A stretch of DNA of 64,000 nt from Bythopirellula sp. Lineage in GTDB: Bacteria; Planctomycetota; Planctomycetia; Pirellulales; Lacipirellulaceae. Positions 1-64,000 of this stretch are shown in pieces (the first letter of the stretch is position 1; every line of letters starts with the position of its first letter). The stretch lies in the NCBI GenBank assembly GCA_965216565.1, contig OZ244170.1:1376001-1440000 (forward strand), in the 5' to 3' direction. The translations under genes were made by a program, and so were the position numbers. The notes under the pieces are model-generated. The model searched no databases and was not told the origin of the DNA. It was given only the letters and a program-made list of their open reading frames with translations.

Positions 1-558
1 AAAACGCGTACGGTTGCTGTCCGAGTAGAAATGACTAACTTCGACGGACGCCTCAAGCCGGGCGACTACGCAACTGCCACGATTCGTGTCCCAGCCGTGC
101 CTAGAGAAGAGGTTTACGATCCGGCGCTAGCGGGAAAATGGATTAGCCCCATGCATCCGCAGATCATTCGCAGCGGTCCGGGAGAATGCCCTATCTGCGG
201 TATGGATCTGATTCCCACTAGTGACTTGGGCTATGTGGAAAAGCCTGTAGCCGAACAGCAACTGACAAGCGTCCCCAGAAGCGCGGTACTGATGGCTGGC
301 GATAATTCGGTGGTCTACGTGGAAGTAGAACCAGGAGTGTTCGAGATTCGCGAAGTGACCGTGGGCGCTATGACCGACAACTCGGCCGTCATTCTCGACG
401 GCATCCAAGCTGGAGAGACTGTGGCGACGGACGGGAACTTTTTGATCGACTCTCAGATGCAGCTGGGCGGCAAACCTTCGCTGATGGATCCTTCACGCGG
501 CGAAGAAAGTGACGAAGACAGTGCGGCTATGCCGCAGGGGGCCGGGCATGCTCACTAG
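1..558 (+). CDS. cusB: CusB-type efflux RND periplasmic adaptor, C-terminal part (5' end outside window), with heavy-metal-binding domain
   Basis: Frame open from base 1 (KTRTVAVRVE...LKPGDYA); SPMHPQI...GECPICGMDLIP metal motif; MFP C-terminal motifs VPRSAV and GETVATDGNFLID; His-ending tail; stop overlaps cusA start. Confidence 0.9.
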   Translation, partial: KTRTVAVRVEMTNFDGRLKPGDYATATIRVPAVPREEVYDPALAGKWISPMHPQIIRSGPGECPICGMDLIPTSDLGYVEKPVAEQQLTSVPRSAVLMAGDNSVVYVEVEPGVFEIREVTVGAMTDNSAVILDGIQAGETVATDGNFLIDSQMQLGGKPSLMDPSRGEESDEDSAAMPQGAGHAH

Positions 559-3500
559 TCTCGTCAGATTTTGTGTCAAAGAAGCACCGCTGGTCGTGCT
601 GCTGACCATAGGGTTAGTCGTTTATGGTTGGTACAGCTACCAGACCGTGCCGATCGATGCGATTCCCAATGTCGGCGAGAACCAGGTGATCGTACTGACG
701 CCTTGGCCGGGGCGTTCGCCGAAAGACATCGAAGATCAAGTCACCTATCCGCTCAGCGTGTCTCTACTTGCCGTGCCGGGAGCGGAAAGCGTGCGGGGCA
801 AAAGCATGTTCGGATATTCGTTCGTGCAAGTGACCTTCAAAGATAGCATCGATTTTTACTGGGCCCGCAGCCGTGTCTCCGAACAGCTCGGATCGGCCGC
901 TGCGCAACTACCAGATGGCGTGACCCCACAGCTAGGTCCCGACGCGACCGGCTTGGGACAAATCCTCTACTACATTCTCATCCCGCCTAAAGAAGGCAGA
1001 AGCCTGGCCGAACTGCGGTCTCTGCAAGACTTCGTCGTAAAGTTTGAACTGCAAGCGGTCGAAGGCGTCAGCGAGGTGGCCTCGATTGGCGGCTACGTCC
1101 GGCAATATCAGATAGAAGTTGATCCGGACAAATTGAGGTTTCACAACCTGCCCCTCGATCAACTCGTGATGGCAGTGAGGGGTTCTAATCTGGATGTGGG
1201 CGCTAAGACCATTGAATCGTCCGGGATGGAGTTCATCGTTCGCGGCAAGGGATTCTTAGGCACCGGTGGCGATGTTGCCAAGGCGATTCGCGATATTGAG
1301 GAAACCGTCATCGAGCAGCGCGACGGCGTACCGCTGCGAATTCAGGACGTCGCCCGGGTGCAACTGGGTCCCGACTTTCGGCGTGGTGCGCTCGACTACA
1401 ACGGCGGCGAAGCGGTAGGTGGTGTCGTGGTGATGCGCTACGGCGAAAATCCACGCGCGGTGATCGATCGCGTTAAAACTCGCATTGAGCAAATCACACC
1501 ATCTTTGGGCGGCGTAACCATCAAGGCGATCTATGACCGTACTGGGCTGATTGACGAAACGGTGGGCACACTCACAACCGCGCTACGTGAAGAAATCATC
1601 ATCACCGCGATAGTGATCTTACTATTCTTGCTGCATATCCGCAGCAGTCTGATCGTCGCCGCGACATTGCCCGTGGCAGTGCTTCTTTCCTTCGTAGCAA
1701 TGAAAACCTTTGGCGTCGATGCAAACATTATGTCTCTCGCCGGGATTGCTATTGCCATCGGGACGATGGTCGATATGGGAATCATCGTATCTGAAAACAT
1801 CTATCAGCATTTGGCGGAATGGGAAAGGGAGGGTTCATCCGGCGGCCGCGAGCGGCGGGCAAAGGTGATTGCAGACGCGGCAACCGAAGTCGCTCCAGCA
1901 GTCGTCACGGCAGTGACAACAACCATCGTCAGTTTTCTGCCAGTGTTTTTCCTGACCGGACGTGATTATAAGCTGTTTAGTCCCCTGGCATGGACCAAGA
2001 CTTTCGCGATTGCATCCGCATTGCTCGTAGCGATCACTCTTGTGCCAGCTCTTTGCAGGTTGCTGCTCCGAAGTGCTCGCTGGCCAAAGGGTGTCAGCAT
2101 CGCCTCGGCAATCACAGGATCGCTGCTTGCTGGAATGATAGTCTACCTTCTTTGGGCGGATGCCATTGAGCAAGCTTACTCGGTACCGCCGATCGCTTCG
2201 ACTGCGATTGCACTCGTGCTGGGAGGAGGGGCTGGTTGGCTGATGACTCGCGAGCGAGTGAAGCCCATCGAGGAAGGTTTTGTCAGCCGCTGGATTGTTC
2301 GCGCGTACGTACCAACCCTGCGTCTATTCCTCGCTTATAAGGCTGCATTCTTAACGCTTCCGTTGTTGATTATTGTCGTCGGCCTGGGAGGATGGATTGG
2401 CCTGCCGACGGTGCTTGCTCCGGCAGAAAAAGTCGTCAGTTGGTTAGGAGTCAGGCCGAACGAATTACCCGGCTACGTTGGCCTCAAACACAGCTTCACG
2501 GGTCTGGAGAGCGACGATTGGATCGCGCTGGACGAAGGAAGCTGGTTCTACATGCCAACGCTCTACCCCGCGGCCAGTTTCACCCAAGCAATGCAAGTGT
2601 TGCAGTCGCAGGATGTGCTCATCAAGCAGATTCCCGAGGTAGATGATGTGCTCGGCAAGATCGGTCGCGTGGAATCGGCACTCGACCCGGCGCCTGCTGC
2701 GATGGTGGAGACGTACGTGATGCTCAAACCGCGCGATCAATGGCGCGAAGGAGTTTCGTCGCGTGACGTGTGGGACGAGATCAATGCAGCGGCCACACTG
2801 CCGGGAGTAACGCCCGCGAGTCCTCTGCAACCGATCGAAGGCCGTGTGGTGATGCTGCAAAGCGGTATTAAGGCACCGATGGCAATCCGAATTTACGGTG
2901 ATACGCTCAGCGATTTGGCCGACGCCGCTCTCTCCGTCGCCGCCCATCTGAAAGAATCGCCCTACGTCAATGCAGGCACGGTCAATCCTGACATCGTGCT
3001 TGGCAAGCCTTACGTTGAGTTTACTGTCGATCGCGAAGCCGCAGCCCGTTACGGCATGACCGTTAAAATGGTCAATCAAGTCGTTGAGACCGCACTCGGT
3101 GGCATGAACCTCATCAAGACTGTAGAAGGTCGCGAACGCTATCCCGTGCGACTACGCTATCGTCGCGATCTGAGAGAACGAATTGATCAACTTGCTACAC
3201 TTCCGGTGGTGACGCACTCAGGCGCCGTCGTGCCGCTCGAAGAATTAGCCACGCTGGAAACGACCTGGGGGCCAGGTGCCATCAACAGTGAAAATGCTCG
3301 GCTGGTTGCCCATGTGGCGTTTGCCAGTAGTGGTCGTGTGGGAGACTTGGAATCGGTCGCTGCAATCGAGAAATCGCTTCGCGAAGCACAGGCATTGCCG
3401 GAAAGCGATCCACAGCGATTGAGTTTGCCAGCAGGCTACTCGCTTGAAGCGGTTGGAAGCTTCACCAATCAAATCGAAGCCAACCGTCGGCTGCTATGGC

Positions 3501-4063
3501 TGGTTCCGTTGGTCGTAGTAATCAACTTATTGATTATCTATCTTCAATTTCGGCATTGGCCAATCACCTTGGCAGTATTCGCGGGCATCCCCGTGGCGTT
3601 TGCCGGAGGGATGATCATGCTTGCCCTCTACGGCACGCAAATGAATACCGCCGTATGGGTCGGCTTTATCGCCCTGTTCGGCATTGCCGTCGACGATGGC
3701 GTAGTCATTGCCACATACCTAGATCAAGTTTTCACGCGGCTCAAGCTCAAAACCGTTGAGGACATCCGGTTCGCCACGATTGAGGCTGGCATGCGTCGCA
3801 TCAGGCCTTGCTTGATGACCACGGCGACGACGGTCTTGGCCTTGGTGCCTGTGCTGTTGTCGACAGGCCGTGGAGCTGATGTGGCAAGAGCTATGGCCCT
3901 ACCAGTGTTTGGAGGAATGATCGTTGAGTTGGTAACGCTGTTTGTCGTGCCGGTCGTGTTTTGCGGCTACAAAGAATTCAAGATGCGAATGGGGCTTGCT
4001 GATCGCCATTGGGAAGGTGTGGAGTCAGCAGGCCAGGCAACTGATTTTGTGCCGGCGGTGTAG
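548..4063 (+). CDS. cusA: CusA/CzcA heavy-metal efflux RND permease, Cu(I)/Ag(I) type
   Basis: PIDAIP, GPDATGLG, SLAGIAIAIGTMVD and RIRPCLMT motifs; Met residues in FYMPT, AMVET and RVVMLQSG correspond to the CusA three-Met site; ATG 548 overlaps cusB stop. Confidence 0.95.
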   Translation: MLTSLVRFCVKEAPLVVLLTIGLVVYGWYSYQTVPIDAIPNVGENQVIVLTPWPGRSPKDIEDQVTYPLSVSLLAVPGAESVRGKSMFGYSFVQVTFKDSIDFYWARSRVSEQLGSAAAQLPDGVTPQLGPDATGLGQILYYILIPPKEGRSLAELRSLQDFVVKFELQAVEGVSEVASIGGYVRQYQIEVDPDKLRFHNLPLDQLVMAVRGSNLDVGAKTIESSGMEFIVRGKGFLGTGGDVAKAIRDIEETVIEQRDGVPLRIQDVARVQLGPDFRRGALDYNGGEAVGGVVVMRYGENPRAVIDRVKTRIEQITPSLGGVTIKAIYDRTGLIDETVGTLTTALREEIIITAIVILLFLLHIRSSLIVAATLPVAVLLSFVAMKTFGVDANIMSLAGIAIAIGTMVDMGIIVSENIYQHLAEWEREGSSGGRERRAKVIADAATEVAPAVVTAVTTTIVSFLPVFFLTGRDYKLFSPLAWTKTFAIASALLVAITLVPALCRLLLRSARWPKGVSIASAITGSLLAGMIVYLLWADAIEQAYSVPPIASTAIALVLGGGAGWLMTRERVKPIEEGFVSRWIVRAYVPTLRLFLAYKAAFLTLPLLIIVVGLGGWIGLPTVLAPAEKVVSWLGVRPNELPGYVGLKHSFTGLESDDWIALDEGSWFYMPTLYPAASFTQAMQVLQSQDVLIKQIPEVDDVLGKIGRVESALDPAPAAMVETYVMLKPRDQWREGVSSRDVWDEINAAATLPGVTPASPLQPIEGRVVMLQSGIKAPMAIRIYGDTLSDLADAALSVAAHLKESPYVNAGTVNPDIVLGKPYVEFTVDREAAARYGMTVKMVNQVVETALGGMNLIKTVEGRERYPVRLRYRRDLRERIDQLATLPVVTHSGAVVPLEELATLETTWGPGAINSENARLVAHVAFASSGRVGDLESVAAIEKSLREAQALPESDPQRLSLPAGYSLEAVGSFTNQIEANRRLLWLVPLVVVINLLIIYLQFRHWPITLAVFAGIPVAFAGGMIMLALYGTQMNTAVWVGFIALFGIAVDDGVVIATYLDQVFTRLKLKTVEDIRFATIEAGMRRIRPCLMTTATTVLALVPVLLSTGRGADVARAMALPVFGGMIVELVTLFVVPVVFCGYKEFKMRMGLADRHWEGVESAGQATDFVPAV

Positions 4064-4111
4064 GGATAGATTGCTGGCTTATTTAGATTCTGTTTAGAAA
4101 GGATTGGAAAA

Positions 4112-5371
4112 ATGAGAAAACTGATTTCGATTGTTATTGTCAGCACATTGTTGCTAAGTGCGTCGTTAGCGTGGGCGCAATCTCGACAAGAGTCCCGCAA
4201 TCAAGGCGAAAGCGATCATCACGCTCATGATCACACAGATAGCCAGCAGGACGAAACTTCCAAGACATTGCCTGAGGAGAAACCACGTAAGGATAACACT
4301 GGTCCTCATGGAGGCACTGTTCAGCAAGTAGGCGTTTTGCAGGTAGAGACTCTAATTGAACCGGGAGGACTGCGTCTGTTTATCACCGATCACAGCGGAA
4401 AGGCTCTCGACTTGAGTGGTGCTCGTGGTCTCGCCACCCTTCACGTTGCAGGAGACGCAAAACGTTACCGCTACGACCTATTTCCCGACACAGGAGAAAA
4501 TAAGCAAGCAGGATCGATGGCGGTAGCAGTCGACTTTTCCCGTATTGCAGGCCGCGATGTGGAGGTTGCCTATCAACTGGTGGGCGTTCAAGGAGAACGA
4601 CGACCATTGCATTTCTCTGTCGCTGCCTCGGTACCGATGACCGAAGCACAAAAAATGGCCGCCGCGATCGAGGCTCAGAAAGTGTGCCCTGTCAGCGGCC
4701 AACCGTTGGGTGCGATGGGCAAACCAATCGCCGTTGCTGCCGGCGATCGGACAATCTACGTGTGCTGTGAAGGGTGTATCGAGAGTGTACAAGAGGAGCC
4801 TGAGAAGTATTTGGAGATTGTGTTCGGGGCATCCGGCACCGTCCCCCCCGGAAGCGAAGAGGTCCGCCCAGGTGTGTTCGAGGTAGTTGCCGCCGACCAA
4901 CCCTTTATCTCTGCGCAACAAAAATGCCCAGTCATGGATGAAGCACTCGACGGCATGGGGGGCCCTTACAAAGTGCACGCTAATGGCAAGGCGATTTATA
5001 TTTGCTGCCCAGGTTGCGCAAAGAAGATCATTGCCGAGCCAACCAAGTATTTGGAAGTGTTATCAGAACAGGGCATTCATCCACCCGAATTAAAAGAGGC
5101 GACTCATGCTGCTGTTACCTCGCAAGGTGAAGAAGTCCGACCTGGCATCTTCAAAGTGACAGCTGCCGACAAACCCTTTGTCCAAGCGCAGAAGTTGTGC
5201 CCAGTTATGGACGAACCCTTGGACGGGATGGGTGGGCCTTACCGTACCGATGTGGCAGGCCGTGTCGTCTACCTTTGCTGCCCCGGATGCGCAAAGAAGT
5301 TGCGTGCGAGTCCAGATAAGTTTCTCGAGAAACTGGCGAATCAAGGAGTAACGCCACCCGTAGCCCAGTAA
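4112..5371 (+). CDS. Exported metal-binding protein: His-rich segment, GPHGG domain, three YHS/TRASH-like CPV...YxCCxGC repeats
   Basis: Signal peptide (MRKLISIVIVSTLLLSASLAWA); HHAHDH; three QKxCPV..L.xMG.P...Y(V/I/L)CC(E/P)GC repeats. Confidence 0.85.
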   Translation: MRKLISIVIVSTLLLSASLAWAQSRQESRNQGESDHHAHDHTDSQQDETSKTLPEEKPRKDNTGPHGGTVQQVGVLQVETLIEPGGLRLFITDHSGKALDLSGARGLATLHVAGDAKRYRYDLFPDTGENKQAGSMAVAVDFSRIAGRDVEVAYQLVGVQGERRPLHFSVAASVPMTEAQKMAAAIEAQKVCPVSGQPLGAMGKPIAVAAGDRTIYVCCEGCIESVQEEPEKYLEIVFGASGTVPPGSEEVRPGVFEVVAADQPFISAQQKCPVMDEALDGMGGPYKVHANGKAIYICCPGCAKKIIAEPTKYLEVLSEQGIHPPELKEATHAAVTSQGEEVRPGIFKVTAADKPFVQAQKLCPVMDEPLDGMGGPYRTDVAGRVVYLCCPGCAKKLRASPDKFLEKLANQGVTPPVAQ

Positions 5372-5388
5372 CGTGAATGAAGAGTTAC

Positions 5389-5456
5389 GCGGGGGCGGCG
5401 ACGCGTGGATGGTAGGTTCTGCCTATCGGAAGGGCCCCGTCGCCTCCGCCTTTCCT
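5389..5456. terminator. GC-rich hairpin between convergent genes, possible terminator
   Basis: GCGGGGGCGGCG...CGTCGCCTCCGC followed by CTTTCCT, between stops at 5371 and 5463. Confidence 0.4.
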
Positions 5457-5462
5457 CTGAAG

Positions 5463-5750
5463 CTAATCGACAACACTCGCGTACTTGCGAAAAAGCTCGA
5501 TTAATTCATCCAGTTTTTCATTCCTCGCCTTCGCACTGCCACTTCTTGCAGCGTCGGCTACACAAGTACGTATATGACTCTCAATGATGAGTTGCCCGAC
5601 TTTCCCTAGAGCGCCGCTAGCCGCCGCAATTTGAGTAAGAATTTCTACACAGTACACGTCCTCGTCCATCATGCGCTGAACCGCAGCCACTTGGCCTGAA
5701 ATACGACGGAGCCGATTCGACAGTTTAGATTTTTCGTGTTCAGTGAGCAT
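5463..5750 (-). CDS. csoR: CsoR/RcnR-family metal-sensing repressor, Cu(I) type
   Basis: NRLRRISGQV, YCVEILTQIAA and SHIRTCV give the x-Cys-His-Cys CsoR fingerprint. Confidence 0.93.
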   Translation of the reverse strand: MLTEHEKSKLSNRLRRISGQVAAVQRMMDEDVYCVEILTQIAAASGALGKVGQLIIESHIRTCVADAARSGSAKARNEKLDELIELFRKYASVVD

Positions 5751-5865
5751 CGCCACCAGACGCCATTTGCCATTGGGGAAGGAAAAACGAGATCACCCAT
5801 ATTAACGGCAAATGACGTCCGGGCCTAGCGGAAGCAGCGAACTGAATGGCATTCAACCAAGCTGG

Positions 5866-6192
5866 CTAGCTGGCGACCGAGCGACAAGCTTCAGCGCATT
5901 TACGGCAACTATCAGCGCAGTTTTGGCAGTGGTCGTGGTCGTGGGCATCGCACTGCTCTGCGCACCAATCACAGATCTTTGCGCAAAGTTGGCAAAATTC
6001 GCCTACATACCGTCCGTTTATCGCCATGGCTTCGACACAGGCCCGGCAAATCGCCGCACATTCAAGGCAACATTTTGGGCAGTCATTGGAACTATCCTTG
6101 CCCAGCATTCCTTCGACGCAGGCCAAGCAGTCGGCCAGACAGGCATTGCATGCCTCGATGCAAGTTTCGTATTTTTTCGTTGTGGTAGACAT
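5866..6192 (-). CDS. Four-helix-bundle copper storage protein (Csp3/DUF326-like), cytosolic
   Basis: 108 aa with 21 Cys in CxxxC/CxxC periodicity; HDHDHC motif; no signal peptide. Confidence 0.92.
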   Translation of the reverse strand: MSTTTKKYETCIEACNACLADCLACVEGMLGKDSSNDCPKCCLECAAICRACVEAMAINGRYVGEFCQLCAKICDWCAEQCDAHDHDHCQNCADSCRKCAEACRSVAS

Positions 6193-6264
6193 CCGGTTTT
6201 CTCCTATTCTGGTGGTGAAGGCGAGGTTCTCGCCGAATAACTGACTGAATTAGGAGCAAATCGC

Positions 6265-6281
6265 ATACCACCCTGGGGTAT
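6265..6281. promoter_or_regulatory. CsoR-type operator upstream of csp-csoR
   Basis: ATACCACCCTGGGGTAT: 15-bp TACC-N7-GGTA pseudo-palindrome with C/G tracts. Confidence 0.8.
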
Positions 6282-6303
6282 TGTGCCATGCCGAGGGGAA
6301 AAT

Positions 6304-7848
6304 CTAACTGTGTTTCATCTGTGGAGCGGCCTGATAGTCGCCCGGTGTGCCAAACCGTCGCACGATCTCGGCAAAAACGGCGCCCTTTTCGACAGGTTCG
6401 TCGCTTTCCATAACGATGCGATAGAGGTCGTCAGGTAGAACTCGCATCACCGTCATCAGCCCTTTGACAGCCATTAGATAGTTGGCTCGCATCCCTTGTA
6501 CTTCACGCCTATTCCACAGCGTTTTCATGGTCGACTTGTTCATCGACATACCTTGCATCTTCTGGGGGTAGCCTGGCGTGGAAAAACTCTGGCCATGATT
6601 AGCATCGACTGACGGTCGGCTATCCAAATTGGCAAGATAACGATCGACGGAACTGTTGCTGCGAATGCGCGGTCCTACCTGTCTTGTCATGTGGTTCATC
6701 ATGTGATGAACCATATGGCAGTGGAAAATCCAATCGCCAGGATTATTAGCAACGAATTCGAATGTAGAGGCTTGGGCGACCCCTACGAGTTCATTGTTTC
6801 GCGGAATCCAGGCACTCTTGGGGGCGCGTGCACCTTCGTGTCCTGTCACCCAAAATGTGTGACCATGGAGGTGGATTGGGTGATGCTGCATAGGGGCGAA
6901 ATTCATCAGTCGCACTCGTACTCGTTCGCCATGCTTGCAAACGAGCGGCGTGGTGTATGGGCCGCTACGACCGTTGATCGTATGCCAATTCCAATCCATC
7001 GACCAACTGTCGGAAATGGTTTGAGTGGGCTCAATAAAAAAGTTTTGAAATATTAGACCAAAATCACGGTCTACGGGAGGGTCGAACACTTTCTTGGGAT
7101 GTACGATAAACCACCCAACCTGGCCAAAGGCTTCCTGCATTGCGACATGCGAATGGTAGAAAAAGGTACCTTCCTCATGAACGTTGAATTCATAGACGAA
7201 GGTCTCGCCTGGTTTGATAGGATTTTGAGTGAGAGTTGCCGCACCATCGTATTGCACGGGCATCTCAAATCCATGCCAATGAACAAACGTATCTTCAGGC
7301 AGCTCGTTGGTGACAACAAGGCGGACCCGATCACCTTGGTTCACTTCGATTGTTGGTCCTGGCATGCTACCGTTGTAGCCATAGACGTTCATTTTGTAGC
7401 CCGGTAAGAATTCTCGTTCGACTGCCATGGGAACCAGATGAAACTCTTTGGCACCGTTGACCATTTTCCAGGGTAGTTTTTGGAGATCCGGTGCGACGAA
7501 AGGTGCTGGGCCAGCGGCGGCACTTCGAAACCCTGGAACCAATTTGCCGAGATAGTAATCAGAGTCTGGATCGTTGCCTCGGCTAGGTTGGTAGCGCGAA
7601 AAGCCGTCGAACTCCTCGGCATCGCCGACAGGCCGATTGGCCGAAGCATTGCCAATCGGCGCAGGCATTCGGTGCCCACTTCCATGATTATCGTGCTGAT
7701 TACTCGCACTGTGTATTAGAGGGCCTGACTGGATAGACTGGGCGTTTGCCTGGTTGGCAAGAACGCCGCCTGCAAATGCTCCGCCTGCGGCGATGGCAGA
7801 CTTTTTGAGAAAGTCACGACGAAGAGTATCATCCGGCTGTTTGGTCAT
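6304..7848 (-). CDS. Tat-exported multicopper oxidase (two cupredoxin domains, Met-rich C-terminal tail)
   Basis: RRDFLK Tat motif; HWHG, YHSH, HPIHLHGH and HCHMVHHM copper motifs. Confidence 0.93.
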   Translation of the reverse strand: MTKQPDDTLRRDFLKKSAIAAGGAFAGGVLANQANAQSIQSGPLIHSASNQHDNHGSGHRMPAPIGNASANRPVGDAEEFDGFSRYQPSRGNDPDSDYYLGKLVPGFRSAAAGPAPFVAPDLQKLPWKMVNGAKEFHLVPMAVEREFLPGYKMNVYGYNGSMPGPTIEVNQGDRVRLVVTNELPEDTFVHWHGFEMPVQYDGAATLTQNPIKPGETFVYEFNVHEEGTFFYHSHVAMQEAFGQVGWFIVHPKKVFDPPVDRDFGLIFQNFFIEPTQTISDSWSMDWNWHTINGRSGPYTTPLVCKHGERVRVRLMNFAPMQHHPIHLHGHTFWVTGHEGARAPKSAWIPRNNELVGVAQASTFEFVANNPGDWIFHCHMVHHMMNHMTRQVGPRIRSNSSVDRYLANLDSRPSVDANHGQSFSTPGYPQKMQGMSMNKSTMKTLWNRREVQGMRANYLMAVKGLMTVMRVLPDDLYRIVMESDEPVEKGAVFAEIVRRFGTPGDYQAAPQMKHS

Positions 7849-7918
7849 GACAGAAACTCACTTAACTAGGGCAGGAGGTAAAACTCGTAAATGTGGTAGG
7901 ATGAGGTTTTAAAGGAAC

Positions 7919-9346
7919 CTACCTTGGCTTGGGCACTGCATTGATGTGGCCAGGAGGTGCAATACCGGGTGCCGCCATCAAGCCATCGTGGAGTAAATAT
8001 CCGTAGATCAGAACTTCATGCTCGCGTGCTGCCAAAAGATTATCGACCTGCATCAATTGAGCGTCAAAATAATCGTGTTGCACCATGAGTACGTCTGGCC
8101 AATCAACCCGATTTTCCTGATAACTCTCCAAAATCTCGGCGTATGCGGCCTTCGATTCTGGCAATATCACTCGCTCAAACTCGCCAACATGCTGCAGGGC
8201 CGTGACATAACGTTGGTAAGACGAGGCTAGCCGATCGCGGAGTTGGAGTTCCATACGATTGATCTCTTCCCGCTGACGTGCGTAATCAGCTTGGGCCTGG
8301 CGAATGGTACCCTGATTCCTGTCGTAAAGGGGTACTTCGAGAGCAACGCCAGCCACTGCCGTAGTTTCTCTAGCATCGAAGTTGTAACCAGCACCACCCC
8401 GCACCACCACGTCGGGCACCCATTCGACGCTTTCACGACGAATGGTAGTCTGGTCAACAGAGAGTTTGGCCCGGGCTGCTGCCAACTCAGGACTTTCAGC
8501 GAGTAACCGACTATAAGCATAATCGAAGCTGATGACGTCACATTGTGGCATGAGGTCGCCAGCGACCAGCCCCTCATGCAGCGGCACACCCACAAGTGCC
8601 ACTAAGCTACGAAACTGCTCTTGGTAAGCGTTCTTTGCCTTGAGAATTGCAAGTCGTGCTTTCTGCAATGCTATGTTCGCTCGCCTGACTTCAGTTCGAC
8701 GGGCTTGGCCCAGGTTGTATAGTTCCTGTGCGGTGACAGCCGCGTCCTCGGCTGTCTTTAGTAACTCTCCCTTTATGGACAAGATCTCACTGGCAGCAAG
8801 TGACCGATAGAAGTGAATGCGTACGTCATTGCAAACACGAAACCTTTGTGCCATGACCAAATGCTCAGCGACCTGGGCCCGGCGCATGAATTTTTCGCGG
8901 CTGAGTCGAAGTTTGCCCGCTGTGACAAACCGTTGTTGGAGCACACCTCCTTGAAATTCGCCTGGAGAATCAACGTCCCCTGGGACATCGATAAAGATTT
9001 GCTCTGCCTCGTAAGAAAGTATTGGGTTGGGATAGAGACCAGCCTGCAACGCCTTGCCCATTTCAGCGGAGACGCGCAATCTCGACTGCTGGAGCGTGGG
9101 ATTGTTGTCAGCCGCTAAAGCTAGCATCTCTTCGAGTCCGTAGACTTTTGAGGTGTCCGCTAACTCATGCTGCGTGGGTAGTAGTTCAGTGACAAGCCCG
9201 GGAATAGGCGGAGGGTCGGTATAAGCTTCTCCCACTTTGCTAGGAATAGGGGCAGCCTGTGGAGTAACTAAATCCTGTGCTAAACACAGGGAAGTGGCGC
9301 ACACAAAAACCACTACCCAAGCCATCAAACGCAGAAATAATTGCAT
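7919..9346 (-). CDS. TolC/CusC-family outer membrane efflux protein
   Basis: Signal peptide; AGLYPNP and EVPLYDRNQG.I..AQA OEP motifs. Confidence 0.9.
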   Translation of the reverse strand: MQLFLRLMAWVVVFVCATSLCLAQDLVTPQAAPIPSKVGEAYTDPPPIPGLVTELLPTQHELADTSKVYGLEEMLALAADNNPTLQQSRLRVSAEMGKALQAGLYPNPILSYEAEQIFIDVPGDVDSPGEFQGGVLQQRFVTAGKLRLSREKFMRRAQVAEHLVMAQRFRVCNDVRIHFYRSLAASEILSIKGELLKTAEDAAVTAQELYNLGQARRTEVRRANIALQKARLAILKAKNAYQEQFRSLVALVGVPLHEGLVAGDLMPQCDVISFDYAYSRLLAESPELAAARAKLSVDQTTIRRESVEWVPDVVVRGGAGYNFDARETTAVAGVALEVPLYDRNQGTIRQAQADYARQREEINRMELQLRDRLASSYQRYVTALQHVGEFERVILPESKAAYAEILESYQENRVDWPDVLMVQHDYFDAQLMQVDNLLAAREHEVLIYGYLLHDGLMAAPGIAPPGHINAVPKPR

Positions 9347-9405
9347 CGGAAATCACCCAAAAAAGCTATCGAATCCAAGCTGCTTCTTAAACAGGTATCG
9401 GCCAG

Positions 9406-9422
9406 GTACCCCTGGGGGGTAC
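9406..9422. promoter_or_regulatory. CsoR-type operator upstream of TolC-MCO
   Basis: GTACCCCTGGGGGGTAC, same 15-bp TACC-N7-GGTA core, about 60 bp upstream of the TolC start. Confidence 0.8.
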
Positions 9423-9566
9423 ATTTGATTAATCTAACTGCAGATCTTCTTTTTGCTAGCAAACAGAAACTCTGCATAGCCTTAACAACAATAATCAAGA
9501 CATCGGTGCGGCTTCGATCTTGCCCCTTTCAGGCTGGGACCACGCTCATCGAGGCATGTACGTTTT

Positions 9567-10883
9567 CTATTGGTCGCTGGCTGAACCCTTTCGAACGAGA
9601 AACCAGCGCTCAGCGGCAAAGATTAAGATCATGGAAGGCAATGCAACCCAAAGCACGGCGACATCGCTGGTGGCCTTCATCCACAGGAAGGAACCGAGAA
9701 TCGCCAAATCGAGCAAGATAGCCGCAATAGGGATCCAGACTTTCGCGTTCACTTCCTCACGTACATAGCGAATTACTCCCCAGTGCACAGCGATATCCAT
9801 CACGATGTAGAATATGGCCCCAAGAGAGGCGATCCGTGAAAGGTCGAAAAGCATTGTCAGCGTAATCGCAAACACTACAGTGTAAACAAGCGTGTGTTTC
9901 TGCATGTCGCCCGGCATCCCAAAGTGCCTGTGCGGGACTAATTCCATTTCACTCAACATCGCCAACATTCGAGAAACAGCGAATGTGCTTGCGATGAGTC
10001 CTGAGATCGTAGCGATAATTGCGAGCCCCACCGTGATATAGGTTCCCCAATCTCCGAAAGCAGGGCGGGCCGCTTCTGCAAGTGCATAGTCTCGATGTTC
10101 GATAATCTCTGAGACAGAAAGATTTGCTGCGACTGAGAATCCCACGAATAAATAGACGACTAAGCAAATTGAAAGAGAGATAAGGATCGACCGTCCGATA
10201 TTTTTTCTCGGTTCTTTAATCTCCGATCCACTATTAGTGATTGTTGTAAAACCTTTGTAGGCTAAAAGAGCAAGTGCTGTCGCGGAAAGAAAGCTCTCCG
10301 CTGAGGTCCGCTCGGTCACGCCTACGCTTTCGAAACTAAGCCCAGACACCCAGAGGCCAGCCGAGGCAAAAATAACGATTCCGAGAATCTTTATAACTGC
10401 CGTCACGGTCGAAAGTGTATCGATGAATCGGTTGCCTAGTATGTTGACTATGAACGCAACCACCAGCAAACCAACGCCCAAGATAGGAACAAGCGTTTGT
10501 TTGTCCTTAACGTCAAACAATTGGAGTGTGTAGGTTCCAACGGTTCTAGCCACCAGACTTTCGTTAATCACCATCGAAAAATACATTAGCAGCGCCATTC
10601 CAGCAGTGATGGTTCCCTTCCCATACGCCTTCATCAAAAACGTGGCGATACCGCCTGCTGACGGATAGTGTTCTGCCATTTTCACATAGCTGTATGCGCT
10701 GAAGCCTGCCACGATAGCGGCGGCGAAGAACGCCAGGGGGAAAAGTCCTCCGGCTTGTTCGGCAACCTGGCCGGTTAAGGCAAATATTCCCGCACCGATC
10801 ATGACCCCGGTACCCATCGCAATGGAACCTACCAACGTGAGGCTGCCTTCTTCATACTTTTGTTGAGAATCTGACTTGTTCAT
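9567..10883 (-). CDS. APC-superfamily (amino acid permease-like) transporter
   Basis: GTGVMIGAGIF TM1 motif, YPSAGG, LAYKGFTTIT; about 12 hydrophobic segments. Confidence 0.9.
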   Translation of the reverse strand: MNKSDSQQKYEEGSLTLVGSIAMGTGVMIGAGIFALTGQVAEQAGGLFPLAFFAAAIVAGFSAYSYVKMAEHYPSAGGIATFLMKAYGKGTITAGMALLMYFSMVINESLVARTVGTYTLQLFDVKDKQTLVPILGVGLLVVAFIVNILGNRFIDTLSTVTAVIKILGIVIFASAGLWVSGLSFESVGVTERTSAESFLSATALALLAYKGFTTITNSGSEIKEPRKNIGRSILISLSICLVVYLFVGFSVAANLSVSEIIEHRDYALAEAARPAFGDWGTYITVGLAIIATISGLIASTFAVSRMLAMLSEMELVPHRHFGMPGDMQKHTLVYTVVFAITLTMLFDLSRIASLGAIFYIVMDIAVHWGVIRYVREEVNAKVWIPIAAILLDLAILGSFLWMKATSDVAVLWVALPSMILIFAAERWFLVRKGSASDQ

Positions 10884-11113
10884 AGCGAGAGAGCTTTCAT
10901 CCGTTGGTTGAGTTAATGATGTAATCGTGCGATACGAATTGAGGTGCTACGGTGACGCGAGTCTCAGGAAGTGCACAAGCTACTTGTTCTCGGCAACACC
11001 TGAACTTGACCAGTGCCGACAAATCGCTACCTGTCTGCGGGGAGAGTGTCTTCTTCCCTGAGAGCTGTGTAGTTCTCATAGTGGTGGCCTCAGAAACCAG
11101 CCGAATACCGTCA

Positions 11114-11142
11114 TAGACAAATACCCATGTGGGGTATATTCT
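11114..11142 (+). promoter_or_regulatory. Sigma70-like promoter with CsoR operator in its spacer
   Basis: TAGACA (11114-11119), 17-bp spacer containing TACCCATGTGGGGTA (11122-11136), then TATTCT (11137-11142). Confidence 0.7.
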
Positions 11143-11269
11143 AACGTGAGTGGAAGGGGCCACCAGTCGTCAAGCCCGACCTGTTCGGAGGCCAGGAACA
11201 ATTCGTCCATGGCGTCCGACATGCCATAGGAAATATGTGTTGGAGTTGGTGGATCGGGCTTCTCTGGCC

Positions 11270-11291
11270 CGACGACCTCGAGGTTATGAGG
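11270..11291 (-). repeat. 22-bp exact repeat (copy 1) resembling tRNA-Met(CAU) anticodon loop to T-stem
   Basis: CGACGACCTCGAGGTTATGAGG is identical to 35445-35466; reverse complement is C-CTCATAA-CCTCG-AGGTC-GTCG. Confidence 0.85.
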
Positions 11292-11345
11292 AACCCCGCG
11301 AAAAATCGTTGAAACTACTGCATTTACTGCGTTAAACTCATCCTA

Positions 11346-11432
11346 GTACCCTCTTTGCGAGCTTGCAACCATTAGCAAGTTTTAGCATCGCTTAGCATCG
11401 ATTAGCAGATTTCAGACTGCCAAACAGGGTAC
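11346..11432. repeat. IR-bracketed TTAGCA array with 10-bp period
   Basis: TTAGCA at 11372, 11382, 11392 and 11402, flanked by GTACCCTCTTTG (11346) and CAAACAGGGTAC (11421). Confidence 0.85.
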
Positions 11433-11536
11433 CAAATCACCTGCACCAATCAGTCGACCAGAACAGTCGCGAAAGCAGGTGTTCAGAAAGAATGTCACCT
11501 TGAGTTTCCCGGTACTTTTGCACACGAGACCCTGGT

Positions 11537-12604
11537 ATGAGCGGATGGTTTTCCCCACTCTTATTCATCTTAGCTAGCTCTAAAGAAACCGATTTGCGAC
11601 GCCATATCGAGTTTCTACAAGCTGAGAACGAAATGCTACGCAAACGAGTGCCCAAACAGAAAATCTTTCTCGACGATGACGAACGAGAACGACTGGTGAA
11701 ATTGGGTGTAGCCATTGGTCCGGGCATTCTCAAGCTAATAAGTATCGTGCATCCACGAACATACCAACGGTGGATAGCCAAGAAAAGCCAAGGCAAGAAG
11801 CTCACAAAGAAAATGGGCCGTACCAAGACTATCGAATCCGTACGTGACCTAGTCATCAGAATTGCCAAGGAGACGGGTTGGGGATATGGCCGAATTGTCG
11901 GTGAATTGCACAAATTGCGAATTCGTTCGGTAGGCCGAACAACCGTGCGAACAATCCTCAAGGAAGAAGGCGTCAAACCGAGCCCGAAGCGTGGAAAAGG
12001 TACTTGGGACGAGTTTGTCAAAATTCACGCCGATACGCTTTGGCAGGTCGACTTCTTTTGCAAGAAAGTCGTAACCAGGCGAGGAATAAGACAAGCGTTC
12101 GCTTTAGCCTTTTTGCACGTGGACTCGCGGAGAGTAATTTGTTCTCCAGCGACCTATAAGCCAAATACTCCATGGATGGTCAAACAAGCCAAAGCGATGC
12201 TGAAGCAGGCCGATGAGGCAGACTTACGAATTCGCTACTTGGTGCGAGACCGCGATAATTGCTACACCAGCAAGTTTGATGAGGTCTTCGAAAAAGCAGA
12301 CGTTCTGATAGAACCTACCGCACCTAGGGCTCCCAACCAAAATGCATTCATAGAGCGTTGGATAGGTTCACTCAAATATGAGTGTTTGAATCGATTCATA
12401 GCATTTGGGTTGGAGCACCTCAATTACATCGTTTCGGAGTACGCATCGTTTTACAACGAAGTGCGACCTCATCAAAGAAAAGAGAATCGTCCGCTTACGG
12501 GAGAATGGCCGGTGCTCGACATTCCTCCTGAAAGTGAAGAAGATGTCGTTTGCAAAGAACGACTCGGGGGCGTCCTTCGTCACTATGAACGAATTGCGGC
12601 GTAA
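11537..12604 (+). CDS. Integrase-core (rve) DDE transposase/integrase with N-terminal HTH
   Basis: WGYGRIVGEL HTH; DDE triad in WQVDFF, LVRDRD and NAFIERW; YNEVRPHQ; RLGGVL.HY tail. Confidence 0.93.
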   Translation: MSGWFSPLLFILASSKETDLRRHIEFLQAENEMLRKRVPKQKIFLDDDERERLVKLGVAIGPGILKLISIVHPRTYQRWIAKKSQGKKLTKKMGRTKTIESVRDLVIRIAKETGWGYGRIVGELHKLRIRSVGRTTVRTILKEEGVKPSPKRGKGTWDEFVKIHADTLWQVDFFCKKVVTRRGIRQAFALAFLHVDSRRVICSPATYKPNTPWMVKQAKAMLKQADEADLRIRYLVRDRDNCYTSKFDEVFEKADVLIEPTAPRAPNQNAFIERWIGSLKYECLNRFIAFGLEHLNYIVSEYASFYNEVRPHQRKENRPLTGEWPVLDIPPESEEDVVCKERLGGVLRHYERIAA

Positions 12605-13174
12605 GACGGGTTTGAGCCGTATTCGGACAAAAAGTGCGTTCAGCCGATGAAGCTGACGCGTTGAAGCAAATCGCCAAAACCGCATCGGCCTAGTGCGGCT
12701 GAGCATTTTAGTGCCCATCGGTTCTACGGTACGTTGATGCAACCACTTTGAGTTTAGTGAACAGCGAAATGCAATCCACGGCGGCTAACGCACGCAGGAG
12801 CTGAACGCCTGAGATTCATTCAGTCCTCTATTTCCCTGCAACCGGCGAATAAATCGGTTTTTCGGCGGATAGTCCAACGCCGTGCAATTTGTTAATTATC
12901 GTTGGTGACGGAGGTATTTCCCGACTCCGGCAATAATTAATGACGCCAAAACGCAAGTATTCCCCAGGCATTGACTGCCAGCGTTCACCTCTAACGGGGT
13001 ATACCCGATTGGGGCTTCATCGCCCCGAACTCTGTTGCTAGTATAATAGCATTGTTACGCAGACAGGGTGCCATGGCGAATATTTGCTGGTCATCCTATT
13101 TTTGTGGTTTCGAAGACTAATCTTTGCCGATTACAAGAGTGAGTACTTTTAGTTTTACTTCAGACTGAATTGTC

Positions 13175-13654
13175 ATGTTCTATCGCCACCACAATCTGAG
13201 ACGAGCCCTCGGGCTCTTGGGTGTGGTACTTGCGTTGGCTTCGACTGCTCAGCAAACACAGGTGTTTTGCGTGATAGCTGGATGCAGTCCAGCTACTGCT
13301 AGCGAGGGAGAAGTGCATCATGGCACATGTCCTCACAGCTGCCATCAGAACGAAACGGCGAACACTTCGCTGCCGCATGAGGGCTGCCACGATGAGCCAC
13401 AAAACTCATGCCCAGCACCGTGTCCCTGTCCTGACACTTGCTGGTGTCATCAATCACCAGAGCCCTTCGAATTACCCAAGGCACCATCGCAGCCAAGTGA
13501 GCTGCTGCTAACTGGCCTTGTTTATCACGACGCGACGATTGCCAGCGTATCTCACGCCGAACAGTCGCTTCGAACGATGTGGTTAACGGCGTTAGACTCG
13601 TCTACGACAACTTCCGCACAACTCTGCTCAGAGTTGTGCCGTTTTCTGATTTGA
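13175..13654 (+). CDS. Exported Cys/His-rich hypothetical protein (DUF2946-like leader of metal operon)
   Basis: Hydrophobic N-terminus; HHGTCPHSCH, CPAPCPCPDTCWCH and C-terminal LCSELCRFLI. Confidence 0.7.
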   Translation: MFYRHHNLRRALGLLGVVLALASTAQQTQVFCVIAGCSPATASEGEVHHGTCPHSCHQNETANTSLPHEGCHDEPQNSCPAPCPCPDTCWCHQSPEPFELPKAPSQPSELLLTGLVYHDATIASVSHAEQSLRTMWLTALDSSTTTSAQLCSELCRFLI

Positions 13655-13835
13655 TTTTCTTCGCACAAGCTCTCAGCTTGTGTTCGTCGTTCCCTTTCGT
13701 TTTGGCCTAGTGCCAAATCCTCTGATGGGAACGGGCATTCATTCGTTGAACTGCATCCCTGCAGGTTGTTGCTGCGTGATAAGCGTAGCCAGACCGATAG
13801 CAGGGCCGAATCGCCAATTGATAATGGAGAAACTC

Positions 13836-14531
13836 ATGCACAAGAGGTGCTATAGCTACGCCACGTTATTTGTCAGCTTCGCAACCATCAGTGCAACAAC
13901 TACCGTGCAAGCTGGACCAAAACAGGCTCCTACTGAGCAGGTTCAAATTGTTGCCGAGAAAATGTGTTGCGAAGGCTGTGCCCGAAAGACTTCGGGTCAA
14001 CTGTACGCTGCTCGCGGTGTCAGAGACGTTAGTGTCGACTTGAAGTCGCATACGCTCACGGTTGCATTACCGAAACCGAATGCTGCCATGCTGGGGCAGC
14101 TTTGGCACGCAGTTGAACAGGGCGACGGCGGGCCAACAAAACTGGTCACCACCGCAGCCACCTATACTTTGGTTCGCCCAAAGGTTGAAGCAAACCAATC
14201 GCAACGGCAACGGGCAAAACTACCGGTGTCGATTGCCGTAGAGAATCTGCACTGCCAAGGTTGTGCGAAGAAAATCGCTGCCCAACTTTATGCAGTAAAA
14301 GGTGTCACCAAGGTGAGTGTTGATATGGAGCGAGAGACACTGTTTGTGGAAGCACGACCTGAGACTCAACTCTCACCGTGGCGACTCATTGACGCCGTTA
14401 CTCAAGCAAAAGAGCGACCGATTGCCGTTAACGGGCCTTATGGCACATTAGCAATTAAGTGGGCCACCGAGCGTGCCCCTAAGAATCATGAACAAGCACA
14501 GCAATCAATTTCAGGAGGACTCCAAAGATGA
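13836..14531 (+). CDS. Exported protein with two HMA (heavy-metal-associated) domains
   Basis: GGAG SD before ATG 13836; signal peptide; MCCEGC and LHCQGC in duplicated HMA folds. Confidence 0.85.
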   Translation: MHKRCYSYATLFVSFATISATTTVQAGPKQAPTEQVQIVAEKMCCEGCARKTSGQLYAARGVRDVSVDLKSHTLTVALPKPNAAMLGQLWHAVEQGDGGPTKLVTTAATYTLVRPKVEANQSQRQRAKLPVSIAVENLHCQGCAKKIAAQLYAVKGVTKVSVDMERETLFVEARPETQLSPWRLIDAVTQAKERPIAVNGPYGTLAIKWATERAPKNHEQAQQSISGGLQR

Positions 14532-15061
14532 ATACTAACAGCCTAGGCATACTCCTAATACTTTCTGGACTCGTCATCAGCACTGGTTGTGGAACCAGTT
14601 CTGATTCACTTTCTGAGCAATCTGTCACACCAGTCAGTGTTGATGCCAGCCTCTACAAACTTTCAGAAGAACCAGAGGGAGCTATGGGAGTCATCGCAGC
14701 CCACGAATCGGCCGAGGACGGGGCACCCTTGGTGCTTGTCGGTCGAATCGGTGGCTGTGCAAAACCGTGGGTAGAGGGTCGTGCAGCATTTACACTGCTC
14801 GATGCTTCAATGAGCGTTGTTGCAGAAGGTGAAGGTTCTGCCGACGGTGAAATATGCACGGGCGACTGTTGTGCGACTGAACGTCTAGGATGCACAACGC
14901 TCGTTAAGGTGGTGGATGAGGATGGGCAACTCGTTGCGGTAGACTCACGAGACCTGTTTGGCCTCAAAGAATCTGACATGGTTGTCGTACAAGGTAACGC
15001 AAAGAAGGATGAAAGTGGCAACTTCGTGATGCTCGCCAAGGGCATCTTCATCCGCAACTAA
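14528..15061 (+). CDS. Cys-containing lipoprotein, function unknown
   Basis: Lipobox-like ISTG|C; GEICTGDCC...GC motif; ATGA overlap with upstream gene. Confidence 0.8.
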   Translation: MNTNSLGILLILSGLVISTGCGTSSDSLSEQSVTPVSVDASLYKLSEEPEGAMGVIAAHESAEDGAPLVLVGRIGGCAKPWVEGRAAFTLLDASMSVVAEGEGSADGEICTGDCCATERLGCTTLVKVVDEDGQLVAVDSRDLFGLKESDMVVVQGNAKKDESGNFVMLAKGIFIRN

Positions 15062-15097
15062 CGACGGCAGGCAACTGCCTGCCATTGGAGATACGAC

Positions 15098-16267
15098 ATG
15101 TTTGGTCAACGACTACTACCGTGGGACTACGGTGTTCGAAATCTCTTTCGAAGACCGTCACGCAGTATGCTCACCTTAGGTGGGCTTACCATTGTGGTGC
15201 TATTGGTGTTAGTCGTTGTGGGCTTTATCCGTGGACTAGAGAAGTCACTGGCGGCAACAGGAAATCCAAACGTGGTCTTAGTCTATTCGCTCTCGTCTGC
15301 GGCTGACATTGAGAATTCGTCCATTCCAGGACGTACACCAGCGTTGCTCGCTGCGAGTGTGGACGGAGTCCACCAACAGCATGGAGTCGAGTATGTCTCT
15401 CCTGAGTTGTATCTTGCAACTCGGATTACAACTGCCAACTTACAAGAACCAGGCATGGGCCTAGTGCGTGGTGTTACTACTACGGCCCCACTTGTGCGAG
15501 GCCAAGTGCAAATCGCCGAGGGGGCTTGGCCGCAAGGCAATGAAGTGATAGTTGGACGCTTAGCTCACTCCAAGCTTGGGGCAAGCGAAGAGGACCTCGC
15601 TATCGGACAGCAGGTAGTGTTTGATGGACAGACTTGGACCATTAGCGGCTACTTTACGGCGGCTGGTTCGGCCTTTGAATCCGAGATATGGGCACCTCTA
15701 ACGGATTTGCAGACCACGCTCAAGCGACAAGATTTGAGTTTGGTAGCAGTCAGTATGGACTCACCCGACCGAGTCGCAGACGTGGACTTGTTTTGCCGTG
15801 AACGTGTGGACTTAGAACTCAAAGCGGTGTCCGAAAGCTCCTACTACGCTTCCCTCCAAAAATACTATAAGCCGGTTCGCATGTTGGGCTGGGTCGTGGT
15901 GGCATTGGTTGCTGGTTCCGGAATCTTCGCGGGATTAAACACGATGTATGGAGCGGTTGTCGGTCGCGTGAGAGAGTTGGCGACGCTACAAGCCCTTGGG
16001 TTTCGCCGACGTGCCATTCTCTTAACGCTAGTCCAGGAAGCAACGCTCCTGGCGTGTGCAGGAGCGTTAACCGCTAGTGTCTTAGGTCTCTTGCTGGTGG
16101 ATGGCTTGGCAGTGCGATTTACGATGGGGGCATTCATGCTTCGAGTCGACAGCGTAGGGATTGCAGTAGCTTGTGGGGTAGCTGCATTGTTGGGCGTCGT
16201 CGGGGCACTACCTCCAGCTCTTAAGGCGATGCGACTTCCGGTTGTAGAAGCCATCAAAGCGATTTAG
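15098..16267 (+). CDS. MacB/FtsX-like ABC transporter permease 1
   Basis: [13 protein letters not shown]; periplasmic core; [13 protein letters not shown]-terminal PPALKA.RL. Confidence 0.92.
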
Positions 16268-16283
16268 ATAGAGATTTTATTTC

Positions 16284-17903
16284 ATGTCAGAAACTTCCTC
16301 TCAACTTGACCTGAGTCAGTTGGCTGTTGACCGCAGCGAACCTGAGCAGACGACCATGAAGAAGAAACGGTCGTGGCTTACCAAGTACGTGCTACCAATA
16401 GGTATTCTCACAGGCTTTTTGAGCCTCTTTGGCTGGGCCGCCCGAGATAGTTTTCTTCCTGCTCAAGCGATAACGATTACTCCTGTCGTGGTAAGTCGAG
16501 CTGAAATCAAGCAAGAAGGCACTCCCTTATTTCAGGCAGCAGGCTGGGTTGAACCGAGACCAACGCCCGTGGTGGCTTCATCGCTCGCACCAGGCGTTAT
16601 CAAGGAGTTGCTTGTAGTCGAGGGCCAGCATGTTGAAAAAGGGGAGCCGTTAGCCAAACTCATTGAAATCGACTCCAAGTTAGCATTAGCTGAGGCGAAA
16701 GCTAAGCGCCAGCTACAAGCTGCAGAAGTCCACCGAGCCGAGGCTACGTTGGCGGCTGCGAAGGCGAACTTTGCAAAGCCCCTGAGTTTGCAGGCTGCTC
16801 TTGCCGATGCCGAGACACTGCTTTCAAGAAACGAACTTGAGTTACGAAGCCTACCCTTTGCTATAGAGGCTGCGAAGACACAGCAGGAGCTGGCTGCTGA
16901 TAGTGTTCGCCGAAAAGAGCTTGCTGGTGATGCTATTACAGGCAGGGTTCTTCGCGAAGCCCGTGCTGAGCTAGCTACAGCAATAAACAAAGTCAAGGAA
17001 CTGGAGGCCCGCGAGCCGACACTCAACGCTCAGCAAAAATCTCTGGGAGAAAAACGAGCTGCTTTGGCTGAGAAGCTCAAGCTGTTGACGGACGAAACGC
17101 GAGCTTTGGCTGAGGCGGAAGCCAACTTGATGGTTGCCAAAGCGAGAGCAGAGCAAACACAACTTGCAGTAGAAGGCTCAGAGCTTCGTTTGGAGCGGAT
17201 GATAGTCCGTTCCCCCATTAAAGGCCGTGTATTAAGTGTTGAGTCTCGTCCAGGGCAACGACTCTCGGGAATCAATCCTCACTCAGCCCAAGGCTCCAGT
17301 GCCGTAGTCAGTCTCTACGACCCTGCCAGCTTGCAAGTACGTGTCGACGTGCGATTGGAAGATGTGCCCCAGGTGCAATTGGGGCAACAAGCTTCCATTG
17401 AATCCGCTGCATTAGCGGAGGCACTTGCGGGGGAAGTCGTATCGGTTACCACCCTAGCGGATATTCAAAAGAACACTCTTCAAATAAAGGTGGCCATCAC
17501 GAATCCCCCGAACGTCATCAAGCCAGAAATGCTGTGCAAGGTCACGTTCCTAGCCCCGCCTTCACCAGTAGCAAAGGATAGGGAAGGTGAGTCTCCTCTG
17601 CGTTTGTTCATGCCGCAATCGCTGGTTTCAACAGGTGAGGGAGGAGCCAGTGTATGGGTAGCAGACCTCACGCAGGGCATTGCTCTTAGAAAGTCTGTGG
17701 AAATTGGTAGTGGTGCTACGGAACAAGGTCTTGTTGAAGTCATCAGTGGCCTACTACCTACTGACAAACTGATAGTCAGTGGCCGAGAAGCACTTACTGA
17801 CGGAACTCGCGTTCGCGTCACTGGCGAAGACCGCTCGATGTCCAGCGGCAAAATTGCCCCTAGAAGCAGCCGGACCGCATTGGCCGCCGACTCGAATATG
17901 TAA
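16284..17903 (+). CDS. Efflux periplasmic adaptor (MacA/HlyD-like MFP) with long coiled coil
   Basis: N-terminal TM; lipoyl halves V.EGQHVEKGEPL and IVRSPIKGRV; IKPEM. Confidence 0.9.
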   Translation: MSETSSQLDLSQLAVDRSEPEQTTMKKKRSWLTKYVLPIGILTGFLSLFGWAARDSFLPAQAITITPVVVSRAEIKQEGTPLFQAAGWVEPRPTPVVASSLAPGVIKELLVVEGQHVEKGEPLAKLIEIDSKLALAEAKAKRQLQAAEVHRAEATLAAAKANFAKPLSLQAALADAETLLSRNELELRSLPFAIEAAKTQQELAADSVRRKELAGDAITGRVLREARAELATAINKVKELEAREPTLNAQQKSLGEKRAALAEKLKLLTDETRALAEAEANLMVAKARAEQTQLAVEGSELRLERMIVRSPIKGRVLSVESRPGQRLSGINPHSAQGSSAVVSLYDPASLQVRVDVRLEDVPQVQLGQQASIESAALAEALAGEVVSVTTLADIQKNTLQIKVAITNPPNVIKPEMLCKVTFLAPPSPVAKDREGESPLRLFMPQSLVSTGEGGASVWVADLTQGIALRKSVEIGSGATEQGLVEVISGLLPTDKLIVSGREALTDGTRVRVTGEDRSMSSGKIAPRSSRTALAADSNM

Positions 17904-17921
17904 CTGGAAAGGTTGTGTAAT

Positions 17922-18632
17922 ATGCCACTTGTTGAAGTACAGAATGTCATCAAAGAGTACGCCAACGGTGAAGAGACGATTCGACCTCTTGATGGAGTGA
18001 GTCTCTCGATTGAAGAAGGCGATTACGTTTCGCTTATGGGTGCTAGTGGCTCAGGCAAGAGTACACTGTTGAACCTAATTGCTGGCATTGACCACGTGGA
18101 CTCGGGTGAGATTCTTGTTTCAGGAACCGACATTACCAAGCTCTCACGCGGAAAACTCGCCGACTGGCGAGCAGCTCATATTGGTTACATCTTTCAAACC
18201 CACAATCTTATTCCCGTGCTGACCGCCTACGAGAATGTAGAGCTTCCGCTTCTGCTGCTTCCGATGTCGACTGCGGAGCGTCGCAAGCGTGTCGAGATAG
18301 CTCTGGAAGCCGTTGATTTGACTTCACGGGCTAGCCACTATCCACGCCAAATGTCTGGTGGTCAGGAGCAACGTGTTGGTATTGCACGAGCAATCGTCAC
18401 CAATCCCACTGTGGTTGTTGCCGACGAACCTACAGGCAGTCTAGATGACGAAACGACTGAACAGATTCTGCAACTTCTAAGCCGTGTGAACGCGGAACTT
18501 GGAATGACTTTGCTAATGGTGACGCATGACGCCGACGCTGGAGCAAGAGCTAAGCGGCAGATTCGCCTGGAACGTGGACGACTGATGGAGAATGGTCAAG
18601 AAACTCAACTCACAGAGCTAAGGACCGCTTAG
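17922..18632 (+). CDS. ABC ATP-binding protein (LolD/MacB NBD-like)
   Basis: [31 protein letters not shown]. Confidence 0.95.
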
Positions 18633-18633
18633 G

Positions 18634-19776
18634 ATGCTCAAGTTTATACCGTACGTACTGAAAAGCCTCTGGCGACACCGTACTCGCACTCTGCTCACCG
18701 TCAGTGGAACCGCAGTGGCACTGCTGGTGTTTTGTTTCATCGGTGCCGTTCAACAGGGGCTGTTGGCACTTACCGCAGGCGAGGATGCTGGGCGGACTCT
18801 GGTAGTTTTTCAAGAAAACCGCTTCTGTCCACAAAGTAGTCGGTTACCGCAAGACTACGAAAGCACAATAGCGAAATTATCAGGCGTGCAAGCTGTGGTG
18901 CCAATCAAGGTGTTTACCAATAACTGCCGAGCCAGCCTCGATGCGATTGTGTTTCAGGGTCTCCTCCCCACACAACTTAAAGCAAGACGAGAACTCAATC
19001 TTACGAAGGGTGACTGGTCTACCTTTGAGCAGCAAGATGACGCGGCGTTTGTTGGTTTAGATGTCGCTACTAGGCGTCGTTTGAATGTTGGTGACAAGTT
19101 CACTATCGGTGACATATCAGTTGTGGTTCGCGGGATTTTTGAGTCTCCAGTTGCCGCCGAGAATAATTTGATTTTTACTCATCTTGAATTCCTGCAGCGG
19201 GCACGTGGTGCCAACGATGTTGGCACGGTCACTCAACTCGAAGTGCATCTAAGCGACACTGCCGACCCCGATGCCTTAGCAAAACAGATAGACCAAGAGT
19301 TTCGCGGAGGTCCGGTAGCGACTACGACTCGAACCAAGGGCATGTTTCAAGCAGACACACTTGCCGACCTTGCAGAACTCATTGGATTCGTCCATTGGCT
19401 CGGCTATGCGTGCGTTGGTTTAGTGCTGTCGCTGGTAGCCACTACCACAGTGATGTCGGTGCAAGACCGCATCAAAGAGCATGCCGTCCTGCAAACGCTG
19501 GGCTTGCGTCCACTGCGAGTATTTCGCTTGGTATTGGTCGAAAGTTTACTGCTCAGCACCCTGGGCGGAATCTTGGGCGTTGCTGGAAGTGCGTTACTAC
19601 TGTCGTCGTCAGGAATGTCTGTAGCGGCTGAGGGAGTCACAATCTCTTTTGAACCATCGTTCACGCTGGCAATCCAAGGTATCCTTGTGGCGATTCTGGT
19701 AGGACTCCTAGCAGGGCTTGCTCCCGGATGGCACGCCTCACGAACTGAAATAGTACCCGCATTACGTCATGCTTAG
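18634..19776 (+). CDS. MacB/FtsX-like ABC transporter permease 2
   Basis: [13 protein letters not shown] and [12 protein letters not shown]; periplasmic Cys in RFCP and NNCRA. Confidence 0.92.
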
Positions 19777-19841
19777 ATGCACTGCCCAGGGGCGTGCAAT
19801 CTTGGCAAAAACTTAATTGTGATTTGAAGAGGAGGTCAGGG

Positions 19842-21260
19842 ATGACCCGACTGAATATATGCATGGCGTTTGGAGTGCTAATAGCAACAATCGGTTGTGC
19901 TTCTTCGCCTCAGCCAACTGAGAAGCTGCTAGATTCCTCCGCAAATCCGAAAAGTGATAGTGGCCCTATTGTCTCTCAGGTCGACTACGAAGAGCCACTT
20001 GCGGCTGAATTGCTCCAACCGCCAAAGGTTGTCGAACCGTTGGAAAGCAATCCGCGAGTCGATGCCTTGCCACAGGTTCCGCAGGCAGAAACTCTCACGC
20101 TAGAGGCATTGGAGCAACTCGCACTTGCAAATAGCCCGGCGATTGCTCAGCAGAACGCCCGTGTTAGTGCGTTACGTGGCAAGTGGGTGCAAGTTGGTTT
20201 GGCCCCAAATCCAACCGTGGGATACGTCGCAGGTGAGGTCGGTAACGATGGGGCTGCTGGACAACAGGGCGGCTTTGTTGGACAAAACTTCATCACAGGC
20301 AAGAAACTTCAGCGTAATCGAGCAATCGTCGCGGCAGAAATTGCCCAAGCTGAGCAGGAGCTTGCCGCTGTTCAAAGAAGAGTCACGTCCGATGTGCGAC
20401 ATGGATACTATGGTGCTTTGCTGGCTCAACGCAGAGTGAATTTGGCTGATGAATTGGTGCACGTAACGAGCGAAGCAGTTGAGGCCTCCAAGGCGTTGTA
20501 TGAGGCAGAGGAAGTTCCGTTGGCAGGTCTGTTGCAGACGGAGGTGCAGCAGCAAAAGGCTCAGTTGCTACTCAGGACTGCTCAAAACGGCTTCGACCAA
20601 GCTTGGAGAATGCTGTCTACAATTACCGGTAGCTCAGAATTGCAGGCACAACCGCTCGTCGGAGATATTGACGAAATTCCAGAATCAATCGAATGGGAGC
20701 ATCAACTTGCTCGACTGAAAACTGAAAGTCCCGAAGTTGCCATTGCAATGGCTAACGTAGACCGGGCTCGTCATGCATTGAATCGTGCGTGCGTTGATGC
20801 GGTTCCTGACATTAGCACGCAGCTCAGCGTGCAGTACGATGATTCCACAAACGATACAATTGCAGGCGTACAGATTGGTTTGCCCATTCCGCTCTGGAAT
20901 CGCAACCAAGGTGGAATCCGTCAAGCTCAGGCTGAGGTCAGCGAAGCAATACGCAACGTTGACCGAGTGGAGTTGGACCTGCAACGAAGGCTAGCCGACG
21001 CTTTCCAACAATACGCTGATGCCTACGTGACCACTGACAGCTACGCACGCAACATTTTACCTCGTGCGTTGCGGACCTTTGAGTTGGTCCAGCAAGGCTA
21101 TCGCCAGGGGGAAGTAGGTTATTTAGATGTACTGGCGGCTCAGCAAACCTTTGCACAGACCAACCTTGCATATCTTGATGCACTTAGTTCGCTTTGGAGA
21201 ACCTACGTTCTAATCGATGGCCTGCTGCTCGACGGGGGTCTTACTGCACTATCACAGTAA
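19842..21260 (+). CDS. TolC-family outer membrane efflux lipoprotein
   Basis: GGAGG SD; lipobox TIG|C; GLAPNP and PIPLWNRNQGGI motifs. Confidence 0.9.
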   Translation: MTRLNICMAFGVLIATIGCASSPQPTEKLLDSSANPKSDSGPIVSQVDYEEPLAAELLQPPKVVEPLESNPRVDALPQVPQAETLTLEALEQLALANSPAIAQQNARVSALRGKWVQVGLAPNPTVGYVAGEVGNDGAAGQQGGFVGQNFITGKKLQRNRAIVAAEIAQAEQELAAVQRRVTSDVRHGYYGALLAQRRVNLADELVHVTSEAVEASKALYEAEEVPLAGLLQTEVQQQKAQLLLRTAQNGFDQAWRMLSTITGSSELQAQPLVGDIDEIPESIEWEHQLARLKTESPEVAIAMANVDRARHALNRACVDAVPDISTQLSVQYDDSTNDTIAGVQIGLPIPLWNRNQGGIRQAQAEVSEAIRNVDRVELDLQRRLADAFQQYADAYVTTDSYARNILPRALRTFELVQQGYRQGEVGYLDVLAAQQTFAQTNLAYLDALSSLWRTYVLIDGLLLDGGLTALSQ

Positions 21261-21673
21261 TGTTATATGACTCCCCCCATCACTTGCTGCAACTCCCGAA
21301 TCGAACCAAATCCTGCACCCCTCACGGAGCATCGTCTAGTACCTGCAAATGCTTGGATTGAGCAAGCCGTGGCGATTCGTGCAGTTCGATTAGGGCTGCA
21401 GGTTGGACAAACTGACCTCAAAATACAGACTCGCTAATTTGCACAAGTAGAGGAGACCGACGTACTTTAGGAATTTTGCTTCCTGCGTTCGAAGCGAAAC
21501 GCTAAAACACTTTTCCCTATTCTCTAAACCTAGAGCAATGCTGCGTTCTAGTAATGTTCGAATGCAGGCAGATTCAAGCTGCGATTTGGAGTTGTCCCAT
21601 GCTTTTTGGGCAAGGTTCTGTACTGTTCAATCTTAGCCCTCAACTAGTGTGTTTGCTTAACTGACAGGTAAGG

Positions 21674-22093
21674 TCACGACTGCCTAGCAAGCCAGTCTAG
21701 CACCGCCTGCTCAATTATCTCCTGCTGTGACCACGGGGATTTTCCGGCAAGCTTACGTTCCAGCGAAGTTCGCCTTAGTCTGTCAGCTGTTGTCGGCTGA
21801 AATCTAGTAGTGATAGCGACCAGTGGCTGCGAAAGTGCATTTTCTGTTTGGCTAGCGGGACTTTTCTTTTTGGATGCTTTACCTAGCTGTGGAGTTTTTG
21901 GCTTTGCAGGCAGTTTCTCTACGCTGGCAACTGCGGGGGCACTTTCAGCGACTGGCTTCAATGCGGTGATTGATGGTGCCCCAGACTCTTCAGACAATTT
22001 GTGCCTTTGAGAATTCTTGCTAGGACGAACGAACTCTTCCACTTCTTCGGTGAAGACCAGTGCGGACGATAAACCTCTTCTTGATTTATCCAT
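21674..22093 (-). CDS. Small ParA partner (ParG/type Ib centromere-binding-like)
   Basis: Overlaps parA stop; low-complexity N-terminus and RHH-like C-terminus (AITTRF...SQQEIIEQAVLDWL). Confidence 0.7.
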   Translation of the reverse strand: MDKSRRGLSSALVFTEEVEEFVRPSKNSQRHKLSEESGAPSITALKPVAESAPAVASVEKLPAKPKTPQLGKASKKKSPASQTENALSQPLVAITTRFQPTTADRLRRTSLERKLAGKSPWSQQEIIEQAVLDWLARQS

Positions 22094-22751
22094 TGGCAAC
22101 TCTCTTTCTGGTGGTCGGTGCGACTACTGGTAGCAGGGCGAGAATTTCCTCAAACAGAGCTTGGGCGTCCTTGCCTGCTTCGGTTCCAACCATGCGAGTC
22201 ACCACGGTGGCTTGCTGAGCCGAATCTCGAAACGCTTCTAACTCCCTCACCTTTGCCTTGGCAACAGCAATGCCAAGTTGCTGGGCTACGGCGGGCAATT
22301 CACCACTGATTCTGCTGCGTCTTCTAATCTTGTTGCAGACGACAAGCCCTGCTGGTCTCCCGGCATTGATTCTCTGAGCTGTCTTGAGTGTCTTGGTGGC
22401 ATCGACTAGAGAACGTAGGTCGAGTATGGACGGACCAACCGGAAACACTGCCAGGTCAGCCAGCAGCATGAGCGTCCGCGAGGTCTCGTTAATATCTCCA
22501 GGTGAATCACAAATGACAAAGTCAGAGACCCGTTTGAGAGCAAGCAGTCTTTCGGCAGCCACGTCGGGGTCCGTTTCCTTTACGACTTGAATGCTTGGTT
22601 CCGTTTCTGAAACCCATACCGAGGAGGAGGCTTGGTTATCAGAATCGAGTAACGCCACCTTCCGGCCAAGGTCATGCAGGTAAATCGTCAGATGCGCCGA
22701 CAGTGTCGATTTCCCAACTCCCCCTTTTGTGTTCGCAAACAGAATTATCAT
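22086..22751 (-). CDS. parA: ParA partition ATPase (short, type Ib)
   Basis: Deviant Walker A KGGVGKST, LLDSDNQ, ICDSPG; no N-terminal HTH; likely start ATG 22751. Confidence 0.93.
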   Translation of the reverse strand: MIILFANTKGGVGKSTLSAHLTIYLHDLGRKVALLDSDNQASSSVWVSETEPSIQVVKETDPDVAAERLLALKRVSDFVICDSPGDINETSRTLMLLADLAVFPVGPSILDLRSLVDATKTLKTAQRINAGRPAGLVVCNKIRRRSRISGELPAVAQQLGIAVAKAKVRELEAFRDSAQQATVVTRMVGTEAGKDAQALFEEILALLPVVAPTTRKRVANG

Positions 22752-22805
22752 AGGGCGACGATATCGTGAATTCTCCGAAGCTGGCAAGTAGGTTTCTTTG
22801 CCTGT

Positions 22806-22846
22806 TTGCAACGTTGCAAGATTGCTTACAAGCAAGCTTGTAAGCA
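22806..22846. promoter_or_regulatory. Palindromes upstream of parA, candidate centromere/operator
   Basis: TTGCAACGTTGCAA (22806-22819) and perfect 11-bp arms TGCTTACAAGC-AA-GCTTGTAAGCA (22823-22846). Confidence 0.55.
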
Positions 22847-23172
22847 TTTGAAGGTAGACACTCCTCGGCCTTCGCCTCGGTCAGCACTTCCTGCGGGCTG
22901 ACTACCGTCAAATCACGACGAGGTTTACCGACACGAGCAAATTGTGCCACGAGATACCCAGAGGGTAGGTCCATGCCTTCCGACACTCAGAAGCGAAATA
23001 CGACGGCCTTGATTTCGGCAGGAGTTGGGCCTGGTTTGCCATATCCACTACCAACTTTGCGAGCCGGGGTCACTTGGCGAGCAACCCCACAGGCATCATT
23101 TCAAAAAAAATTCCTGCTCGACTGAAGTGAGGCTTGAGGTTCCGTGTTTTGGCCAAGGCTCCCCGATAAGCC

Positions 23173-23365
23173 GTTTAGAATTGTTTAGAGAATAGTTTAA
23201 GAGAGTTTACGGCTGGCAACTCGCTGAAGTGGCTGGGGAATCGGCGAGTTGGGTACCCTTATCCCACGTGACAGGGTACCGTATCCCCACGAACCGCGAG
23301 TACCTTGATACCCCGTGCGGTGGGTACCGTAATCCCACGCGGCAAAACTTTGTGCCTGTGGATAA
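23173..23365. other. Putative iteron replication origin (oriV)
   Basis: GTTTA x4 AT-rich tract (23173-23209); four 18-bp iterons at 23251, 23274, 23298 and 23322; perfect DnaA box TGTGGATAA (23357-23365); immediately downstream of repA. Confidence 0.8.
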
Positions 23366-23375
23366 CTTTTTGGTG

Positions 23376-24434
23376 TTAGCGAGCGGCGATAGGGTTACTC
23401 GCAGCGTGTTTTTTACAGAAGCCGATAAAGGCCGCCTCGGGAGACTCGAGTTTTGTTTGCCGCTTGGCATTGAACTCTTTCCACATCTCATGAAGAACAT
23501 AGACATCGTAGCCCCCAGAGACTTTCCTTGCCTTCTCAAAGGCATCTGTGGACAGACTCAGGAATTGCATTGCTTGCTGAGTCGGTGGAGCTGATGCGGC
23601 AGCCGTACTCAGCAGTTTCCCAACCTTCACCGCATGGATGTACTGCTGACGATTGGAAGTTTCCAAGGTGAGCTTGTAATCCAGCAAGATGCCTTGCTTA
23701 ACAATTTTTCGTATGTCTTCCGCAAATCTCTTGTAAGGCCTCAACGTACCCGAACGTTCATGCAGGGTGCGAAGGTTCCATCGCCAGCCCTTGGCGTTTG
23801 CACCTGCACTTTTTCTGAGGAGCCGATAGAGCCAGCGTGCGTAGCCACTTTGGAGGAGAAAGTAATCGGGATGCAGCGTCAGCACCATCTTTCGGTCACA
23901 AACGGCATCATAGAGCCATTCCGGCAGCACGACCGTAGCGGCAATAAAGTTTGCTTTCTCGTCCCGCTCGACGTTGGCGTACTCGAACCAATTGAACATC
24001 GTCATTGGACGACTAGTCGCTCTCAAGTTCGTGGTAATCGTCGTATTCTTGAGCCGAGCAATCGTTTTGACCAAGCGTTTGTACTCGTCTCCTCCAGTAT
24101 GCCTGCGGACCGCCTTAAGATACCCGTAGCGAGTGAAGCGGATTTTTCGGGAGACTTCTTGTCCCTTGTTGATTGCTTGACGCAGCTGAGACAATAGCCA
24201 GATTACCAAGTCATAGTCCCAGATATTGGCAATGCCGAAGGGCTCGCCTCCCGACACAATCACTTCCACGCCGTTAGGACTCGTGTACTCAATAGGTCTG
24301 AAACGTGGCTTCTTCGAGAGGCTCAAGAAAGGAAACTCCATCGTTTCGCGTGCATCTCGGGAAGCAATATCTGTGAAGATTGCGGAAAAGAGTTCTAGTT
24401 GAGCATCCTGAGGAGGTGGTTTACGAAGCGTCAT
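23376..24434 (-). CDS. repA: Plasmid replication initiator protein A (RPA family)
   Basis: MEFPFLSLSKKP, GIANIWDYDLVIW, LPEWLY, YFLL.SG..RWLYRL.RK; GGAG SD before ATG 24434. Confidence 0.9.
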   Translation of the reverse strand: MTLRKPPPQDAQLELFSAIFTDIASRDARETMEFPFLSLSKKPRFRPIEYTSPNGVEVIVSGGEPFGIANIWDYDLVIWLLSQLRQAINKGQEVSRKIRFTRYGYLKAVRRHTGGDEYKRLVKTIARLKNTTITTNLRATSRPMTMFNWFEYANVERDEKANFIAATVVLPEWLYDAVCDRKMVLTLHPDYFLLQSGYARWLYRLLRKSAGANAKGWRWNLRTLHERSGTLRPYKRFAEDIRKIVKQGILLDYKLTLETSNRQQYIHAVKVGKLLSTAAASAPPTQQAMQFLSLSTDAFEKARKVSGGYDVYVLHEMWKEFNAKRQTKLESPEAAFIGFCKKHAASNPIAAR

Positions 24435-24740
24435 ATCTCCGTGCATAGCACGTCTTGATATTCCGCGTCCACTATTTTCTACGGTCCTGAATAACCACAA
24501 CTCTGCGAATGCTCGAGTCTTCCTTCGTCGGCCTGTCATCGTCGGGGCTGCACCCACGGTCTGAGCCTCGACGATGATGGGACGTAAGAAGGAAGACGCT
24601 ACCGTCCGAACTCAACGCAGTCTCTGTGTTCTGGTTAGAACTTCCTTTGTTGGTCAGATTCAGAAGGGGTTTGTAAAAAAAAACTTGGAGCAGCAAGCTG
24701 CATCCAACTCAAGAAACGGGTTCCTCTTCTCTGTGTGTGC

Positions 24741-24770
24741 AAAAAAATGCGGGGCGATTTCTCGCCCCGC
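24741..24770 (-). terminator. Rho-independent terminator
   Basis: Minus strand reads GCGGGGCGA-GAAA-TCGCCCCGC-ATTTTTTT, just after the stop at 24794. Confidence 0.8.
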
Positions 24771-24793
24771 TGGGGTGGAGTACCCCGTTAGCC

Positions 24794-25060
24794 TTAGCTC
24801 TTCTTATCAGTTGCTGTTTGCTCGAACATCCAGGTTTGGGCAAGGTCAGCTACTTTGCCAAGGAGCAGCAAGTCGTCTCTTCCAAACGAATCACTTTCTC
24901 TCCAACCCTTGTCCTCTTTGGTACGCTTATCCTCCGCTAAGCGGTAAATGCGTGTGAGCACAGCGTTGTAGCGTTGTCCGTTCTGCGTGTCGTTGGCCCA
25001 GATGGTCGCCTTGATGGAGCCAAGTCGGATTTCGTGGGCTGGTTTTTTCTTGTCGTTCAT
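24794..25060 (-). CDS. Small conserved protein, putative PC4/Whirly-like ssDNA-binding (paralog of 54722)
   Basis: AGGAG SD; HEIRLGSIKATIW.N...W..S.SFGRDDL pattern shared with 54722-54988; fold assignment is inference. Confidence 0.8.
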   Translation of the reverse strand: MNDKKKPAHEIRLGSIKATIWANDTQNGQRYNAVLTRIYRLAEDKRTKEDKGWRESDSFGRDDLLLLGKVADLAQTWMFEQTATDKKS

Positions 25061-26649
25061 TTTGTTTTCTCCTTTGAGGTTTGGCGAAATTGCCTTTCAC
25101 AGAAACCAAGGCAATTGGCAGCAGAAACTCAAATGCAGGAGAAAGCGACCGAGTGAACGCCAACTGAAAAATCGCCTCGAAACTGACGTGCAACTCTTCA
25201 AGACATCTGGGCAAAGTGACATACGCCAGGGCCACGCACACTGTTTAACGCATTGGCTAGCCGGGGATGCTACTCAAGAGAATTAGGTCGGGAGAGAAAT
25301 GCCAGAGTTGGAGACGTCTTCATGCCTCCTGCAAGTAGCCGTAATGGCTCCCTGAAATTGGATTTCAAACAGTGTTTGCTTAGAAAGCTTCGAACGGGGT
25401 AATATCTGAGCCCTGCGGATGAAATAGACTGCCGCAATTGTTGGTATTCACTAAAACGTGAAACCACCTTTTGACGACGAACAGAGACGCGGTAAAGCTG
25501 GCTATCAACCAGCCTAAGCGTATTTGGGGTTCATCTCCCAAGGATTTTCTGTCGTTGGTAGAGCTGAGTGCATCGAAAGGTGCTCGCTCATGCTCGACGG
25601 TGGCTTGTTGAACTAATACCACTGCCTTTGTATGGCAGAGGAGTAATCTCAACATTCTAACCGATACGGCCATGCTCAGCATGGGCGAACAATAATGCGG
25701 GCGACACTGAAAGACTCTTGTTTGTTTTGTATTCAAATGAGAGCCGTCGTTCGAGAATTGGTGAGGCTTGGCGAGAGCCGAGCGCAATCCATCTGAGGGG
25801 AATGATGGGGTCACTGACCTCCTTTAACCTCAGCCGTCGCAGGGAGCTGCTCACTAGTGATAGTGAGTATCGGGGCAAGATTAGCCTCGGCGTTCTGGAG
25901 AAATGCCAGACGGTGAATAGCTCAACTGTAATAGGCTCGCAAGGGCTTGATGGTAAGTATAGAAAAAGTGCTTAGCCAAGAATGCTTGCTGCAGGCCGAT
26001 AGGCTGTCAGCAAGTGGCGAACAACCAAGTAAACGCAGTAAGTTCTCTTTGTGTGTTTTCGGAACTGAAAGCGAGCTGGTGTTATGAACCAGTTTGGTGA
26101 GTGGCATGGTGGGGACACCATGTACAGTTTACTTCTGGGGTTGCGACCCCATACGGTCTGCGTAAGCTAGCCAGCAGATTTTCTATGCAACTCGTTCGAC
26201 TAAAGTGGGAAGCTCTCTTGCTGCCGCTAGTGATGTAGCGGTGCGTTGTCTAGTCAACAACGTGTCAGAAACCGTCTCTCTTTGGAGTGCGGGCAAAGCA
26301 GGAGAGTGGGAGTGGGCTGCAAGTAGAAGAGCAATCAACACGGAGGAAACTCGGTGCGTGAGAGCTGCGGTGTTTTGGCTGGCAGTCAAGACCCGTTTCG
26401 GTTCTGGGGTGATGCCCAGAGCGGTAACGAACGACGAAAGCAGCGACCGACCAGTGGGGCTTGCCCCGAGGTCGTCAAAAGGTGATGGGCTAGGGTTTGG
26501 TTCACACCAGACCCTAGCCGCTGTGGTGGCGTGTTAGGCGGATAAAAAAGACGAGCTAGGGATAGCTTGTGTTTTTTGTCAGTGAAGAAACAAGGGAGAG
26601 GAGAGGTTCGCTTTGCGAACAAATCTTTTCCCTAATAAAATGAAATGCG

Positions 26650-26674
26650 TTCAGTGCAATAGAATTGCACTGAA
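26650..26674. promoter_or_regulatory. Perfect 11-3-11 palindrome, candidate operator
   Basis: TTCAGTGCAAT-AGA-ATTGCACTGAA, about 220 bp upstream of ORF 26892. Confidence 0.5.
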
Positions 26675-26891
26675 ACCAGTTGGAAATACACACGTTTGGC
26701 ACGAGGCCAAACGGTGATTTCTAAAGATGGAGGTTTCCGAAACACGGTTCCGGATGCACCGTGGTGAGGTTCGTTGCAGGATGCAACCAAAGGATTTATC
26801 GATTGACTTGAGCTTGTCACTAAACAGCTCTTCTTCACTTAAGCGGCAGCTCTTGGGTATTGGCTGACGCTCAATTGAGGAAAGCAAGGCA

Positions 26892-27629
26892 ATGAAAATC
26901 AATCCACACTACAAGTACGTGGCAACAACACGTACGGGCTTCGTGCAGCAGGTCGTTTGCAACTACGTTTGCAACGGCTATCGATTCCACGTCTCTGGAA
27001 AAGTCCCAGCAGGAAAGAATCCAACAGACGTCGATGAGAAGCTGCTCGACCGCTACTCGATACGCAAAACGGACGCTCAGCGTTACCGAGCCAAGCTCCG
27101 AGGGGAGGCTAACATTCAGTACATACGCTTTGAGCGTGATTGGCTGATGCTTGCTACCGAAGGGGAGCATCTATGGAAAAAACTCGAAGGAAAAAAAGAC
27201 AGCAAGGGTAAGAGCAACATCAAGAATTGCTCACGTGGGGAGCCCATCGAGTTTCAGGGCTATTCGATTTATCTCAAAAACGGTCTCTACAAACCGGTTC
27301 GCTGCAGGCGAGATAGAGCAGTGCATGAGCTGGACAATAAGAAGCGGGTGAGGGTGGTCATCGGTCGCGATGCCTTCAAAGACTTGAAGGCAGAGTTTAT
27401 GAGCCTGGCCAAGAAACGAAGTGCCAATTGGATAGCTGCCAAGTTCTGGCACGTGCCGTACGAGCCCTACGCTCCCATACGACAACAACTCTTGAAGATT
27501 CTCTTCTGCGTGAACCAAACACGGAAGAGTCACGGGATGCAAACGATTAGCACGAAAGTGATTCGATTCAAGCGAACAATTGTGAAACCGTTTGAGGAAT
27601 TGCCTGCTGAAAGTGAGGAAGCTGCTTAG
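26892..27629 (+). CDS. Basic hypothetical protein
   Basis: 245-aa ORF with GAGG upstream; K/R-rich with aromatic-rich conserved-looking blocks (GFVQQV..NY, PYEPYAPIRQQL). Confidence 0.8.
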   Translation: MKINPHYKYVATTRTGFVQQVVCNYVCNGYRFHVSGKVPAGKNPTDVDEKLLDRYSIRKTDAQRYRAKLRGEANIQYIRFERDWLMLATEGEHLWKKLEGKKDSKGKSNIKNCSRGEPIEFQGYSIYLKNGLYKPVRCRRDRAVHELDNKKRVRVVIGRDAFKDLKAEFMSLAKKRSANWIAAKFWHVPYEPYAPIRQQLLKILFCVNQTRKSHGMQTISTKVIRFKRTIVKPFEELPAESEEAA

Positions 27630-27662
27630 AGTGCAGCATCGCTGCTACACTCTCAAGACTTG

Positions 27663-28004
27663 TTAAGCAGCGGGTTGGTTTGCTGGGAACTCAATTTCTT
27701 CGGCAGTGTCGGATTGCTGGTCAAGCTCGGCTACACGAGTAGCAGCTTTGGCTACGCACTGCTCAAGTTGCTTGAGGTGCTTGGCGTAGAGCCTGGTTGA
27801 GTAGTTGAACTCAGGCTTGTCTCTGTCTGTGCCTGGCCGTGGGTAAGCTCGCTTCACCTCGGCATAGTGCGAAGAGCCTGAAGCGTTGTTAGTCACGTAA
27901 ATGTTGATGCCCGTTGCTCCTTCGCGGACGGTCTCAACGTACTTACTGTTCGTTTGTTTCTCAGTTTTTGCAGTGCTCTTAGAGCTGTTCGATGTGTCTT
28001 CCAT
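27663..28004 (-). CDS. Small protein, diverged member of the 24794/54722 family
   Basis: GGAGG SD before ATG 28004; same beta-beta-beta-helix pattern (VETVREG..GINIY...EVKRAY...L..L). Confidence 0.7.
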   Translation of the reverse strand: MEDTSNSSKSTAKTEKQTNSKYVETVREGATGINIYVTNNASGSSHYAEVKRAYPRPGTDRDKPEFNYSTRLYAKHLKQLEQCVAKAATRVAELDQQSDTAEEIEFPANQPAA

Positions 28005-28151
28005 GATATATACCTCCGTCATGATGTGCTGCGGAGTATACGACGAAGCGGAGTCTTACTCAAAAATTTCTCGAGCAGCCGCTTGCAGCGATTTAGGGAC
28101 TGAGTAGAGGAGAGGCCAAGGCGGCGTGCAGCAAAAGCCAAAAACCTCTCA

Positions 28152-28985
28152 CTAGGCGACCGGCACCTGGCCTGCCACCTTCACCTCTGCCAGCTCCGTC
28201 AATAACGACGCAGCCGTTTTCTGGATACGCTCCAGCGAGTCTTGCAGCTTCTCCCGGTCTCCCGAGTAAAGCTGAATATAGTCCGCAGAATGCTTGAGGG
28301 CATTCGCGAGCCCATGAGCCTTCGCAACGACATAGGATACTGCTTCGGCCTCTAGCTCCCTGACGACCTTGGAAGTCCGCTTACGGTCCTCGCCTTTGTG
28401 CAGTCCTTCATGGGCAACTTCGTGAGCTAGCACCGCAAACTCTTCCGCAGCTGCCATGCCCTTCAGAAGACAAATGGTGCCTCCTTGGGACAGACCTCTT
28501 GCACCATCAAGCTCTTCCTCATAGAGCAGCTCAATGCCACGCTTGCTTACAACTTCACGAAGCTGAGCAAGTGCTTCGCCGGGGTCACCACTAATGTGGT
28601 TGATTTCGGGTAGCTCGTCGCCTTCGGTCTGACTTACGTCAAAGACGTGAACTGCTCGGTAACCGAATAGTTCACGTTCATCGGAGTCGCCAGACTTCTC
28701 CGTTTGCTCATCCTGCTTCTTGCGGACCAGCGGAGCCAGAATGCAAATCCCTTTCTGGCCCTTCTTGACGGCTCGTCCACGCTTGAGCCAAGCTCGAAAT
28801 CCAGCCACTAGCGTGGCTTCGGGAAACTGTCGTGCGATAAGCATGCAGTTTCCAAACGAGTAGCTGTAAAAGCTACTCATCACATCCAGGTAGCTGGCGA
28901 GTTCGTCGCTCTTGCCTGCGGCCAGAGCTTCACCAAGTTCAGCGATTGCCGTCTCCGACAATGCTAGTGCGTCTTCTTTCTTCAT
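28152..28985 (-). CDS. ardC: ArdC-like anti-restriction protein (DUF1738 ssDNA-binding plus zincin-like HEXXH domain)
   Basis: YSFGNCMLI..Q.P.AT.VAGF..W...GR.VKKG, VFDVSQTEG, HEVAH, ELEAEAVSY. Confidence 0.85.
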   Translation of the reverse strand: MKKEDALALSETAIAELGEALAAGKSDELASYLDVMSSFYSYSFGNCMLIARQFPEATLVAGFRAWLKRGRAVKKGQKGICILAPLVRKKQDEQTEKSGDSDERELFGYRAVHVFDVSQTEGDELPEINHISGDPGEALAQLREVVSKRGIELLYEEELDGARGLSQGGTICLLKGMAAAEEFAVLAHEVAHEGLHKGEDRKRTSKVVRELEAEAVSYVVAKAHGLANALKHSADYIQLYSGDREKLQDSLERIQKTAASLLTELAEVKVAGQVPVA

Positions 28986-29552
28986 CACAAACCCCTTTCT
29001 CCTTCGTGAGAAGGAAACGTAGTTAGACAACCCTCGAAATGCTGCACGCCGCTTGCCTCGTGCAGAAGTTCAATAACTTCTCCACGAGGGAGCGACGAGG
29101 GGTGTCCAAACCCACGAATGGGTGGAGCTTGTGTGCGGCGAGAATACCACGAGTGATAGGCCTAAGATAATTTTCTGCGAAGTCTGCAACTGGGGTTCAG
29201 AACAGATAGTTCCGCGTAGTCACTCTGAGAGATTCTCTCTCAGCGGGCAGCATCAATGAGCTCGGCTACTTGGAACCACAGTGGAGACGAAGCGTTAAGG
29301 AGCGAGGGTCTTGAGGCAGAGCCAAAATATTCCAAGAGGAAGCAAGACCCGAACCAAAACTGCAAACACTACCGAGCGAGAGTGTCGCTTATGAAGCCGC
29401 TGAGCGGCTTGCTCAATTGGGCTTGCTTGGTGGCTGTTGCTGTGTTGCATTCGGCCAGTTTGCCACGATTTGAGGTGCTACTCAAATCGTGGAATGGCAA
29501 GACCTAGAACCGGAGTTTTACTTGCACTTCGGCTAATTGGAGATACTTGGCG

Positions 29553-32500
29553 TTATGCAACGTCTTCGTCACGAATCTGTCCGTATACTCGCTCTCGTAG
29601 ATGCTGCTTAACCAGCTCCTGGAAAGCTGGGTCATTCATATACTTAGCAAACAGCTCTTCGTTCTGCTCCATCCGGTCAATGAAGAAGTTCTCCAACGCT
29701 TTATCGAACACATATCGGAAGTTGTCGAGTGTGTTGGCCTTGGCAGCTTCGCGGATTTCCTCGTCGTTGACCGCTTCTTCCTGAATCTGATTGAAAAATA
29801 ACTCGTCGGCTTTGGTGAAGTCGGTTCCAAAGCGTTCGTTTACCAATCCGATGAGTGTCGAAAGTTCCACTTTTGGGCTTTCAGACAGACTCGTGCCAAC
29901 GGCGGTAGGGCCGCCAATTTCACCGCCTTTACCCTTGTCGAGTTCGATGCTTCCGTCACTGATTTTCTGAAGGCGGTAGAACTTCAGAGTGACTTCGTCG
30001 TCGAACTGATAGCGTGGTCCCGCCTCACGTCGCGGCAACTTTGAGAGCAGAAAGCGTGCGTAAGCGTAAAGCTTCTCTAGGTCAGAATCCTGAAAAGGGA
30101 TGACTTGTGACAGAAACGCATACAGATTGCGAAACGCCCCGAGCAAGCCCCGAAATTCTTCTTGATGCTCCTCGTCAAGTGCTTTGAAGCGTGTCACGGC
30201 GGGGTCGAGCGTCGCTTGCAGCTTGGCATGGTCTGCCTTGCTCTGTACTGCCTTAGCCTGGAAGAATACTTTGCAAAACGCCTCAACGTCACTCTCATGG
30301 ATAACGTGTTGCTCTTCTATCTTCGCTTGCAGCTCGTAAAGTTGATGCGGGTCGGCTTCCTCGCCAATGTCGGTCCGCTCATAATAAGGCTGAAACGCCT
30401 CGAAGATTTCTTCACGTGAATTGACGAAGTCAAGAACGAACGTGTCTTCCTTGCCACTACAAGTCCGATTGAGCCGCGAGAGTGTCTGAACGGCTTGAAT
30501 TCCGGCTAGCCGCTTATCGACGTACATCGAGTGCAAGAGCGGCTGGTCAAAGCCCGTTTGATACTTCTCAGCAACGATGAGCAGTTGAAACTCTGGTGTA
30601 GCAAACTTCTCCGGGAGTTGCTTTTCCTTGATTGGCTTTCCCGTTTCGGGGTCGGGGTTCATCTCGGGTTCGGTATATGTCTTGCCTGAAATATCGGGGT
30701 CTTCGACGGTCCCAGAAAACGCCACCAAGGTGCGAATGTCACCGTAGCCCTTCTCGGCTATTTGCTTGTCGAATTCTTGCTTGTAGCGAACTGCGTGTAA
30801 GCGTGAACTAGTCACAACCATCGCTTTGGCACGGCCACCAATCTTGTGTCGCGTGTGGGCTCGAAAGTGCTCTAGCATCACTTCGGTCTTCTGAGCGATG
30901 TTGTGTGGATGCAGGCTCATAAAACGGGCTAACGCCTGAGCCGCTTTCCGTTTGTCAACTTCGGGGTCCTCCTCGATGCTCTTCAGCAGTCGATAATAAG
31001 TTTTGTAAGCAGTGTAGTTTGCCAGGACGTCGTGGATAAATCCTTCTTCAATCGCCTGCCGCATGCTGTAGAGGTGGAATGGCTTAGGCTTGCCGTTCCC
31101 ATCTCGACCGCCGAAGACTTCAAGGGTCTTGTACTTCGGCGTCGCTGTGAATGCGAAGAAGCTGATATTTGGCTGTTGACCACGCTTGGCCATCGTGCGG
31201 AGTATCTCTTCTTCGTAATCGTTGAGTCCTTTTTCTTCCGCCTCGACCCGAGCCTTCTCGCGAATCTGCTCTGCCGCGAGCACCGCTTTTAGCTCCGTCG
31301 CCGTTTCACCTGACGCCGAGCTATGTGCTTCGTCAATGATGACGGCGTATTTGCGGTCCTTCTGCGAAGACAGCTTTTCGGTGACAAACGGGAAAGTCTG
31401 TATCGTGACGATGATGATAGGCGTGCCTGCTTCTAGTGCAGTAGCGAGCTGAGCCGATTTGTGGCTCTCGTCGATTTTCTGAACGACGCCTTGCTTGTGC
31501 TCTAGCTGATAAATGGTGTCCTGCAGCTGACGGTCGAGCACCACCCGGTCGGTTACCACAATAACCGAGTCGTAAACCTTGGTGTCCTTTGCGTCGTGCA
31601 GACTAGCGAGCCGATGAGCTAGCCAGCCGATGCTGTTGCTTTTGCCACTACCAGCGGAATGCTGCACGAGATAGTTGTTGCCCGGACCTCTTTCTTTGGC
31701 GTCCGCTTCAAGCTTCGTCACCGCGTCCAACTGGTGGTAACGCGGGAATATCATCGTTTCCTTGCGGACCTTCTTACCACCGACTTTCGTCTCTTTGACT
31801 TCGAGAAAGACGAAACGGGCGAATATGTCGAGCCAAGCATCGCGTTGCCAGACTCCTCGCCATAGGTACTCCGTTTTGTAGCCTTCTGGATTGTCTGGAT
31901 TGCCCGCACCTAATCCGTCGCCACGATTGAGTGGCAGGAAGAATGTCCTCTTGCCGTCGAGCTTCGTCGTCATCGCTACCTGGTCGGTGTCGACTGCAAA
32001 ATGGACGACGGAACGCTGCTTGAAAGCAAAAATCTTCTCTTTCGGGTCACGGTCTTCTCGATACTGCCGCTTCGCGTGCTCGATGTTCTGCCCAGAGTTC
32101 TGGTTCTTTAGTTCCGCAGTCGCTATTGGCAGGCCGTTAAGCACAATTGCCAAGTCGAGCGACTTGCCCGGTTCGGCGTCACTAAAATGCAACTGTCGAA
32201 CAGCGGATAGCTGATTCGCTTCGTATAGCCTCTGCGTCTCGGGATTCATCGCATGGGCAGGGGCAAAGAAAGCCATGTGCAGACGTTTGCCGTAGCACTT
32301 GAAGCCATGGCGAAGTACGGCGAGCAATCCTTGCGAATCGAGCGAACGACACAAGTCGTCAAGCACGATACGTTCAACTTCTTCGCCATGAAGGTTTTCT
32401 AGCCCACTCCATACCTCTGGCTGTGTCGCACGCAGAAAGTCGGTGACCACCTTCGGCCAAATTGCTCGCTTGGCGTCAAACCCTTCGGGGTGCTCTTCGT

Positions 32501-32594
32501 CAAGCTGATGTCCATCGCCGGATGAATAGCCATTGTCGAGCAGGTGCTGCTCGATGGCGTCTTCAAATCGGATTTCGCGATGGTCGATTGGCAT
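29553..32594 (-). CDS. hsdR: Type I restriction enzyme R subunit
   Basis: Nuclease D..LNGLP...ELK; QHSAGSGKS, IIDEAH, FTATP, TGFDQP, QTLSRLNR. Confidence 0.95.
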   Translation of the reverse strand: MPIDHREIRFEDAIEQHLLDNGYSSGDGHQLDEEHPEGFDAKRAIWPKVVTDFLRATQPEVWSGLENLHGEEVERIVLDDLCRSLDSQGLLAVLRHGFKCYGKRLHMAFFAPAHAMNPETQRLYEANQLSAVRQLHFSDAEPGKSLDLAIVLNGLPIATAELKNQNSGQNIEHAKRQYREDRDPKEKIFAFKQRSVVHFAVDTDQVAMTTKLDGKRTFFLPLNRGDGLGAGNPDNPEGYKTEYLWRGVWQRDAWLDIFARFVFLEVKETKVGGKKVRKETMIFPRYHQLDAVTKLEADAKERGPGNNYLVQHSAGSGKSNSIGWLAHRLASLHDAKDTKVYDSVIVVTDRVVLDRQLQDTIYQLEHKQGVVQKIDESHKSAQLATALEAGTPIIIVTIQTFPFVTEKLSSQKDRKYAVIIDEAHSSASGETATELKAVLAAEQIREKARVEAEEKGLNDYEEEILRTMAKRGQQPNISFFAFTATPKYKTLEVFGGRDGNGKPKPFHLYSMRQAIEEGFIHDVLANYTAYKTYYRLLKSIEEDPEVDKRKAAQALARFMSLHPHNIAQKTEVMLEHFRAHTRHKIGGRAKAMVVTSSRLHAVRYKQEFDKQIAEKGYGDIRTLVAFSGTVEDPDISGKTYTEPEMNPDPETGKPIKEKQLPEKFATPEFQLLIVAEKYQTGFDQPLLHSMYVDKRLAGIQAVQTLSRLNRTCSGKEDTFVLDFVNSREEIFEAFQPYYERTDIGEEADPHQLYELQAKIEEQHVIHESDVEAFCKVFFQAKAVQSKADHAKLQATLDPAVTRFKALDEEHQEEFRGLLGAFRNLYAFLSQVIPFQDSDLEKLYAYARFLLSKLPRREAGPRYQFDDEVTLKFYRLQKISDGSIELDKGKGGEIGGPTAVGTSLSESPKVELSTLIGLVNERFGTDFTKADELFFNQIQEEAVNDEEIREAAKANTLDNFRYVFDKALENFFIDRMEQNEELFAKYMNDPAFQELVKQHLRERVYGQIRDEDVA

Positions 32595-32609
32595 GGCTGG
32601 AAGGAATAG

Positions 32610-33134
32610 CTATTTCTTTTGACGGTTTCCAAGACGAAGGCGTACTTCGAGTTCTCGAAGCATTTCAAACGGCGTAACGCATTTAACATCAAACTCATCC
32701 GCGATGTCCGGTAACTTGATAGTCGCGACGGATTGCGGTGCAGAGACTTCGTGCGTTGCAATCCTAAACCCATACACGCTGGCATACGCAACAAGCCACG
32801 GGTCCGCTCCGCTGGCGAACCGCTGTTTCGCTCCGACGTTGTACTGTCCATTCTGTTGAACATACTCGATGACTTCGGCGTAGGCTTCGGTTACATCTTC
32901 TTCCTCGACACTCTCAAAGAATTCATCTGGAGCGTCGTCAGCAACCCAATCTGCCAAGTCGTCTTTACCTCTCTCCAGCTCCGTCTTTACGGGCTCGATG
33001 CTGCAAAGACTTTCTTCCCGGTATGAACGCAGCAACGCATCCCAATAGCCGGGGCAAAAATCAAACGCGTAGTGCTCACGTTTCGAACGGATGAAGGAAT
33101 CCGCATCCAGGACATAGAAGGGAGTGTTGCTCAT
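32610..33134 (-). CDS. DUF4411-family PIN-like protein
   Basis: YVLDADSFI, Y.FDFCPGYW, ADPWLVAYA, KLPDIA..F; ATGA overlap with upstream peptidase gene. Confidence 0.88.
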   Translation of the reverse strand: MSNTPFYVLDADSFIRSKREHYAFDFCPGYWDALLRSYREESLCSIEPVKTELERGKDDLADWVADDAPDEFFESVEEEDVTEAYAEVIEYVQQNGQYNVGAKQRFASGADPWLVAYASVYGFRIATHEVSAPQSVATIKLPDIADEFDVKCVTPFEMLRELEVRLRLGNRQKK

Positions 33135-34276
33135 CGCCTACCTCTCTTCAGTCGGCGGGCGTACTTGTCAAACGTCTCCCCATAGAGTCGCGTCAGGTCG
33201 TAAGCGTCAGAGTACGAGAGGCGTCCCTCTCGGGCTGCTGCAATAACAGCTTGGCCGAACCGAGTGCCTAGACGGGTGTTCTGCGTGTTCCAGAAGTTGC
33301 CGCCAGTGCTCTGGCTTTCAGCCCGTTTCTTTTCACGTGCCATGTACCGCTTATAGAACCCAAAGAACTCCTCGCGAGAAATTAGCTTTCGGTCCTTCGC
33401 TCTGCGAGCAACGACCACCGGGCTAACTTTGAACTTGCGAGCGATGGCAGCGAACGCTTTGTCTCCCTCGGGTGCACGATTCCAAGCTTCTTCCAACTTC
33501 GCGGCAGGGACGAGAAACTCCGCCGCAACACGGTTGCAGTATTTTTCAACGTCTACATTCACTGGCTGCGTTGCAGTCAACGTAAACAGAGCACTTTGCC
33601 CGGTCCACACGTGTGCTAACTCGTGAGCAATCGTGAACATCTGTGCGACTTTGTAATCAGCTCCGTTCACAAAGATGAGAGGAGCGATTTCATCTATCAG
33701 CACAAATCCCTGAAACTCATCAGGGTCGAGCTTTCGTCGCGTACTATTACCAACGATTCCATTGATGAAAATCAGAATGCCAGCATCTTCCACATGCTCA
33801 CGCAAGAAGCGGAGAGTGTCTTCATAGCTCGATTGTTGCTCTGCCCAGTTGTCGGCTAGGTCAAGCTCCTTCCGCATTCGCCTGGCGAGCGGAACTACTT
33901 TGTCACCGACATTCGCCGAACCAACAAACGGCAATGGCTCTTGACCTTCTTCTACGAGGTACTCTCGCATCCAGTCTTGACGCCGCTGCATCTCAAAGAT
34001 GGTTTCAATGAGATTTGGAGTCGGCTGTCTTACCGCGTCGTCAGTCCGCGTCCGGTAATCGGGAACTGGGAGTTCCTCGGTGGGCGGCTCTTCTAGAAAG
34101 AGATAGCCGAAGGGCACCATCGCCCGTCGAGCAAACGCTTCTAGCTGCCGGTAGGTGGGTTTCGCGTCACCGGCCAGCCATTTGGTCACTGCCTCCTTAT
34201 ACTCCTCCTCAGGCTTACCAGAACGGTCTACCGCCCAGCGAAGGAGTTCAGGTTTGACATCGACGTAATTTGGCAT
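33131..34276 (-). CDS. HTH plus ImmA/IrrE (Peptidase_M78) metallopeptidase
   Basis: N-terminal XRE-like HTH (LLRWA...KPT..QL..FA); FTIAHELAH; E..CN.VAAEFLVP. Confidence 0.92.
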   Translation of the reverse strand: MPNYVDVKPELLRWAVDRSGKPEEEYKEAVTKWLAGDAKPTYRQLEAFARRAMVPFGYLFLEEPPTEELPVPDYRTRTDDAVRQPTPNLIETIFEMQRRQDWMREYLVEEGQEPLPFVGSANVGDKVVPLARRMRKELDLADNWAEQQSSYEDTLRFLREHVEDAGILIFINGIVGNSTRRKLDPDEFQGFVLIDEIAPLIFVNGADYKVAQMFTIAHELAHVWTGQSALFTLTATQPVNVDVEKYCNRVAAEFLVPAAKLEEAWNRAPEGDKAFAAIARKFKVSPVVVARRAKDRKLISREEFFGFYKRYMAREKKRAESQSTGGNFWNTQNTRLGTRFGQAVIAAAREGRLSYSDAYDLTRLYGETFDKYARRLKRGRR

Positions 34277-34363
34277 TTGACGTGGGGAACGGAGGTAGAT
34301 TCCATTCTAGCAGCTGAACAGGATTCGGCAGACGCCATCTTTTACAGTCTGAGACCTCTAGCT

Positions 34364-35116
34364 TCAGGCAGACGCCTCAGATATGAGGTCGGGATTTAAC
34401 GCTATGCCAGCCTCTCCTAGTCTCTTGCAGAGCTTCGGCACTATCTCGCGAATATGCTCGTTGTAGTGAAATCGGATTATCCCATCGATATCCGACGGAA
34501 TTTCGACGTGTCCTTTTACAATCAGAGCCATGCGTTCTCGCGTAAGCGATGAAAGTAACATCCCGATTTCCAGAATCACGTTCTGCCGTGCTCTCGGTTC
34601 GATTTTTTCTTCGCCATGTGCAATGGCATACCCCATATCATCGGGTGTCATCAGCACTATGCCGAAGGCCGAAGAATAATCACGTCCGATTTGGCCCTCC
34701 AAAGCTTCAATGATGGTCTTTCCACCTCCAGTAGTATTCATGAGTATGAATGGCTCTAGATTCAATCTGCGGAGAACTAGTTCGAGTTGGTCTCGGGCAT
34801 CTGAGTCATGACCGTGTACCACGAAGATACCTTGTGTGGCATCGGCCTTCGCTGGAGTTTGGTAGAACTCCTGGGTATTGTTATCCGGGTTGTTGAGCTG
34901 CTCAACAACTTTCGCTTCGAGGTCGTCCTTAGCAGTGGATTTCCCCTGAAATTGAAGCGTGCCTTTGGAAGACCACCAGTTCATCACGCCGCCGGTCTGA
35001 GTTTTGAAGCTGTGCTTCCCGCCGTCCGCGTCTTCGGACCACTCGCCACGCAAACCAGTCGCCTGGACGGCAGCTTTCAATTCGTCTATTTCGCCATGAA
35101 ATGCATTTTTGGCCAT
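34364..35116 (-). CDS. TIR-like domain protein (nucleotide-binding TIR-like family) with small N-terminal alpha/beta domain
   Basis: IFVVHGHD, TIIEALE, VLMTPDD, RARQNVILEIG (catalytic Glu position), PSDIDG. Confidence 0.9.
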   Translation of the reverse strand: MAKNAFHGEIDELKAAVQATGLRGEWSEDADGGKHSFKTQTGGVMNWWSSKGTLQFQGKSTAKDDLEAKVVEQLNNPDNNTQEFYQTPAKADATQGIFVVHGHDSDARDQLELVLRRLNLEPFILMNTTGGGKTIIEALEGQIGRDYSSAFGIVLMTPDDMGYAIAHGEEKIEPRARQNVILEIGMLLSSLTRERMALIVKGHVEIPSDIDGIIRFHYNEHIREIVPKLCKRLGEAGIALNPDLISEASA

Positions 35117-35444
35117 TAGGTATTCCTCACATCAATTTTGCCCGTCACCGCTGCTGAGATTAGGGCGGAACGGTATTCGTTAAGTCTAGACATTGCCAAT
35201 TCGACCGCTCTGTTGGCCTCGTCGAGTATTCTGCAGCGAGCATCCACGTCCTTCACGATTGACGACTGCTCATCAATTGGCGGGGCCATCATCATCCAGC
35301 TTTTAATGTGAGACTGCGATACTTTGACCATGGAATTACTTGTGCCTCGAGCGTCGGCTTCGATTTGCCTTCTTCCAAAACGGCTAATCAGGCACAAACA
35401 GGCGTAGGTTCGTTGCAGTCGCACCTCATCCAAATGAACGCGGT
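35116..35444 (-). pseudogene. hsdS: 3' remnant of type I specificity subunit
   Basis: PPIDEQ..I...D and L.EYRSALISAAVTGKIDVR HsdS C-terminus; homology ends at the 22-bp element end; stop overlaps TIR start (TAATG). Confidence 0.88.
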
Positions 35445-35466
35445 CGACGACCTCGAGGTTATGAGG
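35445..35466 (-). repeat. 22-bp exact repeat (copy 2), tRNA-Met(CAU)-like fragment
   Basis: CGACGACCTCGAGGTTATGAGG is identical to 11270-11291. Confidence 0.85.
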
Positions 35467-35519
35467 CTAGCACCCTGAGATCCATAACTGCTTAATCTGC
35501 CAGGACTTGCGAAGTGTAC

Positions 35520-35594
35520 TTCCCCCTTTAGAGTCGTGCAAGTCTTAGCATTGTTTGTCAAGTTTTGGCATTTCTTGCAAAGCCAAAGGGGGAA
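35520..35594. repeat. IR-bracketed array with 10-bp period
   Basis: CGTGCA, TTAGCA, TTGTCA and TTGGCA at 35535, 35545, 35555 and 35565, between TTCCCCCTTT (35520) and AAAGGGGGAA (35585). Confidence 0.75.
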
Positions 35595-35707
35595 CTCTTC
35601 TGCTGCTTGAATGAACCAGCAGATCCGAGAGAATGAGGACCAACTCTAGGGGTTCGGGAAGGTTGTCACCCCTGATTCTCCGCGTCTTACTATCGGAAGG
35701 CCTCGTG

Positions 35708-36772
35708 ATGTCGAGCTGGTTTTCTCCTCTACTATTTCTGCTCGCCGGCTCCAACGAGCAACAGCTTCGCCGGCAAATCGAGTTTCTCAAAGCAGAGAAT
35801 GAGATACTCCGTAAGCACGTCCCAAAGCAACGAATCTTCCTCACTATAGAAGAGCGAGAACGGCTGCTGAAATTAGGGGATGCGGTCGGCAAAGGTGTGC
35901 TCCAGCTCATTAGTATCGTCAGCCCTCGAACTTACCAGAGGTGGCAACGACGGGTAAGCCAAGGTCAGAGACCGGCAAAGAAGATGGGCCGCAAAGGAAC
36001 GCCGGAGTCGATACGCGAAATCGTCGTCCGCTTGGCCAGAGAGACTGGATGGGGTTACGGACGGATAGTCGGGGAGCTGAAAAAGCTGCGTATTCAATGT
36101 GTTGGACGCACGACGGTACGAACCATACTGAAAGAAGAAGGTATCCACCCTGGCCCAAAACGAGGCAAAGGGACTTGGGATGAGTTCTTAAAGATCCATG
36201 CTGAGACGCTCTGGCAGGTCGATTTCTTCAGCAAGCCCGTGATTACGACGAGCGGTATCAAGCAAGCGTTTGTGATGGCGTTTCTGCACATCAACTCCCG
36301 TCGAGTCATCTGCTCGCCAGCCACGTTCAAGGCAGATGATGATTGGGTCGTTGCACAAGCGAAGTCGTTTTTGCATGAAGCGAAGAAACTCGACTTGCCA
36401 ATTCATCATTTAGTTCGCGACAAAGACTTCAAATACAGCAACCGCTTTGATGAAGCGTTTGAGTCTGCGGATGTCGCCGTGCAGCCAACCGTCCCTCGTG
36501 CTCCTAATCAGAATGCATTCATTGAACGCTGGATTGGCTCAATCAAGGGCGAATGCCTGAATCGCTTCTTCGCTATTGGGCTAAATCACCTTGACTATCT
36601 CGTCTCCGAGTACACGCGATACTATAACGAACTGAGACCCCATCAGCGGAAAGAAAACAAGCCCTTGCTAGGCTTATGGAAAGACAATAATGATCCACCT
36701 GATGAACCCAATCAAGTCGCCTGCCTTGAGCGACTTGGGGGTGTTCTCAAATGCTATGAACGAGTCGCCTAA
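35708..36772 (+). CDS. Integrase-core (rve) DDE transposase/integrase, paralog of 11537
   Basis: Start ATG 35708 by alignment with copy 1 (43 of first 60 aa identical); WQVDFF, LVRDKD, NAFIERW. Confidence 0.93.
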   Translation: MSSWFSPLLFLLAGSNEQQLRRQIEFLKAENEILRKHVPKQRIFLTIEERERLLKLGDAVGKGVLQLISIVSPRTYQRWQRRVSQGQRPAKKMGRKGTPESIREIVVRLARETGWGYGRIVGELKKLRIQCVGRTTVRTILKEEGIHPGPKRGKGTWDEFLKIHAETLWQVDFFSKPVITTSGIKQAFVMAFLHINSRRVICSPATFKADDDWVVAQAKSFLHEAKKLDLPIHHLVRDKDFKYSNRFDEAFESADVAVQPTVPRAPNQNAFIERWIGSIKGECLNRFFAIGLNHLDYLVSEYTRYYNELRPHQRKENKPLLGLWKDNNDPPDEPNQVACLERLGGVLKCYERVA

Positions 36773-36815
36773 AGCTGTTTCAAAATCAACCCAAGGGTCG
36801 GGAAGTACTGGGCGA

Positions 36816-39071
36816 CTATACCACCGGCTCATCTAAGGGGTTTGAACTTTGGACAATGGCATCCACAGCGGGAGGCGTTCCCATCATCATTTCATAGTGG
36901 CCCAGGTGGTTGGTGCGTTTAAATATCAGCTTGAATACACGTTCGTAATTTTCGATCGTTTCTTGGTCAAGGGCCATATAGAGGTCGTCGCAGGCATGAT
37001 GTGAACCGTCATTCACCCACGACAAGAGTGAACGGCACACGAGCTGGTCGGCGCCGTCAAATTCTTCACAAATATCGAGCGGGTTCTTGCCACCAAGCAC
37101 CTTGAAATAGTGCTCCAGAATACGCCTCATTGCGTTTTGAATCGCTACCGTGCTGCGAGACTCTTCACGTAGTTCTGCCCACAGCAGATCGTATCCCGTC
37201 TTAACTGGGTTGTTGGCATACTGGGCTAATGCTGACTGTCCATTGCACTTGCGCACTATCCAGTAAGTCTTGCGGCTCGGGTCGATCCCCTGCCGCTGGC
37301 TATCAAAAGTCACTTCTTTGTGGAAGTAAACATTGTGCGTTAGTACAAAGAGTTGACGGATGGGGCTCTTCTCGTCGAGTACGTCTTGTTGCAGGCGTTT
37401 GATGAGTGTACTGACGATAAACAGTACGTCGCTGTCAAGACTCGACACCGGATCATCAAATACCACAATCCGGTCATCCGTCGCTCCCGACTCATCATGG
37501 CTACCTTGAAGCAAATTGTAGAAATACAGGAAAGTAATAAAAGAGCGTTCCCCTTCACTGAGCGTGTCTCGGGCGTCAGTACCATCTGCGCGCACCAGCT
37601 TGTAGCAATGTGGCGTCTCTGCAGCAGCTAACTTGAATCCGTCGAAGCCAAAGGAACGGAGCACTTCGTTGATCGAAATGATAGTCGGCTCAATGCTTGT
37701 AGTTTGACGCTGCAAATCCGCAAGTGCCCGAGTCGCCTTAGAAAGCTCTGTTCCCTTTGCGGTAAGCTTCGTTTCGATACCATCTATGGCCTTGTCCACG
37801 GCTGCTTTCTTGTTTGTATACGTTTTCAACTCGACGGCCAGCTCGCCCTTGATGAGGTAAGTCCAACAAGCATCAACCAGCTTCCTCTTCTCGTCTGCGA
37901 AATTGCTTACTAGTTTATTGTGCGCCGTGATTGCCTCAGACGCCATTTTTATCAAGCTGGCAATCTCGTCGACGAGTGCTTCTGTTGCTTCGAGCACAAT
38001 TACTGCGCTAGGTTCTTTTTGCTTTTTCGTAATCTGGGACCGATTCGACGTAAATCTTGCTGCGAGAATGTCCCGTTTATCTTTGATGGTAGTAGAATCG
38101 AGTTGCTCAGCAGGATTAATGAGCAAGCCATCAATGGCTGCCAACAAATCATCCGTTGCAACTTCGTAGTCGCTCTTCAGAGTTTCAATCTCTGCTAGGT
38201 CGTTGCTGTAAGATTCGTCGAAGTACTCATTGAGAGATTGTTCTAGCGACGCGGGAGCCTGTTGTTGGCAAAAGGGACATAACTTATCAGACGCAGCTAG
38301 GTACCCTTGCCCTTGCTTGACCCAATCGCTGTTGCCAAGTTTCTTTATCAAGGCGTCGATGTCGACATCTTCCTTACCTACGATGGGTTTCTTCAGCACA
38401 GCTGGCTCTCCAAAGGCCGAGAGAGGCGTGCCATCTAGTTCGCTTATAGAAGATACTCGCTGAGGTGGATCGCCAAAGATTGTTTCTGCTCTCTCCGTAA
38501 GCTGCTCTTTGGTTTGCAGGTCAACGCCCTTCTGGTTCTGCCTCCGGAGCACTTCGTCTACAAACTTCCTCTTGTCACTTAAATATCCTCGAAAAGCTTC
38601 ACGGCACGCGTCACCCAGGTTCGCTCGCTTCTCCCAACATGCGTCCCGCAACGCTTCTTTGGCGACGATTAATTCGCCACGCTTGCCAGTCTTGCCTTCT
38701 TCGCCGTCCAGAGTGATTTTCAATCGATCCCGTGCTTCAGTCAGGCTCTCTACTTTCTCTTTGGCTGCTTCGATATCAGCTAAGATTTTCGCACTGTCTT
38801 CTCCAAGTGAAAAAATACCTGCTAGGTTTTCCGCCTCATTGAAGATTTTGGCTACAAAGTCACGATTGTAGACAAGCGTTTCCATCGCCCGGCCATTCTT
38901 CCACGTTAGTGAACAAGCAGGGTAGGTGTCCGTATCCGCGATTATGCGTGATATAGTCGTCTTACCGGAGCCGTTCGTTCCGTAGAAGAAATTGAACTCC
39001 GCGAGCCCTTGAGCTTCTGCGCGTGTCCCCTTGTAGCTAGCTTCGTCTTCAATACAGAATGCGTCAATCAT
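36816..39071 (-). CDS. rloC: RloC-like anticodon nuclease (ABC ATPase, zinc hook, HEPN)
   Basis: YGTNGSGKTT, CPFCQQ hook, LSEGE, VFDDPVSSLD, LTHN; C-terminal RRILEHYF...NDGSH; likely start ATG 39071. Confidence 0.85.
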   Translation of the reverse strand: MIDAFCIEDEASYKGTRAEAQGLAEFNFFYGTNGSGKTTISRIIADTDTYPACSLTWKNGRAMETLVYNRDFVAKIFNEAENLAGIFSLGEDSAKILADIEAAKEKVESLTEARDRLKITLDGEEGKTGKRGELIVAKEALRDACWEKRANLGDACREAFRGYLSDKRKFVDEVLRRQNQKGVDLQTKEQLTERAETIFGDPPQRVSSISELDGTPLSAFGEPAVLKKPIVGKEDVDIDALIKKLGNSDWVKQGQGYLAASDKLCPFCQQQAPASLEQSLNEYFDESYSNDLAEIETLKSDYEVATDDLLAAIDGLLINPAEQLDSTTIKDKRDILAARFTSNRSQITKKQKEPSAVIVLEATEALVDEIASLIKMASEAITAHNKLVSNFADEKRKLVDACWTYLIKGELAVELKTYTNKKAAVDKAIDGIETKLTAKGTELSKATRALADLQRQTTSIEPTIISINEVLRSFGFDGFKLAAAETPHCYKLVRADGTDARDTLSEGERSFITFLYFYNLLQGSHDESGATDDRIVVFDDPVSSLDSDVLFIVSTLIKRLQQDVLDEKSPIRQLFVLTHNVYFHKEVTFDSQRQGIDPSRKTYWIVRKCNGQSALAQYANNPVKTGYDLLWAELREESRSTVAIQNAMRRILEHYFKVLGGKNPLDICEEFDGADQLVCRSLLSWVNDGSHHACDDLYMALDQETIENYERVFKLIFKRTNHLGHYEMMMGTPPAVDAIVQSSNPLDEPVV

Positions 39072-39309
39072 GGCGTTGCAACTCCGATAGCAGATTCTAA
39101 TTCCAGCTGCCTTTGGGTTAGCTAATTTATCTATTTCACCATCCACACGATGCGTTGTCCTCGACAGCAACATAGCTTCGAGTGCAACGACACTGAGTAT
39201 TGAGCAAGTGTTCGCTGCCGATGAAATCCTAAGTCAATTGAACGTTTCTGGACAAAAGTCGTCTAAACCCGAGCGAGCACCTAAGGTTGACCCCACCGAG
39301 CTGTTTGGG

Positions 39310-42300
39310 CTAGCCGGCTGCAACCGTGGCGATATGTATCTGTTTGCCTTGCTCGCTAACACCTATACTCTTAGCGACCTCAACCAAGTGTTGGTGATGC
39401 GTAAAAAACAAGACCTGGTTGCGATCGGATATCTGCGACAAGACCTCTAGGGCAGCTTTTGCGCGGGCATCATCGGAGGTGAGCAGCACGTCATCTACGA
39501 TGAAAGGAATGGGCTCGTGCTTCTCCGACCAGTAATCGAGCGTTCCTAGCCTGAGAGCCAAGTAGAGTTGATCTCGTGTTCCTTCGCTCATCGCATCGAC
39601 CAATAGCGTTCCGCCCCCCGGTCTAGCACCAACTAATACCTCTTGGCCAGATTCGTCATAGTCGGCGCGTAGTCCATCAAAAGCGCCACAAGTAAGCTTG
39701 TTGAAATATTCCGAAGCACCTGCTAATACAGGTCCCTGCGCCTTCTCCTTGTACTGTTCTATCGCATGCCACAAAAGGTGGCTTGCAGTTCTCGTGACCA
39801 CATACTGTCGCAGGTCATCTTCCAACCGTGCCAATAGCGCCTGACGCTCCTCTGCCTTTTCGGCAGCTTCTGCTGCCCCTACGCAGCGCTCCAGAATGCC
39901 AGCCTCTCGCTCCCTGGAGGCGATCGTTTCCTCCAGATTGTCTCGCAGGCATTGGGCCTGATCACATAAGTCTTCAATTTGAATCGGCAGGCGGTCCGCA
40001 TCCTCCTGCAATGCATCTGCTACGAACTTTTCGAATGACTGGCCGGCACAGAATGGTGCAAGCTGTGACTCTAGCTGAGTCAGTTCGCCTTCTAGTGTTC
40101 GCTTTTTCCGAGAACCTGCGATGGCCTCGGGCAAGTCAGAAACGCTTTTGCAAACAGCCTCAGTGGCGAGTGCATCGAGCGCTGCGGCGCTATTCGATAA
40201 TTGTCGTTCAGCTTCAGTAATTGCATGCTTCTCCGCCTCCAAACGCTTTGTGAGCGTTGCAAGCTCTTGCTCAGCCTGCTTCGCTGTATTGAGTCGCTGG
40301 TTGAGCGACGAAGCGACTTCTTCAACTGGCCGGCCTACCAGATCAAGGGCAATGACTTTTGCCAAGTCTTGCGCCGATTGAGCAAACTCCTTGGCGGTCT
40401 GTTCGATTCCCCAGATGCGGGATCTAAAACCTTCAGCCTCGTCCAGGTTACGAAACAACTCGTCGAGATTGGCAAGCACTGCCTCGGCTTGTTCAGGTAG
40501 TGCATCAGCATCCAGCTCCAGCAACTGCAAAGCCTCGGTCCACTGCTCTCGCCAGTCTATTAGATCTTGCTTAGCAGCCGCCAATTCTTGCTCGGCTCGC
40601 TCGGCTTCATCCTGAACGCGATCGAGCTCGGATTCTAAGCTCTCAAGCTCGCGGCGAGCATCGTCGGCCTCGGCCAGCCTCTCCCGGGCAGTCTGCAAAG
40701 CTGACTGAATGCTTGTCGAGACCGGAGCCTCAATTTCATAATCAGCAAGCTCTTCAAGCAGTTGCTGTCGCGATTTCGCGACGCGGTCTTCGTCCTTCGC
40801 CACTTGCGCAGACACTGATGCGAGATTGGTTGATAGATCGATCAGTTGAGCGTGCTTTCGTAACCAGCCTCTCATTTCGGCCGGTGATCCTGGTTCAACA
40901 CCAGTTGGCTGCCAATGCTTCTGCCAAGTGACCATCAACTTCTCTTGTTCCTGCCGAGCTTCCAAGAGCTTCGATTCAAACCCCTTACGCTTTGCATCAA
41001 GTGATCGAAACTTCGCGATTAGCTGAGACTTGCTAGCAACCCGACTCGCTTCACGACGCAAGCGGTCGGCTATCTCGTCAGCGCGGTGTACGCTAGGGAG
41101 AATAGCTTCCGAAAGGCCGAGGCCTTCGCCTACATCGTCGAGGAATGCTTTGACTGCATCTTGGTCTACCTCTCCGCCTTCGAGACGGCTTACTGCGAGT
41201 AGCACGCCTTGGTCTCGTATTCTGCGGTGTTCAGCTAGTTCCTCCTCAGTTGGGACCGACTCTTCCAGCTCCAATGCTTCAAGATCGACTTCGACCTGCT
41301 CTTGCTCTGACTTGTTCGCTTCTAATAGTTCAGAAATCTGCCTGATTTCATTGGCAAGCTCGCGAGTTGATTGGTCAAATTGATCGACCGTCTCGTCGGC
41401 AGGCACTGCCAGACGACAGACTGCTTCGATCGTGCCATCGAACCGCGGGAGACGAGCTAGCGATTCGCTTGCTTCGCGCTCCAATCGCAATAACTCTTCC
41501 CCTTGCGCGTCCAAGCCCTCTTCCAGAGACAGCACAGGGACAGCCGTCTGGATAGACTCTCTCAAGGATTTAAGATCTTCTGCTTTATCCAGGTCAGCAA
41601 GTTGTTTCTCAATCTCTGCTAGCCGCTTACGAAAACGAGCGAGCGTCCGCTCAAGCCTCATTTTTGCTGCCGTCACTTCAGCGTGCCGGCTAGCCAATGT
41701 ACGAATCCGCGTTTTTTGTTCGTCGGGCAAGCGACGCTTCCCAACTTCTTCGACGGACAAGTCCCATCCAAGTTTCTCAATGGTGCGTTTCGCCGCGTTG
41801 CGAGCAGTGCGTTGTTGCCCAGCCAGCACCCCGCTGTCTTTGGTCGCCTTCTCGTGGCTGCCTAGACTGCGATAGAGTTCGTCGACACGAGCCTCTTCAC
41901 TCACTAATGCGGTTGGTACGTTGGTATCTGTGAGTTGTGATTGCAGCTGCTGTGCTCGCTCCTCTGCGCGAGCCTTGGCCGCTTCAGCAAGCGTCCGATT
42001 CTCGTTGGCCTCGCGAAAACGCTGCTCAGCGTCATCCGGCAAAGCAACAACCTCAGTGAGCGACGATAGCTCTGCTCGCTTGTCCTTCCACGCACCGGCA
42101 AGTCCAAGTGACTTGTGAAACCGATCCAGACGAGATTTTGATGACTCAACGTGTTCTAGGTCCTGCTTGATCTTGCTTTGCAGCTCGATGAGTCGGCGGT
42201 GTTCTGCGTCGTGTCGGGCCCACTCTTCAGGCGACTGCTGCAGCTTTCGGATCTGGTCGCTGAGGTCCCTTAGCTCAGTAAGGGTCGAATTGATTCGCGG

Positions 42301-42828
42301 CTTTCTGCCGCTCGGTTTAAACAGCTCAGAGGCCTCGCCTTCAAGTATCTGCTGCTTCTCCCTGAGGTGGGCGACGCCTCCAGCCGCAAAGAGCAGTTCG
42401 CCGACTCGTCCCTGACCACGAATCACCTCGTCCCCACCGTCTCGCAGGCGCTCGTGATCGATGCCGAAGACTGAAGTAAAGAATTCCTCATTGATCCCCC
42501 CGAGCAAAGCTCGTAGTTGCTCTTCGTCGATGGGCTGTTTGTCATCGCCATCTCGCAAGGTCGACTGACGACCTTTCCTGCGAACACATTCCAAGCGATC
42601 GCCTTGGGAGTCTACCAGCAGACCTCCAACGCGAAGCTGTTGATAACTGTGCAGAAAATTATCGTCCGTCCTCGCGTCCATGCCAAAGAACAATGCGTGG
42701 ACTGCACGCAAGGCCGAGCTCTTGCCCGCCTCATTCGGACCGTACAACACATTCATCCCGGGCTGCAGAGCAAGGGTGCAGTCGGTGAATGGGCCATAGG
42801 CAATTAGTCGAAGCGATTCCAGTTTCAT
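39310..42828 (-). CDS. yhaN: YhaN-family SbcC/Rad50-like ATPase (AAA_27)
   Basis: YGPF, GPNEAGKS, long coiled coil, MSEGTRDQLYLALR, PFIVDD, FTHH. Confidence 0.9.
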   Translation of the reverse strand: MKLESLRLIAYGPFTDCTLALQPGMNVLYGPNEAGKSSALRAVHALFFGMDARTDDNFLHSYQQLRVGGLLVDSQGDRLECVRRKGRQSTLRDGDDKQPIDEEQLRALLGGINEEFFTSVFGIDHERLRDGGDEVIRGQGRVGELLFAAGGVAHLREKQQILEGEASELFKPSGRKPRINSTLTELRDLSDQIRKLQQSPEEWARHDAEHRRLIELQSKIKQDLEHVESSKSRLDRFHKSLGLAGAWKDKRAELSSLTEVVALPDDAEQRFREANENRTLAEAAKARAEERAQQLQSQLTDTNVPTALVSEEARVDELYRSLGSHEKATKDSGVLAGQQRTARNAAKRTIEKLGWDLSVEEVGKRRLPDEQKTRIRTLASRHAEVTAAKMRLERTLARFRKRLAEIEKQLADLDKAEDLKSLRESIQTAVPVLSLEEGLDAQGEELLRLEREASESLARLPRFDGTIEAVCRLAVPADETVDQFDQSTRELANEIRQISELLEANKSEQEQVEVDLEALELEESVPTEEELAEHRRIRDQGVLLAVSRLEGGEVDQDAVKAFLDDVGEGLGLSEAILPSVHRADEIADRLRREASRVASKSQLIAKFRSLDAKRKGFESKLLEARQEQEKLMVTWQKHWQPTGVEPGSPAEMRGWLRKHAQLIDLSTNLASVSAQVAKDEDRVAKSRQQLLEELADYEIEAPVSTSIQSALQTARERLAEADDARRELESLESELDRVQDEAERAEQELAAAKQDLIDWREQWTEALQLLELDADALPEQAEAVLANLDELFRNLDEAEGFRSRIWGIEQTAKEFAQSAQDLAKVIALDLVGRPVEEVASSLNQRLNTAKQAEQELATLTKRLEAEKHAITEAERQLSNSAAALDALATEAVCKSVSDLPEAIAGSRKKRTLEGELTQLESQLAPFCAGQSFEKFVADALQEDADRLPIQIEDLCDQAQCLRDNLEETIASREREAGILERCVGAAEAAEKAEERQALLARLEDDLRQYVVTRTASHLLWHAIEQYKEKAQGPVLAGASEYFNKLTCGAFDGLRADYDESGQEVLVGARPGGGTLLVDAMSEGTRDQLYLALRLGTLDYWSEKHEPIPFIVDDVLLTSDDARAKAALEVLSQISDRNQVLFFTHHQHLVEVAKSIGVSEQGKQIHIATVAAG

Positions 42829-44075
42829 GGACTGCCCCTAAGGCCGGTGAGCAACTTGGCCTTCGCTTCGTGCAGAACACCTTGCCACCAATCAGCGTCG
42901 CTGCTACTGACTAATCCTTCTAGCTCAGGGGGAAGCTTTCGCTGGAGGTCGTGGAAGTCGAGTCCCAGACTCTCAGCCATTGACGGATTGCTCGACATCT
43001 GCGCGACAATTAACGCGACCTCGGCAGCGGGCATGTCATCTGCTTCGTCATTTGTCGTGCCACCAAGGTTCTCCGCCTCGCTTTTTACCTTCTCCACCCA
43101 GATTCGTCCGCCACCAATATCAAGAGCGCGGGCGCGAATGCTGGCCGCCCATTGCCTAGGTGAGGCAGCAATCTCCGTTGCCATTTGCGTCACCCCCGTG
43201 AGCATAACTCTCGCAGCAACGAGGCGACCTTCGGCCGCTTCAACAACATCCCGAAGGCTGTCATCGACGAGGTTCAATACCTCCGTCTCGTTCTGCACGT
43301 CACTGATGTCGACCTGAACTACCGCCCAACGCATGACATCCAATGGTTGAAAGTCGGTTGTTACTTCCAAATGGTCATCGACGTGGACTACGAGGCAGCC
43401 CTTTGCTCCCACTTCACGAATGTGACGGCCCTGAATGTTACCCGGATAGGCAATCGTTGGCGTGTCCCCAGGAATAATCTCCCGCTGGTGAATGTGGCCC
43501 AACGCCCAGTAGTTGTATCCTGTCCCTCTCAGGCAGGCTTCCGAGCAGGGGGCATAGTGATCGTGGCCCTCTCGCCCATTCATGCTCGTATGCAATACAC
43601 CCAGATTGAAGAGGTGAGGGACTGCCGCTGGGTAGTCTTTTGCTAGATCATCGGTGGTACATTGGCTGGCAAAGCTCTGCCCGTGAATGGCAACTTCGAG
43701 ACCATCCACCAGCTTGGTTTCAGGTGCGGCGGTCGAGAAGAAGTGCACATTATCTGGTAAAGGCAGACGACGGGTTATCTTACTTGCAGCGTCGTGGTTG
43801 CCGAGGACACCAAAGACTGGGATTCCCGCTTCACGTAACCGACGCATTTGACCAACGAAGAAAAGGCCTGTGTCGAAGTCGGGCCAGTCTCCGTCGTAGA
43901 GGTCGCCTGCGATGACAACAAAGTCGACCGCTTCTCGAATTGCTAGCTCGACAAGATTCTCCAGTGCCTTGCGGGTGGCGAGGCGAATCTCATCAACGGG
44001 AGCACCTTCGTAACGATCAAGTCCACGCAGCGGACTATCTAGGTGGATGTCGGCGGCATGTAAGAAAGTAAACAC
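42825..44075 (-). CDS. yhaO: YhaO-family SbcD/Mre11-like metallophosphoesterase nuclease
   Basis: HAADIHLDSP, GDLYD, GNHD, LHT, WALGHIH, PGNIQGR; ATGA overlap with yhaN. Confidence 0.92.
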   Translation of the reverse strand: MFTFLHAADIHLDSPLRGLDRYEGAPVDEIRLATRKALENLVELAIREAVDFVVIAGDLYDGDWPDFDTGLFFVGQMRRLREAGIPVFGVLGNHDAASKITRRLPLPDNVHFFSTAAPETKLVDGLEVAIHGQSFASQCTTDDLAKDYPAAVPHLFNLGVLHTSMNGREGHDHYAPCSEACLRGTGYNYWALGHIHQREIIPGDTPTIAYPGNIQGRHIREVGAKGCLVVHVDDHLEVTTDFQPLDVMRWAVVQVDISDVQNETEVLNLVDDSLRDVVEAAEGRLVAARVMLTGVTQMATEIAASPRQWAASIRARALDIGGGRIWVEKVKSEAENLGGTTNDEADDMPAAEVALIVAQMSSNPSMAESLGLDFHDLQRKLPPELEGLVSSSDADWWQGVLHEAKAKLLTGLRGSP

Positions 44076-44113
44076 TCGATTATCTGTTCTAGGTAATGGT
44101 TGTGCAGGAAGTG

Positions 44114-47100
44114 CTACGCTATGGGCTCACGGTTAGACGCGATGTCGATTGCTTCTTCCAAGCGTTCGCGAGCCGATTTTGCTAACCTTGCCAAGCCGAC
44201 TTCCCGAGCAAATGCTAGGGCCGGGTCTTCAGTTGTCGCAAGTTCTGGTCGACTGAGGATCAACCCGACCATCTCCTGCAGTGAAATCTCATCCAAGCTC
44301 CGCCGTTCCTCGTCGTCTTTGGCGTATCGAAACGAAACTGTCGCAAGAGGCTTCTCATCCATCCAGAGGAAACGGCCAACGTCTTCTTCCGTCGCAGTCA
44401 ATTCTGGAATCAGTGAAAGCACTCGGTCTTTGATTCGAGCGCCCGTTCTGGCGAACCCGTGGGCTCGGGCAATTCTTTTCGCCACGAGGTCGTCCCTTAC
44501 GGGGCTTTCGGCTTCAACGATGGCCAACGCCATACGGCGTAGGTCCTTTGAATAGTCGTCTTCATAGAAGCGGTCTTGGTGTTCTGATGCGTCTTCGAGT
44601 TGAGCTTGCTGATAGAACTCGCAATGTTTTTCGTTGGCTGTATTCCTAGCAACCAGCTGAGGACTCGAATGCCCGTCACTCTCACTCTTATCAATCGCCA
44701 CCGCAAAATCCGTAGGAGGTTCCAGGTCGTCGAGCCGGGGGTCTTGCTCATGCTGCGGCTCCGTTTCTTGCTCCGATTCTCGGGGAGCTGCAGCATTGGT
44801 GATCTCGTCTGCGTCTGCCCTAGCGGCAGCTTGCTCACGTGACTCTGCGAGCAAGTCGTTGAGCCTCGTATGCACTGCGTCGATGGCGGATTGAGAGTCG
44901 TACCACCAGTCGGGAGACCAAACGCGAACAATGCTCCAGCCCAGGTTCTCCAGCACCAATTGACGCGTCTTGTCGCGGTCGCGGGCTACCGCCGAGCGGT
45001 GGTAAGTCGCCCCGTCGCACTCGACTCCTGCCAGATAGGCGCCAGGTAAGTCGGGGTGAATGATACCCAGGTCGACCCGGAAGCCTGAGACTCCAACCTG
45101 TGGATCGACTTGCCACCCAAGTCCGCCGAGGGCCGCGGCCACTGCCTCCTCGAACGGCGAGTCGTAATCGCCAACCGAACCTTCGGCCCGGCCCGCAATC
45201 GCGACCGGTCCTTTCAATGCGTAATCAAGGAATGCCTTTAAATCATGCACGCCACGAGCTGAAGAGCGCTCGGCTCGCAGTTCATCGGGCAAGAACGAGG
45301 CATACACGAGCAACGCTTGTCGTGCCCGCGTTACAGCCACATTCAGACGACGTTCGCCGCCGTCCCGATTGATCGCTCCGAAATCGACAGGGAACTTCCC
45401 CGCTGCATCCTTTCCAAACGTAATCGAGAAATACATGATGTCCCGCTCGTCACCTTGGACGTTCTCCAAGTTTTTCACAGCGGTTGGCTCGATGCGTTCG
45501 TCGGCAAAAAACCACTCCAGTAGAGGCGACTTCCGCAATGCTTCATCGAGCAGGTCCTGGATCAACGATTGTTGCTGACTGTTGAAAGTTACGACGCCGT
45601 AGGTCAGTCGCTCTTCTTCTGGTTTAACGAAGCAACGCTTCATCCGGGCCACAACATCAGCGACAATAGCTTCGGCTTCCGCACGGTTCGTGCGGCTCTT
45701 GCCACGGTCGTAGATGCCCTCTTCGACGTGTGATAACGAAACACCTCGATCTTCTGACTCGGCAGCCGGGAACGTCACCAGTTCGTTGCCGTAATAATTG
45801 TAGTTGGAGAAAGCGATTAGCGACTCATGCCGACTGCGGTAGTGCCAGTTGAGTTGCAGGGTTGGTAAACCCGAAGCTTGCGCTTCATCGAGGATGCTCT
45901 CCAGGTCTTTTTCAAAATCATCGAGTTCCTCGTTCTCTTCGTCGTTGTCGGCCTTCCCAAAGAAGTTGGTTGGTGGTAGCTGCTTCGGGTCGCCGACAAT
46001 GATCGTCTGCTTGCCACGGGCGATGGCGCCAATAGCGTCCCAAGTGGCGATTTGTGATGCCTCATCAAACACGACGACATCGAATTGCGCCTGGTCGGCT
46101 GGCAAGTACTGTGCGATCGACAGCGGCGACATCATCAGGCACGGGGCAAGTTTGACAAACGACTCCGGCATCCCGGAAACCACCTCTCGAATCGACTTGC
46201 TAGGTCGTTTCAGTCCCATTTGATGACGGAGCAATCCCAGCTCTGATTTGCGCGGAACTGAATCGCTCGGTGGTAAGTCGTGATAGATTGCTTTCATAGC
46301 ACGTGGTGCAGCTGCTTGGCGTGCCAGCTCGTCTAGCTCACGAAAATCGTTAATCGCGTCTTCGTGCTGAAAACGCTGGAAGGAGCGGAGTGTGTCCGAA
46401 GCATCCACAGCAATCGGTAGCCACCAGCGCGCATAGGACAACTCGAAGCACTTAATGGCGTCTTGCGGTGCGGTCTTCGCCGTCCTCAGCGATTCGATAA
46501 GTGGATCCAATCGGTGTGTAGCTGCCTGCTTCCGCGCAGAGACCACCGCAGTCCAATTCTTTAACAGCGTGCGTCCTGACAAGACTCGCTGAGACTGCTC
46601 AGCGGCGTCGCTAGCGACCCTCGTTGAGCCCGCTGCAACGGGGGTTGTCTCGGCAAGCTTGGTATATTCGAGCCAAGCTCCTTGGAAAGACTTGGCGGCC
46701 CGGCAATAGTCAGCGGCAGTCTGGCGTCCTACCTCGTCGATTGCCCCCAGTAGCTTACCGACAACCTCCCCAGAAAAACTAAGTGACGAAGCCGCGGCTC
46801 GCAGTCGGCCTGCCGGCTCAAGCTGCTGATCTAAAGCTGAGGCGTCGTTTTCGACCGTTGCTTTGAGTTCGGGGCCTAGTCCAAGCGACTCCAAATTCTC
46901 TGCAAGATTTACACGCAGTTGTTCAACCTCTCGTCCCGGTGGATAGAGCCCGCGTGCCGTTGACGTTAGCGGCTCCAGTGCGCCGCCCGCTGCTCTACCA
47001 ACGGCTACCGGATCGAGGCCTGTCGAGGATATCGACTCGCGTAGACGCTTGGCACTTTCTAGCCCTGGCTGGATACCAGTAGGTTTGTCCTCCGCTACCG

Positions 47101-50100
47101 CCTCCAAATCTTTCGGCAGCAGCAAGGAAGCCAAGTTGTCATCCAGGGCATCAGCAGCATCGAGGTGATCGCGGAGAAGCGGGAGATCGACTTCCGGGTC
47201 GGGTATGCCACCAGGACCGAGGAAAGAGGCGAGCTTCTTCTTGACGCTCCCTTTCTTGAAAATCGACAACGGCCAAAACGTCCCACACGCCTTGGACCAA
47301 TCCGTTTCGACCTCGTCGAGTTTGATGCGTCTCACAAGAGAAGACTTGAACCCGCGTGCTTCAACCCCTTCCCATGCCTCTTTGCGTTTCTCCAACAACT
47401 CACCGCGGGAAGCAAGGCGACCTTCCAGTTGGTCGAACTGCTCGTGGAACACCAGCGCCGCTGGTGGCAGTTCTGGACGCATCAACTCGTTAGCCAAGCG
47501 GTAGAACGCTGACTTCTCGGCATTCGTCTGACTGTCATCAGACGGCGCACCAAGCGCTTTAGTGAACGCAGTTAGTGCTGCGTTTAACTCGAGGTTTGCT
47601 CGATCGCGGCTTTCCAGCAGCTCGCGCCGGCCAGCGAGCCCCGCCTTCAGGTCGTCAAATTGCTCATGAAGAACCAGCTGCTTATCCGGCAGCGTCGGTC
47701 GGGTCATTTCGTGGGCAAGTCGGTACAGCGAAGACAGCTCGCTGGACGAGATGTCGTCGGAAAGCGGAAGCTTGAGATTCGTCGACAATCGTTCGATGGC
47801 GTCCTGGAGCGCCCCCGACGCTTCCTTCAACCGCCCACAGGTCGCCAACAAGTCCGTCTCCCAGGCCATCGACCATTCTGCCGCTTCAAGCTGACCAAGG
47901 TTGGCTTCGTCCGGCAAAGCTCCATAAGCAAGCGCAAGCTCTTCCACACAATTCTTCAATGCGTTGTAAGCGTCTCGGTCATGTTTCAAAGTTCGAGGCC
48001 AGCCCAACTCGACTGTCGTTGAATCTCGGCCAAGAACACTTAGGCCCATTGCCTTGTAGGCGGTCCAGCCATTGGCATGTTTGGCGTGAATCGCAGCGAC
48101 GTACTGGTTTAGCTCGTCTCGACGCACTCGCAGCCGCTCGCTCACATCGACCCACTCGCTGTTGCCGGGCCTCGCCCGGCGCTTCCAAGACGCTTCAAGC
48201 TGGTCGAGCAGCCGTCGCCGTTCGGCTTTGTTGGAGTGCAACTCGACGCAGCAATCTCCTAATCCATGTTCCTTGAGCCTGCGATGCACAACATCAAGTG
48301 CTGCGGTCTTCTCCGCCACAAACAATACGGTTTTGCCCACCGCCAAGCACTGCGCAATCAAGTTGGCGATCGTTTGGCTCTTGCCGGTTCCCGGGGGACC
48401 AACGATTACCAGATCGTGTCCTTCGGAAGCGGCCATTACCGCCGTTAGTTGAGACGAGTCAGCAGGAAGCGGGTGAACTATTTCCACTGGCTCGTAGCGT
48501 GTGTCCATCTCGTGCGGACGCGGCATCGGGCCAACACTGTCCACAACGAACGCCTTGTCTGGCTCGTTCACAAGGTGCCGCACGACCCGGTTCTGTTCTA
48601 GCTGATCAACTCGCTCGACCAGGTCCTTCCACATCAGGTACTTGGAGAATGAAAAGGGGCCGATGGCGACATCTTCGACTACTTCAAACCCGGGGATATC
48701 CCTGACGGATCGACGCATGCGCTCCAGCACCTTGGGGACGTCCACACCGCTGTCGTCCGTAGGAAGGTCCGACTCCATCGAGGTCAGGTCGCAATCGAAG
48801 TCCTTCTTCAGAAGCTGCAACAGCGTCGCGTTAAAACGGACTTCATCCTCATGATGCGTTAAATAGTATGGCGACGAGGCGCTGCGGCGGGTCAACTTGA
48901 CTGGCACGAGCAGTAGCGGAGCGCGATATGTTCGCTCGTCGGTGGGCAGCTGCTTCCATCGCAGAAAACCGACTGCGAGGTAGAGCGTGTTTGAGCCTCC
49001 CTCGGCCAAGTCGTTCTTCGCCTTGCGGTAGAGATTAGTGAGCCGCAAACCGAGGTCACGAGCGTCGACGGGGCAGGCAACTTCCTTCCGCTCAAGTGCT
49101 TCTCGCGCAAACTCCAGGTCCAGGTCTTTCTGCGTTCGTTGCTGATGCAGCTCATGGTCGCGTTCACCAACACGGTTCTCGTCTCGCAACGATACCAGCC
49201 GCATCCTTATACCGTCAGCCAGCAGATCCTCCAGACGCGACACGTTTGGGCAGACGATAGGAACCGTCTGTTTGGTCGGACGGAAGTTCAGCAGTCGATT
49301 GCGCAGCGAGAGATCGAGCAGCTTTCTTTGCCAACGTTCGATACGACCTGCAGGCGTCTGCGGGCGAGGTTCTTCCTCCGTGACCGCTGGTCGATCGTAT
49401 CCCGGAGCTGCCGGCAACGCAGGAAGTCCCGTTTCAACTGCCGATTCTTCGGCGGTTGGCCGCTTTGCGTGCGATGCGAGCGGTCGTATCTGGGACATTC
49501 GGCCCCGCGAAACATCGACCGCCGCCACAAACTCTTGCTCGCGTGACTCAGCCAACGCTGCTTCAGCCGCTAGCATCGCCTCGGGGAATCCCGCCGCTGG
49601 TCGGTGCGTCACCAGTGTCGTTTCAAAAACGATCAACTCCTTGGCGGCAATCGCCTTACGCAACTCGCTGGGGTCGGGCTCATTGAGTTTCTGAAGTGTC
49701 TTCTCAATCAGCCACACGCCGATAAAGCAATGCCCCTCAGTCATCACCAAGACCGGATTGAGACCTACAGCTTCCAGCCCCGCCGCAAACAGCAAGGTGG
49801 TGTCAAGGCAGGTTGCCAAGCCATCGGTAAGCACGGTTGCCACACGACGAGTCTTTTGGCCGACCCGCTCGAAACTGCTAGGCGGGTTTGCGTAGGTTAG
49901 CGATTTCGCCGCGATGGATGACCAAAGTGCAGCGGCAAGCATGTACGAGCGATTGGGGTCGCCTGACTGGTATCCATCCAAGGCTGTATGGTGGCCATGA
50001 CGTTCCAGAGATTCTGATGCAGCTTTTAACAGTGGCGAAAGCGCTGGATCATTTGGCGTCACAAATGCTGGCAAGAGCTCGCTCATCGAACCCATGCCGC

Positions 50101-50500
50101 CCCACTCATCCCGGGCCAGTATACGCAGCTCATGGCTCGTTTCTGCGAGCATCGTCTCGCTTGTAACTAACCGGAAGCACAACTTGCCACGAACCGCTTC
50201 GTCAAGACGGTCAAGATATTCGGCATTAATATCCAGATCGATATCACGTAACTCAACTGATTGCCCTGCTCCTACTCGATCGACGGCCCATTTTTTAGGG
50301 TGCGCAAATTCAGGGCTAAACGATAATTCAACGGTAACTGAAGAAAGCTCTTCTTCACTAGGGTTTTCAACAGTGACGTTCTTTAGTAGTGGGACTGAGT
50401 TCTGCCAGGCTGCGTAGTTGAAACAATCTTCCGCATCGATATTCAAAGTTACTTGTGCATTCGGGACAATCGGAGGCTCAGAATTAGCAGAATCTTGCAT
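44114..50500 (-). CDS. DUF4011-SF1 helicase-Vsr/REase-like-DUF3320 protein (Hhe-type defence protein)
   Basis: WQRKLLDLSLRNRLLN (DUF4011), GPPGTGKSQT, FDEASQ, GDPKQLPP, VQGDERD, RLNVAVTRAR, SPFEE...ECDGATYH, HGFARTG (DUF3320). Confidence 0.92.
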   Translation of the reverse strand: MQDSANSEPPIVPNAQVTLNIDAEDCFNYAAWQNSVPLLKNVTVENPSEEELSSVTVELSFSPEFAHPKKWAVDRVGAGQSVELRDIDLDINAEYLDRLDEAVRGKLCFRLVTSETMLAETSHELRILARDEWGGMGSMSELLPAFVTPNDPALSPLLKAASESLERHGHHTALDGYQSGDPNRSYMLAAALWSSIAAKSLTYANPPSSFERVGQKTRRVATVLTDGLATCLDTTLLFAAGLEAVGLNPVLVMTEGHCFIGVWLIEKTLQKLNEPDPSELRKAIAAKELIVFETTLVTHRPAAGFPEAMLAAEAALAESREQEFVAAVDVSRGRMSQIRPLASHAKRPTAEESAVETGLPALPAAPGYDRPAVTEEEPRPQTPAGRIERWQRKLLDLSLRNRLLNFRPTKQTVPIVCPNVSRLEDLLADGIRMRLVSLRDENRVGERDHELHQQRTQKDLDLEFAREALERKEVACPVDARDLGLRLTNLYRKAKNDLAEGGSNTLYLAVGFLRWKQLPTDERTYRAPLLLVPVKLTRRSASSPYYLTHHEDEVRFNATLLQLLKKDFDCDLTSMESDLPTDDSGVDVPKVLERMRRSVRDIPGFEVVEDVAIGPFSFSKYLMWKDLVERVDQLEQNRVVRHLVNEPDKAFVVDSVGPMPRPHEMDTRYEPVEIVHPLPADSSQLTAVMAASEGHDLVIVGPPGTGKSQTIANLIAQCLAVGKTVLFVAEKTAALDVVHRRLKEHGLGDCCVELHSNKAERRRLLDQLEASWKRRARPGNSEWVDVSERLRVRRDELNQYVAAIHAKHANGWTAYKAMGLSVLGRDSTTVELGWPRTLKHDRDAYNALKNCVEELALAYGALPDEANLGQLEAAEWSMAWETDLLATCGRLKEASGALQDAIERLSTNLKLPLSDDISSSELSSLYRLAHEMTRPTLPDKQLVLHEQFDDLKAGLAGRRELLESRDRANLELNAALTAFTKALGAPSDDSQTNAEKSAFYRLANELMRPELPPAALVFHEQFDQLEGRLASRGELLEKRKEAWEGVEARGFKSSLVRRIKLDEVETDWSKACGTFWPLSIFKKGSVKKKLASFLGPGGIPDPEVDLPLLRDHLDAADALDDNLASLLLPKDLEAVAEDKPTGIQPGLESAKRLRESISSTGLDPVAVGRAAGGALEPLTSTARGLYPPGREVEQLRVNLAENLESLGLGPELKATVENDASALDQQLEPAGRLRAAASSLSFSGEVVGKLLGAIDEVGRQTAADYCRAAKSFQGAWLEYTKLAETTPVAAGSTRVASDAAEQSQRVLSGRTLLKNWTAVVSARKQAATHRLDPLIESLRTAKTAPQDAIKCFELSYARWWLPIAVDASDTLRSFQRFQHEDAINDFRELDELARQAAAPRAMKAIYHDLPPSDSVPRKSELGLLRHQMGLKRPSKSIREVVSGMPESFVKLAPCLMMSPLSIAQYLPADQAQFDVVVFDEASQIATWDAIGAIARGKQTIIVGDPKQLPPTNFFGKADNDEENEELDDFEKDLESILDEAQASGLPTLQLNWHYRSRHESLIAFSNYNYYGNELVTFPAAESEDRGVSLSHVEEGIYDRGKSRTNRAEAEAIVADVVARMKRCFVKPEEERLTYGVVTFNSQQQSLIQDLLDEALRKSPLLEWFFADERIEPTAVKNLENVQGDERDIMYFSITFGKDAAGKFPVDFGAINRDGGERRLNVAVTRARQALLVYASFLPDELRAERSSARGVHDLKAFLDYALKGPVAIAGRAEGSVGDYDSPFEEAVAAALGGLGWQVDPQVGVSGFRVDLGIIHPDLPGAYLAGVECDGATYHRSAVARDRDKTRQLVLENLGWSIVRVWSPDWWYDSQSAIDAVHTRLNDLLAESREQAAARADADEITNAAAPRESEQETEPQHEQDPRLDDLEPPTDFAVAIDKSESDGHSSPQLVARNTANEKHCEFYQQAQLEDASEHQDRFYEDDYSKDLRRMALAIVEAESPVRDDLVAKRIARAHGFARTGARIKDRVLSLIPELTATEEDVGRFLWMDEKPLATVSFRYAKDDEERRSLDEISLQEMVGLILSRPELATTEDPALAFAREVGLARLAKSARERLEEAIDIASNREPIA

Positions 50501-51002
50501 AGCGTAACTAACGTGCACTTAATGACAGTGAAGCCCAGTGCGAGCATCGATTGATGAAATCGCCGAACGAGATCAGATGCCCACCTACATCAGGTCTATA
50601 GTTTAGCAATACATCTTGCCTGTGATAATCACGCTAATTTATTATTGTTCGGCCATAAATAGGGCAAGTACACTAATTTTCCGCCCGCAAACCGCTCCTG
50701 ACTGACAAGTGGGTGGCATACCTGGAACGCGAAAAGTCGCCCTCTGGTTTCAGAATTACGATCATGAGAGTAGGTGAGCTCGTCACCCAGACTGGTTTCG
50801 AAGCAGTCATTACCTGCCCGACCGAACTTACCATTGACTCAAGAATATGTGAAATTTTGAATCAGCATGTTTTCAGCGAATCCCACCGTAGTCCATCTCG
50901 ATGATTCTATGCTCGATCAATGACTTAGCCTTCCACAAGTCGTACGGACATTTCCCATCTCGCGAATACGCGCAGAGAGGGACCGCCGGAATCTGCTAAA
51001 GA

Positions 51003-51132
51003 AAGCTGGCAGCAGGGTAGGGCGCCAAAGTGCGGGCGACAGGTGGGGCGTGGTCGCTTCCTCCCCTCCCTCCGCATGGCCCCAGTCGGCATGGCGAGGG
51101 CCATACGGATGAAGGGAAGGAAGCTGGCAGCA
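51003..51132. repeat. 27-bp-arm hairpin with 12-bp direct repeats at the unit ends
   Basis: Arms 51056-51082 and 51098-51124 (23/27 complementary); AAGCTGGCAGCA at 51003 and 51121. Confidence 0.75.
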
Positions 51133-51229
51133 ATTTTTGTCTAGGCAGGTTTTGAACCAGATACCCAGAATGAGTAGAATAAAACTGCTACCTTTCGCAA
51201 CCGACGTTCCTCGCTTCAGATACTTACCT

Positions 51230-52606
51230 ATGCGACGATTATTCTCAGGTTTCTTTCTCTCTATATTTGTGCTCGCTGTGGCTTCGACGGCTAGCGCCGA
51301 GTTCTATACCATCCGAGTGCTCAACCGATCCGGACGACCCTATTCATCGAATAGACTGGAGTTCACTCCCGACGGAGAAAAATTGCTGCTCTCCTCCGGA
51401 AAAGGGACCATGCTACTTGCCGTCGATGGATGCCAAGTTCTTCATGAAAAAAAGATTGCTCCCTTCACCATCGCCTTCTCGCGGGATAGTAGCCAAGTCC
51501 TTATGGCTTCTACTCGTTACACGCAAGCAATGAACCTCGCGACGGGAGCCATTGCCAATATCCGCTGGCAGCTTCCGCCAGGTAAGCTCGGCATTGTGCT
51601 GGAAGAGCAAGCCGGCAAACTGCTCATCAAGTCAATAACTCCAGGTAGTCCTGCTGAAGGGGCTGGAATTACGCTGGGGAGTGAGCTTCTGGTCGTGCAT
51701 GAATTTGGCTCTCGACAATCGGTGCTAGGGCGTGGTGTTGAGAAAACAATAAAATTACTCCAAGGGCCAGCAGGCACAAGTATTGGCCTAACGGTGATAC
51801 CGCGTGGCAAACGCCGCGAAAAACGCTTTAACCTGGTCCGTCGTCGAGGTGAGACTAACGGTTCCACTGTCCGGTTTTTTCCCGAGCGACCGCATCGAGC
51901 TGGGGCTCCTTCGACAATCTTCAGTAAGAACAACTACCTTGTTTTTCTCGACGCGGCGAACGGCGAATTGAATTCAATCATCGCTACCGAAGAAATCAAA
52001 GCCGATGGACTCAAGGCAATCTCTCCAGACGGCAAATACTTTGGCGCAGTTGGCCGTAGACGTGAGAAAGGAGAAACACAATTCTTAGTCGAAGTGTTCG
52101 ACCTAGCTACACGCAAACGACTCTTCGCCACGCCCTACGACGACAGCTATCGCGAAGTCATGTTCTCCAGCGACAGCAAAGACTTCTTGATTGGTAGTCA
52201 CGATTCAGTCTACGTGCTTGATCTGGCTGAGACTGAGTTTTCCAAACAGCTGAATCTCGGCTGGAAACCTACTTTACGTACTGATGTTGACGATGGCAGT
52301 GACACCACCGAGCAAGGCCCAACTGGTTGGTGGCTCAAACAAACTAGCGGTCGGTCTCCTAATCCACTTCTAACGTCCTTTGATCTCGGCGCAGAAGGTG
52401 TACTGGCAGTGGGTGCGCCAACTGGCGAAGTCACACTTTGGTCTGCGGCAACTGGCGAAAAGATCCGGCAAGTTGCACCGCCCGTAGGTCACAAAGCTGA
52501 AAAGGTTCGCATTAGCCCTGACGGCAAGTGGATTGCTTATTACGTCAACGGTGTGCTGACGCTCGAAACGATTGAGCCTGATTCTGAGGATTCCGAAAAT
52601 CAATAG
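51230..52606 (+). CDS. Exported WD40-like beta-propeller protein with inserted PDZ domain
   Basis: Signal peptide; FTPDG, FSRD, SPDGK repeats; GKLGIVL...I.SITPGSPAEGAG...GPAGTSIGLTV PDZ. Confidence 0.8.
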   Translation: MRRLFSGFFLSIFVLAVASTASAEFYTIRVLNRSGRPYSSNRLEFTPDGEKLLLSSGKGTMLLAVDGCQVLHEKKIAPFTIAFSRDSSQVLMASTRYTQAMNLATGAIANIRWQLPPGKLGIVLEEQAGKLLIKSITPGSPAEGAGITLGSELLVVHEFGSRQSVLGRGVEKTIKLLQGPAGTSIGLTVIPRGKRREKRFNLVRRRGETNGSTVRFFPERPHRAGAPSTIFSKNNYLVFLDAANGELNSIIATEEIKADGLKAISPDGKYFGAVGRRREKGETQFLVEVFDLATRKRLFATPYDDSYREVMFSSDSKDFLIGSHDSVYVLDLAETEFSKQLNLGWKPTLRTDVDDGSDTTEQGPTGWWLKQTSGRSPNPLLTSFDLGAEGVLAVGAPTGEVTLWSAATGEKIRQVAPPVGHKAEKVRISPDGKWIAYYVNGVLTLETIEPDSEDSENQ

Positions 52607-52665
52607 GTGAAACGGAAAACAGATAAGTAATCAGTCAACTTTTACTTGCATGAAAAATATATAGC

Positions 52666-52881
52666 ATGATCCTCCTCGTAATAATCGGCCTTGTATTGAT
52701 CGGTCGGGGGATCCAGTGCTGGGTTGAGGATAGCCCTCCTAGCCAAGTGCGGTCGCGCATTTTCTACTTCTACAAGTTTGCTGTCCTACTCGCCTTGATT
52801 TATTGGATGGAAGCGATCGCGTATGCACTGACGTCAGTGACAAGAAGTCTGTATTCCGAACTGGGATTTTCGGGATACTAA
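52666..52881 (+). CDS. Small two-TM hypothetical protein
   Basis: Two hydrophobic stretches; short ORF with weak support. Confidence 0.4.
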   Translation: MILLVIIGLVLIGRGIQCWVEDSPPSQVRSRIFYFYKFAVLLALIYWMEAIAYALTSVTRSLYSELGFSGY

Positions 52882-52956
52882 CGGTGCTTATATCCGGGAG
52901 AAGATGAAGATAGAGCGTGGTTGCATAGTAGTGGCCGGCCGTGGTACGGCTAGAGG

Positions 52957-53253
52957 ATGATCGACGCCTATCTTGCTATCGTCTCAGCCAACGGGCTTGA
53001 GCTACTCACACCAGAAACTGAGCACGCGCGGCAATTTTTGTTTCGCCGCTGTTTCGGCGTACGACGTGGTCGCGAAGCGTGTTTTTGGGCCTATCTTCCA
53101 TCTGGAAATATTGAGCTAATTCAATGGCTTATTGTTTGCGGGCAGTCACGCCCAGCGCTGTGGCTGCTCAACGAATCGGCGATTGATTCGGGGCTTGTTG
53201 CCCCAATCGATGACGAAGAATCCTTGCCAGAATACCATTTAGTCTCTCAATAA
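52957..53253 (+). CDS. Hypothetical protein
   Basis: AGAGG immediately upstream; protein-like composition; co-oriented with DUF932. Confidence 0.6.
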   Translation: MIDAYLAIVSANGLELLTPETEHARQFLFRRCFGVRRGREACFWAYLPSGNIELIQWLIVCGQSRPALWLLNESAIDSGLVAPIDDEESLPEYHLVSQ

Positions 53254-53613
53254 CCGCACGCCTGCGTGACATTCCTACATAAGAGTGGTAAGGTTCTCGC
53301 CTGTTGGTTCAGAAGCAACGCTCCTGAGCTATTGCTCTTTCCTATCTCGGTATCTAGTAGAAGCGATTCCAGTCGTCTTTCTAGGGCAGTTTAAGTATCC
53401 AACCAAAACTGTGCCAGGAGGAGGCGACGGCGTATTTGATTCAGGTTTTCAAAGGCAGCTTCAATCGCCTGTGAATCACTGCGTTGGTTGCTCTCTCTCT
53501 CTTTATTTATCGCGCACTCATTGTATGTATGGCACGGGGCCGAGTCGAAGGCTGCAACCAGCTTTTGGCTCGACCTCATGCAGTGCTGATTTTCTTTAAC
53601 CCCGAGGAGTGTG

Positions 53614-54642
53614 ATGATGACGACTTTAACACGTGCTTCCCAACAACTATTCAAGCGGTCCCCCGACGAGCGATTTGGCTCACTGGACGAGTTGCATGGA
53701 CACTGCTTGCGGGAAAAGCAATTCTCGACCGAGCATTGGCAAGCCCCGCAGTTGCTCCAGCCTCAGGCGGCTGGGGGCGAGGTAACCATCGCTCTCGAAG
53801 GCGAAGACACCCATCGCCTGAGCGATTGGTCGTTCTCGCAGCTTTGCCGCTTGTCGAGTGTTAACAAAGACACTGTCAACCGGCTTACTTCGGAGACGGC
53901 CAGTCAAGCTTTGCGAGAAACGCTACCGTCCAGCGAAAAACCGTTGCAACTGTTAGTGACTGGCAAATCGATTCGTTCGCTCCACGGAGTGAGCTACACC
54001 CGACTTTGGAACGCTGACCTGTTGTCGGTCGTTCGTGAGTTTGCATCCGACTTCCAACCGCCACAGGTGGGAATGAATGGTGCTACCGGGCTGTACTGCG
54101 GGGAGCAAGACCTGTTTGCCTTTCTCATCGACCCGACTGGGTGGACAGAGATCGAGGGCGAAGCGTTTGCTCCCGGATTCTTTGTTTGGAACTCGGAAGT
54201 CGGCAGACGCAGCTTAGGTATCCAGACGTTTTGGTTCCAGGCAGTTTGCCAAAACCACATCGTTTGGGATGCAACGGAAGTCATTGACTTTAGCCGCAAA
54301 CATACCGCCAGTGTTCGAGATGGTTTGGGAGAAATCCGCAGACTGATCGAGCGGCTTGTGGAACGTCGTGATGAGCGACGCGATGGATTTGTTCGTGTAA
54401 TGACGCGTGCGATGCGTGAGCAGTTTGGATCTGATGCAGACGAGGTCATTAAACGACTCGCCAGCAAAGGAATTCCACGCGGCTTAGCAGCGAAAGCGGC
54501 TGAACTGGCCCAAACGGCGGGCCGCTTCACGATATTTTCGCTCGTCGATGCTCTTACCAAGCTCGCTCAGGAAGTTCGCTATGCGGGCGACCGAGCAGAG
54601 ATCGACATTAAAGCCGCTTCACTGCTGGCGCTTGCCGCTTGA
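53614..54642 (+). CDS. DUF932-family phage/plasmid protein
   Basis: GAGGAG SD; GFFVWNSEVG..SL......Q.VC.N motif; start at 53614 or 53617. Confidence 0.85.
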   Translation: MMTTLTRASQQLFKRSPDERFGSLDELHGHCLREKQFSTEHWQAPQLLQPQAAGGEVTIALEGEDTHRLSDWSFSQLCRLSSVNKDTVNRLTSETASQALRETLPSSEKPLQLLVTGKSIRSLHGVSYTRLWNADLLSVVREFASDFQPPQVGMNGATGLYCGEQDLFAFLIDPTGWTEIEGEAFAPGFFVWNSEVGRRSLGIQTFWFQAVCQNHIVWDATEVIDFSRKHTASVRDGLGEIRRLIERLVERRDERRDGFVRVMTRAMREQFGSDADEVIKRLASKGIPRGLAAKAAELAQTAGRFTIFSLVDALTKLAQEVRYAGDRAEIDIKAASLLALAA

Positions 54643-54721
54643 GGCACCGATGTAACTGTTGTTGTCTGGTGATCTGTTTCACCAGCAGTACCCTTTGTCC
54701 TGTTTTTGAGGAGAAATGAAG

Positions 54722-54988
54722 ATGAGTAAGCAAGCGGAGAAAAAAGGTCCGGTCCATGAAGTGCGTATCGGACGAGTGCGTGCAGCAATCTGGGAAAATG
54801 AAACCCAGAATGGTAAACGGCACAACGTTACCATTAGCCGGCTCTACAAGGATGGCGAAGAGTGGAAGGACTCGGCCAGTTTTGGACGCGACGACCTGCC
54901 GCTGATAGCCAAGGTGGTCGATCTGGCACACAGCTGGATATTTGGTATCTCGCCAGAACAAGTGGCCAGTGCGGCTACTGAGTTCTAA
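54722..54988 (+). CDS. Small conserved protein, putative ssDNA-binding (paralog of 24794)
   Basis: GAGGAG SD; PVHEVRIGRVRAAIWEN...WKDSASFGRDDL. Confidence 0.82.
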   Translation: MSKQAEKKGPVHEVRIGRVRAAIWENETQNGKRHNVTISRLYKDGEEWKDSASFGRDDLPLIAKVVDLAHSWIFGISPEQVASAATEF

Positions 54989-55207
54989 TGTTTGTTCGAT
55001 TCGCAGACTTGTCCCGCTGGGATGAGGGAGAGGTTTTGCTAAAGGTTCAACCTTGCGCCGTCGCGGGCCTCTCTCTATAAAAATGACCTGAGAGCCACAA
55101 ATCCGTTATTCAAAATTCTAATTGTAGCTACCTGCCTCTCGTGCTAGGTAATCAGCTGATATTGAACGCAGAAAAACGCACCATCAAAATAGGCATTCCA
55201 TTATGAA

Positions 55208-56188
55208 TCAAATGACAATTCTTTCAATTTCATCCAAGCTCACTGCGTCGCTCGTGCGATCGTACAACTTGGTGGTGCGAACCGACTCGTGGGCAGCGAT
55301 GCGTTGGGCGTGTTCTAGTGACCCACCATTCTCTAAATAGGCGGTAATTCCTGTCGCCCGAAAAGTATGGCAGCAAACGGCGGTCGCTAATCCAGCCTGA
55401 CGAGCGCGACGCTTAATCATGCGGAGCACGTCCACACGGTGCATCCGAATGAACGTTAGCTCTCGACGACGCGATACCGTCCTGAATAGCGGCCCTTTGC
55501 ACTGCTCACGTATGCCGGCAGCAGACAAATAGTCGTCGAGATACTCTTCGGCATTATGATGGGCCGGTACGTCGTGGCGCTTGCCTCCCTTTTCATGGAG
55601 TCGCAGCCACATTCGCCGCCCCTGGGGGTAAAAGTCTTGGACATTCATGCCAATTGTTGCCGAAACGCGGGCGAAACTATACACCATCGTGCCAATGAGT
55701 GCTCTGTCGCGTAAGCCGATGATTGAGCTGACATCTATGGAATCGAGCAACTGCCGAGCCTCGTCGGCACACAGCACGGGCGTACTCCCTTTCTTCACGA
55801 CATGACGTGGACCACGCACCGAAGCGGCCGGGTTCACCGGTAGGACTTGGCCTACCACCAAATAGTCAAACAGCATCCGCACCGCGGCCAGACGAAGCTT
55901 TACAGTTGGTGGGCTGTAGATTTGCATCAGCTGCTCGATGTAAGCAGCGACTATAACTGGCGTTATCTGCAGTAATGAGGCGCCGTACCGATCGCACCAG
56001 TCAAAAAAGTCCGCAACAGCTCGTGCATACGCCAACCGCGTGCCCCGGTTACGTATCTGTGCAGTAAAGAACTCAAGAAACCGCCGCTCGGCACGTCCTC
56101 CCTCGCGCACAATCACTAATGGCAACTCGACACTCCTCGCCAACGCAGCCGGCTCATCAATTATCGGTGGAATTTGTTTGGAATCCAT
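55208..56188 (-). CDS. Tyrosine recombinase (plasmid/transposon resolvase-like, N-terminal SAM-like domain)
   Basis: Catalytic R (FARVS), K (EKGGK), HTFR, AAH, TTKLY; no long arm-binding N-domain. Confidence 0.93.
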   Translation of the reverse strand: MDSKQIPPIIDEPAALARSVELPLVIVREGGRAERRFLEFFTAQIRNRGTRLAYARAVADFFDWCDRYGASLLQITPVIVAAYIEQLMQIYSPPTVKLRLAAVRMLFDYLVVGQVLPVNPAASVRGPRHVVKKGSTPVLCADEARQLLDSIDVSSIIGLRDRALIGTMVYSFARVSATIGMNVQDFYPQGRRMWLRLHEKGGKRHDVPAHHNAEEYLDDYLSAAGIREQCKGPLFRTVSRRRELTFIRMHRVDVLRMIKRRARQAGLATAVCCHTFRATGITAYLENGGSLEHAQRIAAHESVRTTKLYDRTSDAVSLDEIERIVI

Positions 56189-56494
56189 CGACCAACCATG
56201 CCACAAATAAAGCGTTTCAAAAAGGACGTTTTGCAACGTCTACTGACAGTCGATACTTTCCTTGGATTCGCGAATCGATGAACTTTCCCCTGCGCAAATG
56301 ATCCGCAGTTGCCAACTGCGCCAATTAGCTAGCGCCTATGGCGAGCTATGGTTTTGTCAAGCAGTATCTTGCCTTTGTGGTGAATTCGTGACATGGTGAT
56401 TCGAACAGATCCTTGCCACCACAAACTGGGGTGGTGTTCCTGTCGCTTAGCAGTGCATCCCATGGCAATGCTACTGTAGGGAGAATCATCAGCG

Positions 56495-56629
56495 GGCGTT
56501 CTTTCACTTCTTCAAGCTGAGCAGTTCATTCCGCAAATCGATTTTCTGGAGGCAATCGTCTCCAGGAATGTCCGGTTTGCGCGTAACACCGGTTCTGTGT
56601 TCGGTTTTTCTCAGCAGTGAAAGGATGTC
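56495..56629 (+). promoter_or_regulatory. Long nested stem-loop leader occluding the MTase SD
   Basis: GGCGTTCTTTCACT/AGTGAAAGGATGTC, GCTGAG/CTCAGC, CGCAAATCG/CGGTTTGCG, TTCTGGAG/CTCCAGGA. Confidence 0.6.
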
Positions 56630-56634
56630 GACCG

Positions 56635-57378
56635 ATGAACCCTCAAGTCATCCACGGCTCGTGTTATGAGGTTCTCCCCACTTTACCCCATGGCTGTGCG
56701 AAAGCTGTTTTTATCGACCCTCCGTATAATCTCGCATTTGACTATGGCAGCGGCAAGCAGGCCGATTCACTGCCTGAAAAGGAGTATCTCCGCTCTATGA
56801 AAGAACTTATTGTCCAATCGGTTCGCTGCTTGAACGATACGGGTAGCATCTGGGTGTTGTGTCCGGAACGTTGGGCCGATCCTTTCGGAATCATCCTCTC
56901 TGAATTACTTCCCAGACGGAATCGCATCATTTGGCGAGAGACTTTTGGGCAGTATCATGAGCATCGTTTTCCGAGTGGCCATCGGCATCTGTTCTGGCAT
57001 GTGAAAGACCCCAAGCGTTCGCTGTTTTACACCGATGAAATTCGAATTGCCTCGCAACGCATGCTCAGCGGTGACAAGCGGGCAGCTGGTCCCCGAGTCC
57101 CCGATGATGTTTGGGAGTTACCCCGGCTGGTTGGAAATGCCAACGAACGACTCGGAATCCATCCCTGCCAACTTCCGGAGGAGCTATTGCGAAGGATCGT
57201 GCTTTGCTCCACAGAAAAGAACGACTTAATCCTGGACCCAATGAGTGGGACAGGGACGACGGCTAGAGTCGCTCAAAAGGAAGGGCGCCGATACATCGCA
57301 ATCGAAGAGCAAGAGAGTTTTGTTTTGGCCATTCGAGAGCGGCTCTCTCGCCCCCATCAAACCAAGCTCTTTGGTTGA
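56635..57378 (+). CDS. Orphan beta-class N4/N6 DNA methyltransferase
   Basis: DPPY (motif IV) precedes HPCQLP and LDPMSGTGTT (motif I); no adjacent REase. Confidence 0.92.
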   Translation: MNPQVIHGSCYEVLPTLPHGCAKAVFIDPPYNLAFDYGSGKQADSLPEKEYLRSMKELIVQSVRCLNDTGSIWVLCPERWADPFGIILSELLPRRNRIIWRETFGQYHEHRFPSGHRHLFWHVKDPKRSLFYTDEIRIASQRMLSGDKRAAGPRVPDDVWELPRLVGNANERLGIHPCQLPEELLRRIVLCSTEKNDLILDPMSGTGTTARVAQKEGRRYIAIEEQESFVLAIRERLSRPHQTKLFG

Positions 57379-57407
57379 GTCAGGTTACCCACAGCTGGGA
57401 TAGGAAT

Positions 57408-57440
57408 GCCCGGCTGTACCTACGCGCGCCGGGCTTTTCT
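57408..57440 (+). terminator. Rho-independent terminator after the MTase
   Basis: GCCCGGC-loop-GCCGGGC-TTTTCT. Confidence 0.65.
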
Positions 57441-58267
57441 TCTCTCCTGAAGTCGCGTTGAATTGGGCATCATCCTGCAGGCAAGTGATTTTTGAAGAAG
57501 TTTTTCGCCACCAGAGTAGATTTCACCAGAACAGCAAATGGATAGTGGTTGTCATCAAAGCGAACTGCATACATCTGCTTGACCACCTCGCACGGGGTGG
57601 TGAAGGAGAGGTGCGAAACATTTTTCTGAGTGCAGGAGGGATGCGATCAGTACCACTGAGGTCGACTTCACAAGGCTTGTGTGAAAGATAAACGAGGTCC
57701 GTTCGACGACGTAATCAGATCAGGTAGTAGACTCAGGAAAGTCACGCCGACTCACTTTGATGTCACGTTTTGAGTATCTCTCGGATGTACGACGATTCCA
57801 CATGATGAGGGGATCGATGCGCGCAAAGCTCAGCTCACTTGGGTTTCGCCTCTCGACCTTTCGTCGAACCTCCAAAGAAATTGAGCTGCTGCTATTCCAA
57901 ATGTATCGCTGTAGGATTCGGGCTACAGAGCATTCGCAATCAACTCTACAGCAGACTGAGAAAGTTGGCCTAAGCTGAAATGGTGGAAGCTAAAAAGCAC
58001 GACTCACACCTTCGCAACTCTTAGAAGACTTATCGATGCGTTTCTCAGCCAGAGATATTAGCGGATTTGCGGCATTTCTAGCCTCAATATTGACAGGGTT
58101 TGCGACGATATCTTGATTCTGTCGCCCTAATTGGTGTGGACATTTGGCTTAATGCTGAGACAAGATAGTTGAAGCTATCTGCCACATACTTTCTGCCGCA
58201 AGACTCGACGGAACGAGGCGGTACGTCAGTGGTTTTTCTTCCCTGTAACTAAAGCCAGTGTTGATCT

Positions 58268-60028
58268 GTGACGCCATCTGAACAATTTCTTCGCGGATCA
58301 GTAGTACGCAGGTTTTTACTTGCTGAGTTTGTTGTCGGCACTCTTCTGCTGGGGTTAGTGCTGGCAATCTACCGACAGGACGTAGTCAATCAACGCGTTA
58401 TACTCTCTCAAGAAGCTGAGCATGTCTTGGACTTGCAACACGAGCTCCTCTTGTCAGAGCTGCGCGGCGTTCAATCAGATCTTCTCTATCTGGCAAATCA
58501 AGAGCTTTTGCAGCAGTTCTTGTCGGACCAAGGCTCAAAACGCCCAAACTTGGAGCAAGAGTACATCAATTTCGCGCAACGGCAGAATCTCTACGATCAA
58601 ATCCGGTTCCTTGATACTTCAGGCCAGGAACTCGTACGGATCAACTACGACTCAAGTGAAGCTGCGACAGTACCGCATGATGAACTCCAATCGAAGGAGT
58701 CTCGATACTACTTTCAGCAGTCGCTATCGCTAAAGAAGAACGAAATTTTCGTGTCTCCATTCGACTTGAACGTTGAGCATGGCGAAATCGAGCAACCGAT
58801 TCAGCCGGTCATACGATTCGTAACGCCAGTGTATGGAACAACAGGAACGAAGCAGGGGCTGTTGGTGCTTAACTATCTCGGCACTCCAATGCTCAAGAAA
58901 CTTCGTGAAGTAGCGTCGAGCTTCCGCGGAGAAACGATGCTCTTAAACCCCGCAGGACAGTATCTGCAGTCACCAGATCCGACACATGAATGGGGTTGGT
59001 TACTTGGGCATTCCTACAGCTTTCGCCAAGAGTTTTCGAAAGCTTGGCTCAATGGGAAGGACCATAGCTCGACACAAATTCGAGTCGAAGACGATTTATT
59101 CACATTTCGAATGCTCTCCCCAGGCATTCGCTTGGAGGACAGCTCACAAGTGTCAACCGTTAAGGGGAATGTTCAAGACCCAAGTGGGCTAGTGCTGGTC
59201 TCCCGTGTCTCATCTTCGATAGCCAACGCACACTCCAACGAGCTGCTTCATCGGCTAATTCTGATGCTTGCGGTCGTGATGGGGGTCATGTCGCTGTTGA
59301 CATATTATTGGGCTCATTCTGCAGAGATTCGGCATCACCACGAGAGTCTGATCGCCGAGTCTGAAGCTCGCCTTCGGCAGCTTTCGACATCCTTACTTGA
59401 GACCCAAGAAGCGGAACGACGTACGCTCTCTCGCACACTTCACGACGAGCTTGGTCAACTTGTCACTGCAATGCGACTGGACTTGGGTATGCTCAAGAGG
59501 AAACAGGTGAATTCAGAGTCTCGCGAGCTACTACAACGAATCATAGGCCAGGCGGATTCATTGCTTAGAAGTTTGCACGAAATCGCTTCAAACGCTCGCC
59601 CCAGTGTGCTTGATGACTTAGGCTTGCATGATGCTATTGAAAGCTTCATTTCCGAATACCAAGAGCGAAGGAGCGTTACAGTTAATTCGCAGCTCGTATT
59701 TAACCAAGACGAAATTCCGACTAAAATTGGAGAAAATGCCTATCGAATTGTTGTCGAGGCACTATCGAATGTGGCGAGACACGCCGAGGTGGATTCAGTT
59801 CAGCTAACGATTAAGCAACTTGGGAACGAGTTACGTGTTTCGGTACGAGACGGTGGAGTTGGGTTCGATGCGGAGAGTTTGGGAACGTCGACGAGACTTG
59901 GCATTTTGGGCATGAGGGAACGAGCAGAGTTGCTCAACGGCAGTTTTCGCCTGATCAGTAACCCAGGGCAGGGTGCTCACCTAGTAGTTGTTCTTCCTTT
60001 GGCCAGCGATGGCAAGGCAGAAATTTAA
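58268..60028 (+). CDS. Sensor histidine kinase (periplasmic Cache-like sensor, HisKA_3)
   Basis: Two TMs; YDQIRFLD..GQE.VR; LHDELGQ, EALSNVARHA, DGGVGF, LGILGMRER; start approximate. Confidence 0.92.
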   Translation: MTPSEQFLRGSVVRRFLLAEFVVGTLLLGLVLAIYRQDVVNQRVILSQEAEHVLDLQHELLLSELRGVQSDLLYLANQELLQQFLSDQGSKRPNLEQEYINFAQRQNLYDQIRFLDTSGQELVRINYDSSEAATVPHDELQSKESRYYFQQSLSLKKNEIFVSPFDLNVEHGEIEQPIQPVIRFVTPVYGTTGTKQGLLVLNYLGTPMLKKLREVASSFRGETMLLNPAGQYLQSPDPTHEWGWLLGHSYSFRQEFSKAWLNGKDHSSTQIRVEDDLFTFRMLSPGIRLEDSSQVSTVKGNVQDPSGLVLVSRVSSSIANAHSNELLHRLILMLAVVMGVMSLLTYYWAHSAEIRHHHESLIAESEARLRQLSTSLLETQEAERRTLSRTLHDELGQLVTAMRLDLGMLKRKQVNSESRELLQRIIGQADSLLRSLHEIASNARPSVLDDLGLHDAIESFISEYQERRSVTVNSQLVFNQDEIPTKIGENAYRIVVEALSNVARHAEVDSVQLTIKQLGNELRVSVRDGGVGFDAESLGTSTRLGILGMRERAELLNGSFRLISNPGQGAHLVVVLPLASDGKAEI

Positions 60029-60052
60029 TTGAGATATTACTAAGCTAATCGG

Positions 60053-60706
60053 ATGTCACATTTAGATTCACCACTGAACGTAGTCCTTGCTGATGACCAT
60101 GAGATGGTCCGAGAAGCGCTTGCGCGTGTCTTGGAAGCTAGTGGGCAGATCACCATTGTTGCCCAGGCCAGCACCGGTGAAGAAGCGCTTGATTTGGCTC
60201 GTTCAACTCAGCCAGATGTGATCGTTCTCGACTACACCATGCCGAAACACGATACGACGCAAGTGATCGAAGAGCTCTTGCGAGTGGTGCCACATATCAA
60301 GGTCCTAGTGCTGACCGTTCATGAGAACATTCATTATGCAGTACGCGTCTTAGAGTGTGGCGCACATGGCTACTTGATCAAATCGGCAGCTGTGGATGAA
60401 CTGTTGGAAGCAATTAGCTGTGTCCGTCAGGGTCGCATTTACTTATCGCAAAAGATCTCTGACGAAGTGCTGCAGCACTTGCGTCGCCCCAAGCGAGATC
60501 GAGTCGGGCTCGAAGCACTGTCACAGCGCGAGTTCGATTTTCTGCGCCTGCTAGGCTCGGGAGAGAGCCTTCAGGAATGTGCCAAGTTGATGGATGTCTC
60601 GACAAGCACAGCTTCCACCTACCGTAGTCGGATCATGGAAAAGCTCAATCTCACCAGCACAGCGAGCGTCATTCGCTTTGCCATCGAGCACGACCTGGTG
60701 AAATAG
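60053..60706 (+). CDS. NarL/LuxR-family response regulator
   Basis: LADDH, VLDYTMP, GYLIK, LSQRE...STASTYRSRIMEKL. Confidence 0.95.
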   Translation: MSHLDSPLNVVLADDHEMVREALARVLEASGQITIVAQASTGEEALDLARSTQPDVIVLDYTMPKHDTTQVIEELLRVVPHIKVLVLTVHENIHYAVRVLECGAHGYLIKSAAVDELLEAISCVRQGRIYLSQKISDEVLQHLRRPKRDRVGLEALSQREFDFLRLLGSGESLQECAKLMDVSTSTASTYRSRIMEKLNLTSTASVIRFAIEHDLVK

Positions 60707-60734
60707 CCGAAGGCCGCTGGGCTCACAAATAGCT

Positions 60735-60756
60735 TTTGTAGGAAATCAGCTACAAA
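60735..60756. promoter_or_regulatory. Inverted repeat, candidate response-regulator site
   Basis: TTTGTAG-N8-CTACAAA upstream of the doxX-cytochrome genes. Confidence 0.5.
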
Positions 60757-60870
60757 GATGCGGCAGTCTGGCTGACAGACAGGGGCTCTGCACAAAGTAT
60801 ATTGGATTTAAGGATCCTAATTCTTATCCGCGGATCCACTTGCTCTGCTTTTCACCCCGCGAGCCTCCCG

Positions 60871-61395
60871 ATGCCTATCCAATCGCGTCCCAACGGTCGT
60901 TCGCCATTGTTCCTAAGATTGGCCTTAGGTTATGTCTACCTCCATTTCGGTCTGCTGAAGTTCTTTCCTGATTTAAGCCCGGCCGAGTTGATTGCCACGC
61001 AAACGGTCATGGCGTTCTCGATGAATTTGCTCGACGCCACGACCGCCCAGTTCTACTTGGCCATTCTTGAGACCGTGATTGGTTTGGGGCTTGTGTTCAA
61101 CGTTTTCCCACGCTTCATTTTTGGGCTGTTCGCCTTCCATATGTTTGGGACGTTTCTCCCGGTGTTCTTGCTGCCTGAGTTTGCGTTCAAGATTGCCCCG
61201 TTTGCACCGAACCTGGAAGGCCAGTACATCTTCAAAAACGTTGTTTACGTTGCTGCCGGTTGGACTGTCTTGATGCCCGAAATATTCGCGCGTAAACCGA
61301 CAGACAATACGGCAAGTCAGCAGCCCACCAACAATTCCAATGTCAATGCTTCAACAACCCGTGATCGAGTGGCATATGAGCAAGTTCTTACCTAA
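60871..61395 (+). CDS. DoxX-family membrane protein
   Basis: LRLALG.VY..FG.LKF, E..IGLGL, HMFGTF.P, EGQYIFKN. Confidence 0.85.
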   Translation: MPIQSRPNGRSPLFLRLALGYVYLHFGLLKFFPDLSPAELIATQTVMAFSMNLLDATTAQFYLAILETVIGLGLVFNVFPRFIFGLFAFHMFGTFLPVFLLPEFAFKIAPFAPNLEGQYIFKNVVYVAAGWTVLMPEIFARKPTDNTASQQPTNNSNVNASTTRDRVAYEQVLT

Positions 61396-62968
61396 TACTA
61401 TTTTTACCGTTGCCGTATTGGCACTGCTCGCAGGAATTGTATGGACCTACGAGAAGTATCGAGGGACAGACCTCAGCAGGCTTCCGCAACAATCTACCCG
61501 TCTTACAAGAATCACTGAGCAAGAAGTCACTGGCTCCGGACATACAACACCGGTGGCGTTGGCATCCTCTAATGCAGCGTCGAGACCAATCAATCGCGAA
61601 GCCTATCGTAAGAATTCAATTGTCCCACCCTATGAGCAGGAAGGTTTGACACTCTACCCGACCATTGAAAAGGGAATGCGGACGCCTTTCGATTTATGGC
61701 GTTACTACGGACGAGGCGTAACGTCTTTTGGTTCACCGGTGTTACCAATGCGGTTTGACCAATGGTTAGATTTTCACCGGAAGCAGAAGCCAAAGCTAAT
61801 GGAGGATGTGCGCGAGTATATGGAGAGTCGCTTCGATTTCTCGGAAACGCCAATTGCCAATACGTTCATGTCTGGCGGCAAACCGATTATGAAAGGCCCG
61901 GTCGCACGACTCGAAGGAGGCGTAGAAACGTACGAGGAACTCGCAGCGATGTCGGTCGCTGAAATTCGACGACGGGATGTTTTTCCCTACAAACCGCTGG
62001 CGCACCCACTGCAATCGACCGCTCACATGGTGTTTCCTCGGGAATGGGTCAAAGTCCACCCTGAGCATGAGCGGATCGACGTCGATATGGACTTCCCAGA
62101 AGCCTATCTGCCTGAGTTCCCGCCGCCGCTGTTCTTAACTACTCACAAAGAGCTCGGCGATGTAACCAATGGCCGCGAGGTGACCATCGACAATTTTTTC
62201 GAAATCTTCGATGGTTTGCTGACACCGGAGCAGATGGAGGGCTTGAAAGAATTATTGCGTCCCACACCGACTACTTGGTTCAACCACACAACCCATCGAA
62301 TTACAGAACACCCGTCGAAGGGGGTTGCCTGCTTCGATTGCCACGTCAATGGTCATACCAATGGTGCATTCGAATTAGGCCCGGATGCACGTCCCAACAT
62401 GGCCAGGCTGCGCGTAGATACGCCCACAATGCGTGGCAACTACAACCTTATGCAGCTCTCCTCCAAGCGATCGATTAGAAGCATGGACCATTTCGCGGAG
62501 GTCGAAGAGTATTTTGATGGCGATCCGGGCATGCAACAATCTCTAGGTCCGCGTGCGGCAAAGCGTGAGGTGACCAATCGAATGGCCGACTTCAACGCAA
62601 TCATCGACTATCCACCCGCTCCGAAGTTGAATCCGTTGATGCGGCTCATTCCAGAACTGGCGACCGAACAGGAACTGAGAGGAGAAGAGCTGTTCCACGG
62701 TAAGGCGCAGTGTGCGAAGTGTCACTATGGTCCTGCCTTCGTCGATGACTACATGCACGATTTGAAGCTGGAGCGATTCTTTGTTTGCCGACCGGAAGGA
62801 CCCATCAAGACTTTCCCTCTACGTGGCATAAAAGATACACCACCTTACTTGCATGACGGCCGTTGCCCAACGCTTCACGACGTAGTGGAGTTCTTCAATC
62901 TGGTGCTTGAGTTACATCTAACGAAGCAAGAAAAAGAAGATCTTGTTGCATATATGCTCTGCCTTTAG
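61376..62968 (+). CDS. Di-heme cytochrome c (cytochrome c peroxidase/MauG-like fold), membrane-anchored
   Basis: CFDCH and CAKCH; DTPTMRG; PLRGIKDTPPYLHDG...L.DVV.FF. Confidence 0.88.
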   Translation: MSKFLPNTIFTVAVLALLAGIVWTYEKYRGTDLSRLPQQSTRLTRITEQEVTGSGHTTPVALASSNAASRPINREAYRKNSIVPPYEQEGLTLYPTIEKGMRTPFDLWRYYGRGVTSFGSPVLPMRFDQWLDFHRKQKPKLMEDVREYMESRFDFSETPIANTFMSGGKPIMKGPVARLEGGVETYEELAAMSVAEIRRRDVFPYKPLAHPLQSTAHMVFPREWVKVHPEHERIDVDMDFPEAYLPEFPPPLFLTTHKELGDVTNGREVTIDNFFEIFDGLLTPEQMEGLKELLRPTPTTWFNHTTHRITEHPSKGVACFDCHVNGHTNGAFELGPDARPNMARLRVDTPTMRGNYNLMQLSSKRSIRSMDHFAEVEEYFDGDPGMQQSLGPRAAKREVTNRMADFNAIIDYPPAPKLNPLMRLIPELATEQELRGEELFHGKAQCAKCHYGPAFVDDYMHDLKLERFFVCRPEGPIKTFPLRGIKDTPPYLHDGRCPTLHDVVEFFNLVLELHLTKQEKEDLVAYMLCL

Positions 62969-63159
62969 GCTCCTCAATTAGATCGCTGCGAACAGAGAAG
63001 CTTCCGGAGGTTTGTCTTCGCAAGCCGTGGCACTTGGCCAGTATCGCAATACTGCCATTCAAAAGAGTAGACAAAGAATCTAGCGTAGTGTATTTTCGCA
63101 ATCTGTCGAAAGGCGCGCGGATTTGAGGGCGAAGCAAGTTGATCTCACGTCGAGTAGTA

Positions 63160-64000
63160 CTATCTTTGCAGTTGTTCTTGACCACGCGACACGTCACGAA
63201 ACTGTTGGTGGCACGATTTGCAGTTGGCCCCGATACGAGCGAAGTGTCTTGAGAATGAGTCAGCTCGGTGAGGGGCTGTCCCAACGGATTCCCGCTCGTG
63301 GAGTTCTTTTTCGAGACGTTGGGCAGCTTGTGCCGATTCTTGCAAAAGTTGTTTGAATTCTTTGTTCCGTAGCCACTCAGAATCCAAACGTAACAGTTCG
63401 CTGAAGTGTTCTCTTAACAACAATGCCTCATGAACTGGGTCAAGGTCGGGGTGGTCCGTCGGCGCCTTCCACCTGGCAGCTTCGACAGCTTTCAATCGGT
63501 CGTGCGTCTGCTCAATTGCCACCATCGCTTCAGCCATCGGTGGAACATCAACAGTTTCGTGAAACTCAATAGAGAATTCTAGTAGTTCTGTTTCATCTAT
63601 TGGCTCGACGTGCCTGACCGCCTTGAACAAATCACGATACTCTGGGCTCGTACCCGCAAGTTCCAATACCTTCAAGCCGTCTGCTGGTGCCAACTCTCCA
63701 GCTGCAATGCAGGCAACTGCTGCCGCTGCGGGACTGCGATGTTTGCCGTGATGGCAATGAATATAGATAGAGCCATCCAAGCTTCTTGTCCCTTTGGCCA
63801 GTTCCTTCACTCGTAGCTGTGGAATGCCATCGTAGCCATGAGGCAGGTGTACGTAGCGGAGACCGTATTTTTTTGCTGATTCAACTTCTGGCTTCTTCCC
63901 ATCTACGCTAACGATGGTTCTAACACCCATAGAGTGAAGTTCTTTGAAACCTGCGTCTCCTTCTGGCGTACCCCCAGAAATTACCTTGCTGTGAACACGC
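63160..64000 (-). CDS. Fusion of Cys-phosphatase-like (CX5R) domain and C-terminal cytochrome c'-like CxxCH; 5' end outside window
   Basis: Frame open to window edge (VISGGTPEG...GVRTIVSVD); HCHHGKHRS; C-terminal ANCKSCHQQFR after a helical region. Confidence 0.85.
   Translation of the reverse strand, partial: RVHSKVISGGTPEGDAGFKELHSMGVRTIVSVDGKKPEVESAKKYGLRYVHLPHGYDGIPQLRVKELAKGTRSLDGSIYIHCHHGKHRSPAAAAVACIAAGELAPADGLKVLELAGTSPEYRDLFKAVRHVEPIDETELLEFSIEFHETVDVPPMAEAMVAIEQTHDRLKAVEAARWKAPTDHPDLDPVHEALLLREHFSELLRLDSEWLRNKEFKQLLQESAQAAQRLEKELHERESVGTAPHRADSFSRHFARIGANCKSCHQQFRDVSRGQEQLQR

Follow-up and report, generated by a model that had tools for sequence, protein, structure and literature searches.

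A 21-bp tRNA-fMet segment at the joints of a probable tandem island array in Bythopirellula, and the DDE insertion sequence beside it

Two copies of a 22-mer, each followed by a gene for an rve-type DDE transposase, occur in a stretch of 64,000 nucleotides from Bythopirellula sp., referred to here as the window. The reading that we favor with moderate confidence is that islands were stacked at the tRNA-fMet gene by a tyrosine integrase and that the rve protein is the transposase of an insertion sequence (IS) resident at the island end. The 21-bp sequences contained in the two 22-mers would be copies of the att core at the joints of tandem ICE-derived integrative islands, and the tyrosine integrase would have stacked these islands at one tRNA(CAT) gene, the only one of the initiator type in the genome. 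The rve protein would then be a resident of the island end, and the tRNA sequence would be read by another enzyme. The overall layout is ordinary, with one puzzling detail, namely joints that cut genes at the edge of the core. The features of the window are listed in Table 1.

Table 1. Features of the window; positions are counted from its first nucleotide.
Feature	Position	Strand	Description
Core A	11270..11290	+	21 bp, reverse complement of host tRNA-fMet 32-52; joint of unit 1 (left) and unit 2 (right)
Arm A	11291..11475	+	Inverted-repeat arms 11346-11368/11410-11432 around phased hexamers; candidate arm-type protein-binding array
Left inverted repeat, IS-like element A	11476..11499	+	CAGGTGTTCAGAAAGAATGTCACC; holds TGTCACC at 11493-11499
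rve A	11537..12604	+	355-aa DDE transposase; rve_3 domain, weak HTH_32 match
Candidate right inverted repeat A	12801..12811	+	Weak; CTGAACGCCTG, 10/11 complementary to 11476-11486
Unit 2 backbone and defence cargo	22089..32594	-	ICE/plasmid-type; Pfam scan
ParA (unit 2)	22089-22847	-	
RepA, PF10134 (unit 2)	23379-24557	-	
ArdC-N (unit 2)	28155-29030	-	
HsdR (unit 2)	29556-32594	-	
HsdS C-terminal remnant	35119..35463	-	Type I restriction specificity; open frame enters core B
Core B	35445..35465	+	Same 21 bp as core A; joint of unit 2 and unit 3
Arm B	35466..35648	+	Inverted repeats 35520-35529/35585-35594 around phased hexamers
Left inverted repeat, IS-like element B	35649..35672	+	GGGGTTCGGGAAGGTTGTCACCCC; holds TGTCACC at 35664-35670
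rve B	35708..36772	+	354-aa DDE transposase
Candidate right inverted repeat B	36835..36850	+	Weak; low score

Results

The 22-mer and the host tRNA gene

The 22-mer CGACGACCTCGAGGTTATGAGG occurs on the + strand of the window at 11270-11291 and 35445-35466 with 0 mismatches, and it starts 267 and 263 bp before the ATGs of rve A and rve B, as the initial annotation had described. No further copy was found in the window at up to 3 mismatches, and shuffled sequences gave a match in 0 of 100 cases; in the whole 5.2-Mb genome, the exact copies are these two. The DNA to the left of the 22-mer does not align between A and B, and the DNA from the 22-mer to about −60 aligns poorly, which agrees with the earlier remark that the upstream regions mostly do not align. 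In contigs from four runs of one sample, in which rare excised or rearranged forms would not appear, both 22-mers lie within a single piece of 53,340 bp and no alternative joint was seen; therefore, the two-copy arrangement is not an assembly artefact.

The 22-mer had been thought to derive from a tRNA-Met, and the comparison with the host tRNA genes confirmed this. Its reverse complement matches at 21 of 22 bases the host tRNA(CAT) gene at genome positions 1513700-1513774 (− strand), about 102 kb to the right, which is the only one in the genome that we take, from its sequence, to be of the initiator type. The matched stretch covers tRNA positions 32-52, beginning in the anticodon loop and extending four bases into the T stem. 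Base 11291 (G) is common to copies A and B and is absent from the tRNA, and both 21-bp cores correspond to tRNA 32-52, that is, both copies break at the same base of the T stem, as had been noticed. The core would consist of the crossover segment in the anticodon loop and one half-site of the integrase. A tRNA primer site of the LTR type (PBS) was also considered and was rejected, as no Pfam reverse-transcriptase domain was found among the window proteins scanned.

The array at the tRNA-fMet gene

Four copies of the core, all in the same orientation, are located at genome positions 1371764, 1387270, 1411445 and 1513727. The intact tRNA gene anchors one end of the array and a displaced 3′ part of the tRNA closes the other. 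This displaced part, 15.5 kb leftward of core A, is 50 nt long (1371737-1371786) and matches tRNA positions 26-75 at 96%. A gene for a PF00589 tyrosine integrase of 464 aa (1512293-1513687, − strand) lies directly downstream of the intact tRNA, and its product is 48% identical over 421 aa to a Botrimarina hoheduenensis protein in the corresponding place. Because the four copies share one orientation, they point to a tandem island array at tRNA-fMet and not to insertions at secondary sites. The initial annotation had allowed for secondary sites, and its two copies turn out to be internal joints of this one array; its suggestion that the tRNA-like sequence is the terminus of a larger island directed at a tRNA gene is borne out.

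Read in the orientation of the rve genes, the array starts with the native flank followed by tRNA 76-53, a core and unit 1. It continues through core A, unit 2, core B and unit 3, and its right end consists of unit 3, the tyrosine integrase, tRNA 76-53, a core and tRNA 31-1, the last three making up the intact gene. As shown in Table 1, unit 2 carries an ICE/plasmid-type backbone and defence cargo, and the Pfam scan found no recombinase other than rve A between cores A and B. The dehydrogenase in the left flank is not adjacent to the right-flank gene in relatives and may be a paralogue. The glycosyltransferase adjoining the integrase was not found across 15 genomes of the same genus, which supports its being an accessory gene.

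The module consisting of the 21-bp core, an arm of about 190 bp with phased TTAGCA repeats, and the IS recurs in five related genomes. With up to 2 mismatches allowed, each of these genomes contains 5-14 cores, and the reversed control pattern gave 0. Exact cores lie mostly in one orientation there, in arrays of about 64 kb to at least 220 kb. Of the 10 fetched loci in which tRNA 76-53 precedes the core, 8 have an integrase homologue (L094 and L027 are the exceptions); the remaining fetched loci gave none. In the annotated Botrimarina array, the integrase, the TrwC relaxase and the coupling protein occur solely in the tRNA-proximal unit, and an rve gene stands at the far end of each of the five units.

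The arm and its phased repeats

The 190 bp next to the core would be the arm of the att site, with the phased TTAGCA repeats fixed at 100-130 bp from the core start. In arm A, TTAGCA occurs four times with a 10-bp phase, starting at 11372, 11382, 11392 and 11402 (span 11372-11407); in arm B, the hexamers TTAGCA/TTGTCA/TTGGCA are located at 35545, 35555 and 35565 (span 35545-35570). The inverted-repeat arms begin 76 (A) and 75 (B) bp after the start of the 22-mer. The bracketed array that had been reported was thus located in both copies, and a core followed by a phased arm array corresponds, as had been pointed out, to the layout of a tyrosine-integrase att site.

Four phased exact TTAGCA hexamers occur once in the genome, and a looser motif with at least three phased copies gives three runs genome-wide, two of which are leaders A and B. 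Among the 16 units that have two or more sites, the hexamers lie 100-132 bp from the core start in 11. The density of hexamers is 12.9 sites per kb in the arm compared to about 1 per kb in the ORF. No inverted copy of the phased array, as would serve as a right end, was found in the genome. The comparison of leader divergence with protein divergence was uninformative, with the identity measure at its shuffled baseline (0.72-0.77).

The rve genes and their insertion sequence

The rve A and rve B proteins are 68% identical overall, and a recount on the translations returned the 43 identical residues of the first 60 given earlier for these diverged copies. D172, D238 and E273 are invariant columns, and rve_3 scores above its cut-off, with HTH_32 matching weakly. 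The best NCBIfam models are those of IS481 and IS3, where NF033577 (IS481; cut-off 224 bits) gives scores of 92.2 and 104 bits, and NF033516 (IS3; cut-off 160 bits) gives 85 bits. In the plasmid collection, relatives were found at about 30-37% identity at most, under the name "integrase core domain-containing protein".

The rve genes sit inside an IS481/IS3-like insertion sequence with its own inverted repeats. The motif TGTCACC, noted earlier as lying exactly 44 bp before the ATG in both genes, falls within the left inverted repeat, and a homologous repeat motif is present at about −60 throughout the rve family. The inverted repeats begin about 187 bp inside the core and about 60 bp before the ATG, and the rve module is therefore not tipped by the tRNA fragment as the initial annotation had proposed. 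The repeats flank rve at about −60 and at 150 to 240 bp past the stop codon, and about 21 of the 39-45 inspected elements show them clearly; an example from relatives is TGTACAAAAAGATTGC, at −59 and at 170 to 240 bp past the stop codon. The right end of element A in the window is probably decayed. Inspection of the flanks of the IS repeats gave no consistent duplication.

Two other interpretations of these ends were set aside. For a tRNA origin of the IS repeats, the similarity to any host tRNA was no better than that of shuffled sequence. As for a simple IS with the 22-mer at its ends, no partner of the core turned up when inverted repeats were searched for around the two copies. In a separate 9-mer screen, matches to inverted core pieces downstream were at chance level, except for a full inverted core in locus L023.

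Among 26 rve copies with at least 60% identity, 17 have the fMet core 230-320 bp upstream. Other relatives of the transposase have pieces of Leu, Ser, Lys or Asn tRNAs in place of fMet. A tRNA match was found in 31 of 69 rve upstream regions compared to 3 of 63 control regions, and it is always antisense to rve. Leaders were never seen without the IS; the 6 units that lack rve are either deletion derivatives or divergent past the arm. The mini-units L103 (2.07 kb) and L020 (2.45 kb) were candidates for rve-only elements and were rejected, as both have integrase remnants inside. L031 and L041 (tRNA-Asn, about 1.7-1.9 kb) have no integrase nearby, with PF00589 in 0 of the 15 ORFs of L031 scanned, and may be deletion derivatives.

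The IS would have been located past the arm since before the divergence of these island lineages. Such persistence counts against the favored reading, because a mere passenger is not expected to last so long. Alternatively, the rve protein could have been domesticated, for example as a directionality or regulatory factor of the island that binds the arm repeats, with transposition lost. The constant att-distal position across genera and tRNA targets, the intact ORFs in decayed units, the presence in this genome of just two diverged rve copies and one fragment, and the weak right inverted repeats of the window copies are consistent with domestication. However, the catalytic D, D and E columns are invariant and many relatives keep strong inverted repeats. 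In addition, the homology upstream of the copies begins in some genomes only at the left inverted repeat, which fits an IS that moves independently of the arm. We regard domestication as quite improbable, and a resident IS transposase is still the reading that we prefer.

Joints that cut genes at the core edge

Among 36 joints outside the tRNA gene, 29 lack tRNA 76-53, including both joints of the window, and in these 29 the outer edge of the core meets unrelated DNA to the base, often in truncated genes. An open frame of at least 150 codons runs up to the core in 10 of the 21 cut joints examined, and Pfam domains are cut at the joint in four cases. The example in the window is the HsdS remnant, which matches residues 353-422 of the 464 of EcoKI HsdS (E 9.6e-8). 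The frame of this remnant stays open into core B, so that unit 2 ends on the right in a cut gene. Conservation is lacking in the bases immediately inside the core, which is the expected place of the second half-site.

With serial integration by a tyrosine integrase, each internal joint should contain tRNA 76-53, and deletions at random should not share an endpoint at one base; therefore, a second activity is needed to account for the cut joints. A DDE enzyme or the nick of a relaxase may be involved. The co-option of an att site by a DDE enzyme, which the initial annotation had suggested, may still be part of the explanation. The joints that cut genes at the core edge are left unexplained by tyrosine recombination.

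In its most direct form, the rve DDE enzyme would act at the outer core edge, the 21-bp tRNA-identical block would be the outer end of a transposon, and the phased repeats and the repeat at −60 would be inner binding sites. One-ended or intramolecular transposition would join this edge to arbitrary DNA and delete the integrase side of an older island. The cut joints look like a transposon end in that the edge is sharp and the flanking genes are arbitrary and often truncated, and nearly all cut edges have an intact rve gene at a distance of 230-320 bp. The arm hexamers (TTAGCA/TTGTCA) resemble the inner IS repeat (GGTTGTCAC) and have a strong strand bias, and locus L023 has an inverted second core (18/21) 3 kb downstream. 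Deletions that start at or near the other IS end are also common, because the homology between copies ends at the stop codon or at the right repeat.

However, the core begins with CG, unlike the TG tip of the IS repeats of the Asn clade, a tip that is, to our knowledge, general to rve-type elements. A downstream inverted partner of the core or the array is absent in 15 of 16 units and, in this genome, genome-wide. No target duplication surrounds the segment from core to right repeat, and the missing halves of the cut genes are not found across the joint. The similarity between the core and the IS repeat reaches only 9-10 of 21 bases in a hand alignment. Furthermore, close relatives (60-65% identity) bear cores from different tRNAs, for which site choice by an integrase is the better fit. 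We consider a transposon end at the core edge unlikely, albeit with some chance of being correct.

A combined proposal, slightly more doubtful in our judgment, is that the core serves both as the integrase half-site and as the outer end for the IS481-like transposase. Through binding to the phased arm repeats and cleavage at the core edge, this transposase would fuse the end of its own island to arbitrary positions in the older neighbor and delete the integrase and transfer genes of that neighbor. If this is true, a DDE enzyme has been recruited by integrative elements to disarm competitors at the same tRNA, building arrays of defence islands in the process.

The relaxase alternative places the nick site of the island's transfer origin (oriT) at the outer core edge, so that transfer would lead with the core, arm, rve and anti-restriction genes. 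Transfers aborted early would circularise without the integrase and relaxase end, which is transferred last, and a resident integrase would insert such circles at existing cores. The left end of the resulting units would be fixed, and their right end would fall at random and cut genes. The cut units retain the rve end and cargo (ArdC in two cases) and never the integrase, relaxase or coupling protein, and the inverted and direct repeats of the arm are oriT-like. MOBF plasmids place oriT between the relaxase side and the ArdC side, and in the circular form of the island the att/arm region would fall between the TrwC-integrase side and the ArdC side. On the other hand, the nick would have to fall precisely where the half-site of the integrase ends, in fMet as well as in Leu cores. 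No relaxase was detected by Pfam in the units of this genome, unit 3 included, and closure independent of sequence is an assumption of this scenario. The chance that a transfer origin accounts for the joints is slim, and integrase-driven stacking with a resident IS is the reading carried forward here.

Discussion

Island arrays at tRNA genes are where many bacteria hold defence, resistance and stress genes. The arrays described here form one such family in Pirellulales (Planctomycetota), with three fixed parts, the tRNA core, the phased arm and the DDE insertion sequence. Joints of one reproducible type, in which the core edge is fused to the base with truncated neighbor genes, were also found, and these are outside the standard integrase models. 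In the part of the literature consulted, nothing was found on a DDE or IS481 element linked to tRNA att sites in Planctomycetes. If a second enzyme, a DDE transposase or a relaxase, makes these joints, they represent a new way for mobile elements to remodel or disarm each other and offer a practical criterion by which the limits of decayed islands can be set in these genomes. If no second enzyme is involved, the array is a well-described case of island accretion at tRNA-fMet with a long-resident IS.

Comparison with known systems

An IS110-type bridge-RNA element would have a DEDD/Tnp recombinase and a leader with a structured guide RNA. The enzyme is here an rve DDE protein, and no Rfam family reached its gathering score in the window. 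The IS481/IS3 family is closer. Its members share with the present element a single ORF of about 355 aa, an N-terminal HTH, an rve DD(35)E core and a length of about 1.3-1.4 kb, and the terminal inverted repeats begin with TGT in the Asn-type relatives. Unlike IS481, the element scores 92-104 bits against the family cut-off of 224, its copies are few and diverged instead of multiple and identical, and it is found almost exclusively beside tRNA-derived att cores.

ICEs of the TnGBS/ICE6013 type use a DDE transposase in place of an integrase and have inverted-repeat ends, target duplications and no tRNA-identical core. They resemble the present array in that a large island carrying conjugation-type genes has a DDE enzyme at its end. 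In contrast, the present array includes a tyrosine integrase, and its units end in direct repeats of a tRNA segment.

Tn7-like tRNA-homing transposons have an rve-type enzyme, a 5-bp duplication and phased binding sites at their ends. The rve-type enzyme, the orientation-specific insertion at the tRNA side, the arrays of defence cargo, and the several phased end sites are similar in the present case. However, a TnsC-like ATPase, TniQ/TnsD and TnsA are absent beside rve (Pfam, 64 window and left-flank proteins), the rve protein is half the size of TnsB, and what is repeated between units is a tRNA segment of 21 bp and not a 5-bp duplication.

Islands and ICEs that are inserted in tRNA genes by tyrosine integrases, and their tandem accretion, are familiar from surveys of the Islander/TIGER type and from the accretion and mobilisation of ICE/CIME arrays. 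The present array is like them in its intact tRNA with an adjoining integrase, its displaced 3′ tRNA fragment at the far end, its internal direct core repeats in one orientation, its defence and resistance cargo, and a core that starts from the anticodon loop. It differs from them in that tRNA identity is limited to 21 bp at most internal joints, which cut neighbor genes at the core edge, and in that the units carry the same DDE insertion sequence just past the arm.

The tRNA-fMet Segment and the Island Array

The initial annotation had identified the 22-mer as a fragment of tRNA-Met, and the host genome confirms this: the reverse complement of 21 of its 22 bases, a stretch that begins in the anticodon loop and ends at the fourth T-stem base, occurs in a tRNA(CAT) gene, which we take from its sequence to be of the initiator type. 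ARAGORN gave 48 tRNA genes in the genome, three of them with the anticodon CAT. The only exact copies of the 22-mer in the whole genome of 5,211,746 bp are the two in the window, each a 21-bp tRNA-identical core (core A and core B) plus one extra base; no further match with up to three mismatches was found in the window, nor in 100 shuffles. In contigs from four runs of one sample, both copies lie on a single piece of 53,340 bp, and no alternative joints were found.

The intact tRNA-fMet gene, located about 102 kb rightward of core B, has a tyrosine recombinase gene directly downstream, as listed in the table. Left of core A, at a distance of 15.5 kb, lies a displaced tRNA fragment of 50 nt, matching tRNA positions 26–75 at 96%, and the two cores, the intact gene and the displaced fragment all have the same orientation. 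This arrangement is the standard picture of island stacking at a tRNA gene, in which the native 3' fragment would be displaced to the far end of the array and the gene restored by the nearest element. All 26 genomes searched, including that of the window, have the gene that flanks the tRNA on its other side, and the glycosyltransferase adjoining the integrase was not found in 15 genomes of the genus, which is compatible with an accessory array next to a core flank. Several draft genomes of the genus have a contig that ends within about 0.1–2 kb of the conserved gene flanking tRNA-fMet, as is expected if repeated island arrays break assemblies. In another species of the genus, integrase residues 1–88 and the flank up to the tRNA 3' part (locus L093) are 99% identical to those of the window's genome (L005), which suggests that one element may have been transferred recently between the two species.

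The best-supported account, which we consider reasonably probable, is that tyrosine-integrase islands form an array at tRNA-fMet and that their units have in common an IS481-like element, an old resident located immediately past the att arm.

Positions of the features in the window, on the contig (genome) and at loci of related genomes or of the window's own genome
Feature	Position	Strand	Remarks
22-mer, core A	window 11270-11291
22-mer, core B	window 35445-35466
Left inverted repeat, copy A	window 11476-11499
Left inverted repeat, copy B	window 35649-35672
rve A	window 11537-12604
rve B	window 35708-36772
HsdS C-terminal end	window 35119-35463	minus	frame continues into core B
Large defence-type genes, unit 3	window 36819-50518	minus	row of genes
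AAA_13 protein	within window 36819-50518	minus	785 aa
AAA_27/SMC-like protein	within window 36819-50518	minus	1172 aa, with metallophosphatase
DUF4011-helicase-MTES_1575 nuclease protein	within window 36819-50518	minus	2134 aa
Xer-like tyrosine recombinase	window 55211-56236	minus	342 aa; XerD model 113 bits, below cut-off
tRNA(CAT), intact	genome 1513700-1513774	minus
Tyrosine recombinase gene	genome 1512293-1513687	same as tRNA	464 aa, PF00589
Displaced tRNA fragment	genome 1371737-1371786
Third rve fragment (L006)	genome 1321887-1322144		outside window
tRNA cluster	L009:713-2083		15 genes in 1.4 kb
MscS-type channels	L003:10685-14209; L108:629-4117
GroEL/GroES pair	L109:1083-2654; L005:1190-1513
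Inverted core copy	L023:6299-6319		18/21
tRNA-Asn-type elements	L031:4470-4600, 6260-6400; L041:4760-4805
Near-identical integrase end	L093 (G005:C2 ~4696583); L005:13600-13722

Contents of the Units

In unit 1, left of core A, there are copper and efflux genes. The 24.2-kb unit 2 spans the DNA between cores A and B and contains rve A, metal efflux genes, ParA, RepA (PF10134), ArdC-N, HsdR, DUF4411/M78 and a TIR protein. Unit 3 opens with rve B, together with large defence-type ATPases; further right come the Xer-like recombinase, which adjoins a DNA methylase, and also methylases, ParA/ParB, stress genes and a weak match to a coupling protein, with the integrase at the end. Two large MscS-type channel paralogues lie between the conjugation-type genes and the integrase, and the same stretch holds the GroEL/GroES pair, CorA, MgtE, TerC and glutathione synthetase; its contents resemble stress cargo, and it may be island DNA in whole or in part.

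The Arm and the Insertion Sequence

The rve A and rve B proteins, both DDE transposases, are 68% identical. Between the two copies, DNA similarity is absent left of the 22-mer, patchy from there to about 60 bp ahead of the ATG, and absent again past the stop codons. The earlier observations that TGTCACC lies 44 bp before the ATG in both copies, and that hexamers in 10-bp phase are bracketed by inverted-repeat arms starting 76 and 75 bp from the first base of the 22-mer, were both borne out. TTAGCA-type hexamers occur 100, 110, 120 and 130 bp from the core start; of 16 fMet-type units, 11 contain two or more of these hexamers and 14 contain one or more at 100–111 bp. The strand bias is strong: within 3.9 kb, 51 hexamers are on the plus strand versus 8 on the minus strand, and ORFs hold about 1 per kb. 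Core and repeats are a fixed distance apart and the sequence between them has diverged, from which we infer that the arm (about 190 bp) contains candidate arm-type sites of an att site.

The rve gene is enclosed in an insertion sequence of its own. Around −60 there is a motif common to the whole rve family, and many elements have its inverted partner 150–240 bp past the stop codon. In the Asn-type loci, for example, both ends carry TGTACAAAAAGATTGC, and L013, L018 and L023 have AAGGTTGTCAC/GTGACAACCTT; in the window copies, the left repeats are clear and the right repeats weak. The upstream homology between copies within a genome begins only at the left inverted repeat in two pairs (L036/L064 and L042/L043), and in other genomes it spans arm and gene and ends at the stop codon. 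Deletions frequently start on the right side of the IS. One unit of 2.07 kb (L103) consists of core, arm, IS and the first ~160 integrase codons.

The catalytic D, D and E columns do not vary, and 35 residues separate the second D from the E. The best NCBIfam models for the window proteins are IS481 (92–104 bits, cut-off 224) and IS3 (85 bits, cut-off 160), and because these scores are below the cut-offs, the rve element is apparently an uncatalogued lineage of the IS481/IS3 superfamily. NCBI naming models and plasmid records give the protein a generic name only.

Small elements of about 1.7–1.9 kb, consisting of arm, IS and a tail of 45–270 bp, lie directly downstream of the tRNA-Asn gene in L031 and L041; they have a common 45-nt terminal segment and repeated GGTTAAC and TTCGTA motifs, and no integrase was seen near them. 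In L023, an inverted core copy lies 3 kb downstream of the direct core and 37 bp beyond the right IS repeat, and in the stretch between, the last ~30 rve codons are duplicated, flanking an inserted 427-aa ORF.

The Module in Related Genomes

The rve family comprises 442 proteins at E ≤ 1e-10, mostly from Planctomycetota, and 79 loci were fetched from species genomes. The module is conserved far outside the window's genome: among copies at these loci with at least 60% identity, the same 21-bp core lies 230–320 bp upstream in 17 of 26 and is not at that distance in the remainder, one of which has it 1.7 kb upstream. Five related genomes have 5, 5, 8, 10 and 14 cores with up to two mismatches (reversed control pattern, 0); their exact cores are mostly in one orientation, in arrays of about 64 kb to at least 220 kb.

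In Botrimarina hoheduenensis, the tRNA-proximal unit encodes an integrase, 48% identical to the tRNA-adjacent integrase of the window's genome, together with a TrwC relaxase, a coupling protein, BREX and ArdC, and has rve and core at its far end. Four further units each consist of core, arm, rve and cargo, and no recombinase besides rve was found in these four. One Botrimarina unit (L090) has an AAA_27 and helicase-nuclease pair resembling that of unit 3.

Relatives of the transposase have, in the corresponding position and likewise antisense, pieces of other tRNAs, namely Leu(CAA) 30–54, Ser(CGA) 27–46, Lys(CTT) and Asn. Host-type tRNA matches occur in 31 of 69 rve upstream regions and in 3 of 63 control regions, where two of the three are real tRNA genes downstream. 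The island array of a related genome also has a tRNA cluster (L009) about 3 kb upstream of a core and rve module, which is a tRNA array carried within the island. The third rve fragment of the window's genome covers residues ~235–320 and is 59% identical to copy A; no tRNA-fMet core was found near it.

Two Kinds of Joint

At seven non-tRNA joints and at the intact tRNAs, tRNA positions 76–53 precede the core, and an integrase homologue adjoins in 8 of 10 loci, as serial integration predicts. At 29 of the 36 non-tRNA joints, unrelated DNA precedes the core and no base of 76–53 remains. An open frame of at least 150 codons reaches the core at 10 of the 21 cut joints examined, and Pfam domains are cut in four cases: Sigma54 AAA (1–118 of 168), GDPD (1–112 of 244), dCache (from profile position 99) and an IS3-type rve fragment. 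We read the sequence of one mini-unit (L007) as ending in a putative IS3-type orfA.

Serial tyrosine integration cannot make the cut joints, nor can pseudo-site recombination with an anticodon-loop crossover. Random deletions were rejected as a source, as they would not all stop at one base. No units with a partial core were met among close relatives.

The initial annotation had proposed, as one of two options, that a DDE enzyme uses the tRNA piece as its end. This reading was not retained as the main account, and stands only as an unlikely candidate for the activity that produces the cut joints. The core edge is transposon-like, intact rve genes are nearby, and the arm repeats are similar to the IS repeat; however, the dinucleotide at the core tip is not the one usual for rve-type elements, no inverted partner of the core was found downstream in 15 of 16 units, no duplications were seen, and close relatives have different tRNA cores. 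Domestication of the transposase and a relaxase nick with interrupted transfer both appear quite improbable, the latter slightly more so.

Within the part of the full-text literature that was accessible, no description was found of a constant coupling between island arrays and IS481-type elements in Pirellulales or of base-exact cut joints. Each component is already known separately, both the stacking of islands at tRNA genes and elements of the IS481 type.
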